This document shows, piece after piece, positions 1 to 64,000 of a stretch of DNA of 64,000 bases. Source of the stretch: Podarcis gaigeae (lineage: Eukaryota); assembly GCA_964106915.2 (NCBI GenBank), contig OZ066918.1. One strand, given 5' to 3'. The position numbers and the translations under genes were made by a program. The notes beneath the pieces are model-generated. The model saw only the letters and a list, made by a program, of their open reading frames with translations, searched no databases and was not told the origin of the DNA. Every line of letters begins with the position of its first letter. The first letter of the stretch is position 1.

Positions 1-14
1 ATAAATCCAAGGCT

Positions 15-524
15 TGTCAGGCTTCGGGGAATCGGCTTCCTCCCCCCGTGGCAGTAGATAAGAAGACCAAAGAAAGGAACGTCTTACCAGTTAGAAACGT
101 TAATAATCACAGTGAGAGAACAAAGAACATATATCCTAGAAATGGTGATGCTCCCAATAAAGAATCACACCCCCTTCTGTCCCTATTAATCTACGTCACT
201 CCTACGTCTTGTAATCTGAATTTGTACCATCTGCGCTTTCTGTGCTTTCTGTTCTGAGACTTTCTGAGCTCTTCTTGACCTTGGGCTGAGAGGAGGAATG
301 CTGTCCAGAGACTGTGAGTCTGTTAACCCTCTCTCTTCCAGTGTTCCTTCACCTAGCTGTTCCCCATCCAGTATTTCCCAGCTTCTGCCTTCTGAACTAT
401 GCCCCTCTGCAAACCACTGTTCCAAATTGATACTGTCCTCCTGCTCCTGGGAAGATTCAGGATCCGAATCAGGAGCAGGGGGAGGCTCCCACCATTCCTC
501 CTCAGTGCATCCTTCCTCAGCACA
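15..524 (-). mobile_element. Solo LTR (Gypsy-like) with acidic/basic U3 reading frame
   Basis: TG..CA termini (tgtca at 15, agcaca ending 524). Flanks aggct/aggca match at 4 of 5 bases as a TSD. Minus-strand frame open from the first LTR codon (524) to 186: CAEEGCTEEEWWEPP...PPLSPRSRRAQK. Confidence 0.75.
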
Positions 525-611
525 AGGCACTGCAGCATTATACCATTCTCCAGGCATGGAGAATGCTGGGAAATTTAGTTTTCTAAGGGTGCAGGGGGTT
601 GTAGCTCCACA

Positions 612-650
<39 letters not shown>

Positions 651-1838
651 TTATTATTTGTACCCCGCCCATCTGGCTGGGTTTCCCCAGCCACTCTGGG
701 CGGCTTCCATAGAAACCAGAAAACACTAAAATATCATACATTAAAAACTTCCCTGAACAGGGCTGCCTTACGATGTCTTCTGAATGTCAGGTAGTTGTTT
801 ATCGTTTTGACATCTGATGGGAGGGCGTTCCACAGGGCGGGCGCCACTACCGAAAAGGCCCTCTGCCTGGTTCCCTGTAGCTTTGCTTCTCGCAATGAGG
901 GAACCGCCAGAAGGCCCTCGGCGCTGGACCTCAGCGTCCAGGCAGAACGATGGGGGTGGAGACGCTCCTTCAGGTATACTGGGCCGAGGCCGTTTAGGGC
1001 TTTAAAGGTCAACACCAACACTTTGAATTGTGCTCGGAAACGTACTGGGAGCCAATGTAGGTCTTTCAAGACCGGTGTTATGTGGTCTCGGCGGCCACCC
1101 CCAGTCACCAGTCTAGCTGCCGCATTCTGGATTAGCTGTAGTTTCCGAGTCACCTTCAAAGGTAGCCCCACGTAGAGCGCATTGCAGTAGTCCAAGCGGG
1201 AGATAACTAGAGCCTGCACCACTCTGGCGAGACAGTCCGCGGGCAGGTAGGGTCTCAGCCTGCGTACCAGGTGGAGTTGGTAGACAGCTGCCCTGGATAC
1301 AGAATTGACCTGCGCCTCCATGGACAGCTGTGAGTCCAAAATGACTCCCAGGCTACGCACCTGGTCCTTCAGGGGCACAGTTACCCTATTCAGGACCAGG
1401 GAGTCCTCCACACCAGCCCGCCCCCTGTCCCCCCAAAACAGTACTTCTGTCTTGTCAGGATTCAGCTTCAATCCATTAGCTGCCATCCATCCTCCAACCG
1501 CCTCCAGGCACTCACACAGGACCTTCACCGCCTTCACTGGTTCTGATTTGAAAGAGAGGTAGAGCTGGGTATCATCTGCATATTGATGGACACCCAGTCC
1601 AAACCCCCTGATGATTTCTCCCAGCGGCTTCATATAGATGTTAAAAAGCATGGGGGGGAGGACGGAACCCTGAGGTACCCCACAAGTGAGGGCCCAAGGG
1701 TCTGAACACTCATCCCCCACCACCACTTTCTGAACACGGCCCAGGAGGAAGGAGCGAAACCACTGTATAACAGTGCCCCCAGCTCCCAACCCCTCTAGAC
1801 GGTCCAGAAGGATGTTATGGTCGAGAAGGATGTTATGG
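612..1838 (-). mobile_element. L2-clade LINE, 5'-truncated, young; (ATT)n tail
   Basis: RT motifs GVPQGSVL and YADDTQLY, plus L2-type C-terminus LHWLPVRFRAQFKVLVLTFKAL. Microsatellite tail at 612-650. Inserted between inverted arms (555-582 and 1839-1865) of a small palindromic element. Confidence 0.93.
734..1830 (-). CDS. L2 ORF2 reverse transcriptase C-terminal portion, uninterrupted frame; no native start (the ORF-track N-terminus is flanking DNA)
   Basis: ORF track 734..1981; RT similarity begins at DHNILLDRL near 1830. Confidence 0.8.
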
Positions 1839-2664
1839 CAAACTACAGCTCCCAGGATTCTCCATGACTGTTTATGAGGTATAATAGTGCTTTGAATGTA
1901 TGGTGTGAATGTGATTGTGAGGTCACAATGCTGTGCTTTTCTGTCTTTGCCTCTGGCATCAGTGGGTGTGGGGAAAAACACTGGTTGGTGGTGTTATCTG
2001 GTAGCAGCTGGTTGTCTTTTATAATATCTGGTATTACCCTTAGAAGCACAGGATCATGGGGATGGGAGGAAAATGAAGGCCAATTAGCCCAGCTAAAGAT
2101 TACTTTCATCATCATAATGTTAATCATTCAGGGGGCGGGGGCGGGTGGAGAACAAAGAGGCGTTATCCCAAGGGAATGATCCACTGTGGTGTAGCAGATG
2201 GCATGCAGGATTTGGGTGATGTATGTTCAGATCTCTCTAGGTTTGAAGTGCACCGGGTAGCCAGGACCAAATTGTTAACTCATCTCAATCAACTTTGAAA
2301 TGGGTATTTATTATGGGATCCCCATGCACGCAAGATTTTTTGGAGTCTCCACGTAATGTCATCATCAAAATGCCAGCCCCTGTATATTGTTTTTCCTTGT
2401 TTACCTTCTCCCAGCTCTCTCCATCCCACATACATGGTCCTCTGCTACAGCACCATTCCTCCAGAGCAGCAAGCTGTGTGGTTGATGGGGATAACTGGGG
2501 GTGGGGAGAGCAGCCAGGTTGTTCTCCAGTTTAATATCTGATGTGTAAAAGAACTTTGGGGGCTGCAGTGTTTGCCTTGCATTTGAATCAAACACCATTA
2601 ACTGCCAAAATCCGTATTTCTGAGCAGAGGAATGTAAAACTCAGTGAAACACCATCTCTGTAAA

Positions 2665-3268
2665 GTCTGTGCCCAGGGCAGCTGTCTACCAGTTCCATTT
2701 GGTACTCTGTTTGAAACCACTGTGCTGCCAGAGTGGTACATGTGCTGGCTATCTCCCGCTTGGACTACTGCAATGTGCTCTGCATGGGGTGACCTTGGAA
2801 GGTGACTCAGAAACGACAATCCACAATGTGGCAGCTAGACTGGTGACTGGGAGCAGCCGCCAGGACCATATAGCACCGGTCCTAAAGAATTGACACTGGC
2901 TCTCAGTACATTTCCAACACAATTCAAAGTGTTGGTACTGACATCTAAAGCCCTAAATGGCCTCAGTCTTGTATAACTGAAGGAGCATCTCCACCACCAT
3001 CGTTCATCCCAGACACTGAGGTCCAGCTCCAATGGCCTTCCCAGTAGTGGCACCCACCCTGTAGAACACCCTCCCATCAGATGTCAAGGAAATAAATAGG
3101 TATACAACTTATAGAAGACATCTGAAGGCAGCCCTGTATAGAGAAGTTTTAAATGTTTGATGTTCTATTGTGCTTTTATATTTGTTGGAAGCCGTTCAGA
3201 GTGGCTGGGGCAACCCAGTCAGATGGCCAGGGTACAAATAAAAAAAATATTAATACTATAATTATTAT
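2665..3268 (+). mobile_element. Degraded L2 3' fragment, same family as 612-1838, opposite orientation
   Basis: Translates to RAAVYQFHLV...NVAARLVTGSSRQDHIAPVLKN; 3' UTR cagagtggctggggcaacccagtcagatgg. Confidence 0.88.
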
Positions 3269-5711
3269 TCTGTATTTGGTAACTTTAGTCACTTTTTCAG
3301 ACTGTTGGCTTATTCTGTTAAAATATCCTTCCCTTCTCAACAGACCTTATTTGATATCATCATACAGCCACATCCATTTGTGTTGACCCAACTTTTTATC
3401 AACTGGCAGTGAGTTGATGTCATTGCATCAGGTGCAGTGAGATGACATCACTGGAGTATCATCATTGGGTGCCTCCTTGCTTTCTCCTCAGGCATCATCA
3501 ATTTACCACTAGAAGCCTAAAACTTTGCCAATAGAATTGTTTTCCACATTACTCCTAGCTAAATTGACATTACAATGTATTTCCTCCCTTGGTGTATTAA
3601 ATCCAAACGGATGGCTTTCCTGCTTTGCCTGCCTGCTTTGGTGAAGGGAGGAGCTCTTAGGCTGCTTTCTGTTCCTTTCGCTTTAAATCAAAGGCCCAGC
3701 CGAAAATTATTTTATTTATAACAGCAGCGGAGACACCTGCTCCTGACATGTGAGACCATTTGGATGACACAACTGGCGACCAACAATAGTAACAGCACTC
3801 TGGGCTTTCATTAGAAGCCATGTGATGCTGCTGCAGCCTTGCCAAGTCAGACATAATAATTCCACCCACTGAGAAATAAATATTCCCCGGAGAGCAAGTG
3901 AGAGCATGAGAGAGGGAAAGGAGGCTGGCAAAGAGAGATTCTAGTTGTTTACGGGGAAGGAACGGCATCTAAATATCTCTGTGTATTTGTTTCTCTATAT
4001 ACGGTACCTACATCGATGAACTATACAGCCAGATAAGACAAATGTGCTCTCAGTTCCAGTGGTTGTCTGTGTCTCCTGTCTATAAAATCCAGTTCTCTGT
4101 CACATGCCAGAAATACGCGTTTGTGACCAAGAAATGGGCTATGCAGATGGGAGGTATTCTCAGATCACAATGCCCTCCCTTTAATTTCTGTGAGGCAAAA
4201 TAAATGGGACTGCAGTTTGAGGCACCATTGACAGAGGGGTGTAGCTGCCTATGGGTCGCCATGTTTTCCCATATTGCTTCTGTTGCTAGATATAGTGTGT
4301 GTGTTTGGGGGGGGGTGAGTTACGTAGGGCTCCTGACTGTGGCTTTACTATGGAGAAATTGGTTAAAGGGGTATGGGACAGAGCAAGAGAGAACGGTCGC
4401 TTCTCTCCATGCTCAGCCTGAAAATTTAAGAACTCCATGTCACAAATTTAGAGGAAAATTACTCTGAAGAATCCTCAGATCAGCACTTGTTCACACCAAC
4501 ATACCATCAGCATATCTTTCACACCTATGCAATTCACTGCCCACTGCTTCTACAACTCTGTTTCCTTCGGTGCTGGAAAAGAGCTCTGAGACTTAGGCAT
4601 GCGTATGTCCAGGTATCTCACTGGGCTCGGTCCCAGCCATGGCATTATTAGTTTAAGCACAATAGTCCGAGACAACCTATCCATCTTGGTTCTAAAGAGC
4701 TCAGCCAATATTAGCCCCAGACCTTGAAAAACAGTTCAGCTGCCAGTCCAGAGACTGTCGGTCATTCTAGGCATAAATGTTGCTCATTTTCGTTGCCGCT
4801 GCCACTAAATCCTCTAGTGCTTCACAGTGTCAATTATTACTTAAGCCGTTTGTATCCTGCTTTCCCAACTATTCCTTCAAGGGCAATCTGGTCATTAGCA
4901 TAGTAGGGTATGTGGCATTCTCATGAGTGGACAGGTAATTTACAGGAAAAGCTGTAAGTGTTAGGCTTCAAAGTGATGCCTCTTAGTGCCCATCAGTTGA
5001 CTGGCACTGAGGGACATTGGCTATGAAGTCTGTTTGCAAATAGTTTCAACACAACCACTTGCAACTGGACTCGACTTGCTGACGGACACACCTTCGCCTG
5101 TCTTACACCCAGTATCACGTACAATGTCAGGGATGGGGCAGACAGGTGTGGCTTGGGGGAAATAGCCTCACAGGCCAAATTAAGACCTCTCATTAGGCCC
5201 AAAGGTTGCCCATCGTGGGTTACAGAGACTTGAGAGACAGGTAAGGTTATTGATGAGTGCTTGACCCTAAGTAAAATGAACAATTTTATCTTTGTCCATT
5301 CTTTTTCAAATTAGCAACTGGCCTCCTGACAGTTCTAACAGCACTGGTTTTCTTTCATACTCTGATTAGTAGATCTACAGTGCACTTCTAGGGAAGAAAG
5401 AGAACTGCACAAATAAAGAAAAATGCAATTGCTAACCCCCTTGTGAGTATCTGTACATGGAGGTTACTGCAGTGGAAATGAGAATAAGTATGTCTACGAA
5501 TCGAAAGACAAAACAAATGAACAACTAAATTAGATCTGAGGAAATTGTCTGCAGCAAACAGTATAATGCCTCTTACTCTTAATGCCTTGTTTGTTATTGC
5601 CGCTTTGATTTCTATTAATCTGTTATGTTGAATAGTTTAACAAACATTTTGAATCATGGATTGCCTACAAATAGTGTTCACCACATTTGCTGTTAGTGGT
5701 AACCTCTGGAT

Positions 5712-5725
5712 GTTGCCATAGCAAC
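5712..5725. promoter_or_regulatory. RFX X-box-like palindrome GTTGCCATAGCAAC
   Basis: Close match to the GTNRCC-N-RGYAAC consensus in unique sequence; function not shown. Confidence 0.4.
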
Positions 5726-6200
5726 ATGTCTGCTTCCTGTTTATATCATGACAAAAATTAAAATAAAAGCGGAAGAAGGCCTAAGTGCCAAATGCCCATG
5801 GAAAGGGTGGGAACGATTCATTTAGCAAGTGGAGTGGAGAAACAACAACAACAACAACAACAACAACAAACAATTATTTGCCAGGTATCTTTTCAGATAG
5901 TACTTGCAGAATTTGCTGCCACAATATCGAGATCAAATAACAGGCACAAACAACATGAGCTTATCCCAAAGGTATTCCAGCTGTCCGCTGCCAAAATGCT
6001 GGATTACACAGAGTTTAGGAGCCATCTAGGAATACACTCTTATTCTATACAAGGCCTGTATTGCAAACTAGCCCTTAGTTACCCAGGGCATTAAAAATCA
6101 TAAGATAAAGAAGTGGCTTTATTCACTGCCCAAACTGTGTATATGAAGTTCCCCCAAAAAATGCAGATAAAGGACTGAACCTGATCTCGGGGTACAGATT

Positions 6201-6337
6201 CATACTTTCCAACATTACTCTGATAAAAATGGAGACATGCTGAGGAAAAACAGGACATTCTGGGATCAAAACAGAAACCAAGAGGGTTTCTGTAAATCTG
6301 GGACTGTCCCTGGAAAACAGGGACACTTGGAGGGTTT
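6201..6337. mobile_element. hAT-type MITE, simple form (CATACCCTCCAAC..TTGGAGGG termini)
   Basis: Terminal inverted repeats; same core as the copies at 11101, 12531 and 18538. Confidence 0.6.
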
Positions 6338-6855
6338 TATGCTAAGTTACTTTTTAAAAGCAACTTCCTAACCTGAAGGTTCGTGGACAATATGCTGGTG
6401 AAATCTCAGTTGAATAAGATTGTGTGGGGCTAAGCAAAAAGATCTGAGGTAAGGAATTTTGGCCCAAGGTGTTTGGGAGGAGTGTGGCAGCGGGGGCGGG
6501 GATATTGTTTGTAAACTTAAAAGGGGTTTATTGGGGTTGGGAAGAAAAAAAACCCACCCACGAGTTTCTTGGGTAACAGGAAATAACTTTATTCTGTCAT
6601 GCAATGACAACAGGCCACAATTGTATACCCCTCCCTCACAGTCTTTCTGAGCAGGGACGAAACTAGGCTCTATTTCACCTGGGTCAAAGACCCAGTTTGG
6701 CACCCTTTCATGTGCATTTGCACACACACAGAGGCTGGAGGTGTCACATGGGGCAAGAAACCTGGCTAGCCCCCCCCCCCCTGCCCAGTAGCTATGAAAC
6801 TGCTGAGACGGCATTATGGGGTTATTGTTCTGAGATGGTCTGCTACTAGGAGGAA

Positions 6856-8090
6856 TTGTGTGGCAAGGTCCCAAACCCTCCCAGGAGGTGGAATAAAGAC
6901 ACATGAAACAGTATTTTAGATTAATGGGCAAAAAAGGCCACAACTTTATTGGTTACAGAATGTGAGTGGTATTGGCTTAGGCTTTGGAAACCACACGACT
7001 ATATCTGACTCCTGCCCATCTGCAGGAGTCTTGGAAGGGTTAACCACCAGTAGGGGGAGCCCTGCTGATGCACATCAACTAGGAACTCCCCCAGGGTCAC
7101 CTCTAGGGGTCGTGCCATGGCCCTGGTCTGGGGCTTCAGCTGGAGACCACATCCCCCGGATTCCTTTAACGGAATACACTTGAATTAGGAGGGGTAGGTG
7201 ATAGCCACTACCTCCCCTCCCCTTCTTCTTCTTTTAAATATTTTTTATTGCTCAATTTCCACATAACAAATTATCAAACCATATAATCACCTACATAATT
7301 TCCCCCCTCCCCCCCAAGGACTTCCCTCAGCTCCTCTCCCAGATTTCGCTGCACATATTTTCTCTGCATATTATAAAACTGTATATGTCTTTACATATCT
7401 ATCCATCATGTTATCAACAATAAATTTGTGTATGTTTAGTCAAAACCTGCCAAGGAGTCCAGTTCATTTTGTTGTGTTTTTAAATAATTTGTGTAAATTC
7501 CTCCTTGAAGTCACAGTTGTCTCGCAGTTTCTATGTCAATTTAGCCAGTTCTGCGTAGTTCATCAATTTCTCTTGCCCCCAAGCTCTTTCTGCCTGAACC
7601 GTGTCATCCCTTAAGCGGACGACACGGAGCTCACCGCCATTAGCCTCTGCAGCGAACCGGAAGTCCTACCTCCTCCCTCCCTTTCAACCTAATACTCCAA
7701 TGCCTAACCGCCTAACCTTACAAAGTTGTGACAATTTACTACGAGGCAGGCGGAAAAACCCAACAGCCAATTTGCCAAGTGGAAAAATTCCTACCAGGCC
7801 CCTTGGACAACCAAGGTGACCAACCGAGGTCCATAGCAAGGTCAAGAAATAAAAGAGCCTAACTTAAGGGAGGGAGGGCGGGAGAACTGACCGAGAAGGG
7901 AGATAAACAGGGGCGAGTCCTCAGCCACGGGCAGTTTAAATAGCCCGTGCCACACCCCTGGACTGACTGAATTGGACGGCCTAAGGATGACGTGGCCGAG
8001 GAACATCCAATGGCGCAGGGGTGATCCTGCCCTGCATGTGTGGGGAAGGCTTGCTCCCAGCGCCCACGTCATCTCCCCGGAAATGGGAAA
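6856..8090 (-). mobile_element. Non-coding terminal-repeat remnant of a DIRS/Ngaro-like element, interrupted by L1
   Basis: Shares ggccacaactttatt, ggattcctttaacggaat, ccaatgcctaaccgc, aaaattcctaccaggcccc and catagcaaggtcaa with 51098-51880. Ends ..ccacacaa, like ..ccacgcaa of the SGNH-bearing copy. Right boundary approximate. Confidence 0.6.
7223..7666 (-). mobile_element. Internally deleted L1: about 90 nt 5' end fused to about 350 nt 3' end
   Basis: Minus strand starts GGACTTCCGG..ATGGCGG. The 3' part matches the L1 3' end at 63.0-63.35 kb. Imperfect TSD tacctcc(t)ccctccc on both sides. Confidence 0.65.
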
Positions 8091-9532
8091 TGGCTTTCCT
8101 GCACCAATTAAAGTAGCAAACCAAAGTTTGAAGTCTAAAAGAAGAAAGATAAAGTCCTTGCCACTACTGCTACCCAGTAAGTCTCCCTGAAATTTGTGAA
8201 TAAATCCCCTGCCCCCAAGGAGCTGGGTGGCAAATTTGTGGGGAAGATTTTTACTGTGCGCTGAGCTTTTGGAGGTTTAGGTGAGGTACCTCCACATTCC
8301 CATCAGCTGTAGGGCTGGAATAAATCGTGCAAAACTGTATCCACTGCAGAATGATTTTTGCAGTGTGTAGTTCTGCTGGATTTGCATGATTTATGGAGAT
8401 TGCAGGGTCCAGCTTTGCAGAGTGCAGGGTTACGCCAGTGATTAAGCTTGATTATTTTATATTAGCATCAAGGACACCTGACCCTGTGCTTTACCCAGTA
8501 CTGAGCATTCCCCCCCCCCCCCCGCCTTCCTTAAGAGCTGGTTTATTTCCTTAACTCTGGCAACATGAGGGAGCGATGCCAGCTTTCCCCCCAGGAGAGA
8601 TGGTTGGAATCCACTTGTCAGTGGCACTCGCTTATCTTTAAGATTTCTGCCTTGGGACCTTACTTTGCCAAGCGACTCTTGGAAGCTCAAGCAAATCCAA
8701 ACAAGAACTAAAAATAATGCATCACCAGGGACGCATTAGTATCTGAGCGCCACGCTTCATTCCCTCTGAGGAATCATTGGGGATTTAAATGATCAGTGCT
8801 GCATGGTCACAAGTGGCTGGAACTTTAATACTTGAGATAAATGGCTCCCCAGTTCTAGTGAGGATCTTGCTTAGTGAATGATGCGCCTCCTTCAGCAGTC
8901 CAATGGAATGAAACAAAATTGGACTAATATATACAACAGAGAGGGTCTGATAAGTGCCTTGGTTAACTCTGATTCTGGTGCTAATGAGATTGGTTCCAGG
9001 CTTTCCATGATACCTTTTACTTGCTTCGTAAACACTGAAGGCAGCAATGCAACTGCAACATAGCTGCTGCTTCGATCCTTTCCATGTTGGAAACAATGTC
9101 GGCTTGTTTTTGAAAGGGAATCCTTGGCTTTTCCATTCAGATAAGTGGGATGTCGCTGCAATCTTAAATACAGCTACCTGGATACTGCTCTTTGAACACA
9201 CTGGAAGTCATTCTGCGTAGATGTGTATAAGGTTGTGCTGTTGCATCTTTAACTTCAGCTGGATGTAAGTTTTACAGGACTAAAGAAACAGGGATAGCTG
9301 AAAATACATTTTTTCCATTAATTTTTTTTATAAAACAAACATACCATATCTCATGGATCACAGCAAAACATGGGAATTTATTACAATTTTTGTCCACTTA
9401 GAAAATTATGTCTATCTGTGTGTGTTTCTTGCAGTGAGACCAGGGCTGCTTTTTCCAGCCGGAAGTTGCCGGAACTTAGTTCCGGCACCTCTTAGATGGG
9501 TGCCATTGCCTTTATAAGAGAGCAAGGGGGTA

Positions 9533-9758
9533 CAGTGGTACCTCAGGTTAAGCACTTAATTCTTTCCGGAGGTCCGTACTTAACCTGAAACTGTTCTTAA
9601 CCTGAAGCACCACTTTAGCTAATGGGGCCTCCCGCTGCTGCTGTGCTGCCGGAGCATGATTTCTGTTCTCATCCTGAAGCAAAGTTCTTAACCTGAAGCA
9701 CTATTTCTGGGTTAGCGGAGTCTGTAACCTGAAGCGTATGTAACCTGAGGTACCACTG
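9533..9758. mobile_element. Tc1/mariner (Tigger-like) MITE nested in an older MITE (about 9441-9805)
   Basis: CAGTGGTACCTC..GAGGTACCACTG TIRs with TA on the left. Confidence 0.8.
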
Positions 9759-10505
9759 GATTCCTGGTGAGTTCCAGCACCTCTTTTTCTAGAGAAGCAG
9801 CACTGAGTGAGACACATTGTCTAAACCCTTTCCACGTGCTGTTTTTGAATTGAGAGCAATGCCAAACGAATGCCGCCATGCCTTAAACTCCAAATGTGGG
9901 CCGCAAGCCTTGGCGTATCGATGAAACGCTCTGCCATCTTGCTAAGTAAGTGACAATTTTGGGGTGGCAAATGCTCTTCTCCTCAAAATTCAAGGCGGAT
10001 AAGACCAGCAAATATGAGCTGGTTTCTTCTACAAAGAAAGAAAGGTCATTTCACTGACTAATTCAGTCAGATCACCGTGGAAAATAAAGAATCGTCTTGA
10101 ACTGAGGATGGAGCCATAGGGCATAGCAGAACCGAATGAATTTTCCACCATGGTGGCTCGAGATCAAAAAGCTGAATGTTTTTAATTTGGGGAGTGAGGG
10201 TTACGTGCGGTTTACAAGGGGAAGGGGAGATCAAAGCCGTGTGTATCAGGTGGCCCCAGAGGGACTTTTAAATTATACCGGGGACTGGAGTAATTTGTGT
10301 GATGCTTTTAATTTCCTGTGCTACCAGTTGAAGTGTTTTAAAATTTTTGCATCCTTTGGCTGAACAAAAAAAAAAGGCAATCTATTTAGTATCTTTTGAC
10401 CAGGAAAAGCCGAAGAGGCAGGAAGATTGCAGAGAAAACTTCTCTTAAATGGTAGTTGGACCATATCCAATGCCAGCTCCTGTTATAATTCTATGAAAAT
10501 GAGTA

Positions 10506-11055
10506 CGTCATGGAGTCTAGAGCCATGGCGTTCCCTTGCCTGCACCGTAGAAGGACCTATATGCCTAGACAAATGGGCTAGACTCAGAGCCCCAGGGAAT
10601 GAGGCCAACTTGCTTCCATCAGGAAAGTGCAGGCTTCTCCGTGGCTTTCCTATTTTTGATTGGATCTAGATGTGTGCAGCCGATTCTCCACCTCCACAGC
10701 CCAGTTTCCAATTTGTTAGCCAGAAATATGTCAGTTGGTGGTTTAGGAGTCTGTGTAACAACTTCCCATTTTCTAAACTCTTTTTTTAAAACAACAACAA
10801 CAACAACTGAAGTTTCCTTGCAACCAAAACAGAGTTAGGTGGCATCTCTCCTGCCCACTTGTCCGCTAGCTATCTTAGCTTGCCTAAGCTGTTGTGCTAT
10901 TTATCCTAGCTTTGCTTATGTACTGTTCTGATTTGAACATTAAAGTTTATTCCAGAAAATGAGATTTGAGTTCGAGTCCTGCATCCTGCCAGAAGCAGAC
11001 AAACTCTCTTGGGGTGGGTTCTACCTGCCACAGTGACCTGCCTAGGCTCATGACA
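10506..11055 (+). mobile_element. Possible old solo LTR
   Basis: Imperfect inverted termini cgtcatggagtctag / ctaggctcatgaca; attaaa near the 3' end; TSD degraded. Confidence 0.4.
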
Positions 11056-11100
11056 GATTGTGCTTGTCTTAGCCTATCTTGACTTTTGTTCTATCAGATC

Positions 11101-11586
11101 CACACCCTCCAACATTTCTCCAATGAAAATAGGAACATTGTATTTAACAACAACAACACCACCCCCCACCTGACAGGGCTGCCTCAGCCACTCTGGATGG
11201 CTTCCAACATATATAAAAACTTAAAAAGCATAAAAAACTTCCATATACAGTCAGACCTCGGTTGCTGAATGTAATCTGTTCTGGAAGCCCGTTCAGCTTC
11301 CAAAATGTCTGATAACTGAGGCGCAGCTTCTGATTGGTTGCAGGGGCTCCCTGCACTCAATCGGAAGATGCGTTGGATGTTCAGCTTCCAAAAAACGTTC
11401 AAAGACCGGAACACTTACTTTTGGGTTTTCAGCATTTGGGAGCTGAAATGTTCCAAAACAGAGGTGTATGGGAGCTGAGGTTTGACTTTACAGGGCTGCT
11501 TTCGATGCCTTCTAAAAGTTGTATAGTTACTTATCACCTTGGCTCAGGGGTCAAGCAATTCCACACCCTCCAACTTGGAGGGTCTG
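11101..11586. mobile_element. Composite hAT MITE carrying an L2 3' tail, with a Tigger-like MITE nested at 11248-11488
   Basis: Left TIR, then L2 tail (cagccactctggatggcttccaac), then second left TIR, then right TIR ttggagggtctg. Confidence 0.65.
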
Positions 11587-11589
11587 CAG

Positions 11590-12431
11590 ATTTGACTCAG
11601 GTCTTCAGAACATGACCATGCCCTTCCATCAGGTGTTACTGTTTCAGCCTGGCCTTCACCTGGATATGCCCCCCTGGCCCTCTTATAGGGTAGTGGGGCA
11701 GGCATAGCTTTGCACAAGCGAATGGGAAATCCACCTCAGGGGGCTGGCCCTGAGCTGTCTGTTCACACTGAGGATGGTGTCTCCATGTCCTAGGTGATGG
11801 AGGAGGTGACAGCGTTGACCTGGAATCAGACTGGGAGGTGAATGAATCCTTGTCAGCTGAAGCTGGTGAAGGCAGAGGATCTGGTGGTGCAGTAGTCTGG
11901 TGCTGGGAGTGGAGTGGGTGGGACTGGCAAGGACTGATGATGTGACAACCTACGGGGTCCCTCTTCAGGACTGGGCTCCTCACCCCTGAAAGCTCAAATT
12001 ACTCTCAAGGTTCCAACCCAAACCTGATGGGTCCCTCTAGAAGTGTCACTGGGTTCTTCCCAAGACTCCCTCTGCCCCTCATCCCAATTGGTCCAGTCTC
12101 TCCAGGCCACTCTTTTGGGACTTAGGACAGAGCAGGTGTCTCAGCAACATTCTGAGGCCTCATGAAGGTTGGCTGGTCTGGAACTGTTGTCAAACCCTCT
12201 GCTATGGAGGGGCTATCTCTATCTGAAATGGTTGTTGCCCAGTTCTGCAGCCATTAGCTCCTTATAGCCTGGGCGTAGTGAAGACTGCATTGGAGCAGTG
12301 CTATATGAGACGAGGACTCAGATAAAGTCACATCCTTTGGCTTGGGTAGTCCTGAGGTAGGGGATAATGGTTCCTCCTCTTCTGAGTCTTCCTCTGAGCA
12401 AGAGCGAGAATTGAGGCTAGAGGACATGAGA
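11590..12431 (-). mobile_element. Degraded LTR with acidic / SPRT-R reading-frame remnants
   Basis: Minus strand starts tctcATGtcc (TGTCATG-like) and reads SEEDSEEEEP, later LSPPPSPRTWR. TATAAG near 11685. Left boundary uncertain. Confidence 0.5.
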
Positions 12432-12530
12432 GGAGGAATATGGGGCCAGAACCAGAGTTAGCTGGCTCGGCCTACCATTAGCTCCACATAATGTGACCCC
12501 TGCCTCCACTGGTTGTTAACAGCCCTACTC

Positions 12531-12847
12531 CATACCCTCCGGTGAAAATAGGGACGTCCCATTCCATATTGATAATTTTACTATTTATACCCCACAAATC
12601 TTACAAGGTTGCCCCAGCCACTCTGGGTAGCTTCCAACATATATAAAAACACAATTGAACTTTTTTTTTTAACTTCCTTATGCAGGATTGTCTTCAGATG
12701 GATTGGCGGTCAGTTAACTCCATACCCTCCAACATTTCTCCCATGAAAATAAGGGCACCCTAAGGACATTCAGGCATCAAATCAGGAACCAGGACAGCTT
12801 CTGTAAATCAGGGATGTCCTTGGAAAATAGGGACACTGGGAGGGTCT
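12531..12847. mobile_element. Composite hAT MITE with captured L2 3' tail
   Basis: cataccctcc at 12531 and again at 12721, L2 tail between them, right TIR gggagggtct. Confidence 0.7.
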
Positions 12848-14577
12848 AATACTCCCTACGCTACCAGTATCAATGGGCATCATCTGCCACTATGTTGAAG
12901 GCTGGTCTGTTGATGCTTTATACTTTAGTTGCGTGTCGAGGTCCCCAGGTCCACCCCAATATATCTTTGTTTTAGAGCTGTATTTTAAAGTTAGCCACTT
13001 TGTAGGCTGAGAAATGTTTGTGTGTGTGTAATAAATATTACTTATAGATTCTACATAAAATCTAAATCTTTTGCGCAACATTTTTTCATATAGCCTACCC
13101 ATGAGGCAAAGTGAGGTGACTGCCTCAGGCGGCAGGATCCATGGGGGATGTCAATCTTTCCTTCCCTTTTTTTCCTGTTGTAGATCTTCCTTTACACCCT
13201 TCTTCGCTGGCAGGGAGGGGAGTGCCATTTTGGGGTCTGCCAAAGGAGTCAACATGTATTGGGCTGGCCCTGTCACATGAAAGTCAATCTTTGGTCTTCA
13301 AACTAGAGCCACTATTACTGTCGACACTGGTAATATTCTCTTGCAAACTAATGATTTAAAGGGGGGGGGGGGGACTCATCTGCCATGACCTCAATGACCA
13401 TGTGATTTGGTCCTCAATCAGGAAAGCTGTTGAGTCCCTTTTTCTAGAGGCTCAGAACAAGCACTGATCATGGAAGGTTTAAGCATAGGAAACTCTGTTA
13501 GAATTGCTTAGGCTTTCCAGCTCTCTGACCTACAGTTACAGTAGTCGACTTAAACATTTACTGTTGTAGCTATATTTTTTATTGAAAAGAAGAAAAGAAA
13601 ATCCTTGTACTGCAAAGGCTACATAACCAAGAATTCAGCTGCTGCCCTCAGATTTACAAGTACCTTTATGTAAACACAATACAAAGAGAAAGGCTCTCTT
13701 TAACGACTTACCCTTTAATAACAAGACTGTACATGCTCTTAGAATATCTCATAGGAGAATCGTGGCAAATGCAACTTCATTCTTGTTGGACGGCATGTGG
13801 TCAGAGTTCAGTTTAAGTTCAAGGATTCTGCTGTACTGAAATATGGCATGGTTACATCTTACTTTGCTTTGAGTTTATGGCTTCATTACCTCAGGCCAAG
13901 GATACACAACTTTTTTTTTTGCTGGCAGTCATATGAACAAATTGGCTTGATGGCTTTCTGCAAGCTTTGATATTTATTCATTTTTCAGTTTCAGTTTTCC
14001 ACGGTGGTTCGGCTTTTTGAGCCATGCGATACAGGCAAATGCTGTGTTCTACTATAAAAGAAGGCAGAGTTTGATTTAAACAAGAGCGGGTGAAAACATC
14101 TCCCTGGAACACTGCTGCGCTGCTATTGGGGTGGGGGAGAACAGATTTGCAAAAAATAAAATAAAATAATGTTTATATTCTTTACTGAAAAACAAAAAGT
14201 TCAAAATTGCAAGTGCAGAGAGTAAGGTAAGACATAAAAAGAAGAAACAAGACATAGTACCCACGTATAAAACAGAACAGAACAAACAACATCAAAAAGA
14301 TACTGTGTACATTACAAAAAAAAACCCCAGACCATAATTGTACATGGTATTGATAAAAACCAATTCCAAATATCATTAAATTTGTCCATGGCAAAATTTC
14401 CAAAAAATATTTATGAACCTTGAGTGGGGTTCACTCACAGCAGTGATTCAGGAAAAACTGAAGAAAGGCTGACAAGCTGTTCAGTGCTTTCCAATAAAAT
14501 GTGCATTTTAGACACATTTTAACTGTTAAATACTGTTGCCTGTCCTTCAGTCTTCAAGCAGCATGATACTCCAGAGG

Positions 14578-14996
14578 TGTTAGCACTGACCAGGGTTTGG
14601 TTTCCTTGAAATGAATGTCAATGAAGACTCCAATTTCTTCAAGATACATGGTTTTATTTATGCATGTATATAACCTCAGCACAAGAAGGAAAAGTTCACA
14701 GCATTAACACTCCAACAGATTTTGCCTCCCCATTCGGGTTCAGGGGGGGGCGGGTCCCCCAAAGCCATAGCCTTGGATTCAGTACAAAGCCAGACAAGCT
14801 TCTCTGTGTCTTTTAGCTCCCAGCACCAGCATACAAACCAGCTTCCTTGGCCTATTGTTCTCCTGCCTCTAGAAGGATGTAGCATTCAGGCAGGTGAGGG
14901 CAGGGAAGGCACTCCCATTTGTCTCCATGGTAACAAGGCTCACTCTTTAGTCATGTAAATAGAGGGTACCTACAGGATACCGCCATTAACCTAACA
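14578..14996 (-). mobile_element. Probable solo LTR
   Basis: TGTTAG..CTAACA termini; minus-strand AATAAA near 14655; no clean TSD. Confidence 0.5.
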
Positions 14997-16382
14997 AAGA
15001 AACTGGTTTGAGCAGTTTTGCAGTTCCTTCTAACTACAATCTTGCTAACACAAACTCACAGGTTCAGTTCGAACCCAGAGGCATCGTACAAAGCAGCCCC
15101 TCAGTCCCATATCAATACATATTCTTTTCCATGATTTTTTTGGTGAACTTTGTAAAATGTGGAAGAGTGCAATCTGATGGGGAGTTGTGATCTGATTTGC
15201 AAGCAAGCATGGGACCATTGAATGGGGTTGGTCTGCTGTAAATAAATTCCTCTTTCATCCCTATTTCAATGGATTTAAATGCAAGTAATTTCTGCTGGCA
15301 GTTATATTGGTGTTGAGGTGGAACCACGTTCTTCCGGTCCTGAATGCTTATGACTGCTAATCTACCCTGGTTTTATTGGGATTCAAAAATGTGTTTGCTG
15401 TGGAAAACAGGGATGCAGTTCTGGAATCATAATTCAAAAACACAGTGCTACTGGGAGCGGGGAGGGGGGGAATATTTGTCTCCTTAAAGTTTAAAAACCA
15501 CTAAACTCTCTCATTTGTTTAAAGAAGAACTTACTAGTCTGAAACCTTTAAGTCTATTGCCAGCCTACAGCAATATTCCTTTAGCTGGGTTATGAAAACC
15601 TGAAGAAAGAAAGAGAAAAAAAAGGAATGGCAAAAAAATTAATTAAACATAGATTAAAAACATAATTACATATTTTATTAATTGCACTTTAAAGATGCCC
15701 TTGAGAAGAATCCAGAGGGCATTAGTCAACAGTAAAAGGCTTAAATTTAAATTTCCTTGCTAGTCATTTTTAAATCTCATTTGAATTTAGTTTTAGTTTT
15801 GTTATTTATTTTGGATTAAATTTGTATCATTATCACACCGTAGCAGAAAATGGTTACACCTTTTATTTAAAGTGACTGATCATTAGAAATGCATTTGCAA
15901 TTCACTGTAATAACACTGATTAAAATGAATTCATTTGGAATTAATGGGGCTGCCACAGAGAGTGCTCATCCTAGCTAGAAAAGCAGCACAGCTCAAATCA
16001 ACATGAGTTAAAAATAAGAGGCAATTCTCAGCTTGTTAATAAACTTTCCAAAAAGAAATATAGCTGGTTGACTTCGCTTCTTGTGGGTCACATGCCAGCC
16101 TAAAGCAGTGAATGGTAGCCTAATTCACACATGCCCTCAACTGTGTGGTTCTGCTTGCCCAAAACCATGTGGTATGTTTACAATGGTGACCTGCTTCAGT
16201 CACACCAAACTTTCCACGCCAGCGTTGCTCCTCCCTGGTCACTTCTGACTTTGGTGAGATAACATTCTGAGTGATAACAGAATGGAACACAGTAGTTAGC
16301 AAAACACAGTTTGGTGGCCTTGACCTGAAGCCTTTGCCTCATCAGAGTGGTTTCATGGATATACAGGCCATACTGGGATGTA

Positions 16383-16624
16383 CAGTGGTACCTCAGGTTA
16401 CAGACGCTTTGGGTTACAGACGCTTTGGGTTACAAACTCCGCTAACCAGGAAGTGGTTGCTCCAGGTTAAGAACTTTGCCCCAGGATAAAAATGGAAATC
16501 GCATGCCAGCGGCGCAGCAGCAGTGGGAGGCCCCATTAGCGAAAGCACACCTCAGGTTAAGAACCGTTTCAGGTTAAGAACGGACCTCTGGAATGAATGA
16601 AATTCTTAACCCAAGGCACCACTG
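16383..16624. mobile_element. Tigger-like MITE
   Basis: TA-CAGTGGTACCTC..CACCACTG-TA. Confidence 0.8.
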
Positions 16625-17344
16625 TATCAGGATATAAAAGCAGAGAGATTGTGGGTGGGACAGGCAAGGCCATGGAAAGCTTTGAAGGTTAGAACAAGGA
16701 GCTGGTGCTGGAGCTGGGAGCCAGAGTGCCGGCTTGGCCCTGCGACCTGGGTTGCCCAAGGTTGTGGGTGCCGTGAAGCATGCATGGTCCTGGCACCGAA
16801 ATTTGTGGGTGCCCAGCCTCTTCATGGGGATTTCGTTGGTGCTCGGGCACCCAGGGGTCCAGAAAGTTGGCACCCATGACTAGGAGTGGATCAGAGCCCA
16901 GTGGAAGGATTTTCTGAGAAGCATTATGTAAGGATGCTTGAGGAGTTTGACTTTTACAAAATGTGATGCAAATTGCATACCCCTCCAACATTTTGGGAGG
17001 GCAATTCTGGGAACCACCACCCCGCTGACCATGTCACTCACCCCCTCCCTGCTGCCAATCCCTCCCTCGCCTGCCCGCTTGCCCCCTCCCTCCCTCCCCC
17101 TCCCTCCCCCCTCCTACCTTTGTGCACTGACCTCCTCCTTTGCAGCTCTTATTTTCCTTCTCACATTGAAATATTGCCCTTCAATGAGGCCAAACTTAGA
17201 TTCACAAAGTTTTAAGGGGTATGCATACCCCTGCGTACCCCCAGAAAAAAAGCACTGGGTACACTCAATAAATATATCCTAACCTAAATGGCCAATGTTG
17301 AAGGTTCCCAGAATTCCTTGGGGAAACAAATTCTTTGTTTATGC

Positions 17345-17480
17345 TAGGCATCCCCAACCTTCAGCCCTCCAGATGTTTTGGACTACAATTCCCATCATCC
17401 CTGACCACTGGTCCTGTTAGCTAGGGATCATGGGAGTTGTAGGCCAAAACATCTGGAGGGCTGCAGGTTGGGGGTGCCTG
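17345..17480. mobile_element. Palindromic hAT (Charlie-like) MITE
   Basis: Near-perfect fold-back; 8-bp TSD-like flanks gtttatgc/gtttacac. Confidence 0.8.
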
Positions 17481-18537
17481 GTTTACACCATTTCCAGCTC
17501 ATGCCTTTTTAAGACGAGCTGAGTCAGATCCAAAGCAGCCCTCAGACTGATGCCAGATCCAAAATCTCAGCCTGAAGAGTCTAGTGAAAATTTTAGCTAG
17601 GCCCTCATATACTGAGAAGTAGGTCTCTTAGGATTGTTAGATAGCCTTTATTTCAAGATCCAGCTCTTGTTTTAAAGGATCATGCCATATAACGCTTGTC
17701 TCTCTTTTCTGATGGCACAACTTCTGTGGCTGAAATCGGGCACCCGACTTCTGGCAGCTCCTGAAATGTAGAGGGGCAGTAATAGATTTTCCCTTATTGG
17801 TGCATCAGTAGCTTTCCATATATTTTTCAGTTCCATTTGTCTCCTGCCAAGCCGCTCTAAGACCCATTTAATGGCCAGGGCCTCCAGCTGTTTTTTCTTG
17901 GGGGGGGGGGGAAGAGAGAAGATTTTATCTTGGTAGTTAAGGTTTTCCTCGGCCCATTGTAAATTGTGATTTAATCTTTTTAAAATCTCTCTTCCTCTCT
18001 CTTAGTATTTGTACAGCAGCAAAGAGGGGAGAAATGCAAAACTTTCCTGTTTTAATATTTTGTTCTCAAACAGCAACAACCGTGTTTGGGTTTTTATGAA
18101 AGTCTGATTGCACAATTTGTGCTTAAAAGGAAGAGAAGGAACGTACGTGTGTGTGCTGCAAATTGAATCTGAACATACAAATTAAAATCCAGCCCACCAA
18201 TTTAGGAAGTAATATAAACCTGTATTAGCTATTGTGTGTTGTGCCAGAAAGTGAAGCCCCTTCCCTCCTTCGCTTCCCTGTATAACCAGCTAGTAAATGA
18301 GGAAAAATAAGTGTAACCAGGAAAAGTCGTCTGATGCGGACATGAGAGACAATCAAAAACAGACTTCTAAGTACTGGTCACTGTATTCTGAGGAGAATTC
18401 ACAGGGAGGGATGGAGGAGAATTTCAAAGAAACACTGATTGATTTTGCCTCTTTAGGGTCAGGAAAAGGACTGAGAGTTTTTGAAATAAAAATGGTGATA
18501 CCTGGACAAAGTTTCTGGGGCAGACTGGAACCAAACT

Positions 18538-18910
18538 CATACCCTCCAACATTTCTGTGATGAAAATAGGGACATCCTATTTCATCATCACCATCATGTT
18601 ATTATTTATACCCTATCCATTTGACTGCTTTGCCCCAGCCACTCTGGGCAGCTGCCAACATATATAAAAACATAATAAACCATTCAACATACAACAAAAA
18701 TTCCATAATCAGGACTGCCTTCAGATGTCTTCTAAAGGTTGCATAGTTACTTATAGCCTTGGCTTGGAGATTGCATAACTCCATACCCTCCAGCATTTCT
18801 CTGATGACGTCCTAAGGAAAAGCAGGCCATTCTGGGATCAAATCAGGCACCAGGATGGCTTCTGTAAATCTGTAACTGTTCCTGGAAAATTGGGACACTT
18901 GGAAGGCCTG
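18538..18910. mobile_element. Composite hAT MITE with captured L2 3' tail
   Basis: cataccctccaac at 18538 and cataccctccagc at 18782, L2 tail between them, right TIR ttggaaggcctg. Confidence 0.7.
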
Positions 18911-19261
18911 AGCGGTTGGATTACCCCTTCCCACAAGTTCAGGTGCAGAGCCCCCCACTAAAGCTGTACGGGTGAGAGATGGATCAAGTGATGTGGTGGG
19001 AATAGCCATTAATCCTTGCTTTTCTAGCAGTAGACGCCAAAGGATGGGGGAGCTTGTTTTAAAAAGGGAGCTTCAGAAAGCACATTTTCTTAAGCCCCCA
19101 GCTCAGCTCAGCAGGATGCCAAAGCTTGGCAAGGGCTTCTCCTCAAGTTCTGGAGGACTTTGACTGTCTCTAAAACAACCAGGGTCATTTTGAAGTGTTT
19201 CCAACCTGCCTCTAAAGCCCCATCCGCACTAGACTGGTATAATACTGCTGAAGTATCCATG

Positions 19262-19505
19262 ACTGATGACCATCCAACCTCTGCTTAAAAACCTCCAAGG
19301 AAGGAGATTTCACCACCTTCCAAGCAAGTCAAATTGCTCTTACCATCCGAAAGGTCTTCTTTGAGACCATTGGTTCAGGTCCTACCCTCTGGAGCAGGAG
19401 AAAACAAGCTTGCTCCATCTTCCATGTGGCAGCGCTTTAGATATTTGAAGATGGCTCTAATCTCTTGTCTCAGTCTCCTCTTTTTCAGGCTAAACACACC
19501 CAACT
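19262..19505 (-). mobile_element. CR1 LINE 3' fragment
   Basis: Typical CR1 antisense stretch ccaacctctgcttaaaaacctcc..gatatttgaagatggc..ttttcaggctaaac. Confidence 0.75.
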
Positions 19506-20687
19506 TTAAAGGACCATCCTAGGGGAGACAACTAGACCCCTGTGACGATACGAACAAGTTTCTCCTGTAGCTGTGAATCAACACCTTCCCTTCCCAACAC
19601 CTGCAGTTGAAGAAGAAAATACCTGGGCAAGAAGCCCAGTTAGGAGCAGGGACTGTACAAAAACAATCGTCTCTGGTATGGAGAAACAAATGTCTCTGGG
19701 GGGGGGGGGGGACACAGAAAAGAGAGAAACTCTGAGACTAAGCTGCTAGCCAGAGCTGCAGCTGTTTATAAAAGAGAAAATGTATCTTTCATTCATTTTT
19801 GAAGTGCTATTGCTGACAGATTTTCCTTGCAGCTCATCCATACTCAGCTGCTCTGCCAAAGTTTTTCCAGCCTCCCATTTTCTTTTGATCACTACTCCTT
19901 CCCCTTCAACTTACCATTTTCCTCTCCCGGAGTGTTCATTCTCCAAGCCCTTTCACCCATTGATTTTTGAAACGTTGGCAGCATTTCACCATTTAAAAGA
20001 ATTATCACGACCCATTCTCCTTTTCATAGGAATCTGTGCTTTGCCATTAGAGAAAAATTCAAGAGGTTGGGAGGCGGGAGGCAGAAGGAAAAGTGGCTCA
20101 CATAACATTGTTGGGAGATCAAGAGGGAAATTTAAAATTCAACTTCTCTGGGCCAGCATGCCTAGCCTTGCCATACATCAGGAAAATCCCTGACATATCC
20201 TGGTTTTGGGGTGTAAAAATGGTATTGGGGGGATATTTTGCCGAAGCAGCAAAATGTCAGGGAAAACCTGGATGTATGTCAACGCAATGAAAAAACATAC
20301 AGGTAGGTAGCCCTGTTGGTCTGTCATAATTGAAATAAAATAAAAAAATTCCTTCCAGTAGCACCTTAGACAGAGGGTACCAGCATCAGAAGGAGCAAGA
20401 GTCTTAAAAGTAGTTTTTTAAAAACAAAAAACAAAAAAGTCCCCAGCTTGATAGATCATTCTGAAGCCAGTGATGGTAAATTCTATCCCCTAGCATAACA
20501 TGGCTTTGATTAATGTATATTATAATCATCACAGCATCTGCAGATGCCTATTAATGATGTAACTAACTGTGTTGAAAAGACTATCAAAGTGCAGGAACAG
20601 TGATTCCACATACAGTTTGACGCTCTTGTCTTTCATATATTAGACTTTTTATACTTCATAGGCTGTGACTTCAGTTTTGCTGCCAAT

Positions 20688-20691
<4 letters not shown>

Positions 20692-20750
<59 letters not shown>
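20692..20750. repeat. Compound (CT)n(CA)n microsatellite
   Basis: Directly visible. Confidence 0.95.
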
Positions 20751-20755
<5 letters not shown>

Positions 20756-21186
20756 ACATCAAATGTGTTCTGAGCAGCCTACTCAGCAGTCTCTAAAAAA
20801 CTGGACTGCTTCTTGAAATAGTTATTTAAAATGGCAGAGCAGGGCAAGAAAAGGAACGATCAATTTCTCCACCCAAGTGAGCCCTTGTAGAAGACACATC
20901 AAGATTGTCCATACTGTTTTAAGTGTTGTGAACCTTGTCTCAGCAGCAAAACAAATTGCTATTTGGCCACAGATACATACATGGATTTTTACCGTTGAAC
21001 GTCTTTATTTGTGCAAGAAAAGAAAACAGGTCAGCACATGTATTATTTTAAGGTTTTCTGGAGAAAAGTTCAGGTTCTTTCATCTCCATGTCACCTTTTG
21101 AACTTTTTTAATAGCCTGGAGAATAATTTGCAAACATTTTCATGTGCACCTCTGCTAATATACACATTTTGTGAAGAAATTTCTCC

Positions 21187-21197
21187 ATATATATATA

Positions 21198-21245
<48 letters not shown>
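21187..21245. repeat. (TA)n microsatellite
   Basis: Directly visible. Confidence 0.95.
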
Positions 21246-21248
<3 letters not shown>

Positions 21249-22085
21249 CTTTTTGGGTATGTTATCTTCCATAATATGTGGTTTTTGTATGCATTTTTGG
21301 TTGTTGTTGGAGAACTGCCTTGCAAAATACTGAGAAGTGCATATGTTGAAGGACAGCATGGTTTGGTTCATGTATTGGTTCAGGATGTACAAATTCGGTA
21401 GACTGAGCATATTTCTCCCTTATTCAGATCATAAGGCCTAGGAACCTCAAACCAGGTTTGTTGAGAGGTATCTCTGTGGAAAGACTTTGACAGTGCAATC
21501 CTATGCATGCTTATGTAAGTCCCTTAAGTTGCAGGCATCAGAATCTTCTTCTAGCTCTTTGTTCCAAATCATTGGCTCCACTTGTCAGGTGGAAGTTCAC
21601 CACCACTTTCCATTCCCACCCCCCTGGGTTTACTGTACAGTCCCAGCTGAGGAAAAATGGATGCAGTCCCCCCCCCCCTCCTTGTTCCATTAGGCTGCCT
21701 TACTTGAAAGCAAAAGGGGGGAAGATCATCTCCTTGTGGACTCAACAAGCTGAAGTGACTGCTTTCTTTTCATTTTCTGTTACCTCTGATTCCCTCACTA
21801 CATTCAGGTTTTTCTTCCAAGCATCTGTATTGGCTTTAAGGGACTGGACCTCCTCACCCATGCACACAGATCCAGGATGTGTCTAGTCCTCAGGGAAATA
21901 AAAAATGGATGGCTTTAAAAGAGGATTAGGCAAATTCATGGAGAATAAGGCCGTCACTGGGTACTAGCCGTGATGGCAATGCTCTGACGCCACAGTCAGA
22001 GACCGAATGCTTCTCGATATCACTTGCTGACAACTGTAGGAGGGGAGAGTGCTTCCCACAGACATAAGGCTGACCACTGTGAGAA

Positions 22086-22330
22086 CAGTGTGGTGTAGTG
22101 GTTAAGAGCGGTAGACTCATAATCTGGTGAACCGGGTTTGATTCCCCCTCCTCCACATGCAGCTGCTGCGTGACCTTGGGCTAGTCACACTTCTCTGAAG
22201 TCTCTCAGCCCCACTCACCTCACAGAGTGTTTGTTGTGGAGGAGGAAGGGAAAGGAGATTGTTAGCCGCTTTGAGACTCCTTAGGGTAGTGATAAAGCGG
22301 GATATCAAATCCAAACTCTTCTTCTTCTTT
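22086..22330 (+). mobile_element. tRNA-derived SINE (Squam3-like) inserted into a CR1 3' end (about 21905-22365)
   Basis: Box A tggtgtagtggtt, box B ggtttgattccc, L2-like tail gttagccgctttgag, (CTT)n end. Confidence 0.85.
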
Positions 22331-25300
22331 TCAGGATGTTGGACCAGATGGGCCATTGGCTGTTCTCTAATCTACATTTTCCAGAACAATGTGAGAAGTA
22401 AAACACAGCCATTCTGTGAAAGTCACACTTATCAGAATTTTGCAACCCACTTCTCCGACAGATATTTGCAAGTATGTATATACATTACGTAAAAGTGTAC
22501 ATGAAAATGAATATATTAGGGGAAACAACATACCAAAAAATGCACTCCGTTAGCCGAAATCGCTTGCAAAAATGTGTACGTTAGTTCCCCCCAAAATGGG
22601 CTTGTTGGGAGAAATTTGAACCAAAAAATTGCCAAAAGAATTTTGTGAGTGTTTTTGAAACTAAAATTCATAAATTGCTGCAGAAATATGGAGAGCCGAA
22701 TGTAACAGTGGGAAAATGAGAAAATGAGAGAACGAAAATGAACAGAGCCTTCTGTTCCTAGGCCCAATACAAATGACATAATGCTATTCAGCACCACAGA
22801 ATTAAACTGATTACAGCTGGGAATCCTATACTCCATGGAACTTCAGAGCAGACGTATATAGGATTTCACTGAACAGCACTAAATTCTGAAATAAAAACAA
22901 TAAAAAGACCCCAATTGTAAAAGAGCTAAAAATGCAGGAACCTTCCTGTTAAAAGGATGATTTCACAAGTAATACTGATTTACTTCCTCTGATTGTTCAT
23001 CCCCTAAGCATGAGCTACAACAGCAGAAATTGTTATAGAAAATTGGAAGAATTGTAACTTTTCTAGACTTATTTACTAGTTAGGTTTAAGAACCCTTGTG
23101 TTAAGCCAAAGAGTTATCACTCTTGTAGCTGCATGACAGATAAGTGGAGGAAATTGTTCTATTTAGCAATGGCCCTTACGGACAACATATTCAGTTATGT
23201 ATATTTGGGGCAACATACACACACACAGTCAAAATTCCTACCAAGCAACTCTGAAGGCTTATGATTAACTATGCAATCAAATGTGACTTTTTATATCAAA
23301 AAAGTGCATCTACCTGGTAGATTCTACCACTAAACAGAGGAATAACTTAACAGTGAAGCAGAGACAGAGCTGGCCCACCAATGAGGTGAAATGAAGCTCC
23401 CGCCTCAGGCAGCAGAAGTGCAGGAGGTGGCTTCCCGCCTGCCCCACCACTTCTGTCATTGGAATGCCCTCCTCTTGCCAGTGAGAAGGAAGTGTTCCAG
23501 ACACAGTGTTGCCACTCATCCTGACCCCCATGTGGAGAAGATGAGCAGCAACATGAAATTCAGTGAGAGGGGGGCACAATGGAGGAAGAAGGAAGAAAGG
23601 AGGGAAATGAGATTGGCAGAGAAAACAAAAATTACCATTCAGGTAAAGCAGCCATGGCTCACAGTTTTGATGACTAACTTTCGATTCAGATCATACTGAG
23701 AGAAATGAGTAGGTTTACACGTGCAGCTACTGGGCCAAAATATTATAAAGGGAATGGAGGGAAGGGGTGTTTGGAAATGCCCAAGCAATTATAAGCAAGC
23801 ACCGAAATTTAATGTCACTTTATCCCATGTTGGCTCAAGGCCAGCTTTCTCAGGGACCAGTTTCTTCCTTCCCCACATTTCCCTTAAACATACCATTTTT
23901 TGTGTATGGGGCAGGGAGAAGTGGGGGGGGGGGGCTAAAAGCTGAGAGTTCTTTGAGGGAGGTTGTTCCAGTATTTACTTCCTGAATTCTTGATAGTGGT
24001 TTTGTTTGTTTGTTTTCCTCCTGATTTGTTGACCCAGAGGAACCATTTTTAAAAGACAATACTTCCCAGAGCATGAGGACTGCTTGGAAGCCCATTACTG
24101 CAGAAAGCTGAAAACTTGGGAAGAATGTTAGCCCAAACATCTTGGCTCCTGTTGTCCTTTCTCCACCCTCCTTTACATGGTCACGTTTGGAGGAAAGCTG
24201 GCAGATGAGAGGCCTGATGGTGGTTGAGGAAACTCTCGCTGGGCTGTGTCTTTCTGAGCTTTGGAGCATAGCAAATGGTCAGGGGTGATTAGTCATGCAG
24301 TCCAATAACATATGGCGGCCCAGTCCAAATCAGGATGGGTGGTGACTGCCCATTTCTAACCTTGAATCAGAGACTTTGGTAGCATGTGTCTTGGTCCCTG
24401 CAAGCTGTGAGGCAGTGTGCAAGCAGAGCAAACTATTGCCCTGACATCTGAAGCCAGTAGGGTCTTCAGTGGCCTTATATAACTTCTGACTTTGGCTGGG
24501 CTCCAGCCTAAGCAACTGTCTAAACAACTCTTGGTACAGGTTGATCTGCTTTACAAACACACTGCTGGAAGAGAGTTGGAGCTGCCAGCCAGCCAGCCAT
24601 TTGACCACCAGCCCTGAATCTACGTGAATAGAATGAGCTGATCTAGGGTCTTGAGAGCTTTTCCAGATACATGGATGTCACCCTTGGTCTTGACTCCCAG
24701 CTTTCTGAGAGTTAAAATGAGGAGAATTGTCTCCTCTTCTCTTCTTTGCACATGGAGCTCACCTCACCCACAACTGCACCTGGACACGGTTGAACTTTAT
24801 AGCCATACAAACCTTGCATGGGCTCATTACCGCATACCAGGAGCACGGTGGTCCTGCTTTCTTTTGGCAAGCAGAGCATATAAAAGGATAATGAATATTT
24901 AGCTGCTTTGCTGCCAATCAAGAAAAGAGCGTATAAAATTCCAAAAGGGTGACAGCCCCCATGAAAGGGCCCGTTTCGATCAGGAAAGGAGCATGATGTT
25001 CAAAGGATGTTTATAGGCACCTTTTGGAAGCTATAGTTTATTAAAATAGTAGAGAGGGGTCTGTTTTTCTCATATGTGCTGCTTTTATAGAAGCAAACAC
25101 TTTGCTTTCACTTAGCACAATATGGAAGCCACGCGGCACTGCAGTTCCTACCAGATGAAGCTTCTTTTAATTTGGCAGCTCTCATTTGAGGCTGGACTGC
25201 TAGCCCTCTACTTAAAGGCATCCCCATTCACGTTTTCTCAAGTATAACTGAGGGAATATCCAAGGCAGAGCGTCTCTCCTATATTTCTTTACCCTCCCTT

Positions 25301-27278
25301 GTGATTTGCCTTTTACTATCCCTTGAAGCCCCTGTAATATCATCCTTGCCATTGCAATACATAAAAAGTTTCCCTTCCTTGCAACTGTGAACTATTCTTT
25401 TTTTTAAGGAGGCAAGGAAGTATTATTAAGTATATGTTTGATGCAGAATGCACAAAATGAGAGGGGTGCATAGTAGCAGAAACAACCCCCCTTTTCACCT
25501 CACCTTAGTAGGAGGGAAAAATGCAGCCAGATCCTATGATCTGGAGGACAGAACTGAGTTTCACTGGGTTGTACCCAGCTAACTCCTCCTCAGATATAGG
25601 CTTGCTCAACTTAATGGGCCTAAATGAGTCCTGTCCATCAGTTTCAACGAATCTTCTCTGAACAAGAAGGATATTGGGTTGGGTTCAGTGTTAATTAAAA
25701 TATATGCACAGTTGCATGTCCTAGCAATGTTGATTTGCTCAAATGAAGACTTTATGGACTGATTGGATATTTTTATTTATCTAGGGTTGTAGCCAACTAA
25801 GGTCTACTCAGAATTGCACCTGAGTTAGTCCTGTTTATTCACTTCAGTGGATTCACAGTGAGTAGGACAGCCCTTTACTGGCCGGCACTAGTAGCTACAA
25901 CTAAAACTTCTGCTTGTGCAAGTAAATAAAATTGTTTTCCCAGGTCCTTGCTCTCCCTGCCCACTCTCTCTGCCTTCTCCTCCATTTTCTGTGAAAGCTT
26001 CCCACGTTCCTTCTGATTCGGCCACTGCAATTTGGACAAAGACCCAGAAATGCCAAGGATGGTGGCAAGTTAAGAGGCCATTTCTGTTAGCACTTGCAGA
26101 GATACTTCTCTCGCTGCCTACAAGGCAACCAGTACTGGAAACTCCTGGTTTCTCCATTTCTAAAAGGAATTGGCAAAGCTCTTAAAGATGTCCAGTCCCC
26201 TTACTGGGTCCAGATGTTTCACGAACATCTCATCATGCTTCAGAATCTTCCTCTCTTTGTCTGCGATTGCTCTCAATCCAAGGCCAGACTTTCACCGGCA
26301 GAGGAATTCCCAGTCTGGAACGCACTCTGCAAACAGCAGTCTGGCTTTCTCTGGGAGCTGACATTGATCAAAAGACACCACTCCCAAATCTACGAAGTCT
26401 GCCAAGGTTAAAATATTTCCTTCAATCTGTCTGGCCCATTAAGGCAATTCCCTGCATATTTTAATGCTAGGGTTAAGCTAGGTCCCTTTTATGTTACATT
26501 CAAGCATGTTTTAGCCAGCAAAAACAGGCTCTTTAAAAATCATCCAAGTAATAAGGTGATTTCAAAAAGAAAGAAAGAAAAGAAAAGAAATTCTCCCGAG
26601 TGCAATAAAAGGTGGTAGTTTCTGCAAAGGGGGAGGGGAGGAATCACGACAGGCCCTTCTGTTAATACTTATCTTGCTAATGTGTCTCCCAAATGGCTGG
26701 AGCAAAGTGCTTGTGATATTAAGAAGATTTTGTCGTGCAGTTCCCCATATGTTTTTCCCATGTAGCTCTCTTTATTGTGAGCTGGAGGGCTGCAATGTCA
26801 CAATGCATCCCAGGTTACTTGGTATTCTGCATCAGACTAGCCCTATTCATTTTGCAGCTACAGAGGAGAAGGGGATTTGTAGCGCTACAAGCAGTCAAAT
26901 CTCCAACTCCCTTTCCTCGGTCTCACGTGGCAAAAAAAAACCCTTTCGCATTCCACTTGTGGACTTCCTGGGAAGCATCTAGCCAGCCAGTGCTGGGAAC
27001 TACTCCAACAGATGCAAAGGGCCAAAGAGCAGGATACGGCCCTTGCCTCCACCCCCTGCCTGTGAACTTCTAAAAGTATTTGGGCACTCCTTTTGTTTCT
27101 CATTTCCTTAAATCTTTTGTTCATTCCTCACATTAGTTTGTGACTCCAAAAAATAAAATAAAAAATTCCACATGGAACTCCCAGTCTTCAAAGAGCATAT
27201 AATTAGTTTGTGGAATTCCCTGCCACAACGTGTAGTAGGGGCCACTAGCTTAGATTCATTTAAAAGAGGGTTAGACTA

Positions 27279-27714
27279 TGTTGTGGATGTTGGGATACTG
27301 CCAGGGAGACATAGGCCATCACTGCCTCCACACCGACTCCGGACTCCGGACGTCCATCGACCTCCCGTAGATACAGTATCAGCAATTAGCGACATGAGCT
27401 CCAGAAAATAGCCTTCCACTCATCTGGAACTGATGCACGCTCTATCAGCAGAATTCACACAGCGAAAGTTGCACTCAGGAGAGCATTATTTAGAAAGTTT
27501 ATTCAGCGTTGGTCAGAACAAAGAAAAACATGACCGCCTGCTAGCGTGTTCAGGCACCGAGAGAGAGAAACGAATATGTGGCTGGAGAGGATGCGGCAGA
27601 ATTCTGTCATCTGACCACTAAGAGTTCAAGGGATCAGTTCCCAGGAGATCACATCACCGTCCTTCCTGCAAAAGCTTTAAAAGAATCCTCCTCTTCAGAG
27701 AGAAGACAACAACA
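27279..27714 (-). mobile_element. Probable solo LTR (CpG-rich) next to a CR1 fragment
   Basis: TGTTGT..ACAACA termini; minus-strand AATAAA near 27498; no clean TSD. Confidence 0.5.
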
Positions 27715-29524
27715 CAGTAGGAGGTTTGCAGTCTCCATAAATAAACCCCCAAGAGTAATCAGCCTTCCAATGAATGTCATACTAAGGAAGAACTGCAGCT
27801 GAATGAGTAACTGTGGTCAAAACGAAGGGTGGGTGATGCAGATTTTTTTTAAAAGTGTATTTCTGTCTGTGTTTGTAGATGTATTTCATATGGAATACTC
27901 CCTCAAATGGAAATAAGGGGAGGCGTTCTGTTCGTGCCAACGTGCTATGTGAATAGCTGTTACTGCACAAAAATGTTTTACTGCTTTCATTGGATGGCAC
28001 CCAGTGATAATCAGAGATGTGTTCAAAGGGGTATATTTCAGGGCTGTCATATGTCCGGACATCACTAAGATTCCGAAGGTGGAATTGACGTCAGGGGGGA
28101 ATTTCCTAAAGGCGGTGCTTTGTCCTGGATCTTAGGCAAGTCAATCAAAAAAATGTGGGGTGTTGTGGGGTTTTTTGGCATTTTTGTAAAAAGAAGCTCA
28201 ACAACTTTCTGGTTTTCCTTAAACAAAAAAAACAAACAATTTCGGTGGTTTCCTTAAAAAAAAAAAGTTCAGCAATTTTGGGGTCTTCCTAAGACAAGTT
28301 CAACAGCTTTCATGGTGTCCTGGTTTTTACTTTTTGAAATATGGCAACCCTAGACTATATAGTGGTACCTCCGGTTATGGGCGGGATCCGTTCCGGAGGC
28401 CTGGCTGTATCCTAGAAAGTCTGTAACCAGAGGTACCCTTCTGCGCAAGCGCATGCGGCGAAACCCGGAAGTATACACTTCCAGGTTTGCCGCGTTCACA
28501 ACCTGAAGTTTACGTATCTAGAGGGGTATGTAAGCAGAGGTACGACTGTATTTCAAATGTGGAAACTGAATGAAACTTGAAAAGGAGAGGCTTTCTGTTA
28601 GCACAAAATGCTGCATAATGGAAGTAACCACATATCATAGCTGTCAACTTTTTCCTTTTCTTGCGAGGAATGCTATTCGGAATAAGGGAATTTCCCTTTA
28701 AAAAAAGGAAAAGCTGACAGCTATGATACAACATGGGGAGCCCCACAGATAGAGGGCTTCTCCCCACACTCATAGGAGTGGATGGACCACACTGTTACAG
28801 CTTTTGTTCAATGAGCCTTCTTTTTTGTGTTTATTTAAATGAAAAGCTTTGGAGAATTCAATTTATTTTCCCTCAGTGACAAGGCTGATGCTATCACTTT
28901 CTTTCCAATGAGTGTTAATTTAGATTGAGATGTCAAAGAGCTGGAAATTATGAGTACATTTTCCTAATCAAGCTAAATCATTGCTGCTAAAGCTGAAACA
29001 GATATAAAAAATATTTTGTTTCACCAAGGGCTTTTAATGAGCTACAAAGTTGAACATCAAGCAAATCAACTATGAGTCAATTATCTTTATTAATGCTGGC
29101 AGGGTCTTTGCCAACATTGATATCTTCAATCCAGTCTGCTCTTTCCACTTGATGTAATGCGTGGCTGTCCCTCACACATATGGTTCAGCCTCTCCATTTT
29201 GCAAAAGATGAAAAATAGCTTAGCCAGTCTCCTGGCAGAGCTGAGATGAATGTGATTTTTTTTTAAAAAAAAAATAATAATCTCATTTGCATATGCACAT
29301 ATTGAACAAATGTTGGGTTGACAGTTCAAGACACTGTATATTTGACGCATGACAAAATAATCAGAATAAGCAAAAGATGCCAGCAAAGCCCAAGCTCTCA
29401 AATTTGGGGGTTTCTTTCCTATCAGACTGCAAATATGAATTCAGAATTTTGGTCCCAGCCCTTGGCATAAGTCTAAACATCCATTCCAGTTTGAAATTGT
29501 CGTCAATTAATCAACTAACACTAG

Positions 29525-29845
29525 TTTTTTTTCTTCTTTTAAATAATTTTATTAAGAATTTCAACATAACAAATTATCAAAACATATCATCTTCATTGTT
29601 CCCCTCCCTCTTTTCCCCTCCCTCCACCCCAGGAAGAACCCCCAAGTCTTCCCTCAGTTCCTCTCTCTGATTTTTCAACACATGTTATTCTCTGCATATT
29701 GTAAAATTGTAAAGATCCTCAATTTCTCTGTCTATTATGGTAACAATCAACAAATTTGTGTATGTTTATTCAAAACCTGCCAAGGAGTCCAATTCATTTT
29801 GTTGTCTTTTTAAGTAGTTTGTAAAAATTTCCCATTCTTTTTTTT
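29525..29845 (-). mobile_element. L1 3' end fragment
   Basis: Similar to 62987-63270 and 7223-7500. Confidence 0.75.
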
Positions 29846-30827
29846 TCTTTTTTTAAAAAATATATTTTATTAAGGGTTTTCTTGTTTTACAGTGTAAGTA
29901 TAATGCCTCGTATTTTTTTCCCCCCCATGTAACTAATCTGCTGAGTAAACGGATTTGGACCTGCAGCCCTTAAATATATACATAACTGAAAATGTCTCAT
30001 ATTGGTGACTTTTACTTCAAATAGTATTTGAAGAGCTTTCTCAGAAAAAAGTGACAGTGTTCACACCTAACTTTATTATGGTTAAACATATGCATTACTT
30101 ACTTCTGTCTATCTACTCTCTCCCCCTCCTTTCTCTCTTTTCTATTTGGGATCCATCAGACTGAATGTCATGCAGTAATTTCCTCTCTAATGTGTTTATT
30201 CTGACGATGGTGGGTGGCTCTCTTCCTTAGCAGTTTCTAAATATTTCAACCCAGTTTAGCTCCTACTCCAAAACACAAGTTAATGCAGGAATCCAAGCCA
30301 TCAATCTCCCCTCCTTCAGACAGTGATAAATTTGAGGACACTAATAGATACCACCTGCTGTTTTTCTTGTTCCTCCCTGTTCAAAACGAGGTTTGGGGTG
30401 TACGAGAACTACAAAGGGAAGATCTATCAGAAGGAATTTTGTTTCTACCACTGCCTTCTAAAAAGCAGGTCCCTCCTGTTACCTTTCTTTGAAATCCTAT
30501 GAATATCTATTTGGAGGCAAGTCTAATGGCCAGTTAGCTAATTCTTCTTCTTCTTTTCATGCAGTACTAAGACACATCCACAAATGCAAATTTGGCCTTG
30601 CAGTTTTCTCCACAGGGCTTCCCACAACAAGACCCATGCATTTTTGGAAGACCTTACACGTGTAGGAGCAATGCTGCAAGAGCCTGGCTCAAGAGGCATA
30701 CCTTGGGAGTTGGGGAAAAACTTTGAGTCTGGTTTGGAGGCTCCAGCTGGTACAAAATGCAGCAGCTACACTGCTGGCGGGGTGGGTATATCTCTGGTGC
30801 TCAAAACACCCACTGACTGCCCATATT

Positions 30828-31190
30828 TAAAGCCCTTTAAAGCCCTAAATGTCTTTGGCCCAGTATACCTGAAGGAGCGTCTCCACCCCCATTGTTCAGC
30901 CCAGACACTGAGCTCCAGCGCCTAGGGCCTTCTGGCGGTTCCTTCACTGCAAGAAGTGAGGTTACAGCGAACCAGGCAGAGGGGCTTCTTGGCAGTGGCG
31001 CCCGCCCTGTGGAACGCCCTCCCACCAGTTGTCAAGGAAATAAACAACTATCTGACTTTTAGAAGACATCTGAAGACAGCCCTGTTTAGGGAAGTTTTTG
31101 ATGTTTGATGTTTTATAGTGTTTTTAATATTATGTTGGGAGCTGCCCAGTGCGGCTGGGGTATAAATGGGTGGGGTATAAATATATTATT
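30828..31190 (+). mobile_element. L2 3' fragment
   Basis: FKALN..GPVYLKERLHPH and L2 3' UTR. Confidence 0.88.
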
Positions 31191-31821
31191 ATATATTTTA
31201 TGCAACTCCTTTCCAGTTGGGATCAGACAAGGCCTCCCTCCCTATTGAACCTCTGGCACCTACCAAAGAATTTGTTATTTCAGTAGGCTTCTAGACCGAA
31301 TTCTGATTTTATAGTTTTACCCAAGTTTTATCGTTTTGTACTGAGTGGTATTGTAAGGTATTGTATACCCCTTAGAGACTATTATAATTAAGCAGTATAC
31401 CCATTTTCACAACAAACAAACAAACAAACAAATAAAGATACTGGCTTTTTAACCCCCAAACTTCCTCTCTAGGTCACATCAAAATCCAAGCATATGGAAA
31501 GAATTCTTGACACCCCACTCCAAAAAACAAAACAAAAAAACAACCCCTAACATGCCTGCCATCCTCAGCCCCCAAACATATAACTTCCTTATTTTCCCAA
31601 ATTGTTTACATTTGTAGCAGAATATTCTTTCAGGAACTCTTACAATTGCAATGGACATTGCCCAGCAGCAACCTAGACGAGAACTTAGAAGTGCAGGGTA
31701 GCAGTGCTGCTCTTCAAAGAGTCATTGGGCTGAGCCCAACAACCAGGTCACCCCAAATCTGGGTCTCTGAAACCTGGTCTCTCAGAGACTACAAGCCCCT
31801 TCCCCAGGGATTCTTATTCTA

Positions 31822-32973
31822 TGTAGCTGGATGTCAGGAAGTAGCAAGGCTCTGAAAAGTGTGTGACAGAGGCAGAAGACAAGGGGAGTGACCAAGGAGA
31901 GGTGACCAGTGATTGATGGGGTGTGATGCCATCTTCAAGGCAGGTGCCAGGGTTGGATGGAGAGTCAGGGCAGTCTGAGATGAAGGAGGGCATGCAGGAT
32001 GTGGCGGAGGAAGAAGTGATGTTTCAGGAGAGGAACGGGTTGGTAGATTCCCCACTTTCCCCTGCTCCACTGTTGCCTAGAACCCAGAGGGGCTTGAAAA
32101 GGGAAGCGCCGTGATAACTTCAGTGCAGGAGAGGTCTCAGGTTCTGGGCACGCAACCTATCAGAGGTATACAGTGGTACCTCGGGTTAAGAACTTAATTC
32201 ATTCTGGAGGTCCGTTCTTAACCTGAAACTGTTCTTTTAAAAAAATATATATTATTGAGTTTTCATATTTAATTACATCTCATTACACAAATCTATAACA
32301 TAAAGCATTGCTCAGGCAGAGCATAGACTTCCTTCCCTCCCACTTTCTGACTTCCAGACATCTTTTACTAAATTCTCACATTTCTATAACCACTTTTTTA
32401 CCTTAAGACTTCTTTTTTTTAATAAAAAAATACCTCCTTATGTGTAAATCAGTTCCTTATTTTCGCATTTCAATTCAAACCTACAAACGTTTTCAAATGT
32501 TTACAATTTTCTTTCATATAAAATATAAATTTGCTCCAGTCCTTTTGAAACAGTTCATCTTGCCGATTCCGGATCTGAAACTGTTCTTAACCTGAGGTAC
32601 CACTTTAGCTAAAGGGGCCTCCCACTGCCACCACACGATTTCTGTTCTCATCCTGAAGCAAAGTTCTTAACCCAAGGTACTATTTCTGGGTTAGCAGAGT
32701 CTGTAACCTGAAGCGTCTGTAACCTGAAGCTTCTGTAACCCAAAGTACCACTGTATAAAGAGGGAAAGGGGTCCCAGTTGCTGCAACTGCTCCATATGGC
32801 CCAGACTGCTCAGAGGCTAGAAGCATGTGAATGTGTGTATCTGGAGCACCTTGGGAGCTGCTGCAAGTGTTTCTCTTGCCAATAAAGGGTTAACTATCTG
32901 ATGTGTGGCTTACCTTATCTGGGATTGGCTGTGACACTGGCTTGCCAACAAAGGCAGGATACTTGTCCTGACA
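31822..32973 (+). mobile_element. Solo LTR with acidic/basic U3 frame; nested MITE and L1
   Basis: TG..CA termini; perfect 5-bp TSD ttcta (31817-21 / 32974-78); AATAAA at 32881; frame EEEVMFQ..SPLSPAPLLPRTQRGLKRE. Confidence 0.75.
32171..32753. mobile_element. Tigger-like MITE (TA TSD) containing an L1 3' fragment (about 32236-32575)
   Basis: CAGTGGTACC..GTACCACTG flanked by TA; same family as 9533-9758. Confidence 0.8.
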
Positions 32974-33206
32974 TTCTAGAGTGTCTACAGTGAGCAAAGC
33001 TTTTGGTCAGAGGGCTGGCTGCTGCTTTCTGGATCTTCACTCTTCAGTGTGGAGGCAGAGCCCAGGAGGATATTCACATCCAGGGAACATAAAAGGGCTT
33101 AGCTGAGAATGTGAGGCTGAGCTCTTATAAGAAGGAGTTGCTTTCTCCCTGGAGCAACCGATGAGGTTTTTTGCCTCTCTTCTTTGAGTTCAGATAAGTG
33201 ATAGCT

Positions 33207-34330
33207 TTTGTATGCCTGTTGTCTTTGTCCATGGAGTTTTCTTGGCAGGGATACTGGAGTGGCTTGCCGGTTCCTCCTCCAGGTGGATCATGTTTGGTCA
33301 AGACTCTCCACTATGACCTGTCCATCTTGGGTGCCCTGCTCAGCATAGTTCATAGCTTCTCTGAGTTATTCAAGCCCCTTCGCCACGGCAAGGCAGTGAT
33401 CCATGAAGGGGTTCAAAATTGGGAAAGGAGTACGACAAGGCTCCTATTGTCTCCCTGCTTATTTATATGCAGAATTCATCATGCGAAAGGCTGGACTGGA
33501 TGAATCCCTAGCCAGAATTAAGATTGCCGGAAGAAATATCAACAACCTCAGATATGCAGATGACACAACCTTGATGGCAGAAAGTGGGGAGCAATTAAAG
33601 AACTTTTTAATGAGGGTGAAAGAGGAGAGCGCAAAATATGGTTTGAAGCTCAACATCAAAAAAATGAAGATCATGGCCACTGGTCCCATCACCTCCTGGC
33701 AAATAGAAGGGGAAGAAATGGAGGCAGTGAGAGATTTTACTTTCTTGGGCTCCATGATCACTGCAGATGGTGACAGCAGCCACAAAATTAAAAGATGCCT
33801 GCTTCTTGGGAGAAAAGCAATGACAAACCTAGACAGCATCTTAAAAAGCTGAAACATCACCCTGCCAACAAATGTCCGTATAGTTAAAGCTATGGTTTTC
33901 CCAGTAGTGATGTATGGAAGTGAGAGCTGGACCATAAAGAAGGCTGATCGCCGAAGAACTGATGCTTTTGAATTATGGTGCTGGAGGAGACTCTTGAGAG
34001 TCCCATGGACTGCAAGAAGATCAGACCTATCCATGCTTAAGGAAATCAGCCTTGAGTGCTCACTGGAAGGACAGATCATGAAGCTGAGGCTCCAGTACTT
34101 AGGCCACCTCATGAGAAGATAAGACTCCCTGGAAAAGACCCTGATGTTGGGAAAGATGGAGGGCACAAGGAGAAGGGGGTGACAGAGGACGAAATGGTTG
34201 GATAGTGTTCTCGAAGCTACCAGCATGAGTTTGACCAAACTGCGGGAGGCAGTGGAAGACAGGAGTGCCTGGCGTGCTCTGGTCCATGGGGTCACGAAGA
34301 GTCGGACACGACTAAACAACAACAACAACA
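33207..34330 (+). mobile_element. BovB (RTE-clade) LINE with inverted 5' end; 11-bp TSD
   Basis: RT motif NNLRYADDTTLMAES and (CAA)n tail. 33207-33410 is BovB-like 5' UTR on the minus strand. TSD aagtgatagct at 33196-33206 and 34331-34341. Confidence 0.9.
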
Positions 34331-36387
34331 AAGTGATAGCTGTTCTCCCTGCTAGCACTCTGATGCAAAATCAGAGAGGACAAAGACTGCAAGTAGCATG
34401 GGAAATGTCATTAGGTGTCCTGCCAAAGGACTGAGCAGAATTTTGACTCGGTACAGATCTAAAGCCAAATCTGTGGCATTTCCTTTGAAATTCGCACATA
34501 ACCGAATTTTGTGAGGCCATTCTTCAACCAAACAACATTTACAAAAATGCTTGTATTGGAGTGGGATGGGGTGTGCGTAAAGATAGAGATATTAGTGAAA
34601 ATAGCACACCAAAATACAGTATATTAGGAGAAATTGCTTATCTATGTTTATTAGAGAAATTGCATTATCTGTGTTTATTTGCACTAAAACACTGGTTACT
34701 TTTCATTATGATTGGTTTCTTTTTATTGCAAATTGCTGTAAAATGTGGAAAACTGAATTTAAGATTGTGTGGGGAGGGACAAGCAACAGGGAGAGTTGAA
34801 ACTGACAGATCCTTCCATCCCTAGTCCCGTCACACACAAGTGGCACAACTGCATTATCAGATCAGCATCCTCTATGCTTATTGTTTTAAAAATGCAAACG
34901 GCACCATTGTTCTAGGGAAAACAAACATGACAAAATATTGAAGCATTTGTCAAGCAGAGCAGCAATCTGAACACATATTTCTTCAGAATCGTTGGGTTTT
35001 ATTTTATTTATTTTGTATTTTTTTTATCATTTTGCAACCTGAGAGGAATACTAAAGATGGCGCATGCTGCATTTCCCTCCTACCACTTAATCTTGAACAA
35101 ATATAACAACTCTTCTGATAGAGGTGGCCAAGGGGCTAAGCCACAGTGGCAAGCCCCATCATGATGATGTATTCATAGTTCACAGAGTGCTAAGTCGTTG
35201 CATTTGGCTCTACAGCCTGCAATTACACACATTGCAAGCACCAGAAATCCCCCCTTCCCCCTTCACAGTTATTTCAGGCCCTTAAAAGGAAGCTCTGGCA
35301 TTCTTTGTGTAGCGAATGACATTAACTTATGTTTCTAACTTGCCTTATTAACCTTTTCTAAGACACAGGCTGGGAAATGCCGGGGAGAAATGCTACCCTA
35401 TTTTGGCATAAACCCATCTGGGAAACCGGTTCTCAGGGTCTAAGGAAAACTCTAAGCAGCAGAAGGTGTGTATGTTACTTCAGATATGTGAAGTGGAACA
35501 TCGGTTTGCTCAGATGTCCAGTTAAATGATCCAATTTATCAATGGCTATTGTCCATCTCTGCTGCCTAAGGGCTTTTTTGGGAGGTGGGGTTCTCCAGAA
35601 ACACACTCCATTTGGGACTTTTATTTCCACAAACAAGCACACTTACTAGGGAAAGGTCCCCACAGAGCACAGTCAGATTTACTTATGAGTAAATGTTCCC
35701 TAGTTGGAGGCAGTGGCGTGCTCTGGTCCATGGGGTCACGAAGAGACGGACACGACTAAACAACAACAAACAACAAAAAATGTTCCCTGGTTTTGTTCCA
35801 GCCCACAGCCATCTCTGGGTGGGTTTGAACCACTGACCTTCTGATTAACAGCTAGACGTGCCAACCCACTGCACCATAGGAGATTGTGGCTTCCTTAGGT
35901 TCGCCAATGGGATGGCAAGCAAACTTGTCTTAAAGGTGAGGCCCGATTCTAGGAGCTGGGCGCTTACCTAAAAGATAGAGATATGCTCATGTTGTTGCCT
36001 CATGGCCCAAAGGCACTGGAAAAGTCAAGCCTGCACACGCTCCAGACCCCAAGCTTTTGTCTAGGATGGGTGCCGGGCTGAAGCTTGTGTGAACAGAGGA
36101 TGAAAGAAAACCCAGTGTTTGCTGCACATTGCTGGCGTAGTCTCTGTTTGTTGTAAGTGTTTAAGCTATCTTGATATAAGTGCCCCAGGGCATAAGCTTC
36201 TCAGAACTGACAGGCAGACACGACATCCCCTCTTGTCCCAATGTTGAAATGCAATGCCATTCTTAGGGGTGGCACAGGAGATGCCACTGATGCCAGTCTA
36301 TGCCAGGGCTGGCCTGCTGTGCATGGCTCAAAGTGAGAACTATGCAGCTACGGAAAGGAAATTAATATAAATTGTTGCAATATTTGT

Positions 36388-36565
36388 ACCGGAAGTTGCC
36401 TTACACCAGGTCAAGCCATTGGTCCATTGAGCTCAGTATTGTCTACCCTAATTGCAGCAGCTCTCCTGGGTATCAGGCAGGGCACTCTCCCAGCCCTGCC
36501 TGGAGATGGCATGGGCTGAACCTGAGACAATCTGTATGCAAAGCAGATGCTCTACCACAGAGTCT
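36388..36565 (-). mobile_element. Old tRNA-derived SINE with CR1-type tail (Squam2-like)
   Basis: Minus strand ctctgtggtagagcatctgctttgcatacag..ggttcagccc. Confidence 0.55.
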
Positions 36566-36610
36566 TCTAACGCTATTGCCACCAATCATTTCCCACTTGT
36601 TTTGCCCCTT

Positions 36611-37052
36611 GTTTTCCCAGTAGTGATGTATGGAAGGGAGAGCTGGACCATAAAGAAGGCTGATTGATAGCCGAAGAATTGATGCTTTTAAATTATGGTG
36701 CTGGAGGAGACTCTTGAAAGTCCCATGGACTGCAAGAAGATCAAACCTATCCATTCTGAAGGAAATCAGCCCTGAGTGCTCACTGGAAGGGCAGATCCTG
36801 AAGCTGAGGCTCCAATACTTTGGCCACCTCATGAGAAGATAAGACTCCCTGGAAAAGACCCTGATGTTGGGAAAGATGGAGGGCACAAGGAGAAGGGGAC
36901 GACAGAGGACGAGATGGTTGGATAGTGTTCTCGAAGCTACCAGCATGAGTTTGACCAAACTGTGGGAGGCTATGGAAGACAGGAGTGCCTGGCGTGCTCT
37001 GGTCCATGGGGTCACAAAGAGTCGGACACGACTAAACGACTAAACAACAACT
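36611..37052 (+). mobile_element. BovB 3' fragment
   Basis: VFPVVMYG.ESWTIKKAD..; near-identical to 33895-34330. Confidence 0.9.
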
Positions 37053-39104
37053 ACAACACTTCTAGACTCTGTTACCAAGATCTATGGGCTCCAACCCTGG
37101 GTGCAGGGCTCTAAGATTTTATCACTGGGCAGATAGACCCCATCCTTTAACCTAGACAAGTTCCAATGCCTGATCCTTTGAGGGTATTGCCCATAGAGAT
37201 CTGCCCAGCTATAGAGCCGGCCCAATACATTTTGGCACCTGAGCAGACTCCAAAATGGCAAGCCCCCTCTGCACCAGGGAAGAAGGGTGATGGAAGATCT
37301 ACATCAGGAACAAGGAAGGAAGGAAGATCGACATCAGGTTCTGCTGCTCCTATGGATCCTGCCACCTGAGGCAGTCACTTCCCCTTGTCTTATGGGTGGG
37401 CCGGACCTGCCCAGGTGTCAGAATGTTGTCTTCCAACCCTCTTCCATGTGTAACAGTTCACCAATGATTGTAGCTTTGGTAGCTCAATCTCACATTGCCA
37501 GCGTCCACAGCATAGTTCCTTCCTATACTGGCTTTGTCTTAGCATCTGAGACGAGAGATACCATCACAAGAAGGAGTCATCTCACCTACAAGATTGGGCA
37601 TCTGAAGCTACCTGAGTGGCTGCAGCAGCCTACTTTTACACAATGAGCTAAAAATCAGAAAGGGCTCTCTGGTTAAAAAGAAGCCCCATTTTGTCTGTGC
37701 CACCTGCCAGTTACAGACATTCAGACTGTGTCTACAAAACAGGAAGCCAATTAATTTAATTACCCAGTCTTCCGACCTCAGTGGGCTCCACAATGCAGCT
37801 TGCGACAATAACAAAAAGATTAAATCTGAAAGAATCTAAATTAAAAGCCCCTACCAAAAAAATAAAAAATAAAAATCTATGTAACGTTTTTCTAACAAGA
37901 ACTAAAACTATTGCAGAAGACAGAGCATCCTTTCATTTTTTAATCACACCAATTGACTGGTGGATCTGTTCCCCAGGGCTCAAGCACAAGTATGAATAAG
38001 CCCTTAGAGAGAGAAAGTCTTTACCTTTCTTCTGGCTCAGGTGTCAATAACAGCCACCTGCAACTAACTGCTTACAGAGACAGGACAATGTATTAGAAGG
38101 TGAACCACTGTCCTGACCCAATATGGTTGCTGTTTGGTTTTCATGAATATACTTTGTCATTTCCTTTTGTTCTGAAGCTAAATTAAGGCTTGGGTTTGGG
38201 GTTTTTCCCCCTCCCCCAAGCACTGTGCAATTCACAAATGGGGTGTGCTCTGAGCACTAAGGGCAACTCATTATTTTCCAACTTATTTTTGTAATATACT
38301 GGCTGCAGTCTGGGGGAAAGCTGTGTCAAGATATCTGCAATACAAAGCCTATTCTGTTTGCGAGCGATTTTCCTCTTGCCTTATTCATGAGCTAAGGATG
38401 CAATGGCATGACCCGGCATGTCAATCAAACTTCAAATTGAGATTTCTGGGGCTATCATAGCAAGGTTAAATGGCACTGTATACAAAAATATCCCACTAAT
38501 GAAACGACAAGTCAGACAGGGTTACTACAAGCAAATAGTTTGCTGCAGAAGAGAAAGAAAGCAAAACAAAACACCACCCACAATATGGAAAGCATGCAGT
38601 GTTATTATGATGGAGGCCAAAGGGAGCCTTTCATTCAAAGTTTTCTTTTCTTTCTTTTCTCGGCCAAGTTTCTTCCCTTTTCAGGAAATTCGATGGCCAC
38701 TCAATGGTGATTTAATATTTCTTAATTATGTGCATCACATGAAAGGTGGTGCCCCTCTTCTCTGATTGTTTACAAGGGTGATTTTGTGTGAGACAGTCTA
38801 AGGAAAAGTGAGATGTGACTAAGACTGTGATTATGGAGGCATAGTCCTGGCACAGACCTCACAGGTAAAGCAGTAGATGTCTGCCTCTCCATCTCTTTCT
38901 TCTGCCATTGGGACCATTCGCCACAGCAGCACCAGGAGTGGCAGCAAACCCCCCTGGTGGACTGGGGAGAGCTCCCTGCAGAACAACTGTCGCCCCCCCT
39001 CACCCGGAATCCCTTTTTGCTAAAAATCTGCATTTTAGGGGAGCAGAGCTTAAGCTACATGGCTGCCATTGTTTGCCACCATTGACAGCACCTGATCGAC
39101 AGCC

Positions 39105-39257
39105 CAGTGACGTAGCGTGGGGGGTGCAGGGGGGGCTGGTCGCACCGGGCGCAACATCTGGGGGGGCGCGCTCGCACTCGAGTGCTAAAATCCACAGGTT
39201 AGGGGGCTCAAATTACTTGCCTTGCCCCGGGTGCTGACAACGCACGCTACGCCACTG
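39105..39257. mobile_element. Young CpG-rich hAT MITE
   Basis: TIR cagtgacgtagcgtg / cacgctacgccactg; 8-bp TSD cgacagcc/cgacagca. Confidence 0.85.
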
Positions 39258-39707
39258 CGACAGCATGCAGTTTAATTCAATCCACATTTAAAGCACACTT
39301 CTTCTTTTTTTAAAAAAATCATTTTTATTTGATTTTACAAATATAAAATTATAACAATCCAAATACGTCTGCTGAAGAGGCTCCTCATGAGGCCGGAGGA
39401 ACATACAATTTTTTGCTGAGTTATTGGTTTAATATGCTGTAAACCGCTTTAAGATCTTTATTAAAAATATAAAGCGGTATAGAAATTAAACAAAATAAAA
39501 TAAAAACATATCTATATATTGAGATTACAGTGGTACCTCTGGTTGTGAACGGGATCCGTTCCGGAGGCCCGTTCACAACATGAAAACAACGCAAGCACAG
39601 CGGTGCATCTGTGCATGTGCGGGTTGCGATTCACCGTTTCTGTGCATGCACGTGATGTCATCTTGCACGTCTGCGCATGCGTGAGCGGTGAAACCCAGAA
39701 GTAACCC

Positions 39708-40118
39708 ATGGAGGACCTTACGGTCTTCAAATAAAAACATCTTCGAGATCCTGGGCCACAGGGAGGTTAGACTGGCCTCCACCAGAGCCAGGGCTTTTTT
39801 GGCCGTGGCCCTGATCTGGTGGAACGCTCTTTCACAAGAGACTAGAGCCCTGCAGGACTTGACATCTTTCCACAAAGCCTGCAAGACAGAGCTGTTCCAC
39901 CAGGCCTTTGGCCAAGGCACAGTCTGACCCCCTCCTTCGGTAATCCTCACAGAACTCTAGACCAATGGTTGCCATTAATTTCATTTTGAATTGATTTTAG
40001 AATGAATGTCAATTAATTGATTGTGATTTTATGTAAACTGTTTTACTTTTATTGTTGTTAGCCGCTCTGAGCCCGGCTTCAGTGGTGGAGGGTGGGATAT
40101 AAATAAAAAAAATTATAT

Positions 40119-40155
<37 letters not shown>
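39708..40155 (+). mobile_element. L2 3' fragment, second subfamily, ending in (TAC)n
   Basis: EVRLASTRARAF..WWNALSQETRAL; similar to 54880-55665. Confidence 0.8.
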
Positions 40156-40156
<1 letters not shown>

Positions 40157-41929
40157 ATACTCAGGGTGTGTATGGGAGAGAGAACCTGTGGAACAATACT
40201 CAGGGGGAGAGACAGTTCCATTGGACAAGCTGAAATGTTTGCAATGGCAGAAGGATCTCCTGAGTGCCGCATTGACTTGAGCCCGTTGAGTTTATCTTTG
40301 TCAAATACAAACAGATTTTTAATAAACAAATTAACGAATGTACCATCAGACTCGTATCTCGTCCATCTGTTTCTGACAAGATACACGTTGTCCAAAAATG
40401 GGGTTTTCTTGGGAATTGGCACTGATATCTTCCATGCCGCTGCCAAGAGAGCACATTCCTTTGCCATGGGGAATGTATTCAAAGCCTCTTGTCTCAAAAA
40501 GTTCCTATCTTGCTTTAAAAGGACAGTCCATTGCTGGATGGGTGCAAAGGGCAATGTGTGTAGCAAGGGAACAAGCTTCTGATTGACATGAGTGAGGGAG
40601 TGACCCCACCCTTTATTCGGCTATCATGGCACCCAGCCTGCTTCCAGGCATCATGCGATGAAGCCTCAGTTCAGAGCCCTGCAGGGGAACGTCATCCCCA
40701 TCCAATTTGGTCTAAAGTGAAATTTCAGAGAAAGTTGGGGATTCCACCTTGAGCCAAACACCAGGGAAGCAAGAAAAGAATTGACAAGACTAGAAAAATT
40801 TCTCAGATTCCACAGACCTTCACCATTTTTCCAGACCACACTCTCAACTTCTTCCATGCACCAAATTCACATGAAACCTTGAACATTGCCAGTGCATCCT
40901 TAGAGCTTTTTGCAAGGCAAATTTACCAGCATGATAGCACCGGAAGGAAGGAAGGAAGGAAGGAAGGAAGGAAGGCATGACAATTGTACAATGTGGAATA
41001 GTGGGAAATGACATGAGAATGCCTCGTTTGTATGCAGAATTTTTCCAGTTCACACTCACCAAATAACCACCATTACTGCCTTTTATTCCAGAGAGGGAAA
41101 TCTGTTCCTGAATGGTATGTCCAGCCATACCTTGAGAAGAAACTGTATTAGAAATCAATAGCAAAAGAGTCTGAAAATTAAGTAATGTGGTTAAGCACCT
41201 CTGAATGATGCCATTTTAAAGAGCTGATTAGAAATAAATATGCCAATTGACACATAGATCTGGAATAAAATGATTCTTAATCAATTTAAGCTAGTGAGAG
41301 AATGAGAGGCCCTTCACAATGAGAGTCTGCAGAATGCATTGTGTGAGCACTTGTCAAGAGAGACAAAAAGCCGGATTTTTATTGACACAGCAGCTGCGAT
41401 GAAATGGAGAGCAGATGAACTCCCAGGGAAACCAGGTGAGACAGAAAGGGAATCAAAATCACCATTCACATCAGCGGCGCTAAGGATGAACAACACCGGA
41501 CTTAGGAGAATGGATGTCCAGGGAGATTTGAGAGGATTACCCGGTTCAATTAAGGGTAAGCTCCTTAACCTACTAACCCATGATGATGTGCCAAAAAAGA
41601 AATGAAGTGACCATTGTGGATGGTCTCGAGTCGTCTGGATTTTGTTTTGAGGCACCTAATTATCAAGACACAAAAACATCTGCAACACTAAAGCAGCAGA
41701 GCATTGGAGCAGCGTCAATAGACAGCATCCCGTCAAGGGATCTGGCTTTGTGTAACCAAGAAGTTTGACTGGATTTTGTTTGTTTGTTTGTTTTAAGTAA
41801 AATGTGGAAGCTTGCACGCATGAGAGACACAGCACCGGGCATTTTAGCAAGCGATTTGGCAAATTAGACTGAAATTAGACATGTTCAAAGAGGAGTGGTG
41901 ACATCTGGGGTTCTGAAGGGTGTTGGAGC

Positions 41930-42615
41930 AAGCCAGGGTAGTGTTGTGGTTAGAGTGTCAGGATAGGACCAGAGAGGCCAGGCTTCAGATCTCCCACTCC
42001 GACACGAAGCTCCCTGGGCGATCTTGGGCCAAAGTCCCTCGGGCCAAACCAACTTGTGTTGTTTTTTTAAAAAAAAATTATTAAAGGTTTTCTTAATACA
42101 ATAGAAAAAGCAAACAAAATAACATATAATTTTTTCAATATCCACATTTTCTTCACTTCTTTGGACTTCCTCACATCTCTCGTTCCTGCGTTCTAAGTTT
42201 TTTGAACTTTACCCAGCAAATTATCACCTTGTTTCAATTCTTATATTATAATTTCCAATATTGTGTCCCTAATTTTAGATAATTTTACCCAAACCTTAAA
42301 AGCTTAATTTTAGCATAATATTTATCCAAAATTTGTCTTTTCTTATATTTTCATTTATCTTCATATTCCTTTTAACTATCTTAATGGTGCCATATTATTA
42401 ATAATCTTACATCTTTCTTAACACTCATACAATTTACAATATTTTTGTAAATAGTCATTAAATTTCTTCCAGTCCTCCTCCACAGCCTCTTCTCCTAGGT
42501 CTCGGATTCTGCCACGGGCCAAACCAACTTGACAGGACCATTGTGAGGATAAAATGGGGAGGTGGAGAACCCTTTATGCAAGGAAAGATGGGATATAAAT
42601 GCAATGCTAAATAAA
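41930..42615 (+). mobile_element. tRNA-derived SINE interrupted by an L1 3' fragment (about 42063-42515, minus strand)
   Basis: The motif cgggccaaaccaacttg is duplicated either side of the AT-rich L1 piece (TSD). Confidence 0.6.
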
Positions 42616-45600
42616 TGTTTTGGCCAGAAGGACGTCTGGCCTTAGCCAAAGGAGATGTTTGAAGCTAGGGGATGTTGTAATATACGGTCACACTTGCATG
42701 CATAGAAAGGGTTAGCCTGAGCCCTGAGCTCATGCTGTAAATGGGTGTGGCTTACTCAGCAGCCTCTGCTCCCCACTTCTCATTCTTGCTTCCTGCAACA
42801 AGCAAGAAGCTACCTAGCCATGACACCCTCCATCTGAACCAAATCTCTCCAAACAGGAGATTTCAGAAGCCTACATCTTTGCTAACCCAAGGATTGCATG
42901 ATCCTTAAAAAAGGAAAAGGAAAGTTCTTTTCTTTTTAAGTTGTTTGGAACCTTTATTTCATCTTCAGTTTACTTTGGCACTGGTTTGGAGGGAACCCCT
43001 AATTTCTGGGTTTGTAGTTAATGAAGCTTCTCTGGTATGATAGTGAGTCCTCCCCACTGCCTGTTCCCATCGGTAAGCATTTGTTTTGATGAAGAAAGCA
43101 TGGAATGGCAAAAGCGAGACTGCTCAGTTCATTAATCTGGGCTTTCTTCAGCACTGCTGTTGAACAGTCAACAAATGTTCAGAGTGCTTTCCCAAAGAGA
43201 ATTCCTCCACCCAACAAGGCAACCCCTATAGTTTATGCACTGGATATATGCTCTCTTGACGCTTTCCATCCCAACACTATATTTAACGGATCAGGCCACA
43301 GGATTTCTTGCTCCCTCTCTCAGCTGCTCCCCTCTCGCATGCAAATGCCCCCCAATATTCCCTTGTTGTCCTTGATCATAGTCTGTTGTTGTGCCTGTTA
43401 ACTAGAGTTAGTCTAGTTAACTAGAGTTTGAAACCACTATTAGAAGCCAGTTCCAAATCCTGCACCTTTCTGCAGTTTTGTTTTCTAATTGAAACCCTCT
43501 TCCCTTGCTCTTTTCTTCTGCAAGCGGGTGATCTCTCAAGCTGTCAATAAAAGCCTGTGAAATGCAGGCTGTGGACAGCAAAAGCGCATTAGACAGCAAA
43601 GTGTGCTGCTGTACCGCACGAGCACTGTGCACTGGCTTGCCGTGAATACATTTCCCATTAAGTGCGCCCGGGCAGGGCCATTTCATTGTGTAGGAAAGCT
43701 TCTCATGTGCGGCATGGAGACCTTTCCTGCTCTTTCCTTCCTGCCCTCCTCCTCCTCTTCTTTTTATTCAAGGACACGACTGCCAAACTCCGAGTCTGGC
43801 TCCTGCACACATTTCCCAGGAGGCCCTGTGAAATCAAGTTGCTCTCTTCATGCCAGCGTGGCTTTTGTTCCATCTCCGCTAGAGCCAAGAGGCAGTCGCA
43901 CTGCCAAGAACACAGGCAGAATACAGTGGAACAGAAAGGTGTGGGGGGTTTGTGTGCGTGTGTGCGTGTGCGTTTGGAAGAACACCCACCTTCAGTTTCG
44001 TTCACTGGGCTGTTTCATCTTTTAAAACCAGTGGCATCTCCCAGGCAGTTGCAGCAGGGAAAAACTTACAGACATTGCACTCGATGTTAATAAATGTGTT
44101 TTCCATTAAGCGGCTGTTGTAATGCTCTGCTTGTTTGCCTTTCTGGGCGCACTTTCATCATTCACTGTTGCACTGGTCCTGCCTTGTAATTTGTCTCGGA
44201 CGTTTACATTGCCGACTGCAGGCATACAAACCTCTAAGATCAAGTAACTGTTCAAGACACTTGATAAAAGGGGTCTATTCAGGGTCTCTCTGGTGATGTC
44301 TGCCTATACGCACACACACACACACAAACATCCAAGAACAGCTTTGATGTATTCTATAAACTGCCTGAGAGCCAACAATTCAACTTTCCTTGATGGTAAA
44401 ATGCCATTAAGAGTTTTTGATTTTTTTATATATAAAAAAGTTGGTGTACATGCACAATTAACACAGCCTCTCTCCCAATTTAACAAGGAGATAAAAATGC
44501 CTTCCCATGACAGATTTCTATCTCTCTATAACAGCTGGAAGCTATTCCTGGCATTCTCTGACTGAAGCCCGTGTTTCAAATAATTGAAAGGATATCCTAT
44601 AATAGCATCCTCAGTGGGCTAGGAAACAGTTGTTTCCCGTGGAGCTACCTTGTGTAGGTTGAGGAGTCACCTGCAAGTGCCATCCTTCTGTTTTCTATAG
44701 GGTTCGCCCTTCCTTCCTTTGGTGGGTATCTCCTCATCTCTTAGGCAATCCTTTCTTCTTGGAAAACCTTCAACTTGCCGTCATTGGATTTGACAGCTGG
44801 TGTTTGTGAAATGTACACAGTTTGTAGGATGTAGAATTTGTTACCCACCAAGTCAAACACAAGCACTGCTCGGGCATTCTCCACTTGCCTCCGTCCCATG
44901 ATTACCAACATGCGGGGAGAAAATTGCAGGAATCATCTCAGGTCCTGACCCACCACTTACGTCACTCTTGCTGTTTCTACAGCCCTCCGCACATGTTGGA
45001 GGCTGAATCTCTGAAGCGGGGGGAAACCTGGAAGATCAGGGTTGTAAATTGTGCAAGGATCCTGCACAAGTAACAAAGACTCCACATTGTAGATGCTCAG
45101 CCTGTTAGAGTTGTTCAGCTCAATCCCTGATCTGGACCTTGTGTGGTAATCGTCCAGGTTTGCACTCCAAGAATGAGTTTCAAAGATTTACTGCAAAACA
45201 GTCTTAAAACTAGTTACATAAAGATAAATGTTTCAAGAACAAATGACTAAATAAAATATTGCACTCAAGTAGCAGTCAATGTGCCTCAGTCCTTTAGGTC
45301 CTTTATGCAGTTCAGTAAAGTTTCTTCTCTCTAGTCCCAGGGAGAGATCCTAAGCTCGTTCATCATTGCTCCTTCTGCCACTGTGACTGCTAGCAATCAC
45401 TGAATTCTCATGTTTCATCTCCTGCTGTGAGAGATCTGCTACTTGGGTTTCCTGGGATGAGATCTCAGGTAGCATAACCCTGTGAAATGAAATAACACCA
45501 GCTTTCCACTTTCACCTAGAGTGGAATTTCTTGCTTAATGTAAACTTCTCAGCTTTGTGAATGCAAACTTTTACAGATGTTTTAAGGCATGAATACAAAG

Positions 45601-46367
45601 ATGACGGCAACGATTGAATAAATTTCTATAATGCCCTTCATTCTAAGATGACAGAGTGGTTTACAATATAAAAACACAAAAATACATGGCAATATTGTCT
45701 CCTCCCATTACATTCTTAAGCACATTAAACTTTTAACTATAATTCAGCTTCCTTTTGTTGCTGCCTGCCTAGGGTTGAGACAAGAAAACTAGGCCACAAA
45801 GTGAGAAACTGTTTTTGACTTGGTGGTCACAAATCAGTCAGCCATAAGTTGTGCCTGTGAAAGAAGAGCGTCAATGAATCAAAATTAAAACTCCATTTAG
45901 TTCAGCATTTTGTTTCTACCAGGGGCACAAGCCAAACGCTTCTAGGAAATTCACAACCAAGGCATGAAGGCAACAGTTCCTGCCAGTTGTTTGTCCACCC
46001 AACAACTGGTAGCCAGAGGTTTACTGCCTCTAAATCTGAAGGTTCCATCTAATATTTCCATTCTCCATATTTTTTTTGCTGAGTACCCTTTTAAAGTCAA
46101 TTAAACCAGTGGCCTTCACATTTTACTGGCAGTGAATCCCGTGTTAATTCTGCATAGGGGAATTTCCTGGTGAGCCAGGTGAGTTGACCGTCAACGTGTT
46201 CAAGGTTTGGCTGCTGTAATGCACCCCATGATGTCTGCCTTAAAAACCTATTTGAAGGGTACAAATAGTATCATAGAATGAGATGCTCTTGTTCTACTTT
46301 TGTCCCCATCAACTAAATTCTGGAGACCAGCATTGCTTTCCAGGTGTCCCTTTGCATGCTTTCATGC

Positions 46368-46620
46368 AGCCAGTGTGGTGTAGTCGTTAAGAGAGGTAGT
46401 CTCGTAATCTGGGGAACCGGGTTCGCGTCTCCGCTCCTCCACATGCAGCTGCTGGGTGACCTTGGGCCAGTCACACTTCTCTGAAGTCTCTCAGCCCCAC
46501 TCACCTCACAGAGTTTTGTTGTGGGGGAGGAAGGGAAAGGAGAATGTTAGCCACTTTGAGACTCCTTAAAGGGAGTGATAAAGCGGGATATCAAATCCAA
46601 ACTCCTCTTCTTCTTCTTCA
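46368..46620 (+). mobile_element. Squam3-like tRNA SINE
   Basis: Highly similar to 22086-22330. Confidence 0.85.
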
Positions 46621-49600
46621 TTCATGGCTCCCCTCCGAACTGAAACGTGAACAGCAGCAGCAGCCTTTGGCACTCAGGTTCGTGTGGCATAAATGGGTAC
46701 CGGCAGCCATGGTAAAGTGGTGGGAATGTGCAATGGCCCATTGACAGATGAAGGATCAAAAACCAGGAGGTCATCCATGGTTGGGCAGGCGAGCAGGGTG
46801 ATGGTGGAATCAAAGTAGGGCAAGACTAGATGAAGATCAGGAATGAGGACATCTGGTGGAGACAAGAGGATGAATATGCAATCAAATAGGGGTGGAGAAC
46901 TAGATTCTGTTGGACACAAACTCCATAAACACTGTAGATTTTACCAGTCCTTAATGTTTCAACAATGACCCAGTGTGTCAAGTCTTGTTTAAAGGAATGA
47001 ACCAAATTAATTAATATGGAGAATTAAATGCTATTTAGCCTTGCTTGTATCCCTGCCGACTTGCCAATTTGTCTGCCTCTGATGTAATTACCTTTCATTT
47101 ATGTCTCTAATCCTACAAACCTGTCTCTTGCCCCTTCCCACCACCTTTGATTCAATCAGGCCACCACACAGAAGTTCCACATCAAAGCCAGACGTGGAGA
47201 GGGAAACGATGCTCTCCGAGCTGCTGATCAGGGAATCAAGTTTACCCAAGTTACATCTCACAGAAAAGCTTGGGGAAGTGTGAAAGCAGAGGTTGCAGTA
47301 TCAAGCCAGGGAGCAAAATGAAAGTGAAGTAGTTCTCCTCACATGAACGGTATGATGGACCAATATCCTGGGCTCCCGGTATGCTGGGCGGAGGCTGGGA
47401 TGAACACAGGCAAAGATCGCCCCCTTGCTCATCCCAGCCCCCACTTGGCTCCTGGTCCTGAGCTGCTGGATGGAGGCTGGGGCACACAGAGGGTGCCTGG
47501 TGGTGGGAGGTGGCAGCCCCCTCAATATTGGGGGGCTGAAGTCCCTTCTGTCCCTATATTCAGCACCCCTGATTTCCAGCCCTCTAACTACTGAGAGAAT
47601 TCCTTAACCATTTTCACATCCACGTGACTCAGGAAGGTAACCCATAGTACCTTTATGTTCTAACTAAGGTGGAGAATGCAATGAGCCATGCTTGCTTTTT
47701 CATCTCAGGAGGAGAGACACAAAATATATCTCCTCTCCCAAGGGAGTCATGGAGCAGAAAGGAGATGAGGTCAGGTCAGCAACACTAAGAATATCAGCCT
47801 AACCCTGAAAAAAGATCAATAGGTCACTCCAGGGAGGACAGTGTAAGATGCTTGGATATTCCTTTCTGTTGACGCTTCCCATGCAGGTGTATCTGTCTCC
47901 AGTGCAAGTTGAGTTGCATCCTAGCACTTCCAAGGTAAACTTCACATTGGAGAGGGAGGGAAAACTTTACAATCCCGGTGGTGGAAGGAGGAAGACCAGG
48001 CAAGAGACACTAAGGTAGGCCGCCACCTTCCTGGGATGTGACTATTGGGTCACTACATTTTACTTAAAGTGGCATTTCAATATGCACTATATCCTGCCCT
48101 GCCCTTTATTCAGTTCACCTAAGGACATGTTCCTCTATTCATTTGAGAATTTTCAAGAAGGTCAATCAGATGATTTCAAAGTTAGATGGTTGCTGGCTGA
48201 TGTAGACATTTGTTACCTACAGAATAACTTTACATGTGTTAGCTGTGAGAAACTTGCAGACTACTTTTTGGACCCAGAACTGTGTCAACTGCTGAGGGGA
48301 TTTTAAAAAATCTAAATCAGGGATGAGGAACCTCAGGCCCAGGGTCTGAATGCAGTCATCCAGATCTCTCTGCCTGGCCTTTGGCATTCTTCCCAGGCCA
48401 TCCCCTCCACTGGACCTCCTTTGTGTCCTTCTTGAGTGCTTTTGCCTGGGTACAATGTGTCCTTGAATCCTGAACATCAGTGGAGGCTGGTGTCCCTTGG
48501 GACTAGTAGGCAGAAGGCAAGGAGACCAACAGTAGCTGGAACCAGAGTCAATGACCGGTGGAGCCAATTAATTCTAGTTTCGTCTCCACTCTCCTCCATG
48601 CCGAGGTCTCCAAAGACAACACTGAAAGGGAGGAAGCAGGCAACCAGTGCAACTCAAAATCACACCTGCTGGACTGGTTGTAAGTAAGGAAGCAAACAAA
48701 CAAACAAACAAACAAACAAACAAACAAACACTTGCCCTATTGGACCAGGCTCAACTGCAGTCATGCTTCTTGTTTCGCTGGATGAAAGATAGAGAGGGGT
48801 GTGTGACTATATTAACAGTTGTTCTCCACCCACTTTTATTTCTGGCCATGCCCAATATTGGCATATATCCCCAGGAAGAAGACTATGCAGGCCACAAGCT
48901 GCTAACTCTTTCCTACTAAATGATTTGGGGGAATTTCCAGCTTTAAATTTGGGGAATTTCCAGTTCTGAAAATAAGGGTGTTTAACTTTTTCTCGGGTTG
49001 TCCTGTTCGTCTTTTTGCGATTCGTATTGCAATGCCCATTGATGACGAACAATAAAAATCTGACTGACTGACATTTCAAGGGAAATCGAAGGTTTTTTGC
49101 TTCAGCAAAACATACACAGGATATTGACTTTCTAGAAGCGAAATTTCTTAGTGAGCTTTGCCCATTCCTGGGACTACTAACAAGTGTGCTTCTTTGATCT
49201 CAATTCCTCTGAGGGAGCACAGGAGCAGACTGCTCTGGAAGGGCATATTTATGTATTGGTTTTATTCCTGCAAGGCACTTCCTTGTCTGCATCCAAGCAC
49301 AAACATTTTGTGGGGCTGAGGAAAGCATGCGACTAGATCCTGGGAAAGGTAAGATCCTGGGAAAGGTTGTTGTTCAGGTAGTTTGATAGGGAGCCAGTCA
49401 AAATTCCAAGCCAGGTTGGTTATTCTGCTGTGGTTCATAACTCTGTCCTGGTAAAGGGTATCACTCATTCATAAATGCTGCCGCAGGAAGTCCATTGGTG
49501 ACTTGCTTAAGCAATCCTGCATCTGGAGGAAAAAATAACATGAGAATTAGCTCTAGGAACACAACATCTCACACTATGGAGCCCTGTAGAGATAGTGCAT

Positions 49601-49622
49601 TCCCCTTCTATAGTATTCAAAG

Positions 49623-50426
49623 GTCTTTTGAAAGGCGATTGCAGACCTGGAAAGCCTACATGCCACTTACCCCAATATCACGATTTTCTGTTCAGAACTT
49701 CTGCCACGCTTACAATGGCGTGGCAACATCAAACCCACCAGACTTAATTACACTGTTGAAACAGTCAATAGGGCAGTGCGCTCTGCAACCACACACATGG
49801 GAGGTCGGGTCGTGAAACACCCCAACTTTAAAGTTTACATGAAGGAGCTATTTAGGCCCGATGCTGTGCACTTATCGGACCTCGGTAACGAGCGTTGGCT
49901 GAGCGACATCAGGCATAGCCTGATGACTGGTTGGAGGATGGTGAAGGGGCTTTTCAGATGTATGTAGTCTTCGTGGCGAGACTGCAATCTTTGCGGTCTC
50001 GGGTGGCGGTATCAGGCCTTGGGCGGAATCCTTTAGTCTATCTTCCTCTTTGCAGTGGCGATACCAGGGTTCCCCGTTAAAGGGGTTTCTGAAGGGAGGC
50101 TTTGACCGTACGCCGAAAGGTCGTCATTGCTCTCCCCTGCGGCGGCAGCGTAACGGGGGCGGCTATCTCTGCTTGAACATATGTTCTCCAGAGCTGTCCC
50201 ATCCCCCACACACACACACACTGGATAAGCCTGATGCTCCCTAGGTCCCCGGCTGGGGACTGGGGAGGGAAAACGCCCAATGCCTGAGTCAAGGTCTACC
50301 CACATTTGAAATTTAATAAAGTTGTGGCCAATAAAGTTGTGCCATAGCACGTTGTCTTGAGTTGTTATTCCACATGACGGGGGGGGGGGACCGCTCGGGA
50401 TCTGGGGACTCCGCCTGTCCACGCAA
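49623..50426 (+). mobile_element. 3' end of a DIRS/Ngaro-type tyrosine-recombinase retrotransposon
   Basis: SGNH-hydrolase remnant followed by a CpG-rich terminal region with aataaagttgtggcc, ending ..ccacgcaa. Confidence 0.7.
49632..49967 (+). pseudogene. SGNH/GDSL hydrolase C-terminal remnant (retroelement-borne)
   Basis: Open frame KAIADLESLHATYPNITIFCSELLPRLQWRG..VNRAVRSATTHMGGRVVKHP..LFRPDAVHLSDLGNERWL, containing the D-x-x-H block V motif. Confidence 0.72.
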
Positions 50427-50721
50427 TTAGCTCTAGGAACACAACATCTCACACTATGGAGCCCTGTAGAGATAGTGCATTCCCCTTCTATAGTATTCAA
50501 AGCCAAGCTAGAAGCAAAAGCAGCTGCATATATCTGTAGCACAGCCAGATGTTGCAGGGGGGGTGCTCCCTGCATCAAGGAAGTTTATACAAAATAAGCA
50601 CATTTGCACATATCTCTAGACTGTATGTTGAGCAGAGAACTTGAGCTTCCCAAGCACAGAAGGTTGATTCCACAGCTGCAAGATTTGTACTGTGGATGTC
50701 TTTTGCATGTGCAGACTATGA

Positions 50722-50990
50722 GTCAGGCAGAGGGCCTTCTCGGTGGTGGCAACCACCCTGTGGAATGCCCTCCCACCAGATGTCAAGGAAATAAACAACT
50801 ACCTGACTTTTATAAGACATCTGAAGGCAGTCCTGTTTAGGGAAGTTTTTTTTAATGTTTGAAGTTTTATTTTAGTTTATATTTTGTTGGGAGCCACCCA
50901 GAGAGTCTGGGAAAAAACAGCCAGATGGGCGGGCTATAAATAATAACAAATTATTATTATTATTATTAGTAGTAGTAGTAGTAGTATTCA
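50722..50990 (+). mobile_element. L2 3' fragment
   Basis: aggcagagggccttctcggtggtgg..ccagatgtcaaggaaataaacaactac; (ATT)/(AGT) tail. Confidence 0.85.
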
Positions 50991-51097
50991 ATTTTGTGTG
51001 CAACCTTGGTTGTGTTTTTACTCTGGTAATTTCCCAAGTGCTGTGATAGTTTTTTCTAGTGATGGTGTTACAAGGACAACTTTTCAAGATCCTCTGA

Positions 51098-51880
51098 TTG
51101 CATGTCAAGGTCCCCAAGCCACCCCCCAAATAACTCACAACGCACACTTGATTTTTGTTTAAGGTTTTTGGCATAATTTTGGCCACAACTTTATTTAAAT
51201 ACAAAACCGTGAGTGATTGTTTAGGCATTGGTTAAGACTATCTGTCCCCCCACCTGGGGACAGAACTGACTTCCGGGCACCACCGAAAGACAGTGCGGGG
51301 GAAAGCAAGTCGGGGAGAAATGGAGCTGAGTCTCATCCGCATGCTCCCCGAAGGCTTGCCGGCCCTGGTCCCATTCCAGGGATTGGACAAAAAGATGGCA
51401 AGCCCCAGGATTCCTTTAACGGAATTCCCTTTCCGCAGCAACCATGGAGGGGCAGGCCCAGCCTATCCTAACCCCTCTTCCACCAATTTATAACCAATGC
51501 CTAACCGCAACCTTACAAGTTGTGACGATTTGCTACGCAGTAGGCAAAAACCAAATGGCCCAGCCAATCAGCCAATTTGACAAAATTCCTACCAGGCCCC
51601 TGCCCCAACGGCAGACGACCCCATGACAGGCATAGCAAGGTCAATGCAACAACCCCTTACTCAAGGGCGGGTGGGCGGGTGATCCGTGGCACGCAGCAAA
51701 GAGAAAGCTCCAGGCTGTGTGCAGAGTATTTAAACATTTTACCCCTCCCACCAAAATTGCAACATAACTTTTACCCCAGCAACCCAGTGAACCAATCACT
51801 GCCCCAGGCCATCTTTAGAGACCCTGCCTGGTAACAGAGGGGTGGCTCAGCAGACCCCACCGCAACACGTGCTCTCCATG
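51098..51880 (-). mobile_element. Non-coding terminal-repeat remnant of a DIRS/Ngaro-like element
   Basis: Shares conserved blocks with 6856-8090; minus-strand end ..acatgcaa; right boundary approximate. Confidence 0.6.
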
Positions 51881-52519
51881 AAGGAGAACACGCTTTCCAA
51901 GAGACCAGTGTAGGCAACAGTCCACAAAGAGGACTTGCCACCATGGATTTTTGAGCAGGACTAGACATCCAGTGGTTCTGAGAACTGTGGTTACCACTAA
52001 GTAGCCACAAAGCATTACTGGACAGATGCTTGAACTTTTTCCACTACCCCTTCCACTTTTCCCCACAACACAGACAAACACATCTGGGGAAAGCAGCCAA
52101 GAGAGGGGTTGCAGAGGTATAGATAGAGAATAGCATATACAGTATAATGTTTGCTACCACCATTTGGTACACATGTGAAGTACATTAATGAAACAATAAT
52201 ATGTTATCTTTATCTTTGGGAGGGGTGGGTCTTTAATGTCATTGTATGCTAGGATAAAATACAGAATTGTTTAGAGTCTATAAGAGGTCGTTTTCTTACT
52301 AGTCCATGGGTTTATCAGGATTGCAAGACTTTTAACTGGCAGATTAATCAACTTAAGCTTTAGTTGATTAATTAGTGGCTTTAACCAGAGATGACAAACT
52401 TCACAATGTGAAACTGAAAGTTAAGATCATACCTGTTTTTGTTTAGGGGGGAGAGAGAGAGAAAGAGTGCGCTTAGATTATTTTGGTTTTGATATGTTAG
52501 TTATTGTATTATAGAATGG

Positions 52520-53330
52520 GGGGGGGGGACACACAATAAATGGTGTCCTTTCCATCTAACAATGGGTGGTAGCTTTTAATTATTACATTTGCAAATCACA
52601 TTGCATGTGTCCTTCCATTAAAAAAAAATGACACCTGTGTTTTAGCGAGATGCAAATGTCTCTAAATGTAATCAATTATCTGGCTGAAAGGCAGATAATT
52701 AATCAACTAAACATTCTTTAATCGGTTGACAGCCCTATATATTAACACAAGGAGCAACTCTGCACAGGTGCCTCTAGCCAGTTTCGAGCTGGAGAACAAG
52801 GAACAGCACTTCCACGGCCGCAGATGCAGGCGGTCTGCATTCGGAAGCAGGGAACGATTCGGCTTAACAATGCGCTCCCCACCCCCTCCGCTCCTCCTCT
52901 CAGAAATCTCTTTAGCTTTCCGACGTTAAATATGATGCATGTGGGAAATAGAGTGAAGTACATTAATTGCCTTATTCATCACATCATTAAAATTATAGGC
53001 CTTGCTGCAGAGGAGCGGCCGGCGTCTTTGCAGCATTTCTGGTATACATCATTAATAAAAAGCATCCCTGTTAGTGGTACGCGAGATGTACTTTCTAAAT
53101 AACTGCGCAGCGATTTGGGGCTCACTTATGCAACATATTGCTACAAACCATCGCAATACCCCTGGCGCATGCTTAAACTCATTGGGCTAGTGATGGAATT
53201 AATGAGGCCGCCGCAGTGACTGTATGCTGAGCACGCCCGGCTCCTTTACTGTTCTTTGTCTGCAGCAAAGCTCTTGTCTTTCAGAGCTGGCCGCCACTGC
53301 TGCCTCCGCTACCTTCGCTGCTGCTGCTGC
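52520..53330. promoter_or_regulatory. Candidate conserved non-coding element / enhancer
   Basis: Repeat-free; dense TAAT/ATTA homeodomain cores; octamer ATGCAAAT near 52650; elevated CpG; no credible ORF. Conservation not tested. Confidence 0.45.
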
Positions 53331-53794
53331 TGTTCTGTCTCCAGGGCTGATCCCAGAATCAGATAATGAACAGCAGCATCGGGTGTGTAGTGGAGGGGGA
53401 TGACTGGAGGTGGGGAACAGCAGTGGGGGAGAGAGAAGACTTATTATTCCTTCCCTCTCAAACAAAACAAAATCATTGAACTGTCAGGGTCATTAAGGAC
53501 CCTGGGTTGTCATGGAAACGACCTTTGGGGGGGTTTACGGCTGCAAATGCATGAGTGACTGTATTGTGCGTGTGCGTGTAAAGGGGTCAGGTTTTTGTTG
53601 GTGGCTTCTTTTTTTAAAAAAAAAGAAGAGGAGGAGGAGGAAGAGAAGAACAAGATCAGATGGCTGGTGTTAAACAAATGCGCTTCAGGACGCAGATGGG
53701 TGTTTTCTTCAAGGAGGTATCAGGGCAAGAAGGGACGCAAATAAGTCGTCTCAGCAGATATGGAGGCGTTCGGAGTTCCGCTTACAATTCTCCC

Positions 53795-54035
53795 AGCGTG
53801 GAGTAGTTGGTTAGAGTGTTGGGCTAGGACCTGGGAGACCACGGTTTGAATCCAGCCCTGACTTGGTCCTGAAACTCATTGGGTGACCTTCGGGGCCAAT
53901 CAGTGCCTCTCAGCCTAAGCCTACCTCACAGGGTGGTGGTCGGGATTAAATGAGCGGGGAACAGGGAACCGTGTATGCCACATTTTAGCTCTTTGGAGGA
54001 AAAAGGGGGCATAGAAATGTAATAAATAAATAAAT
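53795..54035 (+). mobile_element. tRNA-derived SINE (MIR/Squam3-like)
   Basis: Box A/B-like motifs, core gggtgacctt..cctacctcacagggt, (AATA)n tail. Confidence 0.7.
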
Positions 54036-54104
54036 AGAATCACGCAAAGGTGAGGTTTCACTCTGAGTTCTTATACCTGTCTTCTGTACACAAGTGTTTG
54101 TTTT

Positions 54105-54452
54105 GTTGTTGTGTTGTTCAGTCATTTAGTCGTGTCTGACTCTTCGTGACCCCATGAACCAGAGCATGCCAGGCACTCCTGTCTTCCACTGCCTCCCACA
54201 GTTTGGTCAAACTCATGCTGGTAGCTTCGAGAACACTGTCCAACCATCTCGTCCTCTGCCGTCCCCTTCTCCTTGTGCCCTCCATCTTTCCCAACATCAG
54301 GGTCTTTTCCAGGGAGTCTTATCTTCTCCTGAGGTGGCCAAAGTACTGGAGCCTCAGCTTCATGATCTGTCCTTCCAGTGAGCACTCAGGGTTGATTTCC
54401 TTCAGTATGGAGAGGTTTGATCTCCTTGCAGTCCATGGGACTCTCAAGAGTC
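54105..54452 (-). mobile_element. BovB 3' fragment
   Basis: Reverse complement of the BovB 3' end; (TTG)n tail. Confidence 0.9.
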
Positions 54453-54879
54453 TTCATCTGCTTTACCCACGGATAAACACAACAAAAATACACCTGCCAT
54501 ACGTCCCGACATAAAGTGAATGCAGCATGATGTTGGACTGGAAACATTTAACAGCGTTCCCATTTGCTCTATGCAGCAACTATGCAGGTGGCAGGGTGCA
54601 CACCCAATTTTTTCCCATATGTCTATGTCTGTCCCTTCCATTTACTGGGCCCTCACTGCATTTCCGCTGCTATCCAAAATGCATCTGTGTCCCATATACC
54701 CCATTATAAGAAACTACTGTTTGATGTGTTGTTTCTCAAACTGGTGTCACACCAGCTGGGGTCTTTAAGCCGTTCCCAATTCTTCTCTTGCCATGGTGAG
54801 AGCACATCTTTGCCCAGAGTAATGACATCTCTGCCCCATCCATGGGTGTGTACACAAACAGTAAGGAATTGAAGCCACG

Positions 54880-55665
54880 TAACAACAACAACACAACAAC
54901 AACAACAACAACAACAAAATTTTTTTATTTGTACCCTGCCCTCCCCAGCTGGAGCTGGGCTCAGGGCGGCTAACATCATGAAACTAAGACAGTATACAAA
55001 GAACATAAGAACATAAAAACAGGCAATCAATTAGTTAAAATACATCTTAAAATTAATTCAGAGCAAATTGAAATCTGGACAGATGGCAGTCCATGGGTAA
55101 AATTGAGAGTGGTTAATATTCTCCAGGGCCAATTGTTATCACTGGTCTTATAAAGGACCTGTGAGCAGGCTAGGAGGGCTCTTTAATGCTTGTTCTTATA
55201 CAGAAAGAAAAGAATCAGACCGAACCCTGACCAAAGGCCTGGTGGAACAGCTCCGTCTTGCAGGCCCTGCGGAAAGATGTCAAATCCCACAGGGCCCTAG
55301 TCTCTTGTGAGAGAGCGTTCCACCAGGCCGGGGCCACAGCTGAAAAGGCCCTGGTTCTGGTCGAGGCCAGTCTAATCTCCCTGGGGCCGGGGATCTTCAG
55401 GGTGTTATTATTTGCATACCTTAAGGTCCTTCGTGGGGCATACCAGGAGAGGCGGTTCCGTAGGTACGAGGGTCCTAGGGCGTATAGGGCTTTAAAGGTT
55501 AAAACCAGCACCTTAAACCTGTTCCTGTACTCCACCAGGAGCCAGTGCAGCTGGTATAGCACCGGGTGAATGTGCTCTGGTGATGAGGACCCTGTGAGGA
55601 GTCTCGCCACAGCATTCTGCACCCGCTGGAGTTTCTGGGTCAGTTTCAGGGGCAGCCCCACATAG
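54880..55665 (-). mobile_element. L2 3' fragment (second subfamily)
   Basis: ORF 55215..55661 GLPLKLTQKLQRVQNAVARLL..LHWLLV..FKVLVLTFKAL. Confidence 0.88.
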
Positions 55666-56970
55666 AGTTGTTGAAATGCAGGAGGAGAACAACTTCACTG
55701 TGCTCTAATGTGAACGCACCCTATATATGAACTGGGACTAGAGTTTATTTTAAGACCTCAGCATTGCAGGAGCTTCTTAACGTATGAGATCTTCTGGATA
55801 TTATTTCAGATCCCTCTTTTGTGCACCGACATCTTGTTATGCACAGATGGCGAAGAATATCTCACACGGCTCCCATGCTCCAAAGCTATTCCACCTTTTA
55901 AATAATTCAGAACACGGCATTATGCAGGAAGGATTTTCCTGGTGTTTATCAGTCATATTCTCAAGTCAGTGTCATTAAACAAAACCATTTCAAGCAATGT
56001 GCCTTTATTGGGGATAACATTGGACACAATGAAGATTAATTAGCAGCGGCCACAACCTCCACTGATGTCCACTGCTGCGTTTTCTTTAGCGTCATAGAGA
56101 GACCTGCATAAAGTAAACCTCTAGCTCCAAATTACCATCATGGCAAAATCACATACCTCTTTGGTAGTCTATGCAATGCAGGGGACATTATCAAAATATC
56201 CAGATAGTGCTCATATAGGGCTGCCATACACCTGGAATTTCTCAGACATATCTAGGATTCAGCTGACAAAAATAGGGAGGAATTTTCAGGAATCGGTTAG
56301 GAGAATGTCCAGGAGAAACTCCAGAAGTGTTGATTTTGGGGCGAATTCCCCCCCCCCCCATAGCTCCCAAATTTCTTACCAAAAAAGTCAACAAGTTTTG
56401 TGTCCAGATTTTCAATTTTTGAAATATGGCAACCCTAGCTCATTTTCTGCCTGATCCTTTAGGATTACTTTTGCAATTATTCTAGGTCCTGCAATTGTCT
56501 GAAATTTGTTCGGAGCCAGGGGAGGAGGGAACTCTAAATTTGAATCCAATAATGCATAACTTGTATGGCAAGGACAGCAATTACAAACTAATGGAGAGAT
56601 GCAATGTTTAATGAAAGGCCGTATTATGATGAAGATCAAGTATAGAAGGAAAACATGTTGGCCCACTGATACTTGTTTCTTCAGGCCATCGTCTTCCACA
56701 AAATGGTGGTCAATGTCTCTTCAATGGCACCATCCTTTTCACTGGGGCTAGAACCAGTCTCCCCTTGATCTACACTTGGCTAAACTGGCACCTCCAGATA
56801 TTTTGTGTTTTGCTAATGATAGTTGTAGTCCAGAACATCTGGAGAATAAGTGCTGATGTATCCCACTTATTTCCCCTGACTCAGTAGCACCATAAAAGTT
56901 TCTAGGACCAGCTTTGCCTGCCCAATAATCAACCTTTACTACTTTTGCCACTCATGAGTTCCTATTCTGC

Positions 56971-57562
56971 TGCCAGGGAGCAGGTCGGCAATAACTCACA
57001 TGCTTCAGTGAAGTTGACTCTTTATTCAAAGAAACTAAACAGCTCCAGCCTAGTAAGCACAGCAACGCTTCCCAGTAGATCTTGCCCCAATGAGGAAGTT
57101 GTGAGGACTGAAGGTCCCCACATTCCCACAGCTCTCTAGGTCTCCTCCTCTCATGGGTCCTTCCCAAACAAAATGAGACTCAGATATCTTGTCTGTTTTT
57201 GCTCTGCCCTCTTCATACCGTGTCTGGTTCTGGGAGATGGGACTGGGGGGGGCAGGAGTTGGTCGCAGCAGGAGAGGGAGACTTCCTGGCTTCTTCAGCA
57301 GCTTGACTCATCTCTGCCTCTTGAGCCCACTCCTCTCCAGCCTCTGATTCTGAACTGCTCTCTGCCACAGCCTCTTCCTGCTCACTAAACCCTGTTACCT
57401 TTTCAGCTTCCAACACCTCCTCCTCCCAGTCTTCTCCCTCTTGTCCCTCTGACCACTCACCGTTGTCCCACCTCTGATCCGCTAGCTCTAAGCCTTCTTC
57501 TATTGGGCTTTCCCCGAGCTGGTGCCTCCTGCCACTCCTCTGAATCCAGCCAGTCCATGACA
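56971..57562 (-). mobile_element. Solo LTR with acidic/basic U3 frame
   Basis: TG..CA termini; perfect 5-bp TSD tctgc (56966-70 / 57563-67); minus-strand AATAAA near 57021; frames MDWLDSEEWQEAP..EDWEEEVLEAE..PSPRTRHGMKRAEQK. Confidence 0.8.
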
Positions 57563-58474
57563 TCTGCTCAGCCCCTGGTTCCAGCAGCCCACTTTGCTGA
57601 TTTTCTGGGTTGCCTGTGATCCAGCACCCTTGCCTAGCAAAACGCTCAGTTCTCTGTTTCAGAAAGAACCTTCTGCCCAGAACAGCACTTGAGCGGTTAT
57701 TCTTCAAAGGCTCACAAATTCTAGCATTAGAAGTGGGAATTATTCCCACTTTCATTATTTGGCCAATAATATCAAGATGTTAAAAATCAGGTATGTTTCA
57801 ATTAATGCTCCTCCTAATCCCTTCTTTTTCTTCAGATTATATGGATTAACAAATGTAGGCTGTCTTTACCGTCATGCCTTTTGCTCCTGGGATCAACTTA
57901 CGAGTCACTTTTCTCTGCACCTTTTCAAGTGTTATAATATCTACCTTTCTGCAGATGGATGGAATGGTTGGCTGGTAATTGGAACAGGGCTGATGGCCTG
58001 TTTCCATGCCTCTGTATAATGAGGACATTTAACACAGCTAAGCAAATGTTTCTGGGTTTTTTTTTTGTTTGTTTCATGCGGCACTTTGGGGATGTGCGGT
58101 GTATCTGAAATTAACCTCCCTGACACAAAGGGCAATGACATCACATTTCAGAAGGGATACTGAACCAAGGAATAAGGAATTAAATTTACAAAGCAAGTCA
58201 CTGAAACTGTAATCCGCTCCCTGCACAGTCTCTCGGGTGGACCTCAAGTGAAAATTAAAAAGATAGGAAAAATCATTTCCCTTCAAACAGTGTCATCTCA
58301 CAGTTCCATGGAATCCGAGGCAGAGGTGTGTTCTACAAAGAAGGGTCAGTAGTACGGAATGCCCAGCTGACCTGATCTGCAATCCTCGCATACAGATGTG
58401 TGGATTGGAACGCAGTAATACATTGGATCTCCCACTTCTCTGAATGTTGCAACACATTCCACTGCTCCAAAACG

Positions 58475-58511
<37 letters not shown>

Positions 58512-61500
58512 TGCATCAGATTTGGACATATCACAAATTCTAAAGCTACCATGAATAAATTCAGGGTTGAAGCATGGACCTTTGCTGCATTTCAGGGTTG
58601 AAGCATGGACCTTTTCAGGGCACTTTGGATCTGCTTCAGAGCAGATTCAGGGCATATTCGGGTGGTAAAAAGATGCAGGCATTGTGTCTGAAAATAACTA
58701 AAACACTTATCCCCATATCAGGTAACTGCCAGTGTGGTGAGATCAAGGAGGGAGAGCTCTTCTGCGATTGACAGGTCTGACTTTTAATCAGAGGGGATGC
58801 TTATTACAAGGGATCTCCAATCACAGTGCTTTAGGGAAGTGAAGTTGAAGTGATGCATCACCTCCTCCTAGCCTGTTCTTGGTTCTTTGCTGTTTCTGCT
58901 AGTGGAGACTGCTTGGAAAACGCAATAGCTCAAGTCCTTCTGTCTCTGCCACATGCCCACACATCCACTCCCTGTCAAATCAGCTGTGCATTTACGTTTC
59001 TGTGACTTTGGGTAGCAGTTGAGCAGAATACATGTTTGTTTTTAAAGCATTCATCATCACCTAAAAGCCATCCACCCATTCTTCTTAATTTTTGCAGCTT
59101 ATTTTCCTGTTGGACATCTTAATGATAGGCGTCATTTTGGTAATAAAGTTATTGACCACAAAATCGTCGGGAGGAAAGGAAAACCCTTTAAATCCTCCAC
59201 TACAAAATAAAATTTAAAGGAGGCTTGCCACAGAAGACCTGTGCACACATTTGTCCTCAGTTTGGCAGGTTTCTTACCCAGGGATACCTCTCTCTCGTTT
59301 GCTGTTTTCATACAAATTGCCCACAAAACAAGAGGTAAGAATAAGTGAATCTTTTTGTGTTTTTATCTAGGATTTTTTTTGTGATCCACCCTGAGATCTG
59401 TGGATGAAGGGTGATTTATAAATTTTATGAATATGTAAATAAGCAAAAGTTGTAAAAGTTGGTGGGTGTTTTTGTTTAGGAAATACACTGTATCTGTCCT
59501 TCTGAAATCTGCCAGGATCAAATCCCTTTAAAAGGATCTGACATGTCTGCAAATTTCATGCAATCCTGCAAATAAATTATTAGTGCAAAACCCTCAGACC
59601 TATATTTCTGCAATTTAGCAGGCATGAAGCCTCATTTCTTCTGAATCAAGATTCAGACCCTGAGGAAACTTTGTCGGCACCAAATAATGCTCTTTTCCAA
59701 AGCGCTGATTCCAGACACCATCCCTTTTAATTCCTGTCAGTTCTTGGGTATGGGGTAAGACTGGGGCCTGGTTTGCTATTTAAGGGCTCACCTCTGAACA
59801 CTGTCAAAGTAGCTCCTGCCCTGCTTGGATCTCTTCCTGCAAAAGCTTGCTGTCTAGATCCAGCTCCCTGGAACCCACTGTTTCCCAGTTCCTTCTGAAA
59901 TTTGTCAGATGACTCCAGCTTCAGCCAAGCTAGCTTAAAACTTACTTAGTGCTCCCCAAGTGATGCACCAGCTAGTACAATACAAGTGTTTGGCATGCCA
60001 ATGTAAACTTGTAATCACATCTCTGTTTAGATTAGGGCACCTGTACTGGGTGTAGCTTGAACAGGGACAAACATGCCAGAAATTGTCAGTAACTAAAATG
60101 ACATTTAATTATACGATGTTTCTTTTCTGGTATTGAAAAAGTAAACATGTTTTCAAAACACTGAATAAAAAGCCAGATAGTAAGCCAAGGGGAGTAGCAT
60201 TGTTGCAGCTTCTGACTGGCTCTATGCCTGCAGCCTAAGACAGAAAAGCGCATTCATCTACAGAACAATGTTGTGGGATTTGAAGGAAGTTGGAGACATC
60301 ACATAACCACCAGCAGCAGCGAGCAAGAAGGGGTGAGTTTCTCAGAAGGAGCAGTCTGGGCACTGATAAGCTAGCAGCAGTGCCCTTCGGTTACAACACA
60401 TAATGTGCTAATGCATGTCAGTTGTTGTCACTGTGCACTATGATGTCATCCATCTCAGCAGTTATGACACAAACAGTGAAGTCACCCCACATTCCGAGAG
60501 ACAGAGGATAAGGTTACCAGCTCTGGCCTTTGACAGTGACAATGGGAAGTAACGGAGAAGTGGACAACTAGTAAAGGATCTAAACAGGAGAAAAGATTTG
60601 AGGTAAAAGCGGAAGGGAAAATGTTGTGAGAGTGAGTCGTACTGTTTCAATGTGGTGTAATCAATGGAAATGTGGAGGGATATGAAAATTGTTCTGTGCA
60701 TTTGTAGTAATGGCAGTGAAGAAGAGTTTCCAAGACAATGTCTGATGTTTCTGTGCTCTTGAACCAGATTTGCACCAGAGTCTCCAGTAGTTAATGGGAA
60801 TTATTTGTGATTTTGCTTGGCTACAGTGTTTTTGTGTAACTATCCACCCATACGGAGTACCACCACCTCTCTTTTTTTCCTGCTACCTATGGAATACATT
60901 TTGTGCTGGCAGCCATAGCACTTCTATCAAAATATGAGTATTGGCATATCATTTTTAACACACACCCCCGAGTGTGGATGGCTGTACTGGGTTTCAGTAC
61001 ATATTTATTTTAAAATATTTCTAGGTTACGTTTCCTAAGTTATGGTTAATTTTAATACGCTTTAACATTCTATTATATTGTTTTGGAGGTTGGGTTTTAT
61101 TGTCCTTTGGCTTGCTTTCTTGAAAATTCAGTTTTCCCAGTGAAATTTTCAGACATTTTCTGCTTTACAATAATTTTATGTGAGGGACTTTCTTGTGTGC
61201 TTCCAACCTGAAAGCAGCTTTGAATGATTAAAAAAAAAAATGGAGGGTGAGGCAGGAAGTGGGAGGGATTCCACTTCCTGTTTTGCACTTCCTATATAAT
61301 TCCCAAAGTGAAATGTTTGTACCTCATTCAACAGAAAACCTGAGAAACAGAAACAGCTTATATTTCTCACCAGAGGGTTAGGAGATTTATGATATCCAGG
61401 GTTAGGAGATTTATGATATCTAATATCCAGTAAAGGATATTAGAGCATCAATGTAGGAAGAGGAAGTCCAAGCCATTCATCGGTTTCTCTTGGTTTTCTA

Positions 61501-61530
61501 TAATGTCTGAAGGCTTACATATCTTCAGAT

Positions 61531-61821
61531 AATTATATCCTTCATACTAATCGGCTGATGATTTGCCCGCCCAGACGCCAATACCGCAGCCCTTCAAGCC
61601 ATTATTTTTAACCGCGTAGGAGACATTGGACTAATACTAGCCCTTGCCTGACTAGCAATACACTTAGCAACCTGAAACATTCAAGAAATAACAATTGAAA
61701 CTAAAACCCCTCCCCTACTACCTCTCTTCGGCCTTATTCTTGCCTCCGCAGGTAAATCCGCACAATTCGGACTCCACCCCTGACTCCCAGCTGCAATAGA
61801 AGGTCCAACACCTGTTTCAGC
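61531..61821 (+). pseudogene. ND5: NUMT: internal fragment of mitochondrial ND5
   Basis: In the vertebrate mitochondrial code reads [56 protein letters not shown] with no stops or indels. Confidence 0.96.
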
Positions 61822-62461
61822 GGGGGAGAAGTTTTCAGGGTCGCCTAGTAGGTTAGGTATAAAAAGAGCAAGTAGTAGGAGAAGAGTAAAGATTAATATA
61901 GCACCCAGTAAGTCTTTATATGAATAATATGGGTGGAATGGAATTTTGTCTGTGTTGGAATTTAAGCCTGTTGGGTTGTTTGATCCTGTCTCATGTAAGA
62001 AGAGTAGGTGTACTATTGAGGTTCCTATAATAAGAAAAGGTAATAGGAAATGGAAGGTAAAGAATCGAGTTAGGGTTGCGTTGTCTACTGCAAAGCCGCC
62101 TCAGATTCACTCGACGAGGGAGGTGCCGATGTAGGGAATTGCGGAAAGAAGATTAGTAATGACGGTGGCACCTCAAAATGATATTTGGCCTCAAGGGAGG
62201 ACATAGCCTATGAAGGCTGTGGCTATGACGAGAAGCAGGAGTAGGACTCCAATGTTTCAAGTTTCGGTAAATATATAAGAACCATAATATAAGCCTCGTC
62301 CAATGTGTAAATAAATGCAGACGAAGAACATAGAAGCACCGTTGGCGTGTAGGTTGCGAATAAGTCATCCGTATTGGACATCTCGATGAATGTGGGCAAC
62401 GGATGAAAAGGCGGAAGAAATGTCTGGGGTATAGTGTATGGCTAAAAAGAGGCCTGTGATG
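61819..62461 (-). pseudogene. CYTB: NUMT: internal fragment of mitochondrial cytochrome b (214 codons)
   Basis: [57 protein letters not shown], uninterrupted in the mitochondrial code (TGA=Trp). Confidence 0.98.
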
Positions 62462-62986
62462 GATTGGCCCATATGCACCTGGGCCAATCCCTAAATTGGG
62501 CAGCGGGGGGGGGGGTTACACATGTACAGCAGGCTCCCCCACTTCTGACTGCATCCTCAAATGGACAAACAGGGGCATGGTTGGAGGGGACTAGGCCAGA
62601 GATTGTGACCCTGTTTTTCCTCTCACATGAGTCTAAGAGCATGAGAGATGAATGCCTGAAAAGGGCTCAAGTGTGATTAAGAAACTGAACCCAATAAGTG
62701 CTCTGCAAATAGCTTCAGACTAGAATTACAGGGTATACTCAGTGGTCAGGATTCCAAGGGGGTAGGGTTACTAGGGAGCAGAGAATATGTTTAACCACCA
62801 ACACACTGATGTCTGAGTGTGCCTCTTTACTTTCTATTCTACATATGTGGCTCCCTTTATTTTCTGCTATATAATAATGTCCTTCACTCTGCTGGGAGAA
62901 CTTGTGTGTTGTACTTCAGAATAAAGCAGAAGCAAAATGTGCCCTCCATGCCAACAGTGGGTGGTTGGGCCTTACTGGCAATGTCT

Positions 62987-63845
62987 TTTTTTTAAAAAAA
63001 ATGTTTTTATTAACAATTTCAACATAACAGATTATCAAAACATATCATATTCATTATTCCCCCTTTCCCCCCACCCCCTTCAAACCTCCCCTCCCCCCGA
63101 GACTTCCCTCAGCTCCTCTCTCTGATTTTCTCAGAACATATTATTCTCTGCATGTTGTAAAATTATACATATCCTTGCAGTATCTATCTACAATGTTATC
63201 AACTAGTAAATTTGTGTATGTTTATTCAAAACCTGTTGTCTTTTAGATAAGTTGTAAAAAGCTCCCACTCTTCCTTAAAGTCACAGTTGTCCTTATCCCG
63301 CAATTTGTATGTCAATTTAGCCAGCTCTGCGTAGCTCATCAATTTTTCTTGCCACTGTTCTTTCGTTGGGGTTTCCTCATTCTTCCATCCTTGTGCTATC
63401 AAGACTCTTGCCGCTGTTGTAGCATACATAAATAAGTTCTTTGTTTTTCTTAGCAGGTCTTGTCCTACAATCCCTAACAGAAATGCTTCTGGGTGTTTTT
63501 TTTACAAAAGTCATTTTAAACATTTTTTCAATTCATTATATATCATTTCCCAAATTTTTTTAACTTCTCTACATTCCCACCACATCTGATAAAAAGTCCC
63601 TTCTTTTTCTTTACATTTCCAACATGTGTTTGACCCAGTTTTGTACATTTTTGCTATCTGTACTGGTGTAATATACCATCTATACATCATTTTCATAAAA
63701 TTTTCTTTCAAAAGAGAACAACCTGTAAATTTCAAATTTATTTTCCACAATTTTTTCCAGTCCTCAAATTGTATATTATGTCCTATATACTGTGCCCATT
63801 TGATTATGACCAATTTGACCTCCTCATCTTTTGTGTCCCATTCTA
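62987..63845 (-). mobile_element. L1-clade LINE 3' fragment (ORF2 C-terminus)
   Basis: Cys-rich CWKCKEKEGTFYQMWWEC and ARVLIAQGWK..YAELAKLT; A-rich tail near 62990. Confidence 0.85.
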
Positions 63846-64000
63846 GCAGAATGGGCCTTACTGACAATGTCCCTGTGGTTGCTTGCACCCGTCTCCAGCA
63901 GTCCTTTCAATAGACAAACCCCCATTCTCCACACACACATCCTGTTCATCATTATGATAGGCATTTTGCCAGTATTGTAATGTACAACATTGGATTCTAA

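Follow-up and report, generated by a model that had tools for sequence, protein, structure and literature searches.

A conserved open frame in solo LTRs of the lizard Podarcis gaigeae is very probably the integrase tail of Tf1/sushi-type chromoviruses

Coding sequence within the U3 region of a long terminal repeat (LTR) is known from Nef and from the Sag protein of MMTV, each of which has its own start codon and is expressed from spliced RNA. Among plant chromoviruses, CRM group A and the Beta elements Bingo1-4/7 have an open reading frame that extends into the 3' LTR, and the LTR-encoded integrase C-terminus of CRM is considered a putative targeting domain (as set out in portions of PMC3059260 and PMC3605345). 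The elements described here from the genome of Podarcis gaigeae resemble these plant elements in that the C-terminal end of the integrase appears to be encoded in the 3' LTR (same portions of PMC3059260 and PMC3605345). In CRM group A, however, a CR motif replaces the chromodomain, whereas the lizard elements keep their chromodomain, upstream of the polypurine tract, and have the tail in addition. Unlike Nef and Sag, the lizard frame has no conserved start of its own and, in full-length relatives, is continuous with pol.

There are further likenesses to the Tf1/sushi (V-clade) chromoviruses of vertebrates: a single gag-pol frame and an integrase with SH3 and chromodomain, both seen in the young family treated below; LTR ends of the form TGTYANR...CNTNACA, as given in part of PMC3601003, with 5-bp target site duplications (TSDs); and a self-priming complement with no tRNA primer site, as given in part of PMC6317226. 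Fish Tf1/sushi relatives read only some 13-20 codons into the LTR, whereas pol of these lizard families continues for 100-140 codons into U3. Running of pol into the 3' LTR is already known from plant chromoviruses, and the squamate case is a variant of that architecture. No description of it for squamates, nor of any retrotransposon integrase with an HMGN-like motif, was found in a literature search with most subscription journals outside its scope, and the accessible part of PMC11011659 makes no mention of a pol tail in the LTR. The named Podarcis muralis Pol entries P0006 and P0211 already include the tail, without comment.

The window, that is the whole stretch of 64,000 nucleotides analysed, had been the subject of a preliminary description in which four diverged solo LTRs were seen to share a frame of the same architecture, proposed to be a U3-encoded accessory peptide. 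Its observations have stood up well. The frame of LTR A is unbroken from 524 to 186, with 112 sense codons and a stop, and contains EEWWEP and PPLSPRSRR. The succession of acidic tract, SP-[RK]-[TS]-R-R and basic end is present in all four LTRs, and the other motifs named were likewise found (PPPSPRTWR at 11797, minus strand; PLLPRTQRG at 32073, plus strand; VPSPRTRHG at 57237, minus strand; also EEWQEAP and D*W). All four are solo LTRs belonging to repeat families, with 5-bp target duplications, and their nucleotide likeness is indeed slight, since no match among them was obtained at E<1e-4 when the window was compared with itself by BLAST. What the frame represents is another matter: it is very likely, from sequence comparison, the C-terminal tail of the Gag-Pol (integrase) of Tf1/sushi-type chromoviruses and not a separate accessory gene.

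Table 1. Positions of the four LTRs in the window and of the features lying within them.
Feature	Position	Strand	Remarks
Solo LTR, family A	15..524	-	3' terminus CCTGACA; flanks TGCCT/AGCCT, 4/5 matching
Open frame in LTR A, 112 codons and stop	186..524	-	Interpreted as U3-encoded integrase tail
SPRSRR motif, SP-[RK]-[TS]-R-R	270..287	-	Common to families A-E, with differing synonymous codons
RRRS	198..209	-	Family A counterpart of RRSxRL (families C, D and young family), without the final RL
Old solo LTR, family B	11590..12431	-	3' end as in the preliminary description
Solo LTR, family C	31832..32936	+	TSD CTGGA/CTGGC
MITE, TA-flanked, with terminal inverted repeats	32171..32753		Inserted in LTR C where the tail frame ends
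Solo LTR, family D	56971..57562	-	Exact TSD GCAGA

The window copy of LTR A lacks about 10 bases at its 5' edge by comparison with other family A copies. Its frame consists of an acidic, Trp-containing tract (23 D/E and 2 K/R in 79 amino acids) followed by the basic end (9 K/R in 33). In LTR B the frame starts (V)M, continues with an acidic tract and reaches SPRTWR at 11797, but is broken in the window copy. LTR C was correctly recognised, but its limits, previously placed at 31822-32973, required correction (Table 1), and a MITE, of which further copies lie near 9531-9748 and 16381-16627, was found inside it; the tail frame, from 31833 to about 32168, is broken by stops in this copy. That of LTR D, at about 57561-57136, has frameshifts and stops in the window copy and is intact at another locus, L063. 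LTR C is enclosed by a 42-base TGT...ACA remnant (31822-31831 and 32937-32973) with TTCTA on each side, which is either a nested, deleted element or due to chance. Just upstream of LTR A lies a LINE fragment (612-1993, minus strand) with a reverse transcriptase frame (PF00078) and an (ATT)n tail; copies of it are also present at 2660-3269, 30834-31201 and 50724-50988.

A first survey gave at least 1873, 17, 132 and 4864 candidates for families A, B, C and D, respectively, these being lower bounds and not copy numbers; the best 40, 17, 40 and 40 were scored. LTR copies start with TGTCAGG or TGTCATG, finish with sequences like CCTGACA and are flanked by 5-bp target duplications. Where both termini could be read, the two repeats match exactly in 8 of 13 A copies other than that of the window and in 5 of 12 D copies. 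Copies within families A, C and D are 76-89% identical to one another, so that the families are old. LTR base 2 is where the frame opens in all the families. The C16 pair, its members 21 kb apart, was rejected as a segmental duplication.

A single open frame of this length is weak evidence; the family data are strong. The window contains 53 stop-free frames of at least 110 codons, and on shuffling of the LTR a frame of at least 112 codons arose somewhere in 165 of 2000 trials and in the given frame in 2 of 2000. Across the families, the tail frame is the forward frame that has no family-wide stops in A (34 copies), D (30) and C (20), save for one column in C at a CpG-type hypermutable site, whereas the other two forward frames over the same stretch have 3-7 each. 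The mean number of stops per copy in the tail frame is 0.56 in A, 2.17 in D and 1.60 in C, compared with 3.6-6.4 in the other frames; a wholly intact tail frame was seen in 4 of 21 A copies and 1 of 17 D copies. The CpG-type decay proposed to explain many of the disrupted codons is real, but the biggest group of in-frame stops in D (27 of 65) is at Trp codons.

Relatives with the internal region of the element still attached were reached by way of a family D pattern search, which led to locus L117, where an SH3-chromodomain remnant and a polypurine tract precede an LTR of the same type. An ERV origin, suggested by the 5-bp TSD and by a Lys-type primer site near L117, was rejected: the site lies in another inserted LTR, and the sequence upstream is SH3-chromodomain. 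A search with the L117 remnant gave 3198 candidates, 150 of which were scored. In elements of the L117 type, the pol frame leaves the chromodomain, passes GGG[DG]V and enters the LTR, whose first T is the third base of a codon, and the phase of pol at the LTR edge is the same as that of the window frames. One young copy has a frame of 1451 amino acids in which Pfam domains follow the order gag-PR-RT-RH-IN-SH3-chromodomain, then the tail, ending in the LTR. Among 12 copies picked for long frames, nine end 115-117 codons inside the 3' LTR, and these nine have LTR pairs of 99% identity (or lower through indels) and 5-bp TSDs; of the remaining three, one has an internal deletion and two are shifted at a G run. 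Three of the nine go back to a single duplicated insertion, and a fourth duplicate of it is out of phase at the G run, indicating that such shifts arise after insertion or in assembly. A large share of the full-length chromovirus and copia copies, and of segmental duplicates, is found on a single contig of 29.5 Mb (G000:C32), as on a W chromosome.

Counting more broadly, 51 chromodomain loci yielded 43 junctions, 22 in phase and 12 and 9 shifted, with eight loci lacking a junction by the rule used; the 43 include duplicates, many of the 21 out of phase are duplicated or decayed, and L178, counted among the shifted, keeps phase in its chromodomain half. The young family has 11 in-phase junctions among 19, and in seven of the eight that are shifted the G run differs in length by one base. 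Family E, a sister of A with about 70% DNA identity where BLAST aligns the two, also has chromodomain and SH3, the chromodomain being in phase at five of seven junctions (L175, L178, L223, L255 and L262). Six pattern searches for a polypurine-tract junction before A, C or D LTRs found other families only and no direct parent, which is the main gap in the identification. The expectation that parent elements would disclose where the frame begins was thus borne out in part, by young full-length relatives that run pol through the polypurine tract into the LTR but not by direct parents of A, C and D, and the link of families A-D to chromoviruses is made through sister families, shared phase and shared motif. 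On this footing, translation of Gag-Pol would carry on across the polypurine tract and end in U3 of the 3' LTR, the part inside the LTR most likely being the last 110-140 or so amino acids of the integrase, and families A-D would once have had full-length chromovirus parents with read-through pol.

The same genomic evidence is compatible with a tail that is made within Gag-Pol and then cut off by the protease of the element as a separate phosphoprotein, as is MLV p12, a cleaved and phosphorylated nucleosome tether according to part of PMC6021111. A long, weakly constrained acidic linker between chromodomain and conserved basic end would suit such processing, but the sequence between chromodomain and LTR varies in both length and content from family to family, and we consider cleavage unlikely.

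Some family E LTRs (L177 and L180, and also upstream in L174 and L176) begin with a 43-45-base duplicate of the LTR start and polypurine tract, in frame in L180, which suggests that duplications spanning the tract lengthen both U3 and the tail. Comparison of L139, L130 and L283 with families A and D shows that the EEWW-type acidic module either precedes the polypurine tract or lies in U3, according to the family, so it seems that the boundary of the LTR has shifted along the coding tail.

The position of the frame within the LTR bears on whether it could be an independent U3 gene of the Nef or Sag kind, translated from a start of its own on spliced or read-through RNA. The tail stop of young copies falls at LTR base 349-355, just before a TATA-like box at 360. 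The self-priming complement, which matches sequence following the 5' LTR, lies at about base 390 (10 bases in four of five young full-length copies, seven in the fifth), and these copies have no tRNA primer site. Since box and complement both lie past the tail stop, the predicted transcript start is downstream of the frame, and the frame should then occur in RNA only at the 3' end of the genomic transcript. In a solo or 5' LTR, the frame would lie upstream of the promoter and be silent, and the solo copies would be fossils. ATG stands as second codon in 21 of 30 D copies, and also in B-like copies and the young family, as an independent gene would have it, and the frame is conserved and selected; in A, C and E, however, that codon is AGG, so that there is no conserved start, and the ATG upstream of the window A copy is in unrelated flank. 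As frame and pol are in phase in full-length relatives, with no stop between them, an independent gene is very improbable. The separate accessory peptide of the preliminary description is accordingly not supported: no start is conserved, the frame ends before the TATA-like box, and what survives upstream is the integrase chromodomain, mostly in phase.

Contigs from four runs, presumed to be of RNA, cover a relative of the young family and contain no joint into the tail; they cannot show expression or spliced RNA. Contigs of three of the four runs skip about 950 bases of pol at L190:2116-3072, without canonical splice ends, possibly representing a deleted, non-autonomous variant.

The frame diverged between families under purifying selection. 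For A against its sister family E pN/pS is 0.35, compared with 1.10 and 1.11 in the shifted frames (25 non-independent pairs). Over an ungapped motif block of 14 codons the values are 0.32 (C-D), 0.44 (A-D) and 0.37 (A-C), with 1.10-1.43 in shifted frames; the block is anchored on the motif, which favours conservation, the anchor being present in 23 of 34 A, 12 of 20 C and 19 of 30 D copies, and its pair counts are not independent. Young subfamilies give 0.45-0.82. Constraint on the acidic part is weak (0.49-0.66, compared with 0.16-0.35 for SH3/chromodomain). Among shared variants the odds ratio for a synonymous excess is 2.1 in A (p 0.014) and 2.2 in C (p 0.007); the excess was not significant in D or the young family, and two D control frames also gave p<0.05. 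Private substitutions have no codon-position bias, as befits solo copies decaying neutrally after insertion. Shared tail indels, whose counts are sparse, are multiples of three in 3 of 4 cases in A, 5 of 13 in D and 1 of 3 in C.

Within the motif, codons switch between families, with AGC or TCN for Ser and AGR or CGN for Arg. A DNA element would not switch in this way, and the switches, with the pN/pS values, counter the alternative, raised earlier, that the motif is conserved as DNA. Non-functional read-through, in which a purine-rich U3 lacks stops by chance and the motif is a DNA element, might draw on the weak amino-acid constraint of the acidic part and on the fish relatives, by which a long tail is not needed by all chromoviruses, but it is the least probable reading and already largely refuted by those codon switches, by a third-position excess and low pN/pS confined to the tail frame, and by the family-wide stops that close the other frames.

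Tails of the integrase thus identified begin acidic, with 15-28 D/E in 68-105 residues, and then turn basic. RRSARL ends the tail in 18 of 19 young-family copies and RRSxRL occurs in C and D; A ends RRRSDVD and several families end in a CW-basic sequence, so RRSxRL is not universal. A Pfam search of the tail gave no match, and protein searches with it returned three short unnamed entries and one gene model. The latter, P0005 (UniRef; a Podarcis muralis SPARC model), has at residues 23-61 a 39-residue piece, 70% identical to the family A tail, that opens the model; an annotation error is the probable cause, though a solo LTR may have become an exon. In proteins of Rhineura (an amphisbaenian) and Vipera (a viper), the chromodomain is followed by a long tail, acidic and then basic. 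The tails of fish elements are short, RRSPRL closes a frog element, and RRSS[AR]R is found at the end of some fungal-type integrases, ahead of the tract. Among the matches listed for distant relatives, a noisy set of the 150 best, mostly chimeric gene models, 35 have a recognisable junction; R[RK]SxR occurs in one of these (0.34 expected by shuffling) and SP[RK][TS]R[RK] in none. Copia elements at L118-L119 (G000:C32:14.33-14.34 Mb), of an unrelated superfamily, have similar basic motifs, RRS-x-R-x-T-K-G-x-P-P-K-R, between integrase and reverse transcriptase.

The acidic part is probably a flexible linker, fitting the weak constraint there, and the basic end a chromatin-tethering or nuclear-import motif, so that the integrase tail would tether the integration complex to chromatin, beside the chromodomain. 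In HMGN and Dsup, RRSAR or RRSSR binds the nucleosome acidic patch, and modelling suggests that phosphorylation of the Ser blocks binding (from part of PMC12487698). The young-family RRSARL resembles their RRSARLSA over six residues, a likeness that is absent as such in A and several other families and is probably convergent. SP-x-R and RRSxRL might together bind the H2A-H2B acidic patch in the manner of HMGN, or act as a bipartite nuclear localisation signal (NLS), with phosphorylation as a switch. We would put the nucleosome tether at about an even chance. Family D has two basic clusters about 10 residues apart, which presumably also fit a bipartite NLS adjoining a CDK-type site. Short, basic, phosphorylatable tethers of the pre-integration complex have been described in MLV p12 and foamy virus Gag (parts of PMC6021111 and PMC9040877); those lie in Gag, whereas the lizard tail is on the integrase.

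Identification as an integrase tail accounts for a conserved frame carried by solo LTRs that rank among the most abundant in the Podarcis gaigeae genome, and shows protein evidence tying solo LTRs to chromovirus parents where DNA likeness has faded. For annotators it is a warning that such frames enter gene models, as in the SPARC model P0005. It points to a putative second targeting module on a vertebrate retrotransposon integrase, concerned with chromatin access and site choice. More speculatively, squamate chromoviruses might possess a two-handed integrase, with the chromodomain as one hand and, as the other, a U3-encoded tail whose RRSxRL sits, as in HMGN, on the acidic patch under a neighbouring CDK-type switch. 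We hold this only tentatively and think it somewhat doubtful; were it true, thousands of solo LTRs would have dispersed preformed acidic/basic coding modules across lizard genomes.

Follow-up and report, generated by a model that had tools for sequence, protein, structure and literature searches.

A decayed Ngaro-type retroelement fragment between perfect 78-bp repeats in Podarcis gaigeae

An 802-bp insert in the genome of Podarcis gaigeae is, on sequence grounds, the 3′ end of a Ngaro-type tyrosine recombinase (YR) retroelement, and it is flanked by two perfect copies of a 78-bp sequence. It lies in contig OZ066918.1 (GCA_964106915.2), within a stretch of 64,000 nucleotides that was analyzed as a whole and is called the window here. 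The element class itself is already known; the new aspect is the occurrence, at one locus, of a truncated copy with a long duplication. At a probability of about 0.4, we favor a recent, half-canonical insertion in which a Ngaro-type element that had already decayed was copied in part. This reading, in which the recombinase would have left its reaction half finished, is preferred because it makes use of the exact junction at the right end, the dead donor and the young duplication together. Papers are cited by their PMC numbers.

The exact direct repeat occupies positions 49545-49622 and 50425-50502, and its two copies are identical. It is the longest among the exact repeats of at least 24 nt across the 64-kb window, in which the 78-mer has no third copy, and it cannot be extended through mismatches, with only 4 of 20 and 5 of 20 positions identical past its ends. 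The insert between the copies (49623-50424, 802 bp) has an observed-to-expected CpG ratio of 0.67, compared to 0.28 for the whole window, and the limits of the CpG-rich stretch coincide with the boundaries of the 78-mer, which has 0 CpG. A perfect 78-bp duplication around a CpG-rich 802-bp insert, the central claim of an earlier sequence-only reading of this DNA, is therefore present exactly as claimed. The 78-mer had also been taken for host sequence, and this stands for the tested range: within the window it is a single locus and is not element-like, its similarity to the insert and to two comparator elements, X and Y, not rising above that of shuffles. An A-tail was looked for at the 3′ end of the insert and none was seen, as the same reading had noted. 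Internal repeats of at least 14 nt were likewise absent from the insert, which has a single B-like end. The features of the locus and the two comparators are as follows.

49545-49622, plus strand: left 78-mer copy; starts with AAT, CpG-free, 41% GC, host-like
49623-49634, plus strand: left junction of 12 nt, of filler or element origin according to inverted-repeat, 8-mer and frame comparisons
49635-49960, plus strand: decayed SGNH hydrolase ORF of Ngaro type, C-terminal half; the frame breaks near 49922 and the N-terminal catalytic blocks are missing
49961-50424, plus strand: 3′ non-coding terminal unit, B-like, in one copy; CCGTTAAAGG at 50074, AATAAA at 50315 and 50330, GT-rich stretch downstream
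50420-50427, plus strand: terminal junction CACGC/AAT, where one AAT both ends the element and opens the right repeat
50425-50502, plus strand: right 78-mer copy, an exact repeat
6855-8100, minus strand: comparator X, a non-coding relative ending in CACAC/AAT; a different repeat breaks it at about 7220-7655, outer left limit approximate
51097-51700, minus strand: comparator Y, a relative from the same element group, non-coding and ending in CATGC/AAT; its left end may reach about 51900

Half of an SGNH hydrolase is all that the insert codes for. An open frame of 111 codons spans 49632-49967, with an in-frame stop ahead of it inside the insert, and it is a chimera of two frames: homology to P0206, a hypothetical protein of Podarcis lilfordi, begins at 49635, while the C-terminal residues lie in the other frame at about 49925-49960. 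Hence the proposal that the insert starts in the middle of an ORF and continues as a long open frame is correct as to the C-terminal half of SGNH, but not as to the frame, which is chimeric and preceded by a stop within the insert. The peptide matches Pfam PF13472 (GDSL_2) with E=0.0065 and 17.4 bits, below the family cut-off of 32.9 bits. This weak match is borne out by the homologues, and the proposed SGNH identity with it. A search of 1.84 billion representatives yielded 478 of them, and of 30 that were scanned, 15 have a PF13472 match with E<=0.01, while 6 exceed the cut-off; one of the 30 also has weak phage-integrase matches. In the best 150 of the 478 homologues, block I is found in 52 (44 with GHS, as GHS..W, and 8 with GDS) and block V in 114 (100 as DGVHL), and four gene models carry the recombinase motif HSFRI upstream of SGNH. 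The order in these relatives, with SGNH last and the YR motif upstream, upholds the assignment to a Ngaro-type YR element with an SGNH ORF.

P0206, with 81% identity, is the closest relative of the peptide among the matches listed. The two pair with a support of 0.95 in a midpoint-rooted tree that FastTree built from 242 sequences (4 short matches having been dropped, and no LINE ORF1 reference included) and nest in a 148-member clade (support 0.85) together with 3 of the 4 YR-linked proteins. A search seeded with P0206 gave 111 candidates, of which only P0206 itself and P0002 were returned, with no second close relative; a word-indexed search of the peptide against longer proteins gave 332 candidates and no significant one; and no second SGNH copy was found when the window was searched with the peptide by tblastn. 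When a profile of the family was compared to solved structures, the best match was PDB 4C1B (E=2.5e-9), an ORF1-encoded protein that we take to be the LINE ORF1 esterase of ZfL2-1. That esterase is encoded in a 5′ ORF and has a GDS block I, whereas the ORF here is the last one and its relatives mostly have GHS..W. An identity as a LINE ORF1 esterase (L2/CR1) is disfavored, as the ORF precedes a non-coding terminal unit and not an EN-RT ORF; block I is missing from the fragment, and the tree, which has no LINE ORF1 reference, bears on this only indirectly. An Rfam scan of 49000-52200 gave 0 matches. The window has 77 long stop-to-stop frames, and a Pfam scan that covered 30 of them recovered two RT fragments and cytochrome b, and no nuclear host gene.

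The closest known arrangement is that of DIRS-53_XT and DIRS-54_XT of Xenopus, which are Ngaro-like elements with SGNH as a fourth ORF (PMC9210276). As in these, SGNH is the last ORF and is followed by a terminal repeat region; unlike them, the insert comprises only the last 802 bp, with one B-like unit, no A2-B2, gag, RT, RH or YR, and a 78-bp duplication. Neither the split direct repeats of the order A1-ORFs-B1-A2-B2 nor ORFs for gag, RT/RNase H and YR were found in the 802 bp, and the insert is classed as a derived fragment because it lacks split repeats, RT and YR.

The right end of this fragment is also the natural 3′ end of the element, as had been proposed, since X and Y end in the same motif. 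Both CCGTTAAAGG and AATAAAGTTGTGGCC are common to X, Y and the insert, and the 3′ alignments of the three beat all 100 shuffles; Y can be read either as a solo A-B-like element or as an internally deleted one. At their right ends, all three are joined at a conserved trinucleotide, CAYRC/AAT, and the AAT at the end of the insert also opens the right 78-mer. X and Y together give the pattern CAYRCAAT, which has 15 matches in 128,000 nt (both strands), and the insert end CACGC/AAT fits it; as the pattern was noticed while the three were viewed together, the fit does not count as blind. AAT alone occurs at 2.1% of positions. No left end could be assigned to X or Y, whose upstream alignment scores 28 against a shuffle maximum of 32. 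DIRS-type YR elements are described as recombining at a trinucleotide, mostly ATT/AAT, without duplication (PMC3266345, PMC7192593), a rule that comes from DIRS1-like elements and not from Ngaro. No statement on a trinucleotide junction of Ngaro itself was found in the literature excerpts examined, and those of PMC6681497, PMC3783388 and PMC12477816 hold nothing on Ngaro target sites. The right junction, at an AAT common to the target and to X and Y, thus resembles DIRS1-like integration, while the left junction is not an element end and the duplication spans 78 bp rather than 3. Such a long duplication was said to be atypical for YR elements, in agreement with PMC3266345: the canonical absence of duplication does not hold at this locus, where 78 bp are duplicated exactly.

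The same end carries information on the donor. The insert retains 110 nt past the first AATAAA and 95 nt past the second, including the GT-rich stretch, the two signals lying in a short tandem duplication; the corresponding distance from signal to end, 110 nt, compares to 93 and 96 nt in X and Y. A polyadenylated mRNA normally ends about 20 nt past its signal. The donor was therefore not a polyadenylated 3′ end, given the 95-110 nt kept past AATAAA and the missing tail, and it was probably cDNA or DNA.

The inserted copy, going by its reading frame and substitutions, is dead, and its decay appears to be older than the duplication. Over 96 codons the window peptide and P0206 have 11 differences, which a comparison with 244 relatives polarizes as 5 derived in the window, 4 derived in P0206 and 2 ambiguous. 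Five window-derived changes in 221 non-synonymous sites correspond to about 2.3%. Had the two 78-mers been of the same age, about 3.5 differences would be expected between them, as opposed to the 0 observed (P=0.03, ranging from 0.12 with 3 changes to 0.014 with 6), in a test that relies on one close relative and whose estimate could be inflated by subfamily differences or by base or assembly errors. As the repeats are identical while the insert is frameshifted and about 2.3% derived, the duplication looks more recent than the decay of the element. The suggestion of a recent integration thus survives for the duplication but not for the element sequence, with its frameshift and derived changes.

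The left junction is less clear-cut. In frame, 4 of 4 codons in the first 12 nt of the insert differ from P0206. These 12 nt may be repair filler: they and the final bases of the 78-mer make up an inverted repeat of 6 bp, which is reached at 3.2% of 9115 control positions, and the first 8 nt of the insert recur at 50698, a match that 2.9% of random draws reach. They may also be element sequence with a second frameshift, as an alternative frame reads LLK where P0206 has LIK. The two readings are equally good, the matches in favor of filler being borderline at about 3% each in two looks.

The window displays the products alone, and from these we infer every step of the mechanism favored here. 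A dead genomic copy would have been transcribed, and its transcript reverse-transcribed in trans by the proteins of an active Ngaro element, with synthesis of the minus-strand cDNA halting inside the SGNH ORF. The tyrosine recombinase would then have performed one strand exchange between the junction of the B end and a host AAT, giving rise to the canonical right junction. With no left end available to finish recombination, host repair would take over, either by way of another nick, 78 nt downstream, or with the empty sister chromatid serving as template for about 75 nt, and in either case would end-join to the truncated cDNA end. The 78-mer would then be a repair product and not a normal target-site duplication. 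YR chemistry would join the 5′ end of the cDNA to the bottom strand of the host, and the observed polarity agrees. Single-stranded linear cDNA and trans-acting proteins have been reported for DIRS-1 (PMC7192593), and Cryptons are YR elements reported to cause rearrangements whose breakpoint carries one recombinase target (PMC9977147). A half-site reaction by the YR of a retroelement was not found in the excerpts examined. Counting against the proposal, it is drawn from a single locus, a microhomology of 2-3 nt, in end-joining or in primed reverse transcription, would equally give the AAT overlap, and a duplication of AAT at a canonical site is left unconfirmed by the left ends of X and Y.

A 5′ truncation, an intact 3′ end and a flanking duplication are the anatomy of a LINE product, and all are present here. 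They could reflect a LINE (BovB/RTE, L1 or another) that acted in trans through target-primed reverse transcription, with internal priming on Ngaro RNA, a route that the sequence-only reading had raised. In the window, a short BovB-like copy at 35714 lies at T/AAATG with Ts about 10 bases upstream, the Tn-TA signature, and an exact duplication of 11 bp. The longest exact flanking repeat among 20 other repeats of the window is also 11 bp, a control that is partial because their boundaries are approximate. L1 duplications are typically 12-18 bp (PMC11702581), while 126 bp (R9) and a median of 900 bp (Dualen) are recorded in other clades (PMC9977147). The CAA end of the insert is reminiscent of BovB in Podarcis, which has a (CAA)n tail and duplications that begin with A (PMC13295347, a study that looked for duplications of 10-49 bp only), and tailless L1 products are known in anole (PMC5322556). 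Like the long duplications of R9 and Dualen and the tailless L1 retropseudogenes (PMC9977147, PMC5322556), the locus is 5′ truncated, 3′ intact, long-duplicated and without a tail; unlike them, its passenger is a YR element that ends at its recombination junction, and no LINE motif is present. The single CAA is neither an A-tail nor a repeated CAA tail. The target, AG/AATT, with an A-run upstream and a G before the duplication, fits neither the BovB Tn-TA signature, seen in 108 of 123 blindsnake sites (PMC13295347), nor the L1 consensus TT/AAAA (PMC5322556), and priming would need to have hit the terminal motif by chance. The retention of 95-110 nt past AATAAA and the missing BovB and L1 signatures disfavor mobilization by a LINE, which strikes us as rather improbable.

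The decayed donor would be tolerated by capture at a break, in which nicks 78 nt apart take in a Ngaro cDNA fragment, or copy a genomic one, independently of any recombinase and with end-joining at AAT microhomology. The same window holds a chimeric, inverted mitochondrial insertion, and such insertions are usually ascribed to capture at breaks; the possible filler at the left junction would also fit. However, the donor must end exactly at the terminal motif although any other AAT of the element would serve equally, so that break capture, as had been suggested, does not on its own explain a join at the junction trinucleotide of the element group, and we regard it as unlikely. An assembly artefact at a heterozygous insertion is to be doubted to the same degree. 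A left contig that follows the empty allele for k-1 bases past the site and then joins the 3′ piece of the filled allele, as follows from the branching of a de Bruijn graph, would force an identical duplication and an apparent truncation, with 78 equal to k-1 at k=79. It predicts the canonical right junction, the perfect identity and the start exactly at AAT, all of which are observed, and it removes the age mismatch between insert and repeats. Against this, the window has 0 N, the 20 other repeat copies, with their approximate boundaries, have flanking repeats of at most 11 bp, and a copy with about 2.3% decay could still be polymorphic only if its donor was dead. Two steps may be imagined as well, namely a canonical YR insertion at AAT, later followed by a 5′ break and aborted copying from the empty homologue that deleted the 5′ part and duplicated 75 nt of the right flank. 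This would account for the canonical right junction and for the possible filler at the left one, and Xenopus Ngaro copies commonly miss their 5′ or 3′ repeats (PMC9210276). Decay in place, however, predicts flank differences between haplotypes (about 3.5, with 0 seen), and without it a dead donor and two recent events are required, and this course seems more improbable again than a LINE. Finally, the 78-mer could be the A repeat of the element itself (A1, an internal deletion, B1 and A2, with B2 lost), as the Ngaro order A1-ORFs-B1-A2-B2 does place a repeat after B. Yet it is CpG-free in a CpG-rich element and not similar to X, Y or the insert beyond shuffles, two breaks at an identical offset would be required, and A1 and A2 would have aged together with the ORF; we give this very little credence.

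In a full-text literature search, whose scope excluded the founding Ngaro papers and Repbase/Dfam, excerpts gave no report of 5′-truncated DIRS or Ngaro copies with long duplications, although 5′ deletions spanning ORF1 are described for Cafeteria Ngaros (PMC8547959). As a lone accident of repair or a product of assembly, the locus would matter little, and it is interesting only if recurrent. That vertebrate Ngaro elements have a second, recurrent route, in which the recombinase attaches an incomplete cDNA to a host AAT by its B end alone and leaves the other end to host repair, is a speculative and improbable extension; the half-site proposal makes a cheap genome-wide prediction. If such a second route exists, there would be a class of 5′-truncated copies whose right ends are exact and whose target duplications are long and variable, and such copies would be genomic fossils of the first strand exchange by a retroelement tyrosine recombinase. 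For the integration of YR retrotransposons, the current account is still mostly a model built on the sequences of junctions (PMC7192593), and one canonical end together with one repaired end would fix strand polarity and the order of the steps. It would also follow that a long duplication with a 5′ truncation does not suffice to diagnose a LINE.

Two non-coding relatives of the element group of the Ngaro-type insert, X and Y, lie in the same window, among the repeats and insertions listed here.

Features of the window, with strand where assigned
6855-8100, minus: Ngaro-related element X, non-coding
51097-51700, minus: Ngaro-related element Y, non-coding
7220-7655; 29528-29829; 62986-63353: LINE-like 3' fragment with A-rich tail (three copies)
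612-1993, minus: LINE fragment, RT domain, (AAT)n tail
33400-34332; 35714-35779; 36611-37058; 54100-54453: BovB-like 3' ends
9531-9761; 16381-16627; 28358-28551; 32169-32756; 39526-39593: MITE-like copies, ends TACAGTGGTACC
22086-22333; 46371-46620: tRNA-derived SINE-like copies (two)
49335-49367: perfect short tandem duplication, 17 bp period
61374-61420: perfect short tandem duplication, 24 bp period
61514-62460: chimeric mitochondrial insertion, cytochrome b part minus, complex I subunit part plus

The 5' halves of X and Y share 80% identity across 209 nt, and the two elements can be read either as solo A-B units or as internal deletions. Only ~600 bp separate Y from the insert, to which it is oriented tail to tail, and X is split by the first copy of the LINE-like 3' fragment, which we take to be L1-like. 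The 17-bp-period tandem duplication is found ~180 bp left of the insertion. In several public gene models recovered with the insert's SGNH hydrolase peptide (P0018, P0023, P0034 and P0064), an SGNH domain of the same type is fused to host domains, the partners across these models being CSDE1 with PRY-SPRY, kinase, VGLL4 and EF-hand. Such fusions are probably annotation chimeras and possibly the product of exonisation.

The (AAT)n-tailed LINE fragment retains a 419-codon open frame with an RT domain match (E=2.4e-17), and related 3' ends occur at 2660-3269, 30834-31201 and 50724-50988. The 3' ends that we presume to be BovB-like are 94% identical and carry (CAA)n tails; an RT match lies at 33400-33849, and the shortest copy is flanked by an exact 11-bp duplication at a Tn-TA target. 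The SINE-like copies are 92% identical, their class, like that of the MITE-like copies, being our presumption.

In the mitochondrial insertion, a cytochrome b part of ~215 open codons is joined head-on to a ~103-codon part from a complex I membrane subunit (PF00361), presumably ND5 by its motif. The 24-bp-period tandem duplication lies ~100 bp beside it. Read with the vertebrate mitochondrial code, both parts stay open, and the insertion is therefore probably recent.
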